A DNA stretch of 64,000 nt from Babesia bigemina (taxonomy: Eukaryota): contig NC_027218.1 of the NCBI RefSeq assembly GCF_000981445.1, positions 682,001 through 746,000 of the forward strand. The letters are read 5' to 3'. Shown one piece after another: positions 1-64,000 of this stretch. The notes beneath the pieces were generated by a model. The model was not told the origin of the DNA, did not search any database, and worked only from the letters and a program-made list of their open reading frames with translations. Made by a program: the position numbers and the translations under genes. Each line of letters starts with the position of its first letter. The stretch's first letter is position 1.

Positions 1-498
1 GTAGGTTGATCACGAGCACGGTGAGGTCCTCGCGCTGCGCCTCCTCAATCTCACGCTGTCTCCTCTGCTCGTGCTCCAATCTGGCGCGCTCTTCCGGGTC
101 CACAGGCGCCCTTTCATCGCGCGCCCTGCTTCGCTTCTCGCTCTCACGATAGCTGCGTTGTCGTGATGGGCTACGCTCTCTGCGAGTGGACCTGCTGTGG
201 CGCCTCCTGGATGATTCGCGGTCTCGGCTGATGGAACGGCTGTGTCTGGAGTGCCTGCAACCCTTTAGACGGTAAATCGAGGCGCGTGGCCGTACCTTCG
301 GTGCGATCGTTCGCGATGGCCGCGCGATGAGCTGTAGCTATCCGAGTGCCTCCGCGATCGGTGGTACCTTCTCGGGCTACGTGACATCGAGCGGTCGCGC
401 CGGTGGTAGCGACTAGGGCTCTTGTCTCTAGGCTCGCGGCTTTCGCGATCCCTGTCGGGAATCACTTTGCCGACATCTGCAACGTCAGCTGTTTCCAT
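1..498 (-). CDS. RS-domain/RRM splicing factor, RBM39 (CAPER/CC1)-like; 3' part lies outside the window
   Basis: ATG 498 and an RS/RD-rich N-terminus. A 41-nt intron (255-295, GTACGG...TGCAG) restores the frame into ...EEAQREDLTVLVINL, resembling the start of RRM1 in RBM39-type proteins. Confidence 0.75.
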
Positions 499-745
499 TG
501 CAGTGAATCGTTATCTTACAGCCTGATGGCCCCGCCACGCACTAGAGTTGAAAAGATTCTGTTGTACTGAGGGTGGAATGTCGCGGCCGTGGTCGTTGCC
601 TGGGCGTGCATCGGTGGGGGCGTGCGGAAGGTCACTGCCCTGGCTACGCCGGCGCGCCACGTGCTTACACACAGTGATTGTGCGACTCAATTTTGTCATA
701 TTCTGCATTATTTCGTTATTCAGCGAAGATGTTATTCGGTGGATG

Positions 746-1793
746 CTACACAGTCTGAGGTGGTTCCTTGACCTCGAACCTACGGGATGTTTGCGGGATG
801 CTGTGTCTACTTACTTCATTGAGTTAAGATTCACATCCCACGTGGAGCTGATGTTGCTGTAGTTTTGTCGCTGCACCCTGCGCTTGTTTACAGTTGGGCG
901 GCGGTGCGACCTACCAGTAGAACACATAGAATACGGTCCAATTCGGTATCAGGATGACTATCGTGTTCGTGGCGATGTACAGCACCTCCTTGAGGACAGG
1001 CATGTCGAGTTCAAATCCCTTCCCGTTCATGCTTTGTTTCACGGAGTAGTACAGCACGACGTCCCATACCAGCGTACCCTGTTCATGCGTCAACCGTAAA
1101 GCGATGTTAACGAACCATTGCGGCGATTGCCTCTACAACTACAAGTAGCAGCAGGTGCTGGTACCTGGTGTCGCTGTACGATTCGACGAGGTCGCCGCCG
1201 TCTCGGAGGAAATTCTGCAGGTTCGCGCCGCTGTCCGGCTGTCCTTGTTCCGTCCCCTCCTCGTCGATTTTCAGTATCTTGCTGACATCCAGGCTCCTCC
1301 GTATTTTGCAGGCGACGTATATGACCGCCACCGACATGGCGCACCAGAGCGCCGACATTATGATTCCAACCTTCGCGTTGAGGTATATGGTGTGGTCGTA
1401 CACGTTGAAGTAGCTGTACAGCAGTGATAGTGCGATGCAGCATGTCACGAAGTTCATCAGCCCTTTCGCCATCCGTCTGCGGCGCTTTTTGTTCGCCAGC
1501 ATTATGTCAAGGCAGCTCCAGGATATGATTTCAGCTTGCACGACCTTTATTGCCTTGTTGAGGATGTGCAGGAACGGGTGCTGGTCGCCGAAGTAGAAAA
1601 TAATGCCGAATACCAGCTGCGAGCACGACAGCAGGACGACGCAGAGCTCGCTGCGTGGCATCCTGCTGGGCGATACAGCCAGTCGGCACAGCACGTAGAT
1701 GAATGCGATAAGCGTAATTAGGCACACGAGCCCAAATAAACTGCATTTTAGCTCGGAGTGCAGGTCGAGCAGCTCCACTCGAACCTCCGCCAT
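746..1793 (-). CDS. Seven-transmembrane (serpentine-like) membrane protein, ~312 aa, 4 exons
   Basis: Introns 1079-1115, 878-914 and 780-814 (all GT-AG, 35-37 nt) give a 939-nt in-frame CDS with about seven hydrophobic segments. Confidence 0.75.
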
Positions 1794-2525
1794 GGGTTAC
1801 TTCCGATACAATGTGCAAATATCCCAGCTTTATTCGGCACGGCCACCGAGTACGGGGTCCGCGCCCCTGCAGAGCGCGCCTACTGACGGCGCTCTTCGAT
1901 TATCACCGCCTGCTTCACGTTCGAACAGCGACTTCTCCTCGGTCACCGATGTGCGTCAGGGGAGCGCCGTTCCTCGCCCCAGGCGCATCGCGCGTATCAC
2001 CGTTCCACGTCACCGGCAATACGAACGAGAGTGCACTGTTAATCAGCCGTACACATAATACCGTCACGGTAGCAGGCTTTTAAATTCAGTTCGTCCAGTC
2101 GACCGAGGTAGGTGTCTGTATGTGTAGGTGTACCAGCGATTCCGCAGTGGCATATTTTCTGCTATTCGTCACACATGTGTGTTGCACAAATCAACCTGTG
2201 GATGGCGTGCATGATTCTCGTTTAATGTGCACGGTTTTTGTGTGCGTATTATTTTCATACACACTGCACAGTTGAGTGATTTTACTCCCGTTCCCCTTTT
2301 ACTGCTTTCAAGGGGCACTTGAATGATTATAAAGGGCGTTTGATTATTAGTTAATAGCACCAATTCCCGTGCCTGTACTTGGTGGTTAGTTTACCTTTTA
2401 TTGCTGCACGTGTTATTCTGCATCAACGTGTTGAGCGAATTGACCATGTCTTGTGTCTATCGTTGCATTTCACACCGAACACTCTTATATTGTGGCAGTG
2501 TCAGGATCTCGCAATCGTATCAACA

Positions 2526-3576
2526 ATGTACTTCACGTACGTTGTCCGCCCCGGAGAGGCGCCGGAGAGCCGTGGCCCTCAGTTCGAGCCCGTTTGGGAG
2601 TTCCTCATGAATTACAACCTCCGCGCCGGGTTCCTGCTGCAGCTGTTCGCGTTCATAGTATTCGCTCTCGGAATCTACAATGGAGGCAAGGACCCCTTGG
2701 CCATGTTAACCTTCTTCCGCGCCCTTCCCGAGAACTTCGGTGTGACCCCCTTTAGTCTCACGCTTTTATGCCACGGCGGTTTCATTGTCGGCACTCTGCT
2801 CATCATGTCATTCATCCAGATGAGCGAGGACGATTCCTCCATCAAGCAATGCAGGGGTTACCGTGCTGGCACAAAGTTCCTCTTGCAGGCCACCTCTTTC
2901 GGTAGGTTTGATGTTGCACGTATTTGAGCGTAATAGTTGTTCGAATTCTATATGTGCATGCTAACAGTAGTGACATCTATTTCTGTATTCAAACAATCCG
3001 AACCGCTTTTCCATTATTTCTGCAGGTGCCGTTTCCTGGTGCCTGAGCATGATCACCTTCCTTGGTGCCACCTACCATTTCGGTGCCCAGTGGATGGAGG
3101 AGCAGATCGGTGATGGTTCTAACTGGCTGATTTTCTTTACTTCTCGCCTGTGTGATGCTTTCGCCCTCCTCTTGTACGCCGGCGGCTGCTTCTTCTTGGA
3201 GACCTACCACTCCGAGGGTACCAACGAAAGCTGGGGATGGATGTGCGGTTCCGCTTTCTTGATGGCCGGATTGTGCGAGGTTCTTGCCCTTAACTTCATC
3301 AACACCGCCATGTTCGCCATCGTCGAGCGCCTCTACACTGTTTCTTTGGGATTGGCCCTCGGCCTCAGCGCATTCTGGGCATTTATGTTCGAGCCGGTGT
3401 GCCACCGTTACGACGTGAAGTTGACACAGAGTGCGTTGCGTAACGAGTACTACAAGTCGCGCAATGCCATGGCCTTCTACGGCCCTGCCGTGGTCGACGA
3501 GAACGGGGAGGTCGACATTGCCGCCGCCACCGAGCAGGTGCAAAACTCCCTGTCTAACCAAATGATGGTGCAGTAA
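2526..3576 (+). CDS. GAPM1: Glideosome-associated protein with multiple membrane spans (GAPM family, probably GAPM1)
   Basis: N-terminus MYFTYVVRPGEAPESRGPQFEP, EDDSSIKQCRGYRAG and ALRNEYYKSRNAMAFYGP match my recollection of apicomplexan GAPM proteins. About six TM segments; intron 2902-3025. Confidence 0.85.
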
Positions 3577-3654
3577 GGCCGCATCTAACACTAGTGTAAT
3601 TTTGTACACCACATTGGTGAGTTTGCGTTTACATGCAATCGGTTCTATGGTTAT

Positions 3655-4793
3655 ACGTGAGGGGTGCTCTGCTGCGCTTGTTGCATACTGTTATATGTTG
3701 ATACGCTTGGATTGGGTCAATGTACTCGCGTTTATCAGGCTATCCTCCATGTAGTCGGTATTGGCTGCGGTGTCCGCGTATTGCTATTGCCGATTGCATG
3801 TAACGTCATCCATCCTGTCTAGGCTCAAAGGCCACCCACAGAGACATGATCTTCGTTGCGATTAATGTTCCTTATCGTATTCGATGCCACTTCAAAAGTT
3901 GTATGCTAGGTGAAAATTATTCCCCGCATCTCCTTCACCAGCTCACTTTCTCTTCTTCTTGGCCGGCTTCTCGAGCAAATTATCGTGGTTGGTAATCCCT
4001 GTATCATCAATGACTGCAGTGGTATTCTGTCATTACTCCAGTGTTATGCATGACGGCTTGTAGTTTATGGTAATCTCAGTCATCTCCTTCTGCGCAAGCC
4101 ATCGTTGGCATCCTCCACCAAAGCCTGAATATCATTTTACTCATACAACTGCTTGTAATCCCCGTATATCTCCTCTGTTATTCCTAGTTGTAGTCCACAT
4201 TCTTTGTGTTGACGTCACAATTGAATACATCACGCATCGAAGTCCCTCATGCCTTGTGAAGCCTGTATAGAGACCAATACTTCCATTACCGCATTACTTT
4301 TCCAGTTCACACCTGCCGTCATTCACAACATCCGCCGATCATATTCCCTTTCACATATAGGCAGACCTTTCTTCATAACTTGGATGCCCATGAGTGTCGG
4401 TGGGGCTGACATCGAATCTCAGATAGGCTAAGGAGGATTCACTGCGAACATTAACTTCCAAGTTGCATAGGGTTGATGGTTACTTCGCGTGGTTGAATGG
4501 ATTAATGTAGTATGGAGGCATAGTACCGCCCCCCTCGGAGCGGATTTAACTTCTAAGTTGTCTGTATCAGCGAAGTCACGCATATGTGAGCAGTACGTGT
4601 GCTTGTTTTCCGTGAATCATAAATAAACCGATCATAAGGTACACGCGTGACTAATGTAGATTGGGGCAGTATAAAAGGTCGATTCCACACGTAATTTACT
4701 TATCGCATTTTGCAGCAAGGTGGGTATCTGCAACCTCTAATTGTTGGTGGGCATATTGAAGTTGCAGATACATTTATCTCTCAATCCTTCAAG
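3655..4793 (+). promoter_or_regulatory. ~1.1 kb conserved ves 5' module (copy 1)
   Basis: Aligns with 48537-49692 and, more distantly and inverted, with ~20161-21350. Contains TATAAAAG at ~4670 and ATCGCATTTT...TGGTGGG before the ATG. Confidence 0.75.
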
Positions 4794-7700
4794 ATGGCAC
4801 CAAAGAAGCTCACCGACTGCCCGGAAAATCTTCGGGAATCTATCGATTGGCTGATTCAGATTAAGAATTGTGGAGATAAGAAAGGTCTTCAGAATTTGGC
4901 TGATGCTTTGGGTACGTTGATTAATCAGGCTATTGAAGATGCCCAAAATAGTCTTAAAGCCGAAGAAGAGAAACTTAAATGCCCTATAATATACGAGGGG
5001 AATCTAACTTACTGCCAGTTTAATGATAGGTCCCTTAAGGAAGCTGAAAAGAAACTCGAGGAACTTAAAGATAAACAGGACCTTGAAAGCGAATCTCAAA
5101 AACAGCGTTTAGAAAAAGAGATCGAGCAGTTTAAACTTTCTAAAGAAAAATGTATTCAACATACTCACCCACGGTATCCTGATAGTAAGGCCTTGAAAGA
5201 TGTTAGGGCCCAGCTGAAGGCTTCACAGGAACTGCATGAAAAACTTAAACCATTTTTGAATAATCTTCAGAGAACTGCGAAGAATCCTAATGATGGCATT
5301 TTGCATAACCTTTGTTCCGGTCTAGAGACATTTCTGGGTTTTGATGCCGCAACCAAAGGCTACACTGGTAAGGGAATTGTCTACTCCGACCTTGACCGGC
5401 TGTGTGATGCAGTTATGGCGTTTATCGTCAAATGTTTAAAGGAAAACAAAAGCTTGTTGATGCATTATTATTCTGAAATCGTAGATAAGATAGGCTTGCT
5501 AGAAGGCTCTATAGGCAAAGGTTTAAGTGTAGAGGGATTAAGGAGGGCCATTGATACTGTTAGAGATGGGTTGGAGGGTTATGAGGGTGGTATGGATGTA
5601 AGGATACAAAATTTTTTGGATAATGTGAAATCGCTCAATAACGATCTATATGTTAAAGTTAAAACTATTGAATCATTCACTGATAAAGATTTTATTAAAG
5701 TGTCAACTTCTTTTCGTGATTCTGTTGAAATCGCCATCCGGTCCATCGCTACTCTTAGGGATAATGAGGCGGGATTCAAAAATATTGATAAACATTTGAA
5801 AGGCAAATTGAACATCTCGTTAGAAAAAATTGATGAACGTATAAAAGGGTTGCATAATGCTTTACAAGATGATATTTTCGTAAAGGCCGTAAACACATTG
5901 CAGTCGACGTTCGACACGTTGCCGGATGAGGTAGAGCGATTCATATCAAATAATGTCACGGGTACAATTAGTGGACACAGGGACACCGTTGTAGATTTGA
6001 AAAGAAAAGTTAAGGAACATATTGACGTATCTCGCGATAATTTTCAAGTAGAACGTCTTCGGGTATGCAAAGTAGACATGGAGAAGGCGATTGCAACCTT
6101 CAGAAAAAACGCTAAGAACTTGGGAGGGTTACGAAGTGATGTTGTTAAGAAGGCTATTGATGAGATAGAATACACATTGAAGGATGAAGTAGATAAAGTT
6201 GAGGATGAAAGTGCATTGAATAGTTTAAAGATTAATCCTGTCGGAACTCAGATTGGAAATATTACCAAGGAGATTAATCGACACTGTGAAGGAAAATGTA
6301 TGGGCGGGCTGCGTGGTCTGGAAAAGTCGATTGGTGAGCCTAAAAAATTGTTCGACACTCATCATCAACGTAGGTTGTCGGAATTGGTTAAACACGCCAA
6401 AACGAATATAGAAAAAACTCTTAAGTGCGCTGATGAACACGCCAAATATTTAGGAGGGTTAAGGAACGATGCGGTTGTAGGAGCTATAAAGGTCATCCAG
6501 GAAAAGTTGGATGAAGTTAATGGTGGATCCTATGACATTGATACGTTTGTAAAGCTGACAAATTTAAAAAGTCAGACGGTGGATGTGGAAGTCAAGAAAA
6601 TTCAAAATGTGCTCAACGACGGTGCTGAGACAATTATAGTTGGGTTGCGTGGTTTGGAAGGTAGCATTAAAAAACCCGAAGATCTATTCAATAAACATAA
6701 AGACACGTTATTAGAATTTGCAGAAGAAGTCCAAAACGATTTTCAAACGGCCGTATCTAAAGCTCAAGAGTGCATTACGAGGCACGGAGGGATGCATAAT
6801 AATAAGATCATGGGTGCTTTTAATTCAATTGAAAAGACGTTGAAAGGAATCGAGACGCCCAATAAAAATGCTGAAGACTTGTCCCAAGTTGTTGCTCTGG
6901 TTGAAGGTCAGCTTGCTCAGGTTAATGGTGCTGTGCGTGCTAGTGCTCCAACCCTTCAGTCTACATTGACAGCAGAGTTCACCGAACTTAAGCACAAGAT
7001 TGGCGGCGTTTCAACAACTCTCACAGATTCTGAATTAAAGTCACTGATCACTACCACGAGGTTGTACATTGTGGACGCGATATGCGCAATTGAATGCCAC
7101 GGGACAAACACCAACGGCACAAAGAACAATGGCGCGTTCGCCATTGTAACAGCTCTATATGGAATTTTAGGAAGGCTTAACGAACCTTTCAGAGACTTTA
7201 TCACGACGTTGCATATCACTATTAATTCTGATCTTATAACACTCCAAGATGTTAACGGTGCTTTCAAGGAGCAGGTAAAAACCTCAGGAACTACTACATT
7301 GTTAAAGAGTTTAAATGTAGGAAACCTACAACCCGAATTTGATAAATCTCGTAAAGCTGCGCTAAAGCCATTGTTGGATAGGGTTAAGAATGCTTTGACT
7401 GGAGCCGCCGAAGGTGTAGAATCGATGCTACTAGGAATGCAAAGCAGTCACAAAGATGAACTAGGAAGTGCGTTAAGGAATCTTAAAAGGCCCATTGAAT
7501 CTCTAAATACCACGTCCAAGTTAATGGACTTTGAGTCGCAGCTTGGTGTGGTAGATGCCGCATTTGATAAAGTTAGAACGCAAATGTCCATACCTTTGTT
7601 TGACCAGCAAATCCTCATACACGTCCAAAAGTCTATTGCGGAAATAAAAAGAGAACTCAGACGCACGATAATAACTGCACAGGCCACCGCCTTCCAAACT

Positions 7701-10700
7701 GCAATTGACATTGCCAGAGCCGAAGTTGGCAGTGTGGTGCAAAAGGCCAAGACTGCAATACAAACAGCTGAAAGTGAATATCAGTTGGAATTAAATAGGC
7801 TCTGTGCGAATATTGATGCTGCTGCACAAGATTTGCAAAATAAAGCCAGCAAACATCAAATTGGTGATGCCACTGCTGCTATAATCAAACCATTTTCGAA
7901 TATCACAAATGCTATCACCTCCAAATCAGTTTTCTCCGCAGATATTGCCGAACGCCAACAATATTTTGATAATCTCCAATCTCAAATTACCAATACAATA
8001 GCAACCATACATGAAGCATACAAAAATGCATACAGGAGTGCTGCTAAGTCCTACCTCAGCGGGGCGATTGGATCAATTAAAAAAGCAGTCGGAGATGCGG
8101 AAACAGCGTACGGAAGTGCGATTGATACGCATATTAAGGCTATAGGAGGCAAGGTTGTTCATATTAAGGAAGAAAAGTTTAAAGTGGCTGCTGAAAGAAA
8201 TAAATTAGCGATGTTGTTCGAAGAATCTTTCCGGCAATTGGAGGCGGCGGTCAAAGAAAAGTCTGCCTTCCGAAAAGATCTCACTGGTCGTACAGAGTGT
8301 TTCAATAATCTCAAAACATTGATTGAAGACACAGTAAACACTCTCTCCACCGCCTACCAGAAGGCTTATCAAAGCTCTGCAAAGACGTATCTCAGTAATG
8401 CAATAAGTAAGATAAAAGAAAACGTCAATAATGCTGAATGGAATTATGTGGATGCGATTAATGTGGAAATAAAAAAAGTCAAAGAAACAATCACGGGCAT
8501 ACAACATATAGATTTTAAAGAAAAGGCAACAAGGGATGGATTAACGGAACGACTTACTCCAGTATTCAAGACATTGCAAGAGAAGGTTAAAACTTGTTGT
8601 GCCTTTAAAACAGATTTTGTTAACCGTGCAACGTGTTTTACCAGCCTTGAAAATCTCATTAATAGCGCCATTGCTGGGATCATACATGCCAGCGAAACGT
8701 TTGATAACTGCACCTCAATGGCGGAAAATTATCTCACTGAATCCTTTAACGATGCTTCAATAAAGATTACTTCGCTTGGTAACAAAATCCACGATCGAAT
8801 TAAACAAGCGTTCGACAAAATCATACTTGAAGTTTACACCATGTATTCAAAAGACAAAATTGCACATATGAAAGCTTTGAATACTTGCATTGAGTGTATG
8901 ATGCAAGAATTCAAGAGCATTATAGAAGAAGACAAACGAACTGGGATGAAAGGGTTGTTAAAGGCTCTTAGCGGTGTTAACCCAAATTATACGAATCCTG
9001 AAAATAGGCTTGAGAAGCTTAAAGATAAACCGTTAGCGAAAGAATTAGCTCAAGAAGTAAAATCGTATTTAGATTCAATCTTCATATACGTTTGGAATGA
9101 CATATACGCCGTAATAGGATCTCAGTTTACCTCCAAGAACCTATATAAAACAAAGGTTGAGAAAATTAAAAACAACCTGAACGAGTTATTCAACCATCTC
9201 ATTGTCGAAAAAGGCAAAATCTATAACTACGATCATAAGTTTGTTGACTTACTCGGAAATGTTAAAAGTGTATTGATCAATATGTATCCTCAGGAATTCG
9301 GTGCTACGGAATATCCAGTTTTGGATGGTATCAGAGAAGGATTGAACGGTTTCACCGAGCAATTAGGGTATGCATATATAAACAAATACGTTGGATCTAA
9401 ACCAATTGAGTGGCATGTAGATAAGCAACAGACGAAGCTTAGCCAAGATGCAACGCGCTGCGCCAAGATATTCCTCACCCTCATACCGGAGTGGCATAAG
9501 CATATACCCTATCTCAATAGGGAATGTAATAAAGGTTGTACCGACAAAAAAATATCACTGCAAGAACAGAAAATGAATAGTGGGATCACAAAGATTGTTA
9601 CAAATCCCCTCGGTCTCTGGTTTGATTGCCGTGGTTACAAGGTATCTGGGTTCGACAAGCAAGAGGGTGAATTGAGAAATAACAGTGGTTGCACAGGTAA
9701 CAAGATCGGTGAAAATCTTAAGACATTTTTCGACAAGAAAAACACTTTTGGCAACCTTTTGTACTACCTTTATGAATATTATAAAGTCTGCCATATAAAA
9801 CATATTCCTAGCCCCAAGCCTCCGACCACAATCTGTCAGATGCTCTACTGGCTCTGTGGCTTGGAGTATACTCCTATGTACGAAAACATGAAAACGTATC
9901 TTCAGGAGTGGTATAATGATTTCAAAAAAGAGCATGAGATCGAGAAAGCATTATCGGCCACCGTACCGAGAAGAACAGGTCACGAGGTCGTCACAGACTT
10001 AAATCTCGGTAATCTACTTGGGTCGTACCAAAATGTCACCCTACGTGCATCTGATGTATTGCTTACCATCCTTGGATACGGAGACGCAGACGGGAGATAC
10101 GCCTGTGAGTTCAACACTAATCCATACAATCTATATTACCCGACTGACAAAAGCAAATGCTTTGATATGCTGGTCGAGATATGCTTGAGACTAAACCACC
10201 AATTGCGTTTCCTGTATATGCAATGTCACAACGGCCCACGTAGCAGCGGTTGGGCCGATTGCCGATATGGTAAGTACATAGCAGGGTCGGCGTGGAACTG
10301 CAACAGGCTGCAATGTGTTGAGCAAGGCTGCGACCAAAACTGCAAATGGCATAATGACTGCGGCGTCAAGTCACCGCTACAATCGTTCTTAGAAGATGGT
10401 CTGAAAGGCTTTTTGCCACATCAGTTCAGCTCACCCAGTTGCAAGTTAGAATGTTCGGTAAAGAACCACAACGGCATCCCGTGCAAGACTCCAATGGGCT
10501 TTGCTGACATAAGCATAACGGCATCGTGGACCAGGACTGGACACGATATTAAGAAGGTGCTTGACCCTTTCTGCGGCACACTACCGGATTCACTGAGCCT
10601 ACTCTGTGCCTACTTCCTATGTCTGCTGCGCCGACCTCCTCAGACCCTGTGTGACATGTTCGCGTTTTATGAGAACTTCTTTGAGCATTGGAGCGGGCAT

Positions 10701-11591
10701 TACGACAGTGTGCACAAGGAACAGGTCAAGCAACATAAGCACGATGCATTTAAAGCTGTGGTTGCAAGTGCTAATTTCGGAGTTGAATACGACGGCTTGG
10801 ACCCTACCACCATGTTCCGTAGCAGTAGCCATTCTGGAGATGATGCCACTCACCTCAAAGGCGACCTGTTTGCTATTGTTAACTGCAAACCAAATGAGAA
10901 CCCAGTCCACCCCTGCGGGTCATACTTGCAGCCACTATCATACGAGGTGCGTTGCGTATTCACCGAGAAACTCGCTGCCGACTACCTATCTTGGATTGTC
11001 TACATAACAGAAACGTTTTACAATCTACTCAACGACCTGTATAACAAATGCACTAAATGTTGTATCCAACAACAAGCAGACTGCTATGGCAGAATATGTG
11101 CCAAGGGTTGCACAGTGGACTCCACACCTGAACCAGCTGAAAGTAAAATGCTCACGGACAAAACGCATGGCGAGTTGTGCAACTCCATAGTCCAATGTGC
11201 CGGTATTCATCCCACAATATATGCAGCAGGATTCACATTTGGCAGCCCGTGGAGTCTATGTGGCGATAACGGCATTGGAAAGAAACGGTCATGTAAAGAT
11301 TTCTGTACGGCGTTAGGAATGGTTGTTGCGAAATATAATGCTATTTATAACCTTGTGAATAAGCACATCCCCAATTTCCTGTGGGAAATCAGACACAAAT
11401 TCTTCTACACCCTCGTGGCTCTCTGGGCCTACTCCCTCCTCTACCTGTTGTACGTCATCATCGGACGCCTAGACACACTCCACGTCCGCTCCCACTTGAG
11501 ACTGCCATCATCGCACAAGATATCCGCCCAGTCACTGCTTGCCACTGCACGTCTCAACAACCTCGCCAAGCTCGCTTACCTGCGGACGTGA
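4794..11591 (+). CDS. Variant erythrocyte surface antigen (VESA/ves)-like protein A, ~2265 aa, intronless
   Basis: N-terminal KKLTDCPENLRESIDWLIQ, GYTGKGIVYSDLDRLCD, long helical middle, Cys-rich SPLQSFLED/CKTPMGF region, C-terminal TM followed by RLDTLHVRSHL..PSSH. Confidence 0.92.
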   Translation: MAPKKLTDCPENLRESIDWLIQIKNCGDKKGLQNLADALGTLINQAIEDAQNSLKAEEEKLKCPIIYEGNLTYCQFNDRSLKEAEKKLEELKDKQDLESESQKQRLEKEIEQFKLSKEKCIQHTHPRYPDSKALKDVRAQLKASQELHEKLKPFLNNLQRTAKNPNDGILHNLCSGLETFLGFDAATKGYTGKGIVYSDLDRLCDAVMAFIVKCLKENKSLLMHYYSEIVDKIGLLEGSIGKGLSVEGLRRAIDTVRDGLEGYEGGMDVRIQNFLDNVKSLNNDLYVKVKTIESFTDKDFIKVSTSFRDSVEIAIRSIATLRDNEAGFKNIDKHLKGKLNISLEKIDERIKGLHNALQDDIFVKAVNTLQSTFDTLPDEVERFISNNVTGTISGHRDTVVDLKRKVKEHIDVSRDNFQVERLRVCKVDMEKAIATFRKNAKNLGGLRSDVVKKAIDEIEYTLKDEVDKVEDESALNSLKINPVGTQIGNITKEINRHCEGKCMGGLRGLEKSIGEPKKLFDTHHQRRLSELVKHAKTNIEKTLKCADEHAKYLGGLRNDAVVGAIKVIQEKLDEVNGGSYDIDTFVKLTNLKSQTVDVEVKKIQNVLNDGAETIIVGLRGLEGSIKKPEDLFNKHKDTLLEFAEEVQNDFQTAVSKAQECITRHGGMHNNKIMGAFNSIEKTLKGIETPNKNAEDLSQVVALVEGQLAQVNGAVRASAPTLQSTLTAEFTELKHKIGGVSTTLTDSELKSLITTTRLYIVDAICAIECHGTNTNGTKNNGAFAIVTALYGILGRLNEPFRDFITTLHITINSDLITLQDVNGAFKEQVKTSGTTTLLKSLNVGNLQPEFDKSRKAALKPLLDRVKNALTGAAEGVESMLLGMQSSHKDELGSALRNLKRPIESLNTTSKLMDFESQLGVVDAAFDKVRTQMSIPLFDQQILIHVQKSIAEIKRELRRTIITAQATAFQTAIDIARAEVGSVVQKAKTAIQTAESEYQLELNRLCANIDAAAQDLQNKASKHQIGDATAAIIKPFSNITNAITSKSVFSADIAERQQYFDNLQSQITNTIATIHEAYKNAYRSAAKSYLSGAIGSIKKAVGDAETAYGSAIDTHIKAIGGKVVHIKEEKFKVAAERNKLAMLFEESFRQLEAAVKEKSAFRKDLTGRTECFNNLKTLIEDTVNTLSTAYQKAYQSSAKTYLSNAISKIKENVNNAEWNYVDAINVEIKKVKETITGIQHIDFKEKATRDGLTERLTPVFKTLQEKVKTCCAFKTDFVNRATCFTSLENLINSAIAGIIHASETFDNCTSMAENYLTESFNDASIKITSLGNKIHDRIKQAFDKIILEVYTMYSKDKIAHMKALNTCIECMMQEFKSIIEEDKRTGMKGLLKALSGVNPNYTNPENRLEKLKDKPLAKELAQEVKSYLDSIFIYVWNDIYAVIGSQFTSKNLYKTKVEKIKNNLNELFNHLIVEKGKIYNYDHKFVDLLGNVKSVLINMYPQEFGATEYPVLDGIREGLNGFTEQLGYAYINKYVGSKPIEWHVDKQQTKLSQDATRCAKIFLTLIPEWHKHIPYLNRECNKGCTDKKISLQEQKMNSGITKIVTNPLGLWFDCRGYKVSGFDKQEGELRNNSGCTGNKIGENLKTFFDKKNTFGNLLYYLYEYYKVCHIKHIPSPKPPTTICQMLYWLCGLEYTPMYENMKTYLQEWYNDFKKEHEIEKALSATVPRRTGHEVVTDLNLGNLLGSYQNVTLRASDVLLTILGYGDADGRYACEFNTNPYNLYYPTDKSKCFDMLVEICLRLNHQLRFLYMQCHNGPRSSGWADCRYGKYIAGSAWNCNRLQCVEQGCDQNCKWHNDCGVKSPLQSFLEDGLKGFLPHQFSSPSCKLECSVKNHNGIPCKTPMGFADISITASWTRTGHDIKKVLDPFCGTLPDSLSLLCAYFLCLLRRPPQTLCDMFAFYENFFEHWSGHYDSVHKEQVKQHKHDAFKAVVASANFGVEYDGLDPTTMFRSSSHSGDDATHLKGDLFAIVNCKPNENPVHPCGSYLQPLSYEVRCVFTEKLAADYLSWIVYITETFYNLLNDLYNKCTKCCIQQQADCYGRICAKGCTVDSTPEPAESKMLTDKTHGELCNSIVQCAGIHPTIYAAGFTFGSPWSLCGDNGIGKKRSCKDFCTALGMVVAKYNAIYNLVNKHIPNFLWEIRHKFFYTLVALWAYSLLYLLYVIIGRLDTLHVRSHLRLPSSHKISAQSLLATARLNNLAKLAYLRT

Positions 11592-11594
11592 TGT

Positions 11595-11670
11595 AATTAC
11601 TCACGACCGTGAAAATACTCACCACCTTGACTCCACTACTAGCTCACCTAACCCACCTATCAGTAACGCA
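11595..11670 (+). repeat. Conserved C-rich ves 3' element (CTCACCACC...CACCTAACCCAC)
   Basis: Similar sequence follows all four ves stop codons (also 14370-14445 minus, 56455-56525 plus, 59170-59245 minus). Confidence 0.7.
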
Positions 11671-12299
11671 ACGCATAATGTAGTACAAGTGTTAAATTGG
11701 CGTTTCGCGGTCAAATGTGATTATGTGCCACAACAGTATGGTGACAATGGAGAATGATGCTTAAAATCCGATGTCCTGGTATAGTGCATGGAACGTAACA
11801 ACAAAGAACAAGCCGATGCACCGTTCTTGATGCAATCGTATGCGACTCAGGCGATGACGTGGTTGACTAGGATAAGAGTTGAAACGTGTTCATGGGAATG
11901 GGAGTGATGGTGGGACACCAGATGTCATTTGGTGTTATATACGGCATAGTTGAATGGGGTTTATAAAATATATCGTTGTGCTAACTCGTATAGTGGTCTT
12001 GCAGTGTAGTTGAACAGTGATGTGGGAGGAGTATAAGAAATGTCGTCCCGACAGTATTCGTGGATCTTATAGAGTTGCATTCGATGCTATCAGGGTCATG
12101 TTTCTAACGTTCTTCGTTAACGCGTGCCTTTTATATAAATTTACGCCATATTATAACTGTCAGATCTATGCGCAGATTGGCCCCATTACCACAGTTATGG
12201 CACAGCACAATTTTTAGTGTATCCAATGCATATCATCATTACTGCAAGAGTGGTAAAACTTTGAGGTACGTTGTTGTATATATTGCAGGTTAGATTAAA

Positions 12300-12497
12300 A
12301 TGGGTAATTCTACGTCGGGTATGTCGGAGCCAAAAAACATTGCAGGTTGCGTATTTTCAGCAATTGCCGCAGTCTTCATATTGCTGGTGATATTCTTTTT
12401 TCCATTTCCCGAGAAAGATGGTTCTTACAAGTTCGGAATATGGAATCTATTTCGTGAGATTTCAAAATCTTATGCCGTATCAAAGAATCTCTCATAG
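12300..12497 (+). CDS. ves-linked single-TM microprotein, 65 aa (possible N-myristoylation, MGNSTS)
   Basis: AAAATG start, one TM helix, then amphipathic IWNLFREISKSYAVSKNL. A positional and pattern homolog sits at 57177-57356. Confidence 0.6.
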   Translation: MGNSTSGMSEPKNIAGCVFSAIAAVFILLVIFFFPFPEKDGSYKFGIWNLFREISKSYAVSKNLS

Positions 12498-13266
12498 TTT
12501 CATCTAGTCCACTTTTTTCGGGTACCAATGTCACATCTGTAGTTAATTTAGAAGTGTTCGCCATATTCGTGTTTTGAGCAAACATTCGTCAGGCCACGTG
12601 AAACTATGTTTCAAAATTTTATGAGCGAAACAGAGCCCTCATTGGGGCAACGACTCCCAGTATATCCTAGTCCATATAAAGTCATTGTGCGCAGAAATTC
12701 ATTGTATTGGTATTACACGGGCACTAACACTTAACGTTTTAAATGTTGCCGCGCTTTGCACAGTATCTTAACGGTATCAGATGAGGATATTGTTCCTTTC
12801 TTCCGTGTTTTGTGGAGTCTGTCCATAAACAACTATTCATTAATGTGATACATTAAATAGCATGTAAGACTTCGTACTATAACAGTGAATTGATCTAGAA
12901 CGTCACGTTGGTGTACTGGATTGTCCTAGAGTGAGCGCATTATCTGATTTTGGGGGAGTAATGCCTTGACGCCTTTGGGGTGTGAAGCCCTGTAATACAG
13001 GAGCTAACAGCGGATGAATGATTCGATGCATTCGACTAGGACGTAAAACCAGCCACCATTGTCAATCGTCTTCAACTTGCCAAGGCACAATCAATGCTGG
13101 CTTGGCATAATCCAGGAACGTTGCGCTGGGTACGTGCCGACGAAAGTCTACGTAAGACTTAATCTTGCATTATTACATTAGTCTTGTGTCTCTTATCCAT
13201 ATTGCCGTGCGATCAGTGCGATAAGACAAAGTGTTGGACCTATTTGTAAACTGCGATGCAAAACGT

Positions 13267-13713
13267 TCATTTGCGGGTAAAACAATCGCGGACCTTGTGG
13301 AAAGGCCGAATGCGAAAGAGGGTCATGACGCATACGACGATTAGGATGATGAAGACGAAGACTATGAGAGGAACGATGAGACCGGAGGTGTCATTTTCAT
13401 TGGTTGGAAGATATTGACCGGCGTTAAGACGCTGTGCACTTGTGGAATGTTCTTGACTGTCGGAAGAGGCGGCCTGAGTTGAAGCCGATGCAGAGCGTTT
13501 CTGTCGACAACATTCACATTCACATTTATTCTCCTTGCCACTACATTGGGTTTTACACCCCTTCGGAAGGCATTGCTTGCGGCTTTTGCGCTCGCTGTTG
13601 TACACCATACATGTACTGCACTTTCTAACACTACATCCGTCACAACACCAGGGACAGCAACTACAATTCCCGAAAAAGTTACAACTAGTATCGCAATAAC
13701 ACTCAAAACCCAT
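13267..13713 (-). CDS. ves-linked cysteine-rich single-TM protein, 148 aa
   Basis: ATG 13713, 18 Cys in the first ~70 aa, S/T/Q linker, TM, tail FRIRPFHKVRDCF. Clear paralog at 57996-58397. Confidence 0.85.
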   Translation of the reverse strand: MGFECYCDTSCNFFGNCSCCPWCCDGCSVRKCSTCMVYNSERKSRKQCLPKGCKTQCSGKENKCECECCRQKRSASASTQAASSDSQEHSTSAQRLNAGQYLPTNENDTSGLIVPLIVFVFIILIVVCVMTLFRIRPFHKVRDCFTRK

Positions 13714-14445
13714 TTCCCCCCTTTTCCTCAACTTCAACCTACAAAACCATCAATCACATACCTCAACCTCGGACAGACACTCTCCAATCGCTGTAACGGT
13801 AGCAGCCAGGTGACCGCCATTTATTGCACCGCCAGTAACGTCACAATTGTGCATCAATAACAGCATCGATGCGTTTCAGGTGAAGCATGTGAACGGTATC
13901 CCGGTCGTGGCATGCAGGTCAATCGGTGCCAGTTACCCAGTCAACTCCATCCACCACAGACCAAAGTTGCCAAACCCTATGGATTCTGTTACATTTGAGT
14001 TACAATGATTGCTTATGCAAGCTACTGTACTCGGTTAATGAGCTTCTCATTCACACTGTTACCATCACTGTAACATAACCACGCCGTCCACCGGCCATCA
14101 CGTAGGAGAGGCACGGCTATATTCATCGCCAATCGACGGGCATGTTAGCCATCATGCCAAACAATCACGTTGCATATGACGCGCTTTTATATGTCACGGT
14201 ACTCGTCAACAGCCTCCATTAGTAGCCTATCACCCAGCATCGCTGCCCACTAGAACCATGGGAGGACGTTGGCACGTTTCACAGCTAACTCACAACTCGA
14301 CATCCCAAAACATGAACCCACAAATGCATGAACTGCACTGACTGCCAATTGCTGAGTGGATATTAGGTAATACATTTGGGTGAGTATTAGGTTAGGCGGT
14401 GGGTTGCTAGGTAGTGGGTTAGGTGAGTGGTGGTGAGGTGATGTA

Positions 14446-17400
14446 TCAAGGTTGAAGGTAGGTGAGCTCGGCAAGTTTGCTGACACGTGCAGCGGCGAGT
14501 AGTGACTGCGCGGCAATGCGATGTGACGATGGTGAGTGCAAATGCGATTTGATGTGGAGCAGGTCGAGGCGGATGACCATGATGTGGATGAGGTACAACA
14601 AGGAGAGGAGCCAGAGGGCGACGGTGAGCCAAATAAAAGGCTGTCTGATGTCATAAAGAAACTTCGGAATTGTTCTGTAGGCCAAAGTGAATAGGACGTT
14701 CTTCTCATTCAGCACGTTCTTTAATGCGTTGCATAGGTCCTTACATGTGCGCTTAGTTTTGGTATCTGTCGCGCCGTGAAGGTTTGATATACTTCTCAGT
14801 ACGAAACCATATTTGGACAATGTCGGACGAGTGAATGGGCATTGAGCTATTGATGTGCAACCCGCTGAGTGAATATACGAATGCGATGCAACACAATTCT
14901 TAACGCAGCTCTTGTCGTAGCATCTGCTGCCTGGCTTGTTGCAGTTATTACAACATTCATCGTATAGTTTTTTGAGTAAGTCGTAAAATGTTTCCGTAAT
15001 ATAGACTATCCACGAGAGATACTTATCGGCATTTTCAGATGAAAAGGCTAACCATGTGTTAATGCCAAAGGGTTGTAGGTACCGGCCGCATTGAGCAGAT
15101 GGCACGGAAGAATTTTTGCAACCAACCAGACACAACAAGTTTCCGTCCTTATGTTTTTCGCTCGGCTCCTTGGAGTTGTTGATAACGGAAGCAACGTCGA
15201 ATGTTGGATAGTTGACGCCGAAGTACGCATTGGTGACAGCCGCTTCAAATGCGTGTCTCTTATGCGTCTTGTCTGCATCCATGCCTTTACCCTTGCCATG
15301 CCACCCATTGAGTAGATTGTAGTAGAATGAGAACATATCGCCTAATGTTTGAGGCGGTCTACTCAATACACATATCAAAAAACGACACATTTTGGTAAGT
15401 GGCTTCTCTGCGTCACCGCAGAACTCACTGAGAACGTTGCTTAGATATTCTCCCGTTTTCGTATGCGAGGCTTTTACGCTAAGGTCAGCGAATCCCATGG
15501 GCGTTTTGCATAGTAAGCCACGGTGGTTAGGTGCTGCACAGGATAGCTTGCAATCTGCCTTTTTATATGGATGCGGTAGGAACCCAGGAAGACCGTCCTC
15601 AAAAAACGACTGAAGAGGTGACTTGAGTCCGCACTTTGGGTGCTGGTCACACGTTTGACCACACATTTGGTTGACCTTTTGGTCAGCGATTTGGTTACCC
15701 ATTTGGTTGACACATTGCTTGTCATTGCACCTCCAGTCTGACCCGGCGACGTGCCGACCGTAGTAGCAGTCGCGCCAACTAACTGAGTCGGATGTACGAT
15801 AACACTCTACATGAAGGAAGTACAATTGATCATATAATCTTAGCAACAATTCTACTAATAAGTCTAAACATTGACTCCCTTTACTAGGGTATAAGAATTT
15901 GCCTGCGTTGGCGTTAAAGTCGCAAGCGTAGCGGCCATCAGAATTCCCATGGCCGAGAATGGCGATGAGGGTTTTTTCGGCATGATGGCATACCAGTGTC
16001 AACGTCTGTGACAGGTCCGTTGCGCTGATGGTTTCTGGATACGCTGGCAAAGAGTCAGGATCTTCGTTAATAGATACGATAAATGTATCGCTTTTTGTGG
16101 CATCGTCTTTCTCTGGTTTCTCAAACAGGTCACTAAAGGCGTCATGTGATAGCGCATTATACACGGCATTATACGGAAGGCCAGCGAGCCATTGAAGAAT
16201 GTCACAAATGGTTGACGGATGCTTGGTCGCAGGAGTTGGTAGGTGGCAAGTACGGTAATAATTGACAAGGCAGTCCTCGTAAATCATCTCAAGCGCGCGT
16301 GTAGCTGCCTTATCTACATGGTAAACATTTTGCCCATCGCCTACAAGTAGTTTATAAATATGCGAACCTTGCATACTACCTTTGTCCTGCAGCTCACCGT
16401 TTTGTCGTCCTTTCTCTGATACATTGTAACCACATGTCGTGAGAAATTCGCCAAGTTCAGTTCTGGTGTTAATTCGAGAAGCACTAGCAGTGTTACACAT
16501 TTCTTTCACCTCATTCAAGTTATTGAACAAAATGTTCATCATCGTCAAAAACACTTTTGCGGCGTTACGGCTTTCCTCTGTTGTATTCTTAGAAAACGGT
16601 TCGTCCCAAGTGATCGGCTTAGAACCATCATACACGCGGATGTACGCCTTTCTCAGCTCTTCATGGAAGCGTGTGAGCCCGTCCTTGATGGCGTCGAGTA
16701 ACATCGGATGCTGATGACCGGAGAACTTAAGGGGCGACATGCTATCGAGGACACTTTTCAGCTTACCAAGATTGTAGGCGAGACTGTGAGTGAAGTGGCC
16801 GGAATTGTTAATTTCGTCGAGCAGCGTCACAAACTTTTTTTTGACCAGTCCAAATGCGTTAAAAGATTCATTATCTTCCGTGAATTGTCCACCTACGTGC
16901 TCCCAAAGACTAATTAAAAAGTCTCTCACTTTGCCAGGAAATCCATCTAATTTGGTCCTATCCGTGATCGGCAGAGCAGAATTAAGTTGGGATTTCACAG
17001 CCTTCAACAACCCTTTGACACCCGTATTGCCGTCTATTCTGCATTTTGATATGATAGCCTCGCGCTGTTTTTCAATCAAATGTTTTAATTTGCCAAGTTC
17101 TGTTCTCTTCCTAAAAACGTGTCGGTCTAAAGCGTAACTTTTAATGCTGTCTCTAGCTAAACCTACACGTTTCGTTAGTTCTGCTTTAATATTTGTAATG
17201 CAATTCTTTGCACCATCCTTTAATGTGTTGTCTACGAATTTTACGGCTTCGGCAAGAATATCAGTCAAATTGCCATTTTCATTTTTCGTGCTGTCAGTCC
17301 CCAGTATTTTTACAATGTCAGCATTAATTGATTTTAGATCGGCCGCAAGTCCATACATATCGCCGTTGTTCAAACCACTCTGACCAAGCATTGTATTCAA

Positions 17401-20160
17401 ATCATTCAGAAGCGTTTGAACGCCTTTATTGTTTGTTTGACCTCTCGTCCCCCCCTCTTCGGCGAGTCTCCTCAATTCATTGCAAAGTGTTTGGAGTTCA
17501 CGATTAACTTTTCCGACTAGTAATTGGAAGGTGTCGTCATAGAAGTTACTATCTGTAGCACCGGGATCAATGGTTCGATGGGTGCCGCTCTCAATTTTCC
17601 CCAAATATTCGGTTCCATTAAGCTTATGTTCAATACCTTTGATCATTTCTGGGAATGAGCCTTCGTTTGCATGACCACTAAGCTTTGCATCCCCTGTTAA
17701 ACCGGCTACTTTGCTTTGTTTGATGAGTCCATCGTAATCTTCAAAGTTTTTAACAACAAGTGTCTCTACTTTGCCGTCACCGTCGCTGTCCTTTCCAAAA
17801 TCTTTTTGCAGTATGCCAAGAATCCTACCTTCAAAGTTGTAGATGGAATCAGATAGGGCGGAGGAAGGGGAAATAGCATGTACGGAGGTGATGGATTGCT
17901 TAGCTGCCTTTCCAACATTACCCTCAAGCAGGTTAGCCACATCAATCGCGACCTCCACGTTACCGATGTGACACCGTAGGACAAGTTCATCTGTTTGATC
18001 TCCGGTATGCCTGGCGACACCTACGAGTTGATGGAGGGTGTGCTGCACGGCCCGAGTAATATTGGTATCGTTAGTAAGGTGACCAGTTTTAGTAATTGAT
18101 AACTCCTGGCCCGTCTCTATACCCCTCACTATTTTGTCAGCAAGTGTGACAAGTCCTGATGCCTTAATCTTCAACCCAACTAATTTGGAAAACGTACTGC
18201 AAACGAGTTGAACAACGGTGACGTAGCTTCGAATTGCGTTGGTGCTTGCAGTATAAGATTTTGCTGCGTCAACGGCTTTCTCAACATACTCTTCCTTCAG
18301 CTGGTCAGCAATGATACGTGCGAGTCCTTCGGTGATGTCCGTGTTCTCACGTATACTGTTCCACTGATCATATGGCGGTTTAAATCTATCCTTCATTTGG
18401 AAGTACTCATTCAGTAATCCTTTAACCGGTTCTTTTCTTAGAATATCAGCAATCCATTTTTGAACTACACCTTCAAAACCTTGTGTCCCTTTTTGCTTGA
18501 ACAAATCGGCATACTTCTTCACCCCGTCCACTATCTGCTTTAGGCCTTCGTCTCCTTCTTCACCGTTAATGATTTCTTTAATTTTAGCATTAATATCCTC
18601 TAATAGCTGCTCCTTAATGTACTTTCTCAGTGCACCCTTAATGTTATCTTTCACAGTCTTCACTCCTTTCCTAACCGCCCGGTCCAAGAATAAGACCTGC
18701 TTAAGCGCATTTTCAACCTGACTTTTCAACTCCTCTTTAGCCGCCTTAGCAACGCCGCGAAGCTCATCTGCTCTTGTTTGCAATTTTATGGCGGCACTTT
18801 CAACATTATTCCATTTAGTGGGCTTTGCGCCGTCTGCTCTCAGTGTAACCTCCGCCAATATGGCTTTTGTCTTACTTGATGCCGCCGAGACAACAATATT
18901 CGCCTGATCAAACCACTTATTCAAATGACTCTGAACCGTTTTCAAAGCACTTTCAACGTGACTAATGGGCGCATGGATTTTGGACTTAAACTCCTGTTTC
19001 AGATTTTTCTCAAGTCTTTCCACCTGGAGATGAATTTCGGCGGCAACATACCTATCCAAATCTCTCAACTCATCTCTCACGGCTCCACTCAATTCTCTCA
19101 GCTGCATCACATCCATAATATTTGACTCACTGAGAGCCTCAACCGCCGTCTCTATTTTTTCAAAATCATTCGCAACCTTCGTTTTCAGCGGTGTATCGAG
19201 CGCATTTATAGCCGACTCTGCTGACTTAATTAGCGCAGTAAGTCCATCAGTAACTACGTCCTTCCACTGTGCAACCACATCCTCGTACTTCTTGGTAGTC
19301 AGTGAATCCTGCAAGTTCCTGATATTTTTATCAATTTGAGATTGCAATGCATATAACGTACCATTGGAATTGTTTTCCACAACTGCATTGATTCTTCTGT
19401 TAACCTCAGCATCATAGTAACCAAGCACGGCGCCTGTATGACTTAATGTCAGAGAAAATTCATGCGGGCCTTTATACATTTTTTTACTTATTTCTTGCGG
19501 TAATTTATTTAAATGGCCATTATCATCGTATGTTTTAACTGCATCATCATCTTGCACTGCTTCAAGCACACCACTCAAAAATCCCATCACCCCGTCACAC
19601 AGCCTGTCAAGGTCAGAGTACACAATGCCCTGGCCAGTGTAGCCTTTCGAAGATGGATTGAAGCCGAGGAAGGTTGATAGACCATTACAAAGGTTAGTTA
19701 ATAAGCCTTCTGAATTTTTGTTGAAAGTATTAAGATTCCCACTAAGTTCCTTTAGTTTCGCCAACTTGACATTCACATCCTTCAAAGCTGTATCCTTGGA
19801 GGACTCTATATAATGATGTTTTTCACATAATTCTTTAGCATATTTAATTTTCTCTAAATGGTCATTCAAAGAGACATCTGCAAGAAATGTAGGTTCCTTA
19901 AGGAGGTTTTGAAGCTTATCAATTGACTCCAATCTAGGACGACAACATTCGTAATATTTAAAAGATTCGATAAGCGTAAAAAGATGGCTAATAATACTAG
20001 TATATGCATCCCTAATTGCGTCTTCAATCAACTTTTTCAAAGCCTTCGCCAACTCACCAAGACCTCTACCATCACTTCCATGCCTCACCTGGATCAACCA
20101 GTCGATGGCTTCCCTTAAATTTTCAGGACAGTCCGTAAGCCTCTTGAATTGCGGTGCCAT
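14446..20160 (-). CDS. VESA/ves-like protein B, 1904 aa, intronless
   Basis: MAPQFKRLTDCPENLREAIDWLIQ, GYTGQGIVYSDLDRLCD, Cys-rich C-terminal region, TM plus RLDLLHIKSHLHSPSSH. Confidence 0.92.
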   Translation of the reverse strand: MAPQFKRLTDCPENLREAIDWLIQVRHGSDGRGLGELAKALKKLIEDAIRDAYTSIISHLFTLIESFKYYECCRPRLESIDKLQNLLKEPTFLADVSLNDHLEKIKYAKELCEKHHYIESSKDTALKDVNVKLAKLKELSGNLNTFNKNSEGLLTNLCNGLSTFLGFNPSSKGYTGQGIVYSDLDRLCDGVMGFLSGVLEAVQDDDAVKTYDDNGHLNKLPQEISKKMYKGPHEFSLTLSHTGAVLGYYDAEVNRRINAVVENNSNGTLYALQSQIDKNIRNLQDSLTTKKYEDVVAQWKDVVTDGLTALIKSAESAINALDTPLKTKVANDFEKIETAVEALSESNIMDVMQLRELSGAVRDELRDLDRYVAAEIHLQVERLEKNLKQEFKSKIHAPISHVESALKTVQSHLNKWFDQANIVVSAASSKTKAILAEVTLRADGAKPTKWNNVESAAIKLQTRADELRGVAKAAKEELKSQVENALKQVLFLDRAVRKGVKTVKDNIKGALRKYIKEQLLEDINAKIKEIINGEEGDEGLKQIVDGVKKYADLFKQKGTQGFEGVVQKWIADILRKEPVKGLLNEYFQMKDRFKPPYDQWNSIRENTDITEGLARIIADQLKEEYVEKAVDAAKSYTASTNAIRSYVTVVQLVCSTFSKLVGLKIKASGLVTLADKIVRGIETGQELSITKTGHLTNDTNITRAVQHTLHQLVGVARHTGDQTDELVLRCHIGNVEVAIDVANLLEGNVGKAAKQSITSVHAISPSSALSDSIYNFEGRILGILQKDFGKDSDGDGKVETLVVKNFEDYDGLIKQSKVAGLTGDAKLSGHANEGSFPEMIKGIEHKLNGTEYLGKIESGTHRTIDPGATDSNFYDDTFQLLVGKVNRELQTLCNELRRLAEEGGTRGQTNNKGVQTLLNDLNTMLGQSGLNNGDMYGLAADLKSINADIVKILGTDSTKNENGNLTDILAEAVKFVDNTLKDGAKNCITNIKAELTKRVGLARDSIKSYALDRHVFRKRTELGKLKHLIEKQREAIISKCRIDGNTGVKGLLKAVKSQLNSALPITDRTKLDGFPGKVRDFLISLWEHVGGQFTEDNESFNAFGLVKKKFVTLLDEINNSGHFTHSLAYNLGKLKSVLDSMSPLKFSGHQHPMLLDAIKDGLTRFHEELRKAYIRVYDGSKPITWDEPFSKNTTEESRNAAKVFLTMMNILFNNLNEVKEMCNTASASRINTRTELGEFLTTCGYNVSEKGRQNGELQDKGSMQGSHIYKLLVGDGQNVYHVDKAATRALEMIYEDCLVNYYRTCHLPTPATKHPSTICDILQWLAGLPYNAVYNALSHDAFSDLFEKPEKDDATKSDTFIVSINEDPDSLPAYPETISATDLSQTLTLVCHHAEKTLIAILGHGNSDGRYACDFNANAGKFLYPSKGSQCLDLLVELLLRLYDQLYFLHVECYRTSDSVSWRDCYYGRHVAGSDWRCNDKQCVNQMGNQIADQKVNQMCGQTCDQHPKCGLKSPLQSFFEDGLPGFLPHPYKKADCKLSCAAPNHRGLLCKTPMGFADLSVKASHTKTGEYLSNVLSEFCGDAEKPLTKMCRFLICVLSRPPQTLGDMFSFYYNLLNGWHGKGKGMDADKTHKRHAFEAAVTNAYFGVNYPTFDVASVINNSKEPSEKHKDGNLLCLVGCKNSSVPSAQCGRYLQPFGINTWLAFSSENADKYLSWIVYITETFYDLLKKLYDECCNNCNKPGSRCYDKSCVKNCVASHSYIHSAGCTSIAQCPFTRPTLSKYGFVLRSISNLHGATDTKTKRTCKDLCNALKNVLNEKNVLFTLAYRTIPKFLYDIRQPFIWLTVALWLLSLLYLIHIMVIRLDLLHIKSHLHSPSSHRIAAQSLLAAARVSKLAELTYLQP

Positions 20161-21350
20161 CCTTAAATCTCAAGGGACAACCGTATACACAACTTCAATG
20201 TGCCCACCAACTATTTGAGGTCGCAGACCCTCGCTGCACTGCGAAAATGCGATACGCACTGGGCGGCTAGCAAACTGTTCTCTCAGTGCTCCAAACTACG
20301 TTACTTAAACATCTACCCGATTGAGTCAGTATTAGATATTCACGACAAAACTAGCATCCGCCTCGCTCACCTAATCCAATCGCCAGTGCCCAGACAGCTC
20401 GAAATTCTAATCCGCTTCGGAGGTTACGTCAGACCTCCCAACTGCCGTGCAATGTTCAACTTACTTATGAAATAACTAGCGTTGAAGCAAGCTACGTTCT
20501 AATTTTCGTATCAAATTATATCCCGTTCCAGGAAAGTTCATGGATTGCCCCACTGCCACTGCACGGTTTTAACTTAATACTAATGCGGCATTCCTAAATG
20601 TGACTCAAGCAACTGGGCGGAAATTACACGAATATGAGCATGCTGTCATCGTGAAGCAAAAAGGGCAATGGCGTTTCACCCCTCCGCATCCCTTACAGGG
20701 AACGGAACCCTCGATGCGTGATCGATGAAAATGTGACATCGGTATGGAAGATTACTGATGTAACTGTGAAGCACAGTCAAGATCTATCTGGCTGAAAGGC
20801 GATTGTATGAGTGAATAGCAGTAAGGGCAAGTAGAGGACCATGGTAATTATGGAAAGTGCCATGCCAAACTCAGGAGTCTCATAAGGGCTGAGGGCATAC
20901 TCTACCAGAAGACATCATAGTAGATAGTATGAAGCACGCCTTCACAACCGTTGAGAACGGGACTGTCCGCGAAGGCAACCGGGTGGAGACGGGGCATAAA
21001 AGAAGAGGAGATGCAGGGCCGTTGAGGATATGAAGCGGAGAGCTTTCATCTAGCAGATAAGTCATCGTTATAAGTTATGTGATGAGGTGCATGACACCGA
21101 GAGAAGACTGACTCCGTGAATGACCATCTGACCCGAACTGGATGGATGCCCTCATGGATGGCACCAGTTACGATCGGCAACGGACCGACGTGGATCCCGC
21201 AACCGGTTTCAGCGTGAGGCGGCAACGCTGTGAAGCCGAAAATAGGCTTTAGCCACGTAGCCACATAGCACAGTATAAAATGAGAGAAGGTAATAAGATA
21301 GGTCTAACTCATAAACATCATGAGGCCACACCGTATGTAAATATTGGCAG
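20161..21350 (-). promoter_or_regulatory. Diverged ves 5' module upstream of ves B
   Basis: Minus strand shares ATCGCATTTT, GTTGGTGGGCA.ATTGAAGTTG, AGCGGATT and TGCTAGATGAAA (21055, ~895 nt from the ATG) with the other two modules. Confidence 0.6.
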
Positions 21351-21398
21351 TACAAACATATAAACAAGGATCATCAGCGACAAGTGCTGAATAGTATA

Positions 21399-23673
21399 TT
21401 AATCATGGTTAGTCGTAAGCCATTCGGCGATTTTCGTACTTTTTGGCAGATTTTCCAGCAAATACCGGTTTCCTGCGTCGATAAACGATGCGAGATTAGT
21501 ATAAAATTCAGCATATATATCGTCTATAGCCTTCAGGACGGCGTCATTAACTCGTTCCACAGCTGCTTCCTGTGCAAAATGGAGCTCTACTTTGGCTGTG
21601 ATGGCTTTGAATTTCTCCCTTCCCGACTGAACGAATTCATCGGCTGCTGTGCGCCACTTGTCAACGGTTTCGTGGTCAATCTTCGTCGCATCATCAGAAG
21701 CATCTGGATCCTGTGTCTCAGTCTCTTCTCCAGCCGAAGTGGTTCGTTCTGAATTCTGTGGATTTGACTCTGGTGCATGCTTAATGGACTTTACAAGGTT
21801 GATGATGTTTTCAAACTGCACACCCACGTATCCACTGACGTACGACTCGATATGCTTATTCAGTGGCTGCTCGAATTCGACGACGCTTTCCTTGAACTCC
21901 TGGAGTGGGTGAAGGAATGCCACACAGTTTGCGATTACAAAAACATTCAGCTTAGTGGTGTTGCTTAGTTTCCGTCCTCTCAGAGTCAACGCCGATACCG
22001 TCACATGTATGAGGTGGTCCAGCGAATCGAATGTTATAGGCGTGATTCCCAGCTTATCCTGCGTTCCCTTGAGTCGCAGTACCGAATATACGAGGTTTGA
22101 AAGATTGACAGAGTGCGCCCCCGGTAGCCACATATCCAGCGTACTTGAAGATGCCTGCAGGGTGCACGACATGACATGCTTTGCCATGTTCTTGAGGTGG
22201 TGCATAGCTCGCGCGTAGAGGTCGTTTTGCAACTTGCCAAGTGTCTCATCTAGCAGTGTAACCCCACGATTTTGCATCACCTGCCTGTTTGCTGCAAATA
22301 GAAGTGTGAGTGTGATGAGCATGACGACATCATATGAGGACTTAACTAAAGTCTCCACACGGGCTCGCAGGTGTAGCATCGTTTCCTCGAATATGTAGGT
22401 GAACATGGAGGTCACCCCCTGTTCGAAGAACTGGCTGATGAACACAAACTCACTAAATGCCGTATCCACCAACAGCTTTAGGAATGATTTAAAAATCTCC
22501 TCAAACCCCAGGCTCTCCAGTTCCAAACCAGTGGGCACAATGGGATCATCCTTGAAGTTGATCACCAGTTGATCTCTGTCGTCCAAGAGGAAATACCCTG
22601 TTGGCGTTTTCGTGGACCTTTTCATAAACACTCCGATATCTCTGTAGCGATTTTTTCTCCGGCACCTCTCGAGCGCCGCATAATAGCTTGAGAAGAGATG
22701 GCAGTATATCTTGCGAAGCGTCTTCGCATATTGGTTTTTGATTTCGTTGGCATAATTAGCATTAGTATCCCTCACATACGCGAATAATGGCCTTAGTCGT
22801 AGGAAGTTTGTGTTCTGTATCATCTGCAGATTTGCCTTTGGAGTTGCCAGTTTCGCGATTTCTAGCCTCATGAAGTCGTATATACGCCCTACTATAACAA
22901 GCTCCAGCTTCTTCATCTGTATTTTAGAAGGGTGCAGCGACGGGTACGGCGCTCCGTCATACAGCGTCTTCATTCTGTGCACCTTGGCCTGGAATTGTTC
23001 CAGAAGCCTGACGTACGATTCCCCGATGGGTTCGTGGCATATCGCCTTGATCAAAGACGGCGACACTGCGATATCGTCGAGGTAACCTTGCACAGCCTTT
23101 AGAAAAGCCTGTCTGTTGTCGAGGCAAGCCGATAGTGCCGATGATTCGGTATGCAGATTTTTAATGTACGTCGATGCGGCCTCTAGGCTCTTGTAATGTT
23201 TGGTGAGCGCCTCTTCTATGAGTTTGATGGTAGAATCGCAGTAGTTCATGTCTGTTGAGAACTCCGATATCTCCTCCTCGTGAGCGAGGAACGCCTCCGT
23301 CACTTCATCCTGCCATTGCTGGCGCGCTAAGTCCACCCGACTGATGATGGAGTTGAGTTGAGTTATGACGCGGAACTCAACTTCGGACTCATCTTCTGCT
23401 GCATATAGATGACATACGGTGCCAAACATCCCCACCTTCATTCTCCACATCGATTACGGCTGGTCCCGGCTGCGATGGCTCCTGCTCTTCTGCGGGTTCG
23501 AAGTATCGCTTAACAATGGTATTACGCCAGGGCTCGAGATCTTCCAGCGCTTGCGGCGCATCCACACCCTCCAGCAACCATTTTAGGTCCTCTGCGAAGG
23601 CATCCGGGGCTATGTCTAGCAGCTGCGTGTGATGATGGTCACGCATCCTCGGTTCTTGTTGCTGCTTTAACAT
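21399..23673 (-). CDS. VPS52: Vacuolar protein sorting 52 (GARP complex subunit)
   Basis: Motifs LDNRQ..YLDDIAVSPSLIKAI, LATPKANLQMIQ, FEEIFKS..LLVDTAFSEFVF..FF resemble Vps52. A 37-nt intron (23399-23435) joins the upstream exon; start codon uncertain. Confidence 0.85.
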
Positions 23674-24284
23674 CGGGATAGAATCTTGTCGCACATAAAC
23701 TGAAGGCGGGCGTGTCAGAAAGTTGTAGTCTACATAGATGCGATACGGTAAATTCTTAATATCACGGCGGTAGGTTCGCTAAACGGGAGTCATCATGCCT
23801 CGTGATTCCGGGTCTGCTCAGCGGCTCGAAGATCAGCCCATGTGACCATCAAATGTGACATTTGTAGGTCGTATTTTTATATTGTTTACTTGCCGTTCTA
23901 GTGTGCGGTTGCCTCTTGACGGTAGAGCTGCGTGCTGCTACGACTGTCTCAAAAGGTAACCCTCCCTTCCAAATACACATTTGACAGCAGCTCAACCTCA
24001 ATTGTGTACATGTAGTGTTATTTCATATTATACTCGCTTTAGATGATTCCCAAACGCATTTTTGACTACACCTAACTCACCTCAGGCTATTCAGCCGAGA
24101 TGCTGTACAAGACTAACGCACCAAAAACAAAAGCTTTAGTCACGATAAATAGGCATTTGGCACAACTATACGTCAGAATAAGCGCCGTGTGTATGCGCAA
24201 AAGCATCTGTTGACGAAGTATTGCTTCCTTTACTGCTAGAATTGATAATTTTTACAAACGTGCACACAATGCATCATTATGGTA

Positions 24285-24853
24285 TCAGTTAGCGTTCCTA
24301 CTGACAAAGTACCTAAACGAATCAGGCACGCTGACGTCAATGTCCACGACGGCGGCGGCAAGCTCGTTTACTAGCTTGGATTTGCATTCCCTTAGCGCCT
24401 CGTCATTTTCCCTGATTAGCTCCTTGGCCTTGTTCTCGAGGTCATCGAGATTAGGGTCATCGCTTGCAGCCTCCTGAACCACCGTTAGCAACGTTCGGGC
24501 TCAGCTTGTGGCCGCCGTGAATACGGCTCCTAATGGGCCACGAGCAGTCAGTGATGACGAATTTGCGCGTACACAGCCGTGTAACACACATATTTACACT
24601 AACAGATACTTATATACAACACTCACCTTCTGGTACTGCTCCAGCAGACGCCTCTCCTCGGTCTCACTGAACTGCTTGAGGTCGTTTTCAGCCGCAGATA
24701 CGGCCTCGTTAAGCAGCTTCACGCGGTCTAAACAAATTATATTGCCACTAGTTAGCACTCACTCTCTTTGGCACGCTTTACGATGGCTTCAGCCTCCTCC
24801 TCGGCCTTGAGGAGCTGCTGGATCAGCGCGTTCGACCCCTTAGTGCTGCTCAT
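24285..24853 (-). CDS. V-type proton ATPase subunit G (spliced)
   Basis: Exon 1 MSSTKGSNALIQQLLKAEEEAEAIVKRAKE, then RVKLLNEAVSAAENDL: the subunit G signature. Confidence 0.88.
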
Positions 24854-25157
24854 TTTCCAGGAGATTAGCCCTCGCGATACACAAGAGGTGTACACGTTCT
24901 AAAAGTAATTTAATTCTGCGACCGAGTGGTGGTTGGTTGATGTGTGGAGCGCCGTCGACGGGAGCTATACGCGCAGTGCTCCCGTCACCCTATGCCCGGC
25001 AGCGCATCGCCGAATACGTAATATGCAACATTTTTGCATTACGGACGCATCTGTGACACACATGGTGTGAGCTATCGCGGCTGCTGCACCCGCATTTCAA
25101 AAGCGTAGCTACAGCTACCCTGTCTAACGGCTGCTGCTCTTCGTGTCGTTGACAGCG

Positions 25158-25939
25158 ATGGGTGCGCTCAGCAGCCGCCACGACAGGAATGGGAAATGGA
25201 GACCGGAATCCGCCGCTTCAGACTGCGCCAGCGCTATTGTTAAGGCATTTAACGGGGTGGAGCCTTTGCCTGCAGACTACGATGACGCTGAGAACTTGTT
25301 GCAGATGCGTGGCGGCGGCCGTTCATTGGCCTACTACACCGGTAGAACGGCTCCTTCGGACCTAATCGATAGAGTGTTCACACTTACTAAAAAGAATATG
25401 TCACGCCTGTACGATGAGACCAACTTCCTCGGCGGATGGAAGGATCGCATGAAACACAGGGAGATCAGTGCCGCGAAAAATCACATTCTTGTGCTGTCAG
25501 GTTAGTGTAACTCGCAGATGTCACATGATTAACAGATGAGAATGGATCGTTGATAGGTTTCATCAGCTATCGCTTCATGATTATCTCTGACTGCCAGCCT
25601 GCGACGGAGGTGTGCTACGTATACGAGCTCCAGGTCGACGTAGGTTTTTTAGTCGTTAGAGCGTCAGAGCATGCTCAGGAATCCTTTAGATCGCGTGGAG
25701 TGGGCAAGTTTCTAATGGATATAGCGACGGTGATCGGTCGTTATGTGGGAGCCAAGAAGCTCATGTGCACGGTGTTGAAGCTGAACTCACGCGCACTTTC
25801 CTTTTATCGGTCTAAGTGCGGCTTCGTTAACGACGAGAGCGACCCAGACTCCTTCGACTGTCGTTGCGGTCACGATCACTGTTACCACATCCTCAAGCTG
25901 GAGCTCGGTGGCACAGACGCCTTCCCCGAGGGCTCATAG
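25158..25939 (+). CDS. NAA40: N-alpha-acetyltransferase 40 (NatD)-like GNAT, 3 exons
   Basis: LTKKNMSRLY...GW, GFISYRF, YVYELQ, RSRGVGKFLM, MCTVLKLN..AL.FY; short introns near 25501 and 25633. Confidence 0.8.
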
Positions 25940-26221
25940 GCAGTCGCCAGAGTAAGCCAGCGGAACGATTAGCCTGTTTCTATCGCCAAGTTAAGCGGTG
26001 CCTGGAGCTACAAAGCGAGCACTCCAATCCAGCAATTGTAAACCATCGCATTTATCGCAATGTCAACGAACAACATGGACCGTGGCAATGCTATCCAAGG
26101 CCATACATAACTGCAACAGCCATTGGCTGTGTTGGTCAGCCACGGCCGTAGCACGCACACGTGGTTATACACGCAACCCCGTATGCACAGAAATCTCACG
26201 ATAATTATCAAAACTGTTGGC

Positions 26222-26766
26222 TTAGATAATACCGATTTTGTTGGCGACGTCGAGCGCGTCCTGGTCAGGGGAGAGCTTGACGTATGCCTTCTTGAGGCCA
26301 TCAGGGCGGTTCAAAGTGTTGACCCTGACGCACTTGACGTCGTAGAGGTCCGTCACAGCCTTGGCGATCTTCTTCTTGTTGGCGCGGGAGTCGACGATGA
26401 AGACGAGGGTGTTGATTTCCTCGATCATCTTCATGGACTTCTCGGTGGTCAAGGGGTACTTGATGATCGAGAACTTGTCGAGCTTCTTGGAGAGTGCGGT
26501 GCGGTGGTTGCGCCTGTACTTGGGGGTCCTGGGCAGGGCGAGGGTGCGTCCCCTGAAGAAGTGGGTGTTGCGCCTGATCTTGTAGCCCTTAGCAGTGGTC
26601 GCCTTCTTGACGCTGTTGGCTGCGATCTTGGCCTTCTTGACCTTCTCGGCCTCGGTGCCCTTCTTGGCGACTGCGCGGCAATGAATCCTGGTATACTGGC
26701 GCCATGGGCTGGTCGGTCGGCCGCACCAGCGCCACGGAACCGCAACTAACCTTCAGGAAGTCCCAT
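26222..26766 (-). CDS. RPL23A: 60S ribosomal protein L23a (uL23)
   Basis: [23 protein letters not shown]...[31 protein letters not shown]. Coding intron 26671-26750; probable 5'UTR intron 26796-26908 (GTGAGT...CTAAC...GCAG). Confidence 0.96.
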
Positions 26767-26954
26767 TTTATCTACGCTTGATTTATGCCAGCGACCTGCG
26801 TGTACGTTAGGTAACGGTATAGTTATGACTGGCGACGCAATGTTGTCGCGTGCAGCGGGTCGATGGGCGGTGAAGCCCTCGCCGTGAAAGCACCGCTTGG
26901 TGACTCACCTGAATTAGGCACTCAGTGTTACCGTGAATATACGGTTCAATTACA

Positions 26955-27464
26955 GTGGAGGGAAGCACGTGCCGTAGCCTCCGACCGTGCTAGTGTATGG
27001 TGGGGCTTGGCGTGGAGGCGGTAGGCCTGGGCGGCGGGGTCAGTCCTACGTGCTGTATTCTGTTTAAAACCCAGTTTTGGCGCCGTGGGGTGATTAGTCT
27101 GAGTGTGTTGTAGGCAGTGGGAGAGACGTAGTGTTGAGCGTTACGTTGTCTTTCGTCTGTTTGCAAAGCCAATCGACGACGGATGTGCGTCGAACTACAT
27201 AACTTATGTTGAGCTTTGGTATACGCTCTCATTTTAATGAGCGTTAAAGTGTGGTTTGACGCTGTGTGAGGGCATTGACGTTTGACGAAGGGTGTTGCCT
27301 GGTGTCGTTGTGGCAGATGACTTGCCGGTTTACATTTGTGTATGACATATCCCTACGACATTCCTGAGTTAGATTTTTCATTTATAACGGTTTCGATCTA
27401 ACATATGGTTCCCATTAACCATTTGTGTGTGGACCGTATGCTTTTAAGCCTTCCACCCACAAGT
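26955..27464 (+). ncRNA. Candidate ~500 nt structured non-coding RNA, class unassigned
   Basis: Dense run of hairpins rich in G.U pairs on the + strand, possible terminal helix 26955-26962/27449-27456, no credible ORF. Confidence 0.45.
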
Positions 27465-27661
27465 ACCACGCCAGACCACCAAATTAAGGTCGCCGGACGT
27501 TGACACGTCTACTTAACCACTTATGTCGATGTTGGGGCGTGTATTCCCACGTGGGTAGCTGCTTTTCACACGGTTAAAAAGGGTGTACTAAAAAATACAT
27601 GTCTGCTTATTCGCAGCGACGCATGGTTTGTGCTGGCGTCGTCCCAACGGCCTCCGTTGGG

Positions 27662-28966
27662 CTAATCTTGCCGTAGCACAATATCTTCTGTATATGTGAG
27701 CATAATGTCCGGTACCTTGGCCTTTCCCGCTTTTGTGAGCACCATCTTCTGCCCCTTGACTGGGAGGATGTGCACGACAGAATCTGCCAGATCGTCCTCC
27801 TCATCGCCTTCGATGTCCATCTCATCCGGCCTCGGAGATGCCATGCCCGACGCCCCAGTATTGGTCTTCACCTTGTTGTGCAGCCGCGGCGGTAGCGATA
27901 TGAGGAAGTAGTTGTCGTTGCCCTCGACCTTGGTGGATTGCTGCGGCACGGTGACCTAGACAGCTTTGAGAAAACCTTACCTGGCAGGAGTACATCCGCA
28001 CAAATTTGAACAGCTCTTGCGACCCCGGGTTGTGTTTGACGTCCTGTTCCTCGTCTTCCGTGGCGCTCTTGTAGTACTCGTAGAGGCGTTGTGTGGCACT
28101 GTCCTTTGCAACGTGCAAAATACCGCCAACAGCCAGCTTTCCGGCATCCTCGGTGGCTGATGCCGACGTGACACCGTCGACGCCGACCTGCACGTAGCGA
28201 TTTTTCCAGAGGCCGACGTTGGGCATGACCTTGTAGTGCTGCACGGTGTTGGCTCACGTAAGATTCGGTGCCGTACCTTTGCGATTTTCGCCCGCGGGTT
28301 GGTTGGGTGCTTGAGAGACGACGCCGACACGAACGTATCGTTTATTTGTGATATGTGGTGCTCAATGCGCTCAGCGACGCTCATTGAGCTCCACTTCTCC
28401 CGCACCGCGTCCTCCTGGTCATCCGCACTGCTGTCGGGTTGCGTTACCGGGACCCGGTCAGCTGGTGGCCCTTTAGGTTCCACCCCCTCGGCAGCGAACA
28501 GAACATGCCTTACGTCATTGGGCATCGCGTCCCGCAACTTGTTTATGAGCGGGTACAGAGTCTGCATTTCCCGGGTTTGCAACGCCTCCGCCCGCAGTCG
28601 GGTCAGGCGCTCCATCCCAGCAGCATCTAGATTCTGCGCATACGCTCCTAGTTCGTCTAGCAGCTCCTGGTTTTCGATGGCGTAGTTTGAGTAGCTGGCC
28701 GGTTCGAATGATTCGCAGGTAACTCCATTTTCGAAATCGCGGAAGGAAGTGAATCCGGCGTACAGCTCCAGCGCCGACAGTTCGTATGCGATTGCGTCTT
28801 CATTGAGTTCGTACGTCAGCAGGTTGGCATCCACCGGCGGCTCCGGTATGCTGGTATCGAACTCCAGGGAGCCCAGAAGCGGCGACTTCTTCTGGAGGTA
28901 GGCAGAGAGTGTGTCTACCGACTCACTCTTGGTCCCTCCCTCGCCACCTTCCTTTCGCTTCGACAT
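27662..28966 (-). CDS. PAF1: RNA polymerase II-associated factor 1 (Paf1) homolog, 3 exons
   Basis: EFDTSIPEPPVDANLL, INDTF...LKHPTNP, VMPNVGLWKNRYVQV resemble Paf1 motifs; introns near 28243-28276 and 27945-27981. Confidence 0.72.
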
Positions 28967-29221
28967 CTCTAATTTGCTGAGAGCGATTTATTCGAGGGTG
29001 AAGCATAGAGTCGTGTCGGAAGACTGTATCAGGCTCCGCTTGTGCCCAGTATCGCACGTGCGCCCGGAGATATCGCTAATCGCTAAAAAAGGCCCATTCG
29101 ACTGACACAGCATACGATACAACTATAACCATTACATAATCGTAATTCGCTACGTATGTGTGCGGCGACACGTGACATACACGGCGTCTTTTTGTTGCGG
29201 TGGCCCAGCCGACCGCGTCGC

Positions 29222-31382
29222 TCAGTGCTCCTTGATGGCCTGCTCTGAGCTTTCTGCGAACACATTAGACAACTACACACTTGACTACTACCTGAATGTA
29301 CTTCGTGTTGCTTGGATTCCTCCGTTGGAGCCTGCTTATCGTGTTCGCTGCCTCCACTGGCAGCCTCTTCGGTCTTGGTCTCTTTGGGTTCGGACTCAGA
29401 CGGCTTCGCCTGATCCGAGCCGCCACTCAAAGAGTTGACTTCCTTGAGTTCGTTCTTTGCCACCTTCGCGAGGTAGGAGCGCAAGTCCTCAGCGGTGATG
29501 TCCTTGTTCTTGAGCAACGAAACGGACACGACGTTGTGCAAGTTCTCCATGACGAGTGCCGACGTGCTGTCGGGCTCGAGTTCACCTATGAAGTCCCGCA
29601 GCACCTCCAGCAGTACCTTGCAGTACTGTGTTTTTTTGCTGCAGGTGTCGACAATGGTGTTCAGTATCCTTGCGGACATGCAGGGCATCCATCCCTCGTT
29701 CTGGTACTTCTTCATGTCCACTGCGATTCCGCTCTTGTATGACTCCTTTGTGACGTTTTCGCCGTAGTGGTCAGCCTCTTCGCTGAATTTGCGTTTCTGC
29801 GCACGATTGTTAGCCGCCACTTAACAACCTACAGCGTCGTCTATGCATTGCGATAGTTCATTGTTGCGCTGCGCCTCCTCAGTCGCCGCCTGCGAATGCT
29901 ATGTTGCCGCTGAAATTGCCGCCTACGTGGTGCTCGTGCTCGACGAAGGCAAGGAGCGCCTCCGCCAGGGATGCGCCCTTGTCCGGTGCGGCGTCTGCGA
30001 TGACGCGGTTGAGCTTCACTATAGTCGACCTGACTTTTAGGTTGAGCTCGACGTGCGACTTGATGAATGCCCCGATTAACTTCTTCTCCGCCTCGTTGGC
30101 CTCGCTCTTGGAGAGGCCGCACCCCCAGGTTGACGGCTTCATGAGGTAGTCGTCCGCCTTGAGGATGTTGCGCTCCACGTCGCCGAAGACCATGTTCACC
30201 GCGTTGCTGAATGTCTCCCATGACATTTCCCTATCCAGCACGTTGTGTATCCGCTTCAGGTGCGTCTCCTTTTCCTCCAGCAGCGAGGGTATGATGTGCC
30301 GCTGGTGTATGCATCGCTCGATGAGTGCGCTGTGCAGCTCCGCGTCGAGCATCACGAACGTCTGCAGGTCCGATTCATCGTCGCGCTTGTCTACCATGAC
30401 CTTGCAGTTCTTCAGGAGTGTCTCGTAGTGCTGTCCGCTGAATTCCGACTTCAGCTGCCCGTCCTCGCTCAGCATGTTGACGCAGCGCTGCGCCGTGATG
30501 GTGATGTAGGGCAGGTACAGCACGAAATGGTTCTGCACCAGGTGGATCCACCTATCGACGTATTTGAGCTTCGTGTCGATTGGCGCCGGGCTCTTGACGA
30601 GTCTGGACATGAGGTTGAAGGCGAGCTTGGAGACGATGAACGTCTCCAGGCACGTCAGCAGGATGGGCGACTTTCCGCCCTTCTGCGGCAGCGCTGCGAC
30701 TCTATAGACCCCATTTGCGTGTAACTTACTCTTTGCGATGTCACCGACGGAGAGCACCATGTTCCGCGGAATGTGCTTGTTTTCTGAATTGACAGCCTCA
30801 CTGATGAAAATCATGTGGTGCTCCATGCCGTCCTCTAGCCCCTGGCTCTTTGGCTCTACCAATTTCCACGGCTGCGACCGTGAGGAGAGGTAATGCATGA
30901 GTATGTTGAAGAGCGAGTAGAGGTCGGATTCCGTTTCGTCTACGACGGAGGACTCCAGCGGCCGGTGCTTCGTGAGGTAGTCGGCCTCGATCTCCGCCTT
31001 GTGCAGGTTGTGCTGGTGCTCAGTCTCCTTCTCCTGCGGCGTCAACTCTGTGTGGTTGTTCGACTGCTTGCCGAAGGAGACGTAGTCGAAGTTGAGGGCG
31101 ACGCCCTGTACGAACCCCTCATAAAGCGCCTCATCCAGCTCATCCACCTGCGGTTGATTTAGGCCACACTTTATGCTCGGGCGGTTTCACGCATACACAT
31201 CACGTTAGCCACGTCATTAAAGTCGATCTAACGTGCTCCGAAGTCACACATGTGGGTAGACATACCTCGCCGTCTTCTAGGTCGGAAGCGACGGCCTTGG
31301 CCAGGTCCGCCACGTCATCGTGGCAGCGGATAAGGAGCAGCGGGGCTGCCAGTAGCAGTAGGAGATATGTCGCCGGTTTCAT
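29222..31382 (-). CDS. Secreted protein of unknown function (signal peptide, multi-exon, >600 aa)
   Basis: MKPATYLLLLLAAPLLLIRC signal. The ORFs 31200-31382, 29879-31147 and 29083-29820 join through short GT-AG introns, ending ESSEQAIKEH*. Confidence 0.7.
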
Positions 31383-32099
31383 TGCCGCGCCTATGGATGC
31401 GCTCTCATTTGTCGCAGGGGCTTCCGCCCGTTAGACAGGGATGTGTGATCCGATTTCGCCCGTGTTACCGCCGCGGCACTGCCAGCGGCTATTTCCTTTG
31501 TTAACCCCGTGGTAACGGCTTTGTGTTCCACAGCAGGGCGATGGCCTGGCCGTAGTTTCAGGGACAATGCACCCCTGTGCCAGCTGGCGCAAAGCACGTA
31601 GAAGGCACACATAGCAACAATTATTAGACATACGCAATCGCTTTAACGCTTTTCGCTATTAGTAAACAGCCACCGCTGACTCTAGAGCTGGACAACCCTT
31701 TTTTTAGCCGTCTTAACATGACGTCCACTGGGCGTGTACCTAACGTCATACACACCACGGACAATATGTAAGATAACTCAATACACACTGTTATTCATCA
31801 CTATGAACGTTAAATGATCAAGCAATCGCTTGATTCGGATACGCTTTAGCTCGTGATCCGCTGGTATGTGTAGCGCCACCTAACTTTCACAACTTCAACA
31901 TTTCTCATCTCAAAAGGTGTACGCAGCATTGAATGCAATGCGTTGTTAACGGTTCAAGCGTGAACATTGCCTTCTGCTCGTCCCCATACCTATTGTATCG
32001 TTTGGCTCCGCTGCGCCCTGCGCGAGCGCCAGTCTGTCCGACGTGCTGCGCACAGACTTGCTCATTTGTAAACTCAATTTAAATTTACATTTGTCAAAA

Positions 32100-33136
32100 A
32101 TGTCTGGCCGGCCATTTTCCAACCCCGCTGGTGCCAACGACTTCCTCAACTTCGAGGCGCCATCGTACGGGCATTTCGGCGCGGATTCAAATGGCGGCGG
32201 CAAGATGGCAGGCAAGGGTTTCGGTTCGTCGGCTGGAATGATGGGCGGCGGTAAGATGTGTTCCGTCGTTTGCGTAAATACCGTGCAGACCACACCCCTT
32301 CCGGCGTGCCACCGTCCGACTCCGCTTCGAGCGCTTTCGGGCGTCCAAAGGTGAGTGCATTGACACGGTTTTGCTGTAATAATTCGTAGGAGGACAACTA
32401 TTTGCTCAAGGGCATCGAGTTCGTTAAGAGCAGCGCATCGAACATCCAGAAGGGTTTCGGCGATTCGACGCGCAGCAACAGCCTATTTGGTACGTGCGTT
32501 TCTGTGCGATAGTGACTGTGATTAGGCAACGACAGTGGTCTGCTTGGCAATGACGCGGCCTCCACTGCGCGTTCGTCGCTCTCCGCGCTTATGAATGTTG
32601 GCCGTTCTGTTATCGGTTTGTCCGGCGGCAACGAGGAACCTCAGTCATGGCTGAACTACACAAACTACAAGATATTCCTGCTGCTGTTCATCACGAGCAT
32701 CCTGTTCTTCGCGCTCGCCTTCATGACCCTCCCGTTCATCGTGTTCGCTCCGCACAAGTTCGGCCTGCTGTTCACGTGCGCGACCATCTGTTTCATGTCC
32801 TCGTTGGCGTTTTTGAAGGGCACTGGAGCACTGATGGAGCATATGCTGAATTCTAAGCGTATCGTGTTCACGGGGGCACTGGGCACATCGCTGGTCTCCA
32901 CCTTCGTCTTCACGACCGTCTACCCGATCTACCTGTTGGCGTTTATCAGCTCTTTGATACAGACTTTGACATTGGCGTCTGTCATTTTATCGTACATCCC
33001 AGGTTAGTAATGCCACACACGATTCTCTGATGAATGTGCAGGTGGCGCCGGGGCCCTCAAGCTGATGTACTCGTCAGTGTGGGAGTTTGTGAAAAGCAGA
33101 ACGCGCGGAAGTGGATCCACGACTCTTCCGTTGTGA
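32100..33136 (+). CDS. SFT2: Got1/Sft2-family vesicle transport protein (spliced)
   Basis: Four-TM domain with PHKFGLLFT, L.G, SYIPGG, C-terminal TLPL*. Confidence 0.85.
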
Positions 33137-33508
33137 GATATACCAGCTAGATGCTGTGGACGAAATTTCTGCGGCTGAGCTGCGCCGACGATGCCGATGC
33201 GGTAGCTAGCTGGTCGCTATGTCGCATCTGACTGCGATTAATTTGTCTGTAACCTATTTTTTGTGTCAATGGCTATTCCACTCCAACCTAAGCGTAGTTA
33301 TAGGCGCTTAAACCACCGTCGCATTTTCGTTGCTGCTGAGGAAAAGATCGTGGAGGACAATGCAACCTGCGGGAAATTTCTCACGTAGCACGCCATATAA
33401 GGCAAGCTAGGGCATAGTCATTATATGTTTTTATTGCATATCGCTCCTGAATTTTCCATCTCGGCCGCGAAATTTATTTTAAATACGCAAGCTCACACAA
33501 CACATATA

Positions 33509-34351
33509 ATGACCGAAATGGCTATCAACGATGCTGCTCAGCGCCGCAGGAGGTCCTGGATATTGGTGGGTGCGGGTTTTGTCGGTGTCGCGGCTCTGAT
33601 AACTACAATTGTCTTGGTTGCGGTTTTCTGTGGTAGCGAGGACCCTATATCCGAGCGGTACAAGTTGACCACCTTCGACGCCATGGGAAACAAGAAGGTC
33701 ATGGACATGACACCCGACCAATTTTTCCAGGCCATGAAGGAGAACACGGCGTTCATGCTTGGCGACGATCGCGTCCAAAGCGAGGCCCTATACGGATGCA
33801 TCCTGGACATGACGAAGAGTCTCGGGGATTGGAAGGTAGCCGCTGATGAAGCTGCAGCGAAGGCCAAAGCTGAGGAAGCAGCCGCCGGTGAAGAACAACC
33901 CGCTGAAGTTGCACCTGCTGAGGCACCCAAGGAAACCACTGGCTGCTGCAGCACACCGGAGAAGGTCGCAGACACGCCCCAAGCTCCGGCGACGATGGTA
34001 GAGGCCAGCAGCACCGGTGCACCGGAGAAGCCCGTGGAGATGACGGAGTCTCCGGCGGCAACCCCAACTTCCACCGCCGAACCTGGGATCCCAACTGCTC
34101 CAGGTGACGCATCCGGCTTGAGGGGGACCTCCACTGGTGCGCCGGTTAGTTTAAGACGCCGAATAGCTTATCGCATTGCAGAACGTTTAGCGCAGAGACG
34201 TGACAACAGAGAGGCTGTGGTCACGTCCGGTCTAGGAGATTACATGTGGAACTCAATCGCTGCGATAGTGGAAGCCATCGACAGCGCCGTACCGCTGCAT
34301 TTGTGGCGGGACACCTACGAAGGCGACCTAGACATAGACGAGACCATGTAA
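33509..34351 (+). CDS. N-terminally anchored protein with Pro/Ala/Glu/Thr-rich low-complexity region
   Basis: RRRR followed by a TM segment and an acidic PAE/PEK-rich stalk. A possible intron ends at 34181, so the C-terminus is uncertain. Confidence 0.7.
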   Translation: MTEMAINDAAQRRRRSWILVGAGFVGVAALITTIVLVAVFCGSEDPISERYKLTTFDAMGNKKVMDMTPDQFFQAMKENTAFMLGDDRVQSEALYGCILDMTKSLGDWKVAADEAAAKAKAEEAAAGEEQPAEVAPAEAPKETTGCCSTPEKVADTPQAPATMVEASSTGAPEKPVEMTESPAATPTSTAEPGIPTAPGDASGLRGTSTGAPVSLRRRIAYRIAERLAQRRDNREAVVTSGLGDYMWNSIAAIVEAIDSAVPLHLWRDTYEGDLDIDETM

Positions 34352-34733
34352 GACCCTTACACGGACCTGCAACGATGAACAAGGTGCTTCTACTGCACGA
34401 TGGATCGCCCATAGGAACACACGGCATCCTTTGGGGTTCGTATCGTCAGTGAATCGAAATGTTCCGCAACTTTCTGAAGCGATGGCTAACCCATGGCACC
34501 TTGAAATTTATTTAATCATAATTTGCTAGCACCCTTCTTGACAAATAAATGCATCACATTTAAAGATTCGACGGCGATTCTTTTGCCCTGTTGATTCAGA
34601 GTGACTCGGTGCGCAGGATGTGTCGCTCGTTGCGGCCGGCATTGGCGCCTGCCTTCGCACACCACTTGCATCGGATACCGCGGTTGGTAAACGCATTGTA
34701 ATTGAGGATAGAGGAGTAGTGAGGTTCTTCAAA

Positions 34734-36424
34734 ATGGCTGGCTGGGTGTGCGACGTTTGCCTGGTGCCTAACGACGAGGATGTCGCGGCGTGCTGCTGCT
34801 GCACGACGCCTAGGCCTACAGGCGCCCCTTCTGCGCCATCTAATGGTAGGTTGCCCTTTGCATGGCCACTAAGCGTCTGTTGTTCGTGGAATCTCGCGCC
34901 GTTGCCTCTGTGACATCTGTTGGCTTCCGCAGCCGAGAGCCGGCCTAAGCGTCTACTCAGAATATATGTCACGCAGGCGGGACCAGCACGACGGTACAAG
35001 TTTCTGAGAGCGTGGATAACTCGCAGCCGGAAACAAAAGACGTCAACAAAGATGTGAAGCGCATTCGGTACTCATTCCCATCATCCGAACTGCCACTTAG
35101 CTGCATTATGGTCGTTGGATCTTCTGAGGTCGACCAGTTGCCGCGGTCGATTTGCGACTCGGGTTTGGAACGAGGCAGCAAAAACAAGGTGTCCCTCTAT
35201 GAGTGCTCGCTGCCAACGCCAGTGACGGAGGGGATACGTGGCTGGGTGTCCTCCGTCGCCTGCGGCTCGCTTCACACCGCTGTCGTAAGTCGCACCGGCG
35301 AGGTATTCACTTTCGGTTGCAATGACCTTGGAGCACTGGGAAGATCAGAGAATGACACTGATAAAGATTCGCTGGCGGAGTGCAACCCCTGCCCCGTGCG
35401 GCTGCGTCACACGGTGTCCCGAGTCTCTTGCGGCGATAACCACACGTTGTTCCTCACCACCAGCGGCGCAGTGTTCTTCACCGGCGCCTTCAGGGACACG
35501 CAAGGAAATATTGGCATCGCAGATTACGACGAGCTGGAGAAGCTCACCAATGCAGAGCACTTCAAAACCCCGGTTATGTTGCCGTTCATCAGCCATGGCG
35601 ATAATCCAATAAAGGATATTTGCTCGGGTGAGAACCACTGCCTCCTGCTGCCCACCGACGGGTCCGGTATCTACGTGTTTGGTAGCAACGAGTTTGGTCA
35701 GCTGATGCTGCCGTCAGGGTACGCCATAACGACGCCAACTGAAGAGAAGCCGGATTTGTCAAGTGAAGAGACGATGAAGCTTGCCTTGACGTGGCCGCAG
35801 TTCCTAAATGTGGATGATTTGGGTCTGATGAAGCGCCGGCCCGGCGGCGAGGCCAAACGCCGCAAGCACGGCGATGAATTCGTGAGCCGCATATTCACGG
35901 GGTACTGCACCAGCTTCTTCGAAACGGGGGTTAGTCGGCGCATCTACGGCAGCGGGCGTAACGCCCAAGGTGAACTGGGTACGGGCGGCGATGAGCTACA
36001 ATTGTCGCACCCTACCGAGTTGGTCGGTCTGCGAGGGTTGCGCATCTCGAAGATTGTTGGTGGGCAGTTCTTCACCGTCGCGCTTACGACAGGCGGCAAT
36101 CTGTACAGCTGGGGCAACCGTTCATACACGGGCACCGGAAGCGATGATGACTATGCCACCCAACGCACCCCAGCCAAAATTCAGTTCTTCAAGGACAATG
36201 TCCGGAACGTCTTTGTTGGCGCGGATGCCACTTTTGCCGTTGTCTCTCACGGCAAAGTCTACGCATGGGGGTCTGGGCAGAACTATGTTTTGGGCAACGG
36301 TAAGGATTGCTTGTTTCAGAAGACCCCGGAGCTTGTGCCGAAGAAACATTTCCGCGGCCACAAAGTGGTGGGCGGCATGGGTGGATCTCAGCACACCGTC
36401 TTTTTGTGTCGTAAGAAAGTATGA
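34734..36424 (+). CDS. RCC1: RCC1-repeat protein with N-terminal RanBP2-type zinc finger (probable RanGEF RCC1)
   Basis: WVCDVCLVPN...CCCC, intron 34846-34976 in frame, repeats CGSLHT/FGCNDLGALG, CGDNHT, SGENHC/FGSNEFGQL, GRNAQGELG. Confidence 0.82.
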
Positions 36425-36471
36425 TTGTTATGCAATCTGCGAAATCACTGGTACTACTGTGCAAACTAAAT

Positions 36472-38550
36472 TTAGTATGCAGTCGTTATGTTGCTAGTGT
36501 ATTGTGGGCAGCGTCTATTTGCAACTCCTGCATGCTATTAGCCTATTTCAATGAATCGCTCACCAAGCCTGTTCCGATGGAGATCGAAAACGACCGCGTT
36601 CTGCTTGAAGAAAGTGGCGCCCAACACGTTGTCGTCGGTTCCGGCCTCTATCCCCAAGCACCACCAATAGTCGCCGTCTTTTTGGCTGCATTACATTATA
36701 GCGGTTGCGGAGCTCTGAACGTACGTGGTAGTCCTGCGTATGAAGTATGACTCTGGTTTCCACTGTATTGTCTTGCCCCTACATTTCATTGGCGACGTTA
36801 GTTACGTACAGCACAGTATGCATATTTTGCTTGCAAGTTCTCATATTTAGTGGAACAAGCACGTTGAGATATCCCATGTTAGTATATAACGTTACACGTA
36901 CAAGTAACAAGATGGAAGTGATCTGATGTATGTGTTCCCATACGATAACTCCAATCCTACATTTTGTACTAAAACTACTTGACTACCATTTAGACGTTTA
37001 GGAGTATCCGTCATTCATAATTTACACCGTAAAACATACCCTTGGATGATCAAATCGACGTTTGGCATTTGAGAAATATCCGAAAAGCACAGGTATCCAT
37101 GTTTCTTCTGGATGACGCAGCGACCTTTTGAGAGACTTTTAGATTTAACGGTACATTCACTGTCTGTTGAATCGCCTCGAGCGTCACCAGCGTCATAAAC
37201 CTCGCCTCCGTTATCTGCCGAATGCAGATGGGTGTCGTCATCGTCACCGGCAGATGTTCGAATCGCCTTCGAAAAAACGTTTTGATCCTTTTCATCTGCA
37301 GATTTGAAGAGCAACTGACGTCTGATGAATCGACGAAGTGTACCCTTTCGGCTGTAAAGACGTCTTGTAGTTCTATGGCGCACGACTTCTGCGTTCCTGT
37401 TCATCGAGTTGCATAGCGACATGTAGTATCCGTATATGACACTGTATATTGGCTGCTCGAGGCTGGAGTTGGTAGATCCAGAATCCAAAATGAATCTTCT
37501 ATTGGCAGGTTGTATCGTGGTTCCGCAGAACGTCACCGCATTAACCACTATTGCGTAAGCGCCTCTGCGCATCAGCGGCATCCACAGCAATGGCCCATCT
37601 ACCGATCTATCTTGCTCTAGTATATCGGGATCTTCATTGTCTGTCACACTTTCTTCCAATCCCCCGAATACCAGAGAACCACCGTCTTCAGAGAGGCACA
37701 GCTCAAATCGATGCCTTGTCTTTGCAAAATTATTTTGCAAGAAGTCGTCTACGAAATTCCCATATTTCACGTTACTTACTTCTTTTAATTCATTTGCTTT
37801 TGGTGTTTTTTCGAGCCGTGACTGAGATGCCTCACTAGAGTCATCAGATGAAACCATTGCTGGCCCTAGTCCCAACACTCCGTTGGCCCGCTGCTGATAA
37901 ATGAGTTTGGTTTCCGATATTGTACATCCGAGTTGTGGAAGCATGTACGTTGCATTAGTGTCGGTATCGGTCTTGAACGCGAAATAGTCGGTGGCGTAGA
38001 AGCCGCTGATGGCGCTCTGCTCCTCATACTCCTCGGCAAAAACACATGCATCTTTGATAGCGCCGTTTTGACCCGATGCACCTCCTAATGCAGCACAACG
38101 TGATGAATTCCCGTCTATGTACGACAGTGTTCGAGAAAGCGTCGTGTTGAACGGCTTCATGTCGTGATGGCCGCAGTGGCGGCATTCTGAATCCGCCAGG
38201 ACAAGGTTCGCGGATCCGGTGTCCACAACAACCTCCTGGCTTTGTGGCGGCGTTCCAACTTCAACAACAGTGTAATAATAAGCCAACTCTTGAAGATTGC
38301 CGTAGAGCATAACATGAATGGGTTTCGAGAGTTCACATTTCGTATCGGCGTCTTCATGCACGGCATGATCCAGTCGGCGCTGTTCCACGCATTTATCAAA
38401 CGTTTCATCGCGATTACACGTTGAACATGCTGCCACTACCGGTGGCAGATGTATGTAAAGCAGCAAAAGTATCGCAAGTGATACAGGCACAGCACTCAGG
38501 CGTTTTTTCTTATACGTGACAGCCATCAGATTACTGATGCCAAGTGACAT
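36472..38550 (-). CDS. Plasmepsin V / ASP5-like aspartyl protease, 4 exons
   Basis: Signal-like N-terminus, DTGS and DSGS catalytic motifs, YEEQSAISGFY, LGC..ET.LIYQQ.ANGVLGL. Introns 36779-37039, 36686-36724 and 36528-36563 add WKPESYF, WCLGI, LGATFFKQNAVVFD, RCP. Confidence 0.85.
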
Positions 38551-39937
38551 AATGTTACTCAAAAACGCGCCATATACGTACTGCTATGCGCCATTATCTG
38601 TGTACGCTGCTAATTAATTGCTGAAAAGCTAAATCTGCGGCATGGAAGATTCCGAGCATCGAGGAGCCACGGATCATATCAACAAAAACACATTGTTGTC
38701 TTATAGTCAACACCTGTCAATGCTCACCAAAGCACGCCATTATGGTTGCCATCTTGGTCTAAATTAGGCTTCCTTGAGTTACGCGAGAAAACTTGACTCA
38801 TTGGAAGGCAAACTTCAATCGAGGCAACGGTGTGTAAAATAATTAATACACCGAAACTATTGTCCAACCTTCTATAACAGTATTAACAGCTGCAACAGGT
38901 ATGATTCAGATGTTAGCACTGTGATGTGTCGCGAAGATATGTATATTCTGGATGCTGTGTGTAGCCTCGTTGATCGAAGGAACCATGCGCATTTGTAAGA
39001 CAATTTTTGGTATCTGGCCGTTGTGCTGAAATCTAATATTGTTACAAGTGCGGTATAGAAGCGGTAGAAACATGTATTCGACCGATAAGTCAGCTGCTGC
39101 TAACTCGTTCCTTGCTCTACACGGTGAGCATTGCCTGAATGGTACGTTGTCGCCTTCTACGTTTACTAATAACAAGGGGTATATAATATTGTCTATTTGA
39201 ACCAACTGTGAGTTATTATGCCTCTCACAATCGCTGGTCAACGTTATCGCCGACTTGACCGCCTCAGTTATTAGACTTTGCAGAAGGCGGTACAACCAAC
39301 AGTAAAATAGACAACACGAGTACCTAGTATACAATGGTTGTTGTGTTTATATTTATCGCATAGATATCGCTTCATACATTCACTTTTAAAGGTGTACTCA
39401 ATTTGAGCTGCAACGTTTGTACACCTAAAGCGCCGCAGTTCGTACGGCGTTGCAATGGCATCAAGACGCTCTTATATTTGTAATAGACATGATGATTTTC
39501 AGCACTGATTTGGGCAAAATAGATGTCTGTATGTCTTAGATTCGCCAACTTGTGTATGAGTGCAGGCGGCCCATATGCCATGCGCGGTGTCCACAGACAA
39601 CGCGTAAACAAACATTTTCGTCGCACAAGTGTACCGAGGTGTAACTACACGTTATTTTGTGACATTAGATAAAATTTCGCTTGTCGCGATTTAGATTTTG
39701 CGGGCGCCGGACCCTCTTAGGCGTCCTTAGTGGCCGGCGTACGGACTGCTGCCACTTAGGGTGGTACATACGCCAGATTCCTACGCCATGTGTATCTATC
39801 AGATTGTTAGACACAACTGTGTATCTGGAAGGTCCACGTTGAGTCTACGCTCGGCGTGATTATCGTGTTCGTAGCCGTGAGCAAGGTGTGTGACCACTTT
39901 TCGGGAATCCGAGGAGCCGCGTCTTACCGATTCCGCA

Positions 39938-42900
39938 ATGGCGGATATGTGGAGGGAGCATCGCGTTGCGTGGCTTTCTGGCGAGAGAAGCGCCCTTTTC
40001 TCAAGCACGAGCCACGCTCAAAGCCTCCCTACGAGACAGCAGAACCTGCTGTACAAAATGGAGGCGCGAGAAGACCGCCAGCCTGGTCTGTGGAGACGGA
40101 CGGCATTTGACTCGTCGAAAACGGAGCCACCGACTTCGTTTCTGAGTCCTCAGCCTGCACGAGCATACCCTCGTATGATAGAGCTGTCCTACAAGCCTAC
40201 GCCTCGCAAGACGGAGCCTGCTAGTTATGGGACACCAAACCATGTGTCTACCACAAGTCGCATCCCAAAATGGATTTCTAGGTACACAGATCAATCTCCA
40301 AGCACTTCCAAAGTCGTGACAGCAAGTTACGCGGAGCCTAAACCAACTACACCGAATGCAGTTATTCCAAATGATGTGAAAGCTGTGCCAGCTAACCCTT
40401 TAGCACCTACTCGTCGTTCAAAGCCTGTGGTAAGCTATATAGACGTCGGGTTGAACGGGCAGAATGGCGGCACAACCCCGAACAAGTCTGACTTTGTAGG
40501 TGTCCACAAAGACCCCGAAGAACCCCCGAAGGGCATTCTCCATGCAACTCGTTTCTTTGAACCAGATGTAGATAAAAAGGGTGTCGATGAGGCCAAGTAT
40601 AGAGTTCCAACTGAGCCTACGGTTCCAAAAGAGCATCAGGATGCACTGGCGATCACTATGGGTGGTGCGAACGACTCAACCCTGACTGTCCAGCTGGTGG
40701 ATGAAATCGAACCTCACGCATTTTCTAAGGTGACCAATAAATGGGGGGCAGTGACACATGAAACGACTGCAGATGACGGTGCCACGTCAGATCCGCTGGC
40801 TACGTTAAGGGATCTTGAGGTGCCCTTGAATAGCTCGCTCGGCTATTCCGGTGACGAGAACGTCGTAGAAACCGCAAGGACCCCAATCAAACACATATCA
40901 ACCGTGATTGGCAACCCATTCACAATATTTCGGCTGAAGCACGCTCGCAGTGCGGTCAATGTCACTGAGGAGGACCTGGCTGCTTTGAAGGCTACTATGT
41001 TCGCAAAGCGACATTCTCCGGATGACCTGCTCTCCTGCTTCAAGGCCTCCATATCGGTGACTAACATCCCCATGATGGATATAATACTGAGGTTTTTGTG
41101 CGATGTGATGCGTAGCGACGTCTCTCAACGAGAGCTGTGCGTGCGCATGATGGAGACCGCATTGGTGTACCACCCCGACGAGCTGGTGAGGTGCTTCTCG
41201 TGCACCTACATCCCGTTTATGTTTGACCCGGAACTCAATGACGACGTAGGAGGTAGCTTCATGAGGCTTCTTTTGTCCTACAAGGCCACGTTCGTGGCCC
41301 CGGGTATAACTGATGACAGCTTGCCCGTCTGCGTTGACAGGAGAGGGAGGCTGTGTTACAACATTGAGGAGTCTGATCCTGCCGACCGCTACTACGTCGC
41401 GCATCGAAATCGCAAAATAGACACGTTCGGTGAAGCAAGTGACGATGTGAGTGGCACAAACACTACATCCGATGCACCATCGGGGCTGGACTACATTGGT
41501 TGCGGCAAAATCGAATCCATGGTGCTTCTTAAGATATGTGCCGATAGAGCCAAAGTTGAGTCTGTGTTCGACATTCCGGCATCCAGACTGCGGGATTGGT
41601 TGTGTACGATTTGGTTTGAGCTACCCGCCACGAGACCCTGCCTCCCGTTGATGCGGTTATGCATCCATTGGATAGACTCACGGGAGGATTCAACATTTCT
41701 GAAAGATGCAGCATTTGCACTTGTTCAGAAGGAGCTGTCGTTGTTGGGTGAGTTTCAGGGAGGAAGGCTTGTAATGCTGGAGCTGTTGTCGTTCATGGTT
41801 GAGCGCAACGGCGACGCCAGCGCCGAGTTGAGCAAGATAGTTGACATCGTCGCAGAAGGCGAAGAGAACACGCTCTATGCGATAATGGATTCCATAGTAT
41901 CCTACAACTTGCTGGAAAGCGACATGTTGGATCTGTGGTGTCTGCTGTGTATCCTGCCGTGGCCTGTGGCCTCGCCGACCAGCGCCATATGCCGCCTCTT
42001 GTCGAGCACGTTTTTGATATTCTACCAGATCGCATATGATGCTATTAAGTCAGGGTCTGGGCAGGACCGATTCTCGTCGCCTCCTATGGCCCTCCTGGAG
42101 AATGCGCTTAGGATATGCACCTGTCGTTGCTCCTCACCCGTGCTGGCCAAGGGCGCGCTGATGCAAACTATCATGTTGGTTGAACTGTCACCCTTGCCAG
42201 CTCTGAAGATGAAGAATGCCCCCTTGATCCTTTCCAGTTTGTCGCCGTTTTTGTGGAAGTGCTACTTCGTGTGGTCCAACTGCGGCCGCGACGTCGACCC
42301 GGACAACCTTACTGCGCTACGCCACCTCTACGATTCGTTGCGCAGATGCGTGTTCTGCGAGCCGTTATCCAGCGCTGATCGGAACATCACTACTCGGACA
42401 CTGCCCATGTTCCCTCGCATACGCTTTACCACGAATGAGGGTGACGAGGATGATGTGAACATCAGCAACTTCATCGGCACTACCACGCAGGTTATCAGCA
42501 CAGTTAGCGCGCCAGAACCGGAAGAGGAGTTCGATTATAGCTATGCTCCCCAGGAAGATTCGGCGGTGGACGATGTGCCGAATGTGTTGCCGTTGGAGCA
42601 GCCAAGGGGGATTCGCAACCTCGGCAATACGTGCTACTACAATTCACTGTTGCAAGCGCTATTCCACACACGGAGTTTCGTTAAAGGGCTGTTTGATCTG
42701 TCATCCAGTAATACGACCGTTGCCGTCTACCAGCGTCTCTTCCGCAAGTTGCTGAAGCGTGGCAAGAAGCCGTTCGACCCAAACCCCGGCTACAAGCTGC
42801 TGCCCGCAGCGTGGCGCCAGAATTCCGAGCAGCAGGACGTAACTGAAGTGCTCAGCCATCTGTTGGAGTCTCTGGATGAAAGCCTAGAGCTTTGGCGCCG

Positions 42901-43498
42901 CTTGTTCGCTGGCATGGTGGTGCGTCGTATCAAGTGCCTGCATTGCGGCAACATGAGCGACAACCGTGAGATCGTGATGGATTTTACTTTCACGGTGGAC
43001 AACATGTCCAGCATTCAGGCGATGTTCGACGATTTTTGCAAGATCGAGAACTTGCGCGGCGGTAACCGTTACCTGTGCGCCAAGTGTGATGCCCACCGCC
43101 GTGCCGACATGTGGAATGTGATAGCGTCGCCGCCAGCGCACCTCATGGTGGTGCTAAGCCGTCATATGTGGAGCCCGGTGGCGGCGTTGCAGGGGTCGTC
43201 CGGCGGCGCTAGCAAGCTTTTGAATCACGTGCATGTCGACGAGCAGCTACGCATCTGCGAGTTCGACTACACGCTCTACGGGACGATATTCCACTCCGGA
43301 ACGGGTGCTTCGTCTGGTCACTACTACTTCGTGGGTCGTGACAGTGAGGCTCCCAGCAACTGGCACGTCTGCGACGACTCGCAGGTGCGCCCCGCTACCG
43401 CTGCGACTGTGAACGAGATAAGCAAAGACCGTGGCAACTCCCATGTGCCCTACGTGGTCTTCTATCGCTGTTCGCAAGCTCCACTGACGGAACTATAA
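39938..43498 (+). CDS. Ubiquitin carboxyl-terminal hydrolase (USP, peptidase C19)
   Basis: Cys box GIRNLGNTCYYNSLLQAL, QQDVTE, CxxC pairs, His box HSGTGASSGHYY, DDS. Confidence 0.92.
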   Translation: MADMWREHRVAWLSGERSALFSSTSHAQSLPTRQQNLLYKMEAREDRQPGLWRRTAFDSSKTEPPTSFLSPQPARAYPRMIELSYKPTPRKTEPASYGTPNHVSTTSRIPKWISRYTDQSPSTSKVVTASYAEPKPTTPNAVIPNDVKAVPANPLAPTRRSKPVVSYIDVGLNGQNGGTTPNKSDFVGVHKDPEEPPKGILHATRFFEPDVDKKGVDEAKYRVPTEPTVPKEHQDALAITMGGANDSTLTVQLVDEIEPHAFSKVTNKWGAVTHETTADDGATSDPLATLRDLEVPLNSSLGYSGDENVVETARTPIKHISTVIGNPFTIFRLKHARSAVNVTEEDLAALKATMFAKRHSPDDLLSCFKASISVTNIPMMDIILRFLCDVMRSDVSQRELCVRMMETALVYHPDELVRCFSCTYIPFMFDPELNDDVGGSFMRLLLSYKATFVAPGITDDSLPVCVDRRGRLCYNIEESDPADRYYVAHRNRKIDTFGEASDDVSGTNTTSDAPSGLDYIGCGKIESMVLLKICADRAKVESVFDIPASRLRDWLCTIWFELPATRPCLPLMRLCIHWIDSREDSTFLKDAAFALVQKELSLLGEFQGGRLVMLELLSFMVERNGDASAELSKIVDIVAEGEENTLYAIMDSIVSYNLLESDMLDLWCLLCILPWPVASPTSAICRLLSSTFLIFYQIAYDAIKSGSGQDRFSSPPMALLENALRICTCRCSSPVLAKGALMQTIMLVELSPLPALKMKNAPLILSSLSPFLWKCYFVWSNCGRDVDPDNLTALRHLYDSLRRCVFCEPLSSADRNITTRTLPMFPRIRFTTNEGDEDDVNISNFIGTTTQVISTVSAPEPEEEFDYSYAPQEDSAVDDVPNVLPLEQPRGIRNLGNTCYYNSLLQALFHTRSFVKGLFDLSSSNTTVAVYQRLFRKLLKRGKKPFDPNPGYKLLPAAWRQNSEQQDVTEVLSHLLESLDESLELWRRLFAGMVVRRIKCLHCGNMSDNREIVMDFTFTVDNMSSIQAMFDDFCKIENLRGGNRYLCAKCDAHRRADMWNVIASPPAHLMVVLSRHMWSPVAALQGSSGGASKLLNHVHVDEQLRICEFDYTLYGTIFHSGTGASSGHYYFVGRDSEAPSNWHVCDDSQVRPATAATVNEISKDRGNSHVPYVVFYRCSQAPLTEL

Positions 43499-43614
43499 TG
43501 TGAATTAGTTTTTTCTCACGCAGATAACCGCGGTCGTCGCCATGCCTGCCTTGCCAGGCCGGGCGGTTGTCAGCGACATCAGCAAAAGCATTCAGCTGGC
43601 ATCAGCTGTTTACT

Positions 43615-44932
43615 ATGTACGGTGTTATATTTTTAGCGCTGTCAGTTCTTTCTGTGGAGTGTCTATCCGTCCATCGCCCAGGATTCGTCCTTAGGAAGGC
43701 GGGGAACGCCTTCGTCGTTCGAGACCACCGTTTCGGTGGTCGCTGGAGCAACCACGCAGCCTTAAATCAGCAGAGCACCAGTCTAGAAGCCAATGTGTGC
43801 GAGGAATCCGGCAGTCAGACGCGCGATGCGCCTGCTGTAGCCAACAGCTCCAAGACCCTCTACCTGGTGAACCCTCGCGGCTTCTGCGAAGGCGTACGCC
43901 GTGCCATTCGCACTGTGGAGGAAGCAGTGCGTCTATTTGGTCCTCCCGTCTACGTAAAGCATGAAATCGTGCACAACGAATTTGTCTGCAACCGGCTACG
44001 CGTAAGTTACCTGTTCTCATTAGGTAATCTCCGTGTAGGCCAAGGGCGTCATCTTCATAGAGGACCTTGAGACCGTTCCCGAGGGCAGCACGCTCATCTT
44101 CTCTGCGCACGGAGTGTCTCCTGCCGTGAAGGAACTTGCCCGCAAGAGAAATTTTGTCGAAATCGACGCCTCATGCCCACTGGTGAACAAGGTCCACGTC
44201 TACGTCAAGAAGAAGGCTGAGGAGGGGTACAAGATCGTGTTAATCGGTCACAAGAACCACGGTAAGTGCGCAATTGGCTCAATCAACGCTTGCAGTGGAG
44301 ACCATTGGGACAGCGGGTGAGGCGCCCGGCGTAACCACCGTGGTTGAGACCGTTGATGACGTCGACCAGCTAGATTATCCGGAAGGCACGCCGCTGTTCT
44401 ACGCCACACAGACAACACTGAGTCTCGATGATTGTAAGGTAATCAAGGATCGGCTGCTGGAGCGGTTCCCTTGGATCGAGACGATCCCCAGCGGCTCCAT
44501 TTGCTACGCCACCACCAACCGCCAAACGGCGGTGCAAAAGGTCTGCGCTGTTTGCGACCTTATGCTGGTTGTCGGTAGCACGCTCTCATCGAATGCTAAA
44601 AGGCTGCTTGAGACGGCCACCGTGAGGAACATAAGGGGGTACCTGATACCTAATGCGGATGCGGTTACCGAGGAAATGATCGGGAACGCCACCCGTGTGG
44701 CGGTGTCCTCATCTGCTTCAACTCCGGAAGAACTCACGAACGGGGTCGTGGAAAAGCTGGCCAGTCCACCATTCAACTTTTCCGTTGAATTTTTCGACGG
44801 GGGCGAGGAGCGCGTGCCGAAATGGCGATTGCCGAGGTAGGCTTATTCTGGTTTTCGTTTAACAGTTGCAGGAACCTGGAGACGTTCATAAAAGAACACG
44901 ACAGTAAGACTGAAGCAGCGGAGGCGCAATAA
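43615..44932 (+). CDS. ispH: 4-hydroxy-3-methylbut-2-enyl diphosphate reductase (IspH/LytB), probably apicoplast-targeted, 4 exons
   Basis: [44 protein letters not shown]; signal peptide followed by a basic transit-like segment. Confidence 0.95.
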
Positions 44933-45126
44933 TTTATTTATTGGAGTAATGCAGTGGCGGCGGCAGCGACTCCGCATGTGATTGGAAATACACCTAGCGC
45001 AGTAATGGTTCAACAAAAAACCTGTATAGACTTTCAATGTTGCGTACTATCACATCATAAACAAGCATTTTTGTGATTTATTGTTGTACAAAGCCGCGCA
45101 GAGCCCGGGAAACTTCGTCGCTAAGC

Positions 45127-45854
45127 TTATGCGTGGTCTGCGATGATAGCGTGGTTCTGCCAGAAAGCGACCGACTTAAGGTAGGCGTCGCGGTCGAGCC
45201 CAACACCGCTGCCACCCTCCGTGATCATGGTATTGCGGAACATCGTAATTGGCAGCATGGGTATCTCGTGATCTACGTCTTGAGGCTTAATCGAGATGAC
45301 GTAGTAGTCGAACTCGTAATCGCCTTCGTGACCTTCCTGCCTAGCCTCATTCTCCTTGATTACTTGTTCGCGGGAGTATAGGATAACGTCGAGGTACTTC
45401 GCTGGCCCAACCTTGTCTGCCACGGCTGCTCTGGGGAACCACCGAGAAAGTACCGGTAATTCCTTCTCGGTCCGTGCGATATAACCCGATCTACCAAGTT
45501 GTCACGTTCCTTGCGATCCTAACTAACCTCAGTAAATGCTCATTGTCCGCTGTAATAGGCAGAAAGCCCGTAAGGGCTTCTGTGAAGTTCCTCACAAAAA
45601 GGTGCTTGCAAAAAGGAGCGTATCCGTCGGCGAGCTTCGCCATTCCGCTCTGGAAGTGTGAACGCAGCTGAGTGGTGATTATCGATTACAACTCCAATCT
45701 CACCTGATCCAAAAAGTGTTCCTTGGAGCACGGTATGTGATTCGTCTGCCGCTTGTCAAACTGCTTGTAGCAGTAAGCATCTGAAATAGTCTGTATGTTC
45801 CCTAAGGATAAGCCTACCCATGCCAATGGTGAATGCAGGAGTTCCTTCCGCCAT
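45127..45854 (-). CDS. DUF3228-family conserved protein (multi-exon)
   Basis: Spliced reading gives DGYAPFCKHLFVRNFT, YLDVILYSREQ, PMLPITMFRN...GGSGV.LDR. Start uncertain. Confidence 0.8.
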
Positions 45855-46223
45855 GGTTTGGGATGCAGAGTGAACAAATGGAGTCTTTTGCAAAAGATGT
45901 GGCGCAGATCTCACGTTTATGAGCTGAGCATTAAGGAAGAGAGGGATGAGCGATGCGTGTCTAAGGCTTGCTTTGATGTGCATTGATGACGGCACTGTAG
46001 TATCTTTAATCACATGGTGTATGTGGAACTATCGTTTATGTTACGTGAAAATGCGCTACGATGTATCAAATAGGACACATCATGCTGAGGACGATAGCCG
46101 TTAGCCATTGGGTGGCACACACCGTATGTCCTGATTCTGCTCCAGGCAACCTCATCTCGATTTAAAGTCGCTTTCCTGTGCTAATAAAATCGAGGTGTAA
46201 AACGCGAGCTTCACATTACAGCG

Positions 46224-48381
46224 ATGCAAGGCGTTTCAAAACACTTTTATCGCCTCTTGCGCAGGCCGATCATACCGGCTTTGAGCCGAGGTTTTTCGAC
46301 TTCAGGCACCTTTGGAACATCTAGACACGCTAATGCCGGCGTAAAACGTGTGTTAGGTGTATCGGCAGCGGTTGCTGCCGGTGGCATCTCGTATTTGACC
46401 TTACTACATGGTATGTTACACAGTAAAACGGCTCAACGATATCAGGTCACTCACAATGCTCTCAACTGGAAAGGACTCGTCTCGGAGCCATTTCTGACTT
46501 CAAGGAGGGTGAAATGCGCGAGGTGCCAGTTCATGGAGGTATGAAGCATTTCTCAATGTTGACTTGTCTCAGGCCGTGACCTCGTTCTAGTTACCAATGT
46601 CAAAGGAAAATTCTACTGCACTGGCGCCAAATGCCCACATTTCGCTGCATCATTCCTGGATGGTTAGTTGATATACGATGCAGCTGACTGTTGCAGGTGC
46701 CTGCACTGAGGAACACGTGATATGTCCGTGGCACAATGCTAAGTTCGACATTGCCACTGGTGAATGCGTCAACGGTGAGTTGTACCATGAGTGTCCGTAT
46801 CATTCATGAACTAGGACCATGTTTTGATGCTATTCCCAGCTTCAAAGTGGAGGTGGATGGAGACTCTCTCTACGCCTACCTGCCACCGACGCCCATCGCG
46901 GTATGTTTGAGATACCAAATGTGCATCCCGCACAGGACTGCGTCGACAAACCACACAAATGTCAAGATGCTAAAGATAAAAGGGTTTTCGTAATCTGCGG
47001 AGGTGGTGCTGCCGCCCACTCAGCTGCGGAGACCCTGCGCCAGGAGGGTTTCGGCGGGCGTATCCTGATATACGGCGACGAGAAGTACCTGCCGTACTAC
47101 AGGCCGCACCTCACAAAGCGCATTGAGTCCAAGAGTTACGACAAGGTAGCTTCGGAGCAGGCGCTGCGGCCTTTGGCGTGGTACCGAGCAAACCAGGTGG
47201 AGTACTACGGCGGCAAGCGTGTCACGAGTGTCAACCACGAAGACAACACAATCACACTGGATGACGGCTCAACGGTGAAGTACGATAAGGTTTGTCACAT
47301 ACATTTGTGTGTTATATACTTTTTAGGTGCTGGTTGCGACAGGTTCGGTAGCCGCGAAGCTGCCCATGACCCGGGGCATGGCGCCACTGTCTAATCATTT
47401 TACCATAAGGACCGTGGATGATCTTAGAGAGCTAGTCCCTCAGATTAAGAAGGATACTAAGGTTGTAATCGTCGGTGCTAACTTCATAGGCTGCGAAATG
47501 GCATCATCTCTGAAGAGCACAGGTGCCAACATCACAGTGATCACCGACATGGCTGTGCCGATGAGCAACATCATCGGTGAACGCGGAGGTTCGGCGATAA
47601 TGAAGCTGATGCAGAACGGCGGTGTCAACGTTCTCACTAGTCAACAGGTGAAGAGTTATACCATCAAAGGGGGCCGCGTGACAAATGTGGTCACAGCGAA
47701 TGCGACGTTGGATGCCGATGTAGTTATCGAGGGTGTTGGTGCGAGGGTAGAAATGGGGCTGCTTAAGTGTGCCGAGGTCAACAGAGATGGAACAATCAAT
47801 GTGGACAGTTCGTTCAGATGCAAGGGATGCCCGGATAACGTATTTGCTGCTGGTGACATTGTCACATACCCATACCACATCGACGGTAAAGCGCGTTTTA
47901 TCGAATAAATAGATATTTACAGGCTCGCCAATTTCCGTTAAACACTGGAACGTCGCACTGCAACACGGCCGTGTAGCGGCTAAGAATATGCTGGGAGGTG
48001 ACGCCAAGATGAACATGGTCCCTTTCTTCTGGTCCAACTTCTTTCGCAAGGGGTTCAGGTTGGTAACCTATGCAGTGCGGTGACCATTACTTCAGATTCG
48101 CCGGAGTCGCCAACGGAGTGGAGGATATTATTTACGAGGGTGATCTTGAAAAATACAAGTTTGTTGCCTACTACATAAAGGCGTCGAAGGTACGTAAGAA
48201 CTGTACCGCCATCACTGTTGCTCAGGTGGTAGCGATGTTGTCTATGGGCATGGACAATGTCGGCGCCAATATGGCCGAGGCACTAGACAAGGGTTGCGCA
48301 CCTTCTTACGCATCTCTGAAGCTCGGAGCGGAAAACTCGGAAACAATGCTGCAGTGCCTTCGTAAGCGAATGCAGTCATGA
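46224..48381 (+). CDS. Rieske [2Fe-2S] plus FAD/NAD pyridine nucleotide-disulphide oxidoreductase (AIFM3/ferredoxin reductase-like), multi-exon
   Basis: CPH...CPWHNAKFD Rieske motifs, GGGAAA, ATGS, GANFIGCE, FAAGD, VPFFWS; basic N-terminal presequence. Confidence 0.88.
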
Positions 48382-48536
48382 TCGTACCGGAGTCCAATCC
48401 CTTGTGATATGCGATTACATCATATGGACGTAATTTAATATGAAAGTTTGGCACAAGTCACACATGCACGCCCAAACGATGAGATGTTATGATTGCGTGC
48501 CATCTTGCTTGATTATTGTAGCTCAAGTTCCTACGT

Positions 48537-49692
48537 AAGTGAGGGTTCATGTCCTGTTCGTGCTTGTATCTGCATACATAGTTGTATGTTGTCACGTTTG
48601 GCTTGTGATGTTTCGCATACTGACTAATGACTTACGCTTTGCACTCTATGGTATCTGGCTGCAGCCTCTATGTAGTATTTTTGCTGAGCGTTCCCAGTGG
48701 CATACTTCACGTCCGGTTTCAAAGCCCGTTCACAGAGACATAATCTTCTTTGGGCTCCATGTTCCTTATTTCATTCGATACCACCTCTAAAATTGTTTGT
48801 TAGATGAAAACCATTCCATGCATCGCCTTAACCAGCTCCTCATGCTTCCTCCTATTGTTGGCCGCCGTCTCTTGCAAATTATCTTAGTTGGTAATCCCGG
48901 TATCTTCAATGACTACAGTGATATTCTGTCATTACTGCAGCGTTATTCATGACGGCTTGTGGTTTATGGTAATCTCAGGCATCACCTTTTTCGCTGCTCG
49001 CCTTTGCCATCATACTCCGAAGCCTGAAAATTATCTTGCTCATACAACTGCTTGTCATCTCCGTATATATCCTCTGTCATTCTTAGTTGTAGTCGACATT
49101 GCTTCTGTTGACGTCACAATTGAATAAATCAGACATCCAAGTCCCTCATGCCTTACGAGGGATGCATAGAAACCAATACTTCCACTACCGCATTACTTTT
49201 CCAGTTCACACCTGCCGTCATTCACAACATCCGCCGATCATATTCCCTTTCACATATAGGCAGACTTTTCTTCATAACTTGGATGCCCATGAGTGTCGGT
49301 GGGGCTGACATCGAATCTCAGATAGGCTAAGGAGGATTCACTGCGAACATTAACTTCCAAGTTGCATAGGGTTGATGGTTACTTCGCGTGGTTGAATGGA
49401 TTAATGTAGTATGGAGGCATAGTACCGCCCCCCTCGGAGCGGATTTAACTTCTAAGTTGTCTGGATCGGACAAGTTAGGCTTCAGTGAGCGAGGCGTATA
49501 CATGTTCTCCGTGAATCATAGATAAAGCGATCATAAAGTACACGTGTGACTAATGTAGATCGGTGAGGTATAAAAGGTAGCTGCAAAACGTATTTTGATT
49601 ATCGCATTTTGCAGCAAGGTGGGTATGTGCAACATTGAATTGCTGGTGGGTTGTTTGAATTTATGTATACGGCGGTCCATTGCGTCTAAAAT
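48537..49692 (+). promoter_or_regulatory. ~1.1 kb conserved ves 5' module (copy 2)
   Basis: Direct repeat of 3655-4793 at an offset of ~44.9 kb; TATAAAAG at ~49570. Confidence 0.75.
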
Positions 49693-52600
49693 ATGGCGCC
49701 ACATTTCAAGAAGCTCACTGACTGCCCGGAAAACCTCCGGGAATCTATCGATTGGCTGATTCAGATTAGGAATGGTGGAGATAAGACAGGTCTTCAGAAT
49801 TTGGCCAAAGCTTTGGATAAGTTGATTAACAAGGCTATTGAAGATGCTGAAAATAGTCTTAAAGCCGAGGAAGAGAAACTTAAATGCCCTATAATATACG
49901 AGGGTAATCTATCTTATTGCCAAATTAATGAAAAGTCTCTTAAGGAAGCTGAAAAGAAACTCGAGGAACTTAAAGAAAAAAACGATTCTGAAAGTTTATC
50001 TAAGAAAACGCATTTAGAAGATGAAATAAAGCTGTTTACAGGATATAAACAAAAATGTATTGAATATACTCACCCACGATATCCTGATAGCAAGGCCTTG
50101 AAAGACGTTAGGGCCCAGCTGAAGGGGCTTCAGGCACTTTCCAAAACGCTTAATCCATTTTTTAACAAACTTAACAAAACTACGAAAAATGATGGTGATA
50201 GCATTTTGCATAACCTTTTTGATGGTTTAGAAAAGTTTCTAGGTTACTCTTCCACTTCCAAATGCTACGATGGTAATGGAATTGTCTACTCCGACCTTGA
50301 CAGGCTGTGTGATGCAGTGATGTACTTTATCCTCAAATGCCTTGAGTGCAATAAGGATTTGTTAACGCATTATTACCCTAGCATTACTGAAAATATTGAA
50401 GCTTTAAAAAATAACATAGGTAATGGTTTGGGTGTTAAGGGACTTGGTAAGGCAATCCAGAAGATTAAGGAGGGGCTTCAGGGATATGAGCGTGTTTTGA
50501 CAAGCAGAAGTCAGAAGGTTATCAGTGACTTATCAAATTATGCATCTCAAATGCCTGCACGCAATGCCCATTTATGGTCTGTTCAACATAAGGGATTAAG
50601 TCAAATTATTGATCGTTTTAACCTTTATATTAATAATGCCAAGGAGACTATGAGGAGCATTCGAAACAATTCTGAAGGGTTTGCCGGACTTGATGGCGCA
50701 TTAAAAAACAAATTAAGTGCTCCGTTTGAAAAAATCAATGAGGGGATTAACATATTACAGAATAGTCTACAAACTGACGATTTCGTAAAAGCACTTAATG
50801 TTGTTCAAAGAACCTTTGACGTTTTGCCTAGTAAGGTTGAGCGCATCATATCGGAGAATGTTAACGGCACAATATCTGAGCATGAAAATGCCGTGAATAG
50901 ATATAAACAACATGTAAAAAATGACATTGAAAAATCTCGTGACACATTTCTAACGGAACGTCTAAAGGTCGCTATAACGGATTTGAACAATTCGATTAAT
51001 TGTGCACAGTTAAATGCTTTGAATTTGGGAGGTTTGAGAAATGATGTAGTTAAACATGTCGTAGAGGCGATTGAAACGCGCTTTAAAAGTGTTGATGAGG
51101 ATGTGGACGATGAAGATACGTTAAAAGAATTGAAGACAGGTACCGTTGCTATTCAAATTGAGAACATTACAGAAAATCTGAACGAAGAGAAAGCTTTGCT
51201 GGAAGTTACAAGCAAAATAAAAAGTGTACAAGTAGATATTGGCGAGCCAGATGAGATATTTAATAAGGCGCATCAAATCGGTTTGCAAAAGTTGGTTATG
51301 CATGCGCAAACCAATCTACAAGAAGCTCTTAAATGTGCTCAGGAGAATGCCAAGAATATGGGTGGATTAAAGAATGGAAAGGTTGCGGGGGTGATAGATA
51401 ACATTCAAAAGAAGTTTAATGAGGTGGATAATATTAAAACGATAAGAGAACTACAGGAATTGGAAAGCAATTTCATGAAAGGGGAGATTCAGAAGATAAC
51501 AGAAATACTTAATAATGAAAATGCAGCTGGCGTTACATCCACACTTAATAGTTTACAGAAGAACATTGTTGCACCTCAAAAATTATTCGACGATAATTAT
51601 ACAACCATTTTGGCACCTCTGGCTAAACAATCCCAAAAGGAAATGTTGGCTACCGTCGAAAACGCCACGGAATGCATCACGACGCATGGGGTGCTGCATA
51701 AGCAAAAAATAAAGGAGGCTTTAGAAAAAATCGAAAATACGTTACAGGAGATTGAAACGCCAGCTGTAGGCATAGAGAAGTTGTATCAAGTAGTTACAGG
51801 CGTTGAAGAGCAGCTCAACCAGCTAGACAGCAAGATTGGTTCAAGCTTACAAGCAACGGTAAAACCGGCTATTCAGAAATTGAATGATGATTTTATGACT
51901 GTAAAAAACTTGGTAAAACAACGTCGGCCTACAACTAACGCTGAACTGATTTTTCTAATTACGGCGACGAGGACGTACGCTGTTGAGGCTCTTCACCTGG
52001 CTGAGACGTATTCGGTGGATGCCAGTGGGAGTCCAAATACCGACATCAGTGGCGTAGCTAGCACCATTCGACACAAAAATTTAGAGCTGCTTGATGATGC
52101 CTTTTCAAACAAAAGCATCACCGGGTTGCACACTAGAATTAATGGCCACCTTAGCAAACTTAATAAGACTAATGGCTCTTACAAAGGCAGCAAACCTTTT
52201 GCAAGCTTCGAAATAGACGATCTCACAACGAAAATTAGGGAGGCTGAAAAAAGCCTGATCCGTTCCTTGGTTGGGTCGGCGAAGCCCAGGATCGACCACT
52301 ATTTTACTACTGCCACGAATCTAACGGGGCAACTTGATGACCATGATACGACAGGACTCAAGCGTACACTGGGGGAGCTGAAGGGAAGTATGGACGATCC
52401 TGATAAGATCACAGATATAAATGAGTTTTCCTCGTTGGTTAAAAAAGTTGGAACCCAATTTCAAAAGCTCAGAACTCAGCATAGTTCACCTTCCAATTCC
52501 ACATTTAAAAGTCTGTTCCATGTAATTCTAGAGATTGAGAAGCCTGCGTGGAAAGCGATCATCCAAATCGAAAGCACAGTTTTCCAAACGGCAATCAACA

Positions 52601-55600
52601 TAGCCAGGGCTGCGGTTAGCGCTGCGGTTGAGAAGGCTAAGAAGGATATTAAAGCAGCTGAGGATGAGTATCAGATAGCCGTGGGTAAGATACGTGCGCG
52701 TATAGAAACAGCGGTTGAACGGCTGCAAGAACAAGCAGCACAGGATCAATTTAGGCAAGTCACCTCTGGCATTTCTCCATTATTCGAAGAAATCGCCGAA
52801 ACCGTAACCAGTAAATCAATCTACTTAGAAGACATGGGAGAACGCAAAAAATACTTTGCTGCACTCAAAGCGTTAATCGATCATACAGTGACAACTCTCG
52901 AAGCGACTTACCAGAAGGCATATCAGAGTGCGGCAAAGTCCTACCTCAGCGGAGCGATTGGTATGATTAAAACGGCCGTGGATGAAGCAGAAGAAAAATA
53001 TGTGAGGGCCGTAGAGACACGTATTCTTCAAATTCAATCAAAACTGAATGGTGTACGAGAAGGGGCATTCAAGAGTGCTGAAAAAAGAGGAAAACTGGAA
53101 ACTGCATTCAATGAAGACTTCGTAGCGTTGGAATTAGAGGTTAACAAAAATTCCGCTTTCACGGATGATTTCAGCAAACGTAGAGATTGTTTTATTAAAG
53201 TGAAAGAAATAATAACCAACACTGTAAAATCGTTGTCCACCGCCTACAAGGAGGCTTACAAAAGCTCGGCCAAAACATATCTTACTAAAGCTATTATTGA
53301 GATCGAATCGAAGGTTTCAGATGCGGAGAAGAAGTATACCGATGCGTCGGCAATTGCAGTTCAGGCGATTACAAGTGCGATAAATGGGCTTGGTGTTGAG
53401 AACTTTAAAGTTAATGAGCAGAGGGAGAGATTAACAGATATATTCACCGAACATTTCAAAAATTTGCAAAAAGCCGTAGAGAGCAAATCTGCGTTCAAAC
53501 AAGATTTTAATTCTCGGACTGAATGTTTTGAAAACCTCAAATCTCTCATGAATAGAACTATCGAAACCCTCGTTAAAGCTGCGAATACGTTTGACGCATG
53601 TGCCACTATGGCAACAGAATATCTTAACAAGTCTTTTAATGATGCTGACACTAGAATCAAAGCACTAGGGTCTATAATTAAAATGCGAGTTAAGAAAGCG
53701 TTCGACCAAATTATTTCTGAGGTGTATGAGATGTATGCTGCGGAGAAGAGGGCGCAATTAGAGGCTTTGAAGACGTGTATCACGGAGCAGTTGCGAACTA
53801 TAAGTAAGATTTTAGAGGAGGATAGAAGGATGGGGGTGAAGGGCCTTTTAAAAACACTGAGCGGTGACAACCCTAATTCTCTGGACCCTCGTAATAGGCT
53901 TCAAAACGTTGAAGATAAAACATCTGTGAAATTGTTAGCTCCTTTAATTATGTCATATTTGGATTCTATTCTAATCTACATTTGGAATGATATCGAAACC
54001 TCAACCGATTCCCACTTTTCCGATGGACATTTCTACAAATCTAAAATTGAGGAAATCAAAACCGCGCTAAACGAGGTGTTTAACCACCTCATTGATACGA
54101 AAGACAAAATATATAACTACGATTATGTTTTCGTTAATTTGCTTGAAAAACTTAATAACGTTCTGGATGATTTGTCTCCTCAGGAATTTGGTGCCATGGC
54201 ATATCCGGTCTTGGACGCTCTTAGAAAAGGAATGGCTGGCTTCACCGAGCAACTTAACTATGCGTATATTAACAAATATGAGGGGTCCAAAGCCATTGAG
54301 TGGTACGTTGATGGCCAAAAGCAGAAACCAAGCCAAGATGCCACGCGATGCGCTAAGATTTTCCTAACACTCATACCGGAATGGGACAAACATTTACCTT
54401 ATCTGAAGCGGGAATGTATTCGCGGTTGGAATAAAACACAAATCAATACTCAAAAAGGTAATAAGCTCGGCTTATGGTTCGAGCGTCGTGGTTACCGTGT
54501 CTCTACTTCCGATGAAACCCAGGATGGTGAGTTAAGAAATAATGCTGGCTGCCAAGGTACAAACATCAATACGTGTATGGCCACACTCATCCCTAAAGTC
54601 AACTTTGGCAACCTTCTGTACAACCTTTATCAGTACTACCGTGTCTGTCAGTCGAAATTCAGTGACCAAGCCAAGCCTCCGACCACAATCTGTCAGATGC
54701 TGCACTGGTTCTGTGGCCTGGAGTATACTCCTATGTACGAAAACGTGAAAAGTTACCTTCAGGAGTGGTTTAATGATTTCAAAAAAGAGCATGAGATCGA
54801 GAAAGCATTACCGGCCACCATGCCAAAAAGAACAGGTCACGAGGTCTTCACAGACTTCAATCTCGGTAATCTACTTGGGTCTTACCAAAATGTCACCATA
54901 CGTGCATCTGAGGTATTGCTTACCATCCTTGGATACGGAGACGCAGACGGGCGGTACGCCTGTGAGTTCTACACCAACCCATACAATCTATATTACCCTA
55001 CTGACAAAAGCAAATGCTTTGATATGCTGGTCGACATTTGCTTGAGACTAAACCACCAATTGCGTTTCCTGTATATGCAGTGTCACAACGGCCCACGTAG
55101 CAGCGGTTGGGCCGATTGCCGATATGGTAAGAACATAGCAGGGTCGGCGTGGAACTGCAACAGGCTGCAATGCGTAGAGAATGGCTGCAACCAAAACTGC
55201 AAATGGCATAATGACTGCGGCGTCAAGTCACCGTTGCAATCGTTCCTAGAAGATGGTCTGAAAGGATTTCTGCCGCATCAGTTCAACTCACCCAGTTGCA
55301 AGCTAGATTGTTCGGTAAAGAACCACAACGGCATCCCGTGTAAGACGCCGATGGGCTTTGCTGACATAAGTATAACGGCCTCGTGGACCAAGACTGGACG
55401 CGATATTAAGAAGGTGCTTGACCCGTTCTGCGGCACACTACCGGATTCACTGAGCCTGCTTTGTGCCTACTTCCTATGCCTGCTGCGCCGACCGCCTCAG
55501 ACCCTGTGCGACATGTTCGCGTTTTATGAGAACTTTTTTGAACACTGGAAAGGCCATTATGATAGTGTGCACAAGGGGCATGTCAAGAAGCATAAGCACG

Positions 55601-56448
55601 ATGCATTTTATGCTGCCGTTGCGAGTGCTAATTTCGGAGTTGAATACGACGGGTTGGACCCTACCACTATGTTTGGCAGCAGCAGTCATTCTAGCGCTGC
55701 TACCACTCACCTCGAAGGCGACCTGTTTGCTATTGTTAACTGCAAACCAAATGAGAACCCAGTCCACCCCTGCGGGTCATACTTGCAGCCACTATCATAC
55801 GAGGTGCGTTGCGTATTCACCGAGAAACTCGCTGCCGATTACCTTTCTTGGATTGTCTACATAACTGAAACGTTTTACAATCTGCTCAATGACCTGTATA
55901 ACAAATGCACTAAATGTTGTATCCAGCAACAAGCAGACTGCTGTGGCAGAATATGTGCCAAGGGTTGTACAGTGGACTCAACAGCTGAACCAGCTGAAAG
56001 TAAAAAGCTCACACATAAAACGCATGGAGAATTGTGCAACTCCATACTCCAATGCGCCGGTATCCATCCCACAATATTTGCGGCAGGTTTCACTTTTGGT
56101 AGCCCGTGGAACCTAAGTGGCGATAACGGCGTCGAAAAGAAACGGTCATGTAAAGATTTTTGTACCGCGTTGGGAATGGTTGTACGAGAAAACAACGTTC
56201 TCTACATGCTTGTTCACGAGAAAATTCCGGCATTCCTGTGGGAGATAAGATATAAATTCTTCTACACCCTCGTGGCTCTCTGGGCCTACTCCCTCCTTTA
56301 CCTCTTGTATGTCATCATCGGCCGCCTCGACACTTTCCACATCCGCTCACACCTGAGACTGCCATCATCGCACAAGATATCCGCGCAATCTCTCCTAGCT
56401 ACTGCACGTCTCAACGACCTTGCCAAGCTCGCTTACCTGCGGACGTGA
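49693..56448 (+). CDS. VESA/ves-like protein C, 2251 aa, close paralog of protein A
   Basis: Same N-terminal, YSDLDRLCD, Cys-rich and TM/tail motifs; C-terminal ~580 aa nearly identical to protein A. Confidence 0.92.
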   Translation: MAPHFKKLTDCPENLRESIDWLIQIRNGGDKTGLQNLAKALDKLINKAIEDAENSLKAEEEKLKCPIIYEGNLSYCQINEKSLKEAEKKLEELKEKNDSESLSKKTHLEDEIKLFTGYKQKCIEYTHPRYPDSKALKDVRAQLKGLQALSKTLNPFFNKLNKTTKNDGDSILHNLFDGLEKFLGYSSTSKCYDGNGIVYSDLDRLCDAVMYFILKCLECNKDLLTHYYPSITENIEALKNNIGNGLGVKGLGKAIQKIKEGLQGYERVLTSRSQKVISDLSNYASQMPARNAHLWSVQHKGLSQIIDRFNLYINNAKETMRSIRNNSEGFAGLDGALKNKLSAPFEKINEGINILQNSLQTDDFVKALNVVQRTFDVLPSKVERIISENVNGTISEHENAVNRYKQHVKNDIEKSRDTFLTERLKVAITDLNNSINCAQLNALNLGGLRNDVVKHVVEAIETRFKSVDEDVDDEDTLKELKTGTVAIQIENITENLNEEKALLEVTSKIKSVQVDIGEPDEIFNKAHQIGLQKLVMHAQTNLQEALKCAQENAKNMGGLKNGKVAGVIDNIQKKFNEVDNIKTIRELQELESNFMKGEIQKITEILNNENAAGVTSTLNSLQKNIVAPQKLFDDNYTTILAPLAKQSQKEMLATVENATECITTHGVLHKQKIKEALEKIENTLQEIETPAVGIEKLYQVVTGVEEQLNQLDSKIGSSLQATVKPAIQKLNDDFMTVKNLVKQRRPTTNAELIFLITATRTYAVEALHLAETYSVDASGSPNTDISGVASTIRHKNLELLDDAFSNKSITGLHTRINGHLSKLNKTNGSYKGSKPFASFEIDDLTTKIREAEKSLIRSLVGSAKPRIDHYFTTATNLTGQLDDHDTTGLKRTLGELKGSMDDPDKITDINEFSSLVKKVGTQFQKLRTQHSSPSNSTFKSLFHVILEIEKPAWKAIIQIESTVFQTAINIARAAVSAAVEKAKKDIKAAEDEYQIAVGKIRARIETAVERLQEQAAQDQFRQVTSGISPLFEEIAETVTSKSIYLEDMGERKKYFAALKALIDHTVTTLEATYQKAYQSAAKSYLSGAIGMIKTAVDEAEEKYVRAVETRILQIQSKLNGVREGAFKSAEKRGKLETAFNEDFVALELEVNKNSAFTDDFSKRRDCFIKVKEIITNTVKSLSTAYKEAYKSSAKTYLTKAIIEIESKVSDAEKKYTDASAIAVQAITSAINGLGVENFKVNEQRERLTDIFTEHFKNLQKAVESKSAFKQDFNSRTECFENLKSLMNRTIETLVKAANTFDACATMATEYLNKSFNDADTRIKALGSIIKMRVKKAFDQIISEVYEMYAAEKRAQLEALKTCITEQLRTISKILEEDRRMGVKGLLKTLSGDNPNSLDPRNRLQNVEDKTSVKLLAPLIMSYLDSILIYIWNDIETSTDSHFSDGHFYKSKIEEIKTALNEVFNHLIDTKDKIYNYDYVFVNLLEKLNNVLDDLSPQEFGAMAYPVLDALRKGMAGFTEQLNYAYINKYEGSKAIEWYVDGQKQKPSQDATRCAKIFLTLIPEWDKHLPYLKRECIRGWNKTQINTQKGNKLGLWFERRGYRVSTSDETQDGELRNNAGCQGTNINTCMATLIPKVNFGNLLYNLYQYYRVCQSKFSDQAKPPTTICQMLHWFCGLEYTPMYENVKSYLQEWFNDFKKEHEIEKALPATMPKRTGHEVFTDFNLGNLLGSYQNVTIRASEVLLTILGYGDADGRYACEFYTNPYNLYYPTDKSKCFDMLVDICLRLNHQLRFLYMQCHNGPRSSGWADCRYGKNIAGSAWNCNRLQCVENGCNQNCKWHNDCGVKSPLQSFLEDGLKGFLPHQFNSPSCKLDCSVKNHNGIPCKTPMGFADISITASWTKTGRDIKKVLDPFCGTLPDSLSLLCAYFLCLLRRPPQTLCDMFAFYENFFEHWKGHYDSVHKGHVKKHKHDAFYAAVASANFGVEYDGLDPTTMFGSSSHSSAATTHLEGDLFAIVNCKPNENPVHPCGSYLQPLSYEVRCVFTEKLAADYLSWIVYITETFYNLLNDLYNKCTKCCIQQQADCCGRICAKGCTVDSTAEPAESKKLTHKTHGELCNSILQCAGIHPTIFAAGFTFGSPWNLSGDNGVEKKRSCKDFCTALGMVVRENNVLYMLVHEKIPAFLWEIRYKFFYTLVALWAYSLLYLLYVIIGRLDTFHIRSHLRLPSSHKISAQSLLATARLNDLAKLAYLRT

Positions 56449-57176
56449 TGCAATTACTGATGACCGTTAAAATACTCACCACCTTCACTCCACTGCTAGC
56501 TCACCCAGCCCACCAATCATCAACTCAACACATAATGTAGTAGACGTCATAGGCTAGTTCTGTGGTAAATTCCTGACGATTACTATTGCGTTATCTGACG
56601 GTAGCAATGCGGTGCATCGTTTGGATGAGCGTTTGGCCATACATCTCAGCAACTGAAGAGTGCTGTCATGGATATTATAGTGATTATAATCATGTCATGT
56701 AGATGAATGATGTGCTGTTTATTGGATAGATGACAAGGAGATATGTGGAGGCATGACAGTGAAGTTAACCGATGTGATGGGTACTGGAAAACGCGGTAAC
56801 GGTGATTTATTCGCAACCTTGTAATAACCATCGGGGTTTTGAACTAGCAGGTAATAACGGATACACGGTCATTAAAAAGTCATTAGCTTGACATTGTTCT
56901 GTGTAATGTTGGAGTAGACAGGTCGTGGATCTTATATTAGTTGTGCTAATACCATCATGCTGAAAACACCTTATGAGTGCGCGCGATGGCTGTGTATCAT
57001 ACCCGTATTGCAGAATCGCTGTACTTTGGAGTTCGGTTGCCCCAGAACAAGGTGAGCAGCATGCTTGACGTCTGGATCTGTATAGTGTATGTTGCACTGC
57101 ATTAGGAGTTCTAAGTGCTTGAGGTGCGTTGTTCATTGAATTGTAGCGGTGTTTAGAAATTGAGATTTCGTTGAAG

Positions 57177-57356
57177 ATGTCTGATGAAGATGACTGGAAG
57201 GCCGGTATAGGCGCCGCTGTTGGCGGTATTATTGGTTTCTCGGCCCTCCTTGTCTTGGTCCTTTACATCATGGGTAAAATATACAACATAAGCCTCGGAG
57301 AGATATTCGGCCAAATACGTGATGGATTCCGTGATTCCAAGCCTAAACTCCAATAA
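57177..57356 (+). CDS. ves-linked single-TM microprotein, 59 aa
   Basis: AAGATG start, Gly-rich TM helix, then LGEIFGQIRDGFRDSKPKL. Same position and post-TM pattern as 12300-12497. Confidence 0.62.
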   Translation: MSDEDDWKAGIGAAVGGIIGFSALLVLVLYIMGKIYNISLGEIFGQIRDGFRDSKPKLQ

Positions 57357-57995
57357 CCTCATAGTATCACCCAGTCCACATAGCCTTAGTCTAGCCATGT
57401 CACATCCGATGTCAATGTATTTATGTTATCTAAAACGAACACTAGCATTTGTATGTATTTTTACTTATTGGAAGATGCCCAGTCAATACAATCGGCGGCT
57501 GGTATCTAAGTTTCGTCGATAGGCAGATCACAGGACGTTACGTTCTTCCACACAACAAAGTACTCTTACATCACAGCCTATCACATAACAAGACATTAAC
57601 TGCTGTATGTTACAATTACTCATGAATGTCACGCTGCCAACAAAAAAAGGAGTATAGTGGAGGTAGATGCCTGATTTTAATGAGCCAAGTTTTGACATTG
57701 ATGGGATGGAACACCCCCAAAGTTGCGAACTAAAAGTGGATGTAGAACGTGTAGAAGTGTCCGAGGAAGATTCACAAATGGTTGCAATTGTTAATCTTGC
57801 TCAATGTGACAATGCGCATATGATGCCGTCTAGACATAATTCGTGAACGTCTGGCTGGGCACTCGCCGAAGCGCAATCACGAATCATTTAAAAACACGAC
57901 ATTAAATAAACATTGTGCCGCACATGTCCGAAACTATTAGCTTAGTGCGATAATACCAAGTGTTGGACCTAATTATAAAATGCGATACAAAACGT

Positions 57996-58397
57996 TCATC
58001 TGCGAGCGAAGCAATTGCGGACCCTGTGGAACGGCCGGATGCGGAAGTAGCTCATGACGCAGATGACGATGATGAGGACGACGGGGACGATGATGTAAGG
58101 GGCGGGGTTGGAGGAAGCTGTGGTAGGCTGTTGAGTGGCGATTTGTTGCAAAGCATCGGGGCGAGAGGAAGCACGGCGTTGTTGTAGACAACAGTTACAT
58201 TGACATGTGTCGCTAGTGCACTTATTTATGCGTATATTACATCCCGATGGGCTGCACGACTTGCTATCCAAGCGCACTTGGTAGTGCTGCAAACATGTAC
58301 TGCACCTACCACTACTACTACACTTTTTACAACACCACGGGCAGCAGATACAAGTAGCGAAGTTACAATACGTATCACACTCACACTTGCCACTCAT
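57996..58397 (-). CDS. ves-linked cysteine-rich single-TM protein, 133 aa
   Basis: 18 Cys with nearly the same spacing as 13267-13713, TM, tail FRIRPFHRVRNCF. Confidence 0.85.
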   Translation of the reverse strand: MSGKCECDTYCNFATCICCPWCCKKCSSSGRCSTCLQHYQVRLDSKSCSPSGCNIRINKCTSDTCQCNCCLQQRRASSRPDALQQIATQQPTTASSNPAPYIIVPVVLIIVICVMSYFRIRPFHRVRNCFARR

Positions 58398-58420
58398 ATT
58401 CCCGCTCCCCTCCCACTCCC

Positions 58421-58543
58421 CTCAACCTGCAAACATATCAATCACTCAAGCAACGCACTCACCAACTGCAACACGTGCCACTGCCGCTCCCAGTCCTCTC
58501 AACCTGCAAGCATATCAATCACTTAAGCAACGCACTCGCCAAC
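58421..58543. repeat. Local direct duplication, ~46-nt core, 77-nt period
   Basis: CTCAACCTGCAA.CATATCAATCACT.AAGCAACGCACTC.CCAAC at 58421-58466 and 58498-58543. Confidence 0.85.
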
Positions 58544-59246
58544 CACTCATGAACACGCACCTCAGCTAAGGACACTGATGGTCTCTCACCGGCGCTACGT
58601 TAGCAGCAAGGTGACCTCCGTCTAAACAGGGTCAGTCACATCACGACTATGCTGCTATCACAACTGAAGTAGTGCCCAGTCAAGGCATGTGAACGGTATC
58701 CTGGCCATGGCATGCAGGTCAACCGGTACTAGTTGAGATGGCAACTCCCTATATCTGGTCACTCCAACTTGTAGATACCTTTATGCGCCACCACATTGTT
58801 GCGCTAACGACTTCCTATGTGAGATGAAATGCGCATTTGATATACTTATCATTTACGCTGTTCATATTAATGCCACATAACGATGCCGCCCACTGGCCAT
58901 CAGGTCACTGCCCCGGCGACGTTTATTGCCTAACAACGCACATGATAGCTACCATGTCAAACAGCCACGTGGCATACGACTCGCTTTCACTTATCACAAC
59001 ACGCTTCAGCAGCCTACGTTAGTGGCCGATTACCTAGCCTCACTGCCCACTATAACCATGAGAGGGCGTGGGCACGTTTCACAGGTGACTCACAACTCTA
59101 CGTCTCAAAACACGAACCCATTAATGCATGAACTAAATTAGCTGCCAAATTGCTGAGTGGATATTAGGTGATATATTTTGGTGAGTGTTAGGTTAGTCGG
59201 TGGGTTGCTAGGTAGTGGGTTAGGTAAGCGGTGGTGAGGTGATGCA

Positions 59247-62200
59247 TCAAGGTTGAAGGTAGGTGAGCTTGGCAAGTTTGCCGACACGTGCTGCGGCGAG
59301 TAGTGACTGCGCGGCGATGCGATGTGATGAGGGACTATGCAAATGCGATTTGATGTGGAGCAGGTCTAGGCGGATGACCATGATGTGGAGCAGGTACAGG
59401 AAGGAGAGGAGCCAGAGGGCGAGGACGAGGTAGGAGAAAGGTTCCCTAATCTTCCAAAGGAATTCAGGGATTGTTCTGTGAATAAGCTTGGAAAGTATTG
59501 AGCTGTCTGAGCAAACAACCTCCAGTTGTGCAATGAATGTTCTACATGTCTTCTTAGGAGTGGAAAATTTGCCGTACCGTCCTTTCAAGTGTTGCCGATT
59601 ACCGAATGTGAGTCCACAGTTATACAATGTCTGCATGGTATAGCGACAATTGAGGATGGAATTGCATCGGCTGCCGTGCTTCGTCGCTTTATGATTATTA
59701 GATTCATTGACGCCACAAATATCAACACAACCAGTGACAAGGCATTTTTTATATTCGGTTCCACAATTCGCATGACACTGTTTATACAGTTCGCATATTA
59801 AATTATAGAATGACTCGGTGAGATAGATAACCCACGACAGGTAATGAGGCGCATTGTATTTGCTGAAAATACGACATGTATCGGACGTCAATGCGTTAAT
59901 GTATGATCCACAGTATTTGTCGGTGGTGTAACATGTTTTGTCGAAGCTGTCTAAAGAGTGTAGGTCTCCGGCTTCATGACCCAATTCCTGTTTTGAGAAT
60001 GACTTAATAGTTGCATGGTCCGTGGAGTTTACCAGATTAGACACAGAGTTCAGGTCATAATCACTCCCAAAATATGCGTCTTTGACGGCTTCTCCGAGAG
60101 CATCCTTTCTATGCTCACCACTGGCATCCCAATCATAGAAAAAATTATAATAAAATGCAAACATTTCACCTAGTGTTTTTGGAGCACTAGGGAGAAGGCA
60201 ATTCAGTTGGCTGCATAGCTTACTGAGACACGCAGTTGAATCGCCACAGAAATCACCAACTACGCTTTTTAGGTGCGCACCCGTACTTCTGTGTGACGCT
60301 GTAACACTTATATCTGAGAATCCCATGGGTGTTATGCAAGGAGCAGAAACGTGGCTGGAAACTGTACATTTGATTTTGCCGGACTTGCCATCCAACGGAT
60401 GTGGAAGAAACCCGGGTAATCCATCCTCTAGAAAAGATTGTAATGGAGATCTGATGTCGCATCTGGGATGCTCACTGCAGTTGGTATTATTGCCACACTC
60501 AGCACACTGCAGCTCATTACATTGCCAATGAGACCCGGAAACCCCTTTGCCATACCAGCAGTTTGCCCATCCACTCATTTTGGTGTCATACCAACATTGT
60601 TTGTAAAGGAAATACAGCTGGTGGTGGAGACACCTGAGAATATCATGGAATAAGCACAATAACGTGATCAAGTCGGTGGGATAATGTAAATTTAGTGCAT
60701 TGTTAGAAAAGTCGCAAGCATATATGCCTCTGGCATGACCATGGCCGAGGATGGAAGTGAGGACGGCGTGCGAATTTCGGCAGACATCGCGTATTGTGGC
60801 TTGTATGTCGGCTGCACTGAATGATTCTGGATAGGCAGAGAGGGTGAGTTCAGAGGGATTCATCTTTGAAATATTTCTAGTTTCATCTTTTTGCGGCTTC
60901 GAGAAGAGACTTTTAATCTGATCGCGAAGCCCGCTGTATGCGCGACTGTGGCGTAGGCCGGACAACCAACACAACATTTCAAACACGCTAGTTGGAGCCT
61001 TATATGACTCAATAATACGCAATTGGTGTGCCTTGTAGTACAATTTCAGGTTATATGATAAATCAATGACGACTCCTTTGTACAACGCTGCTCTTTCGAA
61101 GAGTCTGTCGTTTTGTATAAGAAGCGTCAATATATTTTCGCCCTTCTTATCTTTGTTCAACTCGCCATTTTGTTTCTCGATGGCATCCGAAACTTTGAAT
61201 CCGCAGTTATCAAGCGAATTTCCAAGTGCACTATTGTCCCGTAAATCAATGTTCATATCTCGCCACTCATTGTCACAACGGTCAAGCAACCCGCTAAGGT
61301 CACGGTGTAAAGTATGTAAGATAGTCAAACCTATTTTGCCGAAATTATACCAACACCTCAAGTCCCAAGTGTCCCCGGAATATTTGTTGAAGTACGCCTT
61401 ACCAAGTTCGGTGCCAAATGCTTGCAAGCCGTTCTTGAGCGCCTCTGCCGGCAGATTGGACGGCTCTACAAGCGACTTAGGATGTATATGTGCAACCCAT
61501 TTATTCAACTCGGCTAGATTCGTGGAAACGGTATGATCGTAATCGTGCCTGGCAAGACCATCAAGGAGATTCTCAAGGTAGAGGGGTAGCTGGGAAACAA
61601 TATACCTGAGATAAGGCGGATTGTCGAATTCACTAGCGACATAATTATTTATTGACTTCAAATAATCCCTTATTTTGATGTATAGCACATCTAACGTCGA
61701 CGAATTTTTTAGCGCCTCGAATTTATTACCTGATTTTTCACCTTTAATCATTTTTAAAAAGCCCTTGATTCCAGAAGTTGTATCTGCAGCAAGTCTTCTT
61801 GTAATCTCATCAAACTGTTTTTCGACAGATTTTTCTAATACTTCTAACTCGAATATTCTCGCAGCCTTATACTGCTTCTCAGCCTCATGGATAATACGAT
61901 ACCTTGCATTCTCGGACGCTTGGGACAAATGCTTATGTATATCATTCACGCACTTCTCTGCCTTGTTCGGAATCGTATTGCTAAGGAAATCGGCGGCTTT
62001 TTTGATCAATTCGCCAAGGATGCGAGATTGCAATTCGTCAAGATCTTTAGAGATTTTGTAGATACTATCGTTACTTTCCATCGCCTTTTTATTAAAAAAC
62101 GTATCTCTTAGTGTTTCCAACTTTTGTTTGATACCTTCTTTACCGTGTTGATCATTGTCACCGTTTTCCTTGATGGCAGAGATGAGTTGTGTAAGGTTGG

Positions 62201-64000
62201 AGGTTATATTGCCGTATAAAGTGGAGAATGTATTTTCTTCAATGGCATCACGACGCCCGTTCTCAAAGGGTTCGAACTTAGCTAACCCCTGAGATTCTAT
62301 CTTCTGGATTTCATCGGTCAGCAATTCTCTCTTATTTTTCTCGCCGCCCTTATAACCATGCTGTTCAAGTTTCTCTTCAGTTAATTCACCTGACTCATCC
62401 CCCTGAAAATACTCATCAATGTTCGTTTGTACACCTTTAATAGCCATATGAATCGTACCGTTATTGTTATTCGCATGTCCATGATAATTTGGCATACTCC
62501 GCAGTAAGTTGCGTTTTATCGTGTTAATTGCCTCCATCAGCTTCGATTCGAGATCGTCGATGATGACACCGAAGAAATTTTTGGTGTTGAACTTATAATT
62601 TTCGAGATCCTTCAACACTTCCTTTAATTCTTTAAAATTGGTGTCTACTCTTTGCAATTTTTCTAGGGGATGACCGACGCCTCTACTTTTTCCCCACGCA
62701 TCGGCCCACTGCCACAAAGCTTTAGCATCACCGCGGTGATTCAAGCCATTCCTGAATTCTTGGATAAACAAGGCAGTACTCGTACCTTCATCCTGCGCAG
62801 CCGTCATAATTCCTTCCTTAAACTGAGTGATAACCTTCGTAATCTCAGCCATTATATGCTCTTTAACCTGCCCCCCCAAATCATCACGTACCTTGCCATC
62901 CAACTGATTGAGTTTTCCCTGCGCCTCAGTAATCTGATGCTTCAGAGTGCTCTGCAACGCTTTTAAAGTTTGCTTATATACATCTTCCAATTCCTTAACT
63001 GCCGATGAAATACTCCCTACCAACGGCTCCAGAACTGCTTTGGCGTTCTCGACGGCCTGCCGGAGGGCGTCGGCTTTTCTTTGTAACGTCTCCGCACTTG
63101 TTCTTATATTCTGCGGGTGCGTTTTGTTGTCCCTATCTAGAATTGCGTTTAATATAGCGTCAATCTGTGGAATAGCCTGAGTCACCAATAGCTCAGCGGC
63201 CTGAATCCATGTCGTCAAGGCCTGGACATGCTCTTTCAGCTTATCCCGTATTCTATCAATATCTTTATTGATAATACTAAAGACACTTGTCAAAGTCGAT
63301 TTATATTCGTCAACACGTTCTTTTATTTCATATTTAACATTATGTTCAAGAGTTTCCAACTCATTCTGTACTTTATCCGACAACTCCTGCAGATGCATAG
63401 CATTTCTGACTGCAGAACTGCCAAACCTCCAAATTTCACGCCTTATATGCCTTGAAGGCTCTTTCAGGTTATTTTGAAGTGAAGGGTCTAACGCTCGAAT
63501 ACCGGAATCGGGAGTATCCACAAGTGCGGTAATCGAAGCCTTAGCCTTCTGGATGCACCGATTCACATGTCCCTCAACGGATGTTAATTCGACATTTTCT
63601 TTCTTTATAAATTTAAGGTCTTTTGATAAATTTGACTTCAACTTCTTTAATTCATCTGTGACTTTCCCAACCTTCTCATGACAAACACGTTCCCAATTAA
63701 TAACTCCGCTCTCAACCGCTGACAAAAACCCTCCAAGACCCTTTTGGCCTGTTTGCAATTGGCTTTTCATGGTATCAACATCTTCATTTACACAACTCCA
63801 GTACGTTTTAACACTCTCATCCTCTTTAACACTCTCCAACACCCTGTGCAAAAACGCCATCACCGCATCACACAGCCTATCAAGGTCAGAATAGACAATT
63901 CCAGTCCCATCGTAGCCTTTGGTTTTTGGATCGAAGCCTAGGAAGGTTTCTAAGCCACAGCACAACTGTTTTAAAATAGGATTGGGGTCTCTTGTAAATT
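59247..64000 (-). CDS. VESA/ves-like protein D; 5' end outside the window; same subtype as protein B
   Basis: GYDGTGIVYSDLDRLCDAVMAFL, SPLQSFLEDGLPGFLPH, tail RLDLLHIKSHLHSPSSHRIAAQSLLAAARV..LA.LTYLQP shared with protein B. Confidence 0.92.
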   Translation of the reverse strand, partial: FTRDPNPILKQLCCGLETFLGFDPKTKGYDGTGIVYSDLDRLCDAVMAFLHRVLESVKEDESVKTYWSCVNEDVDTMKSQLQTGQKGLGGFLSAVESGVINWERVCHEKVGKVTDELKKLKSNLSKDLKFIKKENVELTSVEGHVNRCIQKAKASITALVDTPDSGIRALDPSLQNNLKEPSRHIRREIWRFGSSAVRNAMHLQELSDKVQNELETLEHNVKYEIKERVDEYKSTLTSVFSIINKDIDRIRDKLKEHVQALTTWIQAAELLVTQAIPQIDAILNAILDRDNKTHPQNIRTSAETLQRKADALRQAVENAKAVLEPLVGSISSAVKELEDVYKQTLKALQSTLKHQITEAQGKLNQLDGKVRDDLGGQVKEHIMAEITKVITQFKEGIMTAAQDEGTSTALFIQEFRNGLNHRGDAKALWQWADAWGKSRGVGHPLEKLQRVDTNFKELKEVLKDLENYKFNTKNFFGVIIDDLESKLMEAINTIKRNLLRSMPNYHGHANNNNGTIHMAIKGVQTNIDEYFQGDESGELTEEKLEQHGYKGGEKNKRELLTDEIQKIESQGLAKFEPFENGRRDAIEENTFSTLYGNITSNLTQLISAIKENGDNDQHGKEGIKQKLETLRDTFFNKKAMESNDSIYKISKDLDELQSRILGELIKKAADFLSNTIPNKAEKCVNDIHKHLSQASENARYRIIHEAEKQYKAARIFELEVLEKSVEKQFDEITRRLAADTTSGIKGFLKMIKGEKSGNKFEALKNSSTLDVLYIKIRDYLKSINNYVASEFDNPPYLRYIVSQLPLYLENLLDGLARHDYDHTVSTNLAELNKWVAHIHPKSLVEPSNLPAEALKNGLQAFGTELGKAYFNKYSGDTWDLRCWYNFGKIGLTILHTLHRDLSGLLDRCDNEWRDMNIDLRDNSALGNSLDNCGFKVSDAIEKQNGELNKDKKGENILTLLIQNDRLFERAALYKGVVIDLSYNLKLYYKAHQLRIIESYKAPTSVFEMLCWLSGLRHSRAYSGLRDQIKSLFSKPQKDETRNISKMNPSELTLSAYPESFSAADIQATIRDVCRNSHAVLTSILGHGHARGIYACDFSNNALNLHYPTDLITLLCLFHDILRCLHHQLYFLYKQCWYDTKMSGWANCWYGKGVSGSHWQCNELQCAECGNNTNCSEHPRCDIRSPLQSFLEDGLPGFLPHPLDGKSGKIKCTVSSHVSAPCITPMGFSDISVTASHRSTGAHLKSVVGDFCGDSTACLSKLCSQLNCLLPSAPKTLGEMFAFYYNFFYDWDASGEHRKDALGEAVKDAYFGSDYDLNSVSNLVNSTDHATIKSFSKQELGHEAGDLHSLDSFDKTCYTTDKYCGSYINALTSDTCRIFSKYNAPHYLSWVIYLTESFYNLICELYKQCHANCGTEYKKCLVTGCVDICGVNESNNHKATKHGSRCNSILNCRYTMQTLYNCGLTFGNRQHLKGRYGKFSTPKKTCRTFIAQLEVVCSDSSILSKLIHRTIPEFLWKIREPFSYLVLALWLLSFLYLLHIMVIRLDLLHIKSHLHSPSSHRIAAQSLLAAARVGKLAKLTYLQP

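What the first reader, a model, noticed from the sequence alone, without database searches (positions are those of the whole stretch)
3655..21350. Repeated four-gene cassette: ves -> microprotein -> <- Cys-rich TM protein <- ves
Seen: the same order, orientation and similar spacing occur twice (3.65-21.35 kb and 48.5 kb to the window end). The + ves is always the YLRT-tail subtype, followed ~710-730 nt later by a 59-65 aa TM microprotein. The - ves is always the YLQP-tail subtype, followed ~730-850 nt later by an 18-Cys TM protein. Established: B. bovis VESA1 is a heterodimer from head-to-head ves1alpha/beta pairs, with SmORF genes nearby. Inference: this tail-to-tail unit may encode a heterodimeric variant antigen plus two dedicated small membrane partners (chaperone, export adaptor or anchor). 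I do not recognise these partners as described families.
Basis: partly seen in the sequence, partly recalled or inferred. Interest (0 to 1): 0.9.

Follow-up and report, generated by a model that had tools for sequence, protein, structure and literature searches.

The report
Overlooked small-gene family beside Babesia ves
The four-gene block is one duplicated stretch, not a dedicated machine, but its cysteine-rich gene belongs to an unnamed family of dozens of small, highly variable membrane proteins that sit next to the cattle parasite's variant-antigen genes and are likely a second set of variant surface antigens.

Summary
The two blocks are collinear paralogues, so the repeat is one duplication, not independent recurrence. 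The subtype pairing fails: YLQP ends 39 of 44 Babesia bigemina ves hits, the two YLQP genes are only 44% identical and not sisters, and YLRT is a three-gene ves1b clade. The 18-Cys gene is the real finding. Profile searches give 36 database relatives (20 of 20 looked up are B. bigemina 'hypothetical proteins'). They share a fixed Cys scaffold with about 22-25% identity between the cysteines, a Ser/Thr/Pro stalk, one transmembrane helix and one of two conserved tails. Of 19 examined, 13 lie directly beside a ves1-class gene, often ves1a and often at an island edge; only 2 lie between two ves genes as here. One microprotein looks like a headless type II member; the other is only its positional counterpart. 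Best reading: an undescribed family of small variant membrane proteins, each a satellite of a single ves1 gene and likely surface-displayed. Expression, topology and binding are not shown; no member appeared in one RNA-seq table (0 of 12) or one proteome table (0 of 8).

The parts
3655..4793 (+). Upstream/promoter region of the first YLRT ves1b gene; homologous to about 48540-49692, with a 200-nt block (4338-4537) 99-100% identical between the copies
4794..11591 (+). ves1b-like gene, YLRT clade, 2265 aa, C-terminal TM
12266..12288 (+). 23-nt GT..AG element, predicted 5'-leader intron of microprotein A
   Evidence: splicing inferred
12300..12497 (+). Microprotein A ORF, 65 aa (58 aa from the second Met), one TM helix plus amphipathic helix; likely a headless, diverged type II family member
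13267..13713 (-). 18-Cys single-TM gene, type I (RIRPF tail), 148 aa; exact sequence not in the protein collection
13739..13761 (-). 23-nt GT..AG element, predicted 5'-leader intron of the first 18-Cys gene
   Evidence: splicing inferred
14446..20160 (-). ves1b-like gene with the common YLQP tail, 1904 aa
20161..21398 (-). Upstream region of the - strand ves, up to the Vps52 gene; no ATG ORF with a TM helix or family match
49693..56448 (+). Second YLRT ves1b-like gene, 2251 aa, 57% identical overall and 90% over the last 430 aa to the first
57124..57146 (+). 23-nt GT..AG element, homologous to 12266-12288
57177..57356 (+). Microprotein B ORF, 59 aa, one TM helix plus amphipathic helix; positional homologue of A, no significant protein similarity to A or to the family
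57996..58397 (-). 18-Cys single-TM gene, type I, 133 aa; exact sequence not in the protein collection
58427..58560 (-). Duplicated leader with two predicted short introns (about 58504-58560 and 58427-58462)
   Evidence: splicing inferred
59247..64000 (-). Second YLQP ves1b-like gene, cut by the window end (1583 codons open)

Best explanation
The 18-cysteine genes belong to an unnamed Babesia bigemina multigene family of small single-pass membrane proteins that lie beside ves1 genes and likely act as a second, miniature set of variant surface antigens; the four-gene block is two ves-plus-satellite units facing each other, duplicated once. Shown: a head with 18 fixed cysteines and variable sequence between them, a Ser/Thr/Pro stalk, one TM helix, a short basic tail of type I or II, no N-terminal hydrophobic signal, and in the window a position 0.7-0.85 kb past a ves1 stop on the same strand. 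Inferred: each is its own spliced transcript; it would be switched on or silenced with the chromatin of its ves locus; it would leave the parasite by the same signal-peptide-free route as VESA1 and present a disulfide-held head on the infected red cell, the conserved TM and tail doing the trafficking or anchoring while the head diversifies by exchange between copies. Microprotein A is likely a headless relative; microprotein B its diverged counterpart.
For: Family: 10 hits from a two-sequence profile and 35 of 36 hits from a six-sequence profile against 1.84 billion representatives; 36 distinct database proteins in all, 26 with the type I tail and 12 with type II, 2 models holding both; 20 of 20 looked up are B. 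bigemina hypothetical proteins on four chromosome-scale and four small contigs. Scaffold: 17 Cys invariant in 12 full-length rows. Variation pattern: non-Cys head identity 0.22 (type I) and 0.25 (type II) against TM+tail identity 0.58 and 0.97; heads of the two types intermix in a weakly supported tree. Charge: 0 K/R in the 10 residues before the TM, 4-5 in the 15 after, the positive-inside pattern for a tail-in, head-out protein (rule recalled). VESA1 has the same layout, no signal peptide and one C-terminal TM (PMC6630957, PMC9477259 passages). Context: 13 of 19 examined members directly adjoin a gene labelled ves1a (6), ves1ba (2), ves1b (1) or placed in a ves1 cluster (4); 4 more are 2-3 genes away. 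22 of 36 database models carry translated leader motifs like the leader upstream of 58397, so the leader travels with the gene. Microprotein A is the top hit of the type II TM-tail profile among 1915 six-frame segments of the window (E 0.006); 7 of 5000 block shuffles reach its score.
Against: No expression shown: 0 of 12 member tags in a B. bigemina RNA-seq table and 0 of 8 in a proteome table; most neighbouring ves genes are missing from the RNA-seq table too and the reads come from other isolates, so this is weak. The tail is only 13-24 residues, the geometry of tail-anchored proteins whose head stays in the cytosol (recalled), which would put the head inside the cell. Only 10 of 36 database models have a full head; 13 have the second half and 13 none, so many copies are mis-modelled or broken. 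dN/dS for the window pair is a modest 0.54. For 2 of 19 members no ves neighbour was seen, one near AMA1. Strand of the database members was not available, so '3-prime satellite' is shown only in the window. Neighbourhood rests on consecutive accessions, which on small contigs (4 cases) may cross contig ends. Microprotein B does not score against any family profile.
Confidence: 0.48

Rival explanations
1. Tail-anchored proteins with a cytosolic, zinc-binding cysteine head that work inside the parasite or on the inner face of the red-cell membrane as adaptors; their variability is hitch-hiking on ves recombination.
For: TM within 13-24 residues of the C-terminus and no signal peptide; CC, CxC and CxxC spacing as in metal-binding proteins (recalled); tail Cys could be palmitoylated (inference).
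Against: Basic residues follow the TM rather than precede it; no Cys-to-His exchange at the 17 invariant positions in 12 rows; head diversity is far above that of the adjacent tail in the same genes, which simple hitch-hiking does not predict.
Confidence: 0.24
2. The small protein is a co-switched accessory chain of the neighbouring VESA1, binding it through the conserved TM and tail and needed for its export or display, one small gene per ves gene.
For: Tight linkage to ves1 genes (13 of 19 adjacent); type II TM+tail 97% conserved; VESA1A was not detected in B. bigemina, leaving the partner of VESA1B open (PMC4066756 section 23); a type II gene lies two genes from a co-dominant VESA1B gene.
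Against: Neither tail type tracks a ves class: type I adjoins ves1a, ves1ba and ves1b-cluster genes, type II adjoins ves1a, ves1ba and ves1b. The known export factor BbVEAP is single-copy and conserved (PMC9477259 passages). For smorf, proximity to ves has given no evidence of coordinate transcription (PMC6630957 passage).
Confidence: 0.13
3. The family is a decaying passenger of ves 3' flanks, copied with ves genes but mostly silent or broken.
For: 26 of 36 database models lack a full head and some read the head region in another frame; no member in the two expression tables examined.
Against: 12 copies keep an open frame and 17 invariant Cys while three quarters of the other head residues differ; 7 of 9 DNA gaps between the window pair are multiples of three; pN below pS.
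Confidence: 0.1
4. One reading: a fixed four-gene cassette encoding a YLRT/YLQP heterodimer plus two dedicated partners.
For: Same order twice in the window; one further locus has the order ves1b, unlisted gene, type II gene, ves1ba between inward-pointing housekeeping genes, and one has a member between two ves1b-cluster genes.
Against: The two copies are one duplication; YLQP is the default tail and the two - genes are not sisters; 7 members have a non-ves gene directly on one side; no shared promoter in a convergent pair.
Confidence: 0.05

Closest known systems
B. bovis smorf family (PMC6630957 passages)
   Same: Small multigene family of about 40 members interspersed among and juxtaposed with ves genes; species-restricted; hypervariable regions.
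   Different: SmORFs have a signal peptide, an RxxL motif and no TM; these have no signal peptide, an 18-Cys head and one TM. No smorf homologue was found in B. bigemina (PMC4066756 section 22).
B. bigemina ves2 (PMC4066756 section 22)
   Same: Short genes in ves regions of the same species.
   Different: [quoted passage not shown]
VESA1 (ves1a, ves1b, ves1ba of B. bigemina; ves1alpha/beta of B. bovis)
   Same: The four large genes are ves1b-like. The small proteins share the layout: no signal peptide, variable Cys-rich N-terminal part, one C-terminal TM, conserved basic tail.
   Different: One tenth the size, no detectable sequence homology; the window's ves pairs are convergent, not head-to-head as in the B. 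bovis locus of active transcription.
Plasmodium RIFIN/STEVOR and other small variant antigens (recalled; Pfam Rifin hit weak)
   Same: Small, multi-copy, variable head with conserved cysteines, conserved TM and basic tail, encoded near the major variant-antigen genes.
   Different: No signal peptide or export motif; Pfam Rifin score 17 bits against a cut-off of 32; not homologous as far as tested.

Membership tests
ves1 / VESA1 (four large genes) | Conserved C-terminal domain with single TM homologous to other ves1 | tested here: met
   298 hits at E<=0.001, the 120 listed all B. bigemina or B. ovata; closest named relative 92-94% identical and labelled ves1b
B. bovis-type LAT pair (heterodimer locus) | Head-to-head pair sharing a bidirectional promoter | tested here: not met
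   Both pairs are convergent; upstream neighbours are DUF3273, Vps52 and an oxidoreductase gene
B. bovis-type LAT pair (heterodimer locus) | One gene from each of two distinct ves1 classes | tested here: not met
   YLRT clade nests among ves1b-type sequences; YLQP genes are generic and not sisters; none has the other tail type seen among the hits
B. bovis-type LAT pair (heterodimer locus) | Co-transcription and physical heterodimer | not testable with these tools
   No reads could be laid on the window
smorf | N-terminal signal peptide | tested here: not met
   No hydrophobic N-terminal stretch; heads start with the Cys array; no dedicated signal-peptide predictor was available
smorf | No TM domain; RxxL motif with A/B repeats | tested here: not met
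   One strong TM helix (KD19 2.5-3.6); no RxL/RxxL in the first 70 residues of either window Cys-rich protein
smorf | Sequence homology to B. bovis SmORF | tested here: inconclusive
   No direct comparison; 20 of 20 named profile hits are B. bigemina, 16 hits were not named
ves2 | Homology to the 5' end of ves1b, no TM | tested here: not met
   Head profile gives 0 hits in 120 VESA-like proteins; TM present
6-Cys (s48/45) proteins | s48/45 domain with signal peptide | tested here: not met
   No such Pfam hit in 12 full-length members at E<=0.01
Variant surface antigen (works-like claim) | Multi-copy, variable head with conserved TM and tail | tested here: met
Variant surface antigen (works-like claim) | Expressed, surface-exposed and clonally switched | not testable with these tools
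   Published tables showed no member; no localisation data

The most novel reading that the evidence does not exclude
Every B. bigemina ves1 locus carries its own small cysteine-scaffolded 'light chain' gene that is switched on with it and assembles with VESA1 on the red-cell surface, supplying the second chain that the undetected VESA1A was expected to provide.
Probability: 0.12. Interest if true: 0.8.

Novelty: new variant of a known kind. Interest (0 to 1): 0.55.

Why it matters
B. bigemina was described as having ves1a, ves1b and ves2 but no smorf. This adds a fourth family inside the ves loci, at least 38 copies counting the two here, hidden because its members are under 60% identical, often mis-modelled or unannotated. 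If displayed, it is a second variant antigen on the infected cell with a small head that is tractable for structure and serology, and a nearly invariant type II TM and tail that could reveal how Babesia exports membrane proteins without a signal peptide. It also offers a direct test of whether genes next to an active ves gene share its silencing, an open question for smorf.

Tried and rejected
No whole genome is held for this window, so no genome-wide tblastn was possible. No RNA holder was listed for 11000-15000, so no reads were laid. A single-sequence search with the first Cys-rich protein found nothing; only the profile did. AlphaFold models of the 133-aa protein were poor (pLDDT 52.6 and 55.5); Foldseek gave no match, VIA-align none at Z>=5 and tested only the TM part, PDB sequence search none; the head fold is not determined. 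ESM Atlas gave no hit at 0.9 for the Cys-rich protein and no usable hit for microprotein A. Rfam: 0 matches. Rejected: BBBOND_0303530, a 153-aa gene after a ves, as a third copy - it sits in a two-member cluster and was not among the 20 named hits, sequence not seen. Rejected: a coding upstream exon for the Cys-rich gene - an in-frame upstream ATG in block 1 is ACG followed by stops in block 2. Rejected: read-through of the TGA - the residues after it resemble the type II end, but relatives read this DNA in different frames. Rejected: ORFs 12020-12217 and 57667-57846 as further cassette genes - not open in the other block. Derivation of the head from VESA1 Cys clusters: not detected. Earlier scan findings: none.
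Full report
1. The observation. The eight ORFs, their strands, tails and spacings are as described. Both blocks are islands between housekeeping genes: a DUF3273 gene and Vps52 around block 1, a pyridine-nucleotide oxidoreductase gene before block 2. The organism is inferred to be Babesia bigemina: the 120 listed relatives of the first ves C-terminal region are B. bigemina or B. ovata proteins apart from the window's own two, and the closest named one is 93% identical.

2. The recurrence is one duplication. Self-BLAST aligns 3825-5470 with 48719-50375 (83%) and 8919-11685 with 53809-56542 (82%). The 2.8-kb intergenic regions align collinearly, strongly at both ends and around the Cys-rich gene, weakly in the middle; in segment tests the middle part upstream of the microproteins was not significant (12 of 200 shuffles) while the pieces just before and after them were (0 of 200 each). 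The upstream region holds a 200-nt block at 99-100% identity. Two copies of a duplicated block say nothing about selection for the arrangement.

3. The subtype pairing does not hold. Among the 44 named B. bigemina hits, 39 end in YLQP, 3 in YLQA, 1 in YLQT, 1 in YLRT. The three YLRT proteins are 90-94% identical over the last 430 aa and form one branch nested among ves1b-type sequences; the named one is labelled ves1b (PMC5660447 Table S2). The two - strand proteins are 44% identical to each other, 41-46% to the YLRT proteins, and fall in different parts of a tree of 60 sequences (44 B. bigemina, 12 of the B. ovata hits, 4 window; the other B. ovata hits left out). Their 3' flanks stay 81% identical, which fits the replacement of ves1 sequences at conserved positions reported in PMC4066756. 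In B. bovis the two chains come from head-to-head genes with a bidirectional promoter; convergent genes cannot use that.

4. The Cys-rich gene is a member of a large unnamed family. The window pair is 44% identical with pN 0.36 and pS 0.53 over 131 codons. Neither exact sequence, nor microprotein A, is in the protein collection (microprotein B not looked up). A profile of the pair found 10 relatives; a six-sequence profile found 36 hits, 35 of them family members and one an unrelated EGF-type TM protein (label recalled). Together 36 database proteins. All 20 looked up are B. bigemina hypothetical proteins; 16 were not named, so other species are not excluded. Anatomy from 12 full-length rows: 17 invariant Cys and an invariant Trp in a head of about 70 aa, a Ser/Thr/Pro stalk of variable length, one TM helix, and a short basic tail. 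Two tail types exist, type I (RIRPF, 26 models) and type II (FRFP, 12 models), two models fusing one of each. Non-Cys identity in the head is 0.22-0.25; TM+tail identity is 0.58 in type I and 0.97 in type II. Only 10 of 36 models have a full head, and 22 of 36 begin with translated leader sequence like that upstream of 58397, so the public models are often wrong or the copies broken. No Pfam family passes its cut-off.

5. Where the family lies. Neighbours were read from consecutive accessions in PMC5660447 Table S2 for 19 of the 20 named members. Thirteen directly adjoin a ves1-class gene: ves1a 6, ves1ba 2, ves1b 1, unlabelled members of ves1 clusters 4. Four are 2-3 genes from one, across genes absent from the table. 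For two no ves neighbour was seen; one lies in a 7-kb stretch of six genes near AMA1. Seven of the 13 have a non-ves gene directly on the other side (exoribonuclease, WD-repeat gene, 6-Cys cluster gene twice, cluster-12 gene, two other hypothetical genes). Two lie between two ves1 genes with at most one unlisted gene in between; one of these is the locus of BBBOND_0305310, a co-dominant VESA1B in PMC4066756. Strands were not available for these members. So the unit is one ves1 gene plus a satellite, and the window shows two such units facing each other.

6. The microproteins. Each has a 23-nt GT..AG element upstream, one TM helix and an amphipathic helix, and from the aligned Met they are 58 and 59 aa long. 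Chance is an unlikely source (1.5e-4 at a fixed point, 0.9% anywhere in 1.7 kb), yet they are not significantly alike as proteins (236 of 2000 shuffles; 175 of 3000 block shuffles). A scores 12.9 bits against the type II TM-tail profile, above 29 TM-like window peptides other than itself and the two Cys-rich genes (best 4.5); 7 of 5000 block shuffles reach this, one of six such tests; and it ranks first of 1915 six-frame segments, with an unrelated segment second at E 0.04. B scores 0.3 bits. I put A as a real headless relative at about 65% and both as real genes at about 70%.

7. Mechanism. Shown: family, anatomy, variation pattern, linkage to ves1. Inferred: separate spliced transcripts; shared silencing with the ves locus; export without a signal peptide as for VESA1 (layout from PMC6630957 and PMC9477259 passages); head-out display, from the basic tail and the variable head on a fixed Cys frame. 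The main rival is tail-anchored topology with a cytosolic metal-binding head, because the tail is short. An accessory-chain role is possible but neither tail type follows a ves class. Against all functional readings, no member appeared in the RNA-seq table of PMC9806345 (0 of 12 tags) or the proteome table of PMC4066756 (0 of 8 tags). The RNA-seq table also lacks the third YLRT ves and appears filtered; the window's small ORFs could not have been detected with the public models. Structure prediction and fold searches were uninformative.

8. What is known. I saw: PMC4066756 passages, section 22 part 1, section 23, supplement legends and table rows; PMC5660447 passages, section 28 and table rows; PMC10463595 parts 1-3 of 5; passages of PMC9806345, PMC9477259, PMC10975891, PMC6630957, PMC12064010. 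None of what I saw describes this family; it names ves1a, ves1b, ves1ba, ves2, smorf, mfs/mtm, ebh and a 6-Cys cluster. Searches: five topic searches and 12 member locus tags with 0 papers. Subscription papers and most supplements were not searched.

9. Verdict. The cassette as proposed is not supported; the small Cys-rich gene marks an apparently undescribed ves-linked multigene family, a membrane-anchored counterpart of smorf and ves2. New variant of a known kind, interest 0.55.

Noticed in passing
window 3940-4090 and about 48890-49070, - strand: Upstream of both YLRT genes, on the opposite strand, a conserved stretch reads like broken coding sequence (two adjacent stops at the same place in both copies); it may be the relic of a head-to-head partner. 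The third YLRT gene has a cluster-11 gene as its preceding accession.
   Followed up: partly
window 4338-4537 vs 49237-49536: A 200-nt block 260-460 nt upstream of the ATG is 99-100% identical between the two YLRT promoters while its flanks are 77-91% identical, suggesting recent gene conversion or a constrained promoter core.
   Followed up: no
window 12992-13160 vs 57718-57890: A nearly gap-free 56-61% conserved stretch downstream of the Cys-rich genes; an ORF of 59 aa on + in block 2 is closed in block 1, so probably a 3' UTR element.
   Followed up: partly
named records CDR97432/3, CDR94793/4, CDR94954/5, CDR93687/8: Four of 19 family members directly adjoin a gene of the B. bigemina/B. 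ovata 6-Cys cluster 3; two of those 6-Cys genes are strongly kinete-upregulated.
   Followed up: no
named records CDR96628-CDR96631: Order VESA1B (co-dominant in a proteome), unlisted gene, type II member, ves1ba between inward-pointing housekeeping genes in 13.5 kb; may be another facing pair of ves-plus-satellite units. Strands not seen.
   Followed up: partly
window 58407-58543: A 60-nt direct repeat (90%) duplicates the leader intron of the second Cys-rich gene; database models show the same leader repeated several times.
   Followed up: partly
window 4794-11591, 14446-20160, 49693-56448, 59247-64000: None of the four ves proteins matches a VESA family in Pfam at E<=0.01, so Pfam alone would miss them.
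   Followed up: no
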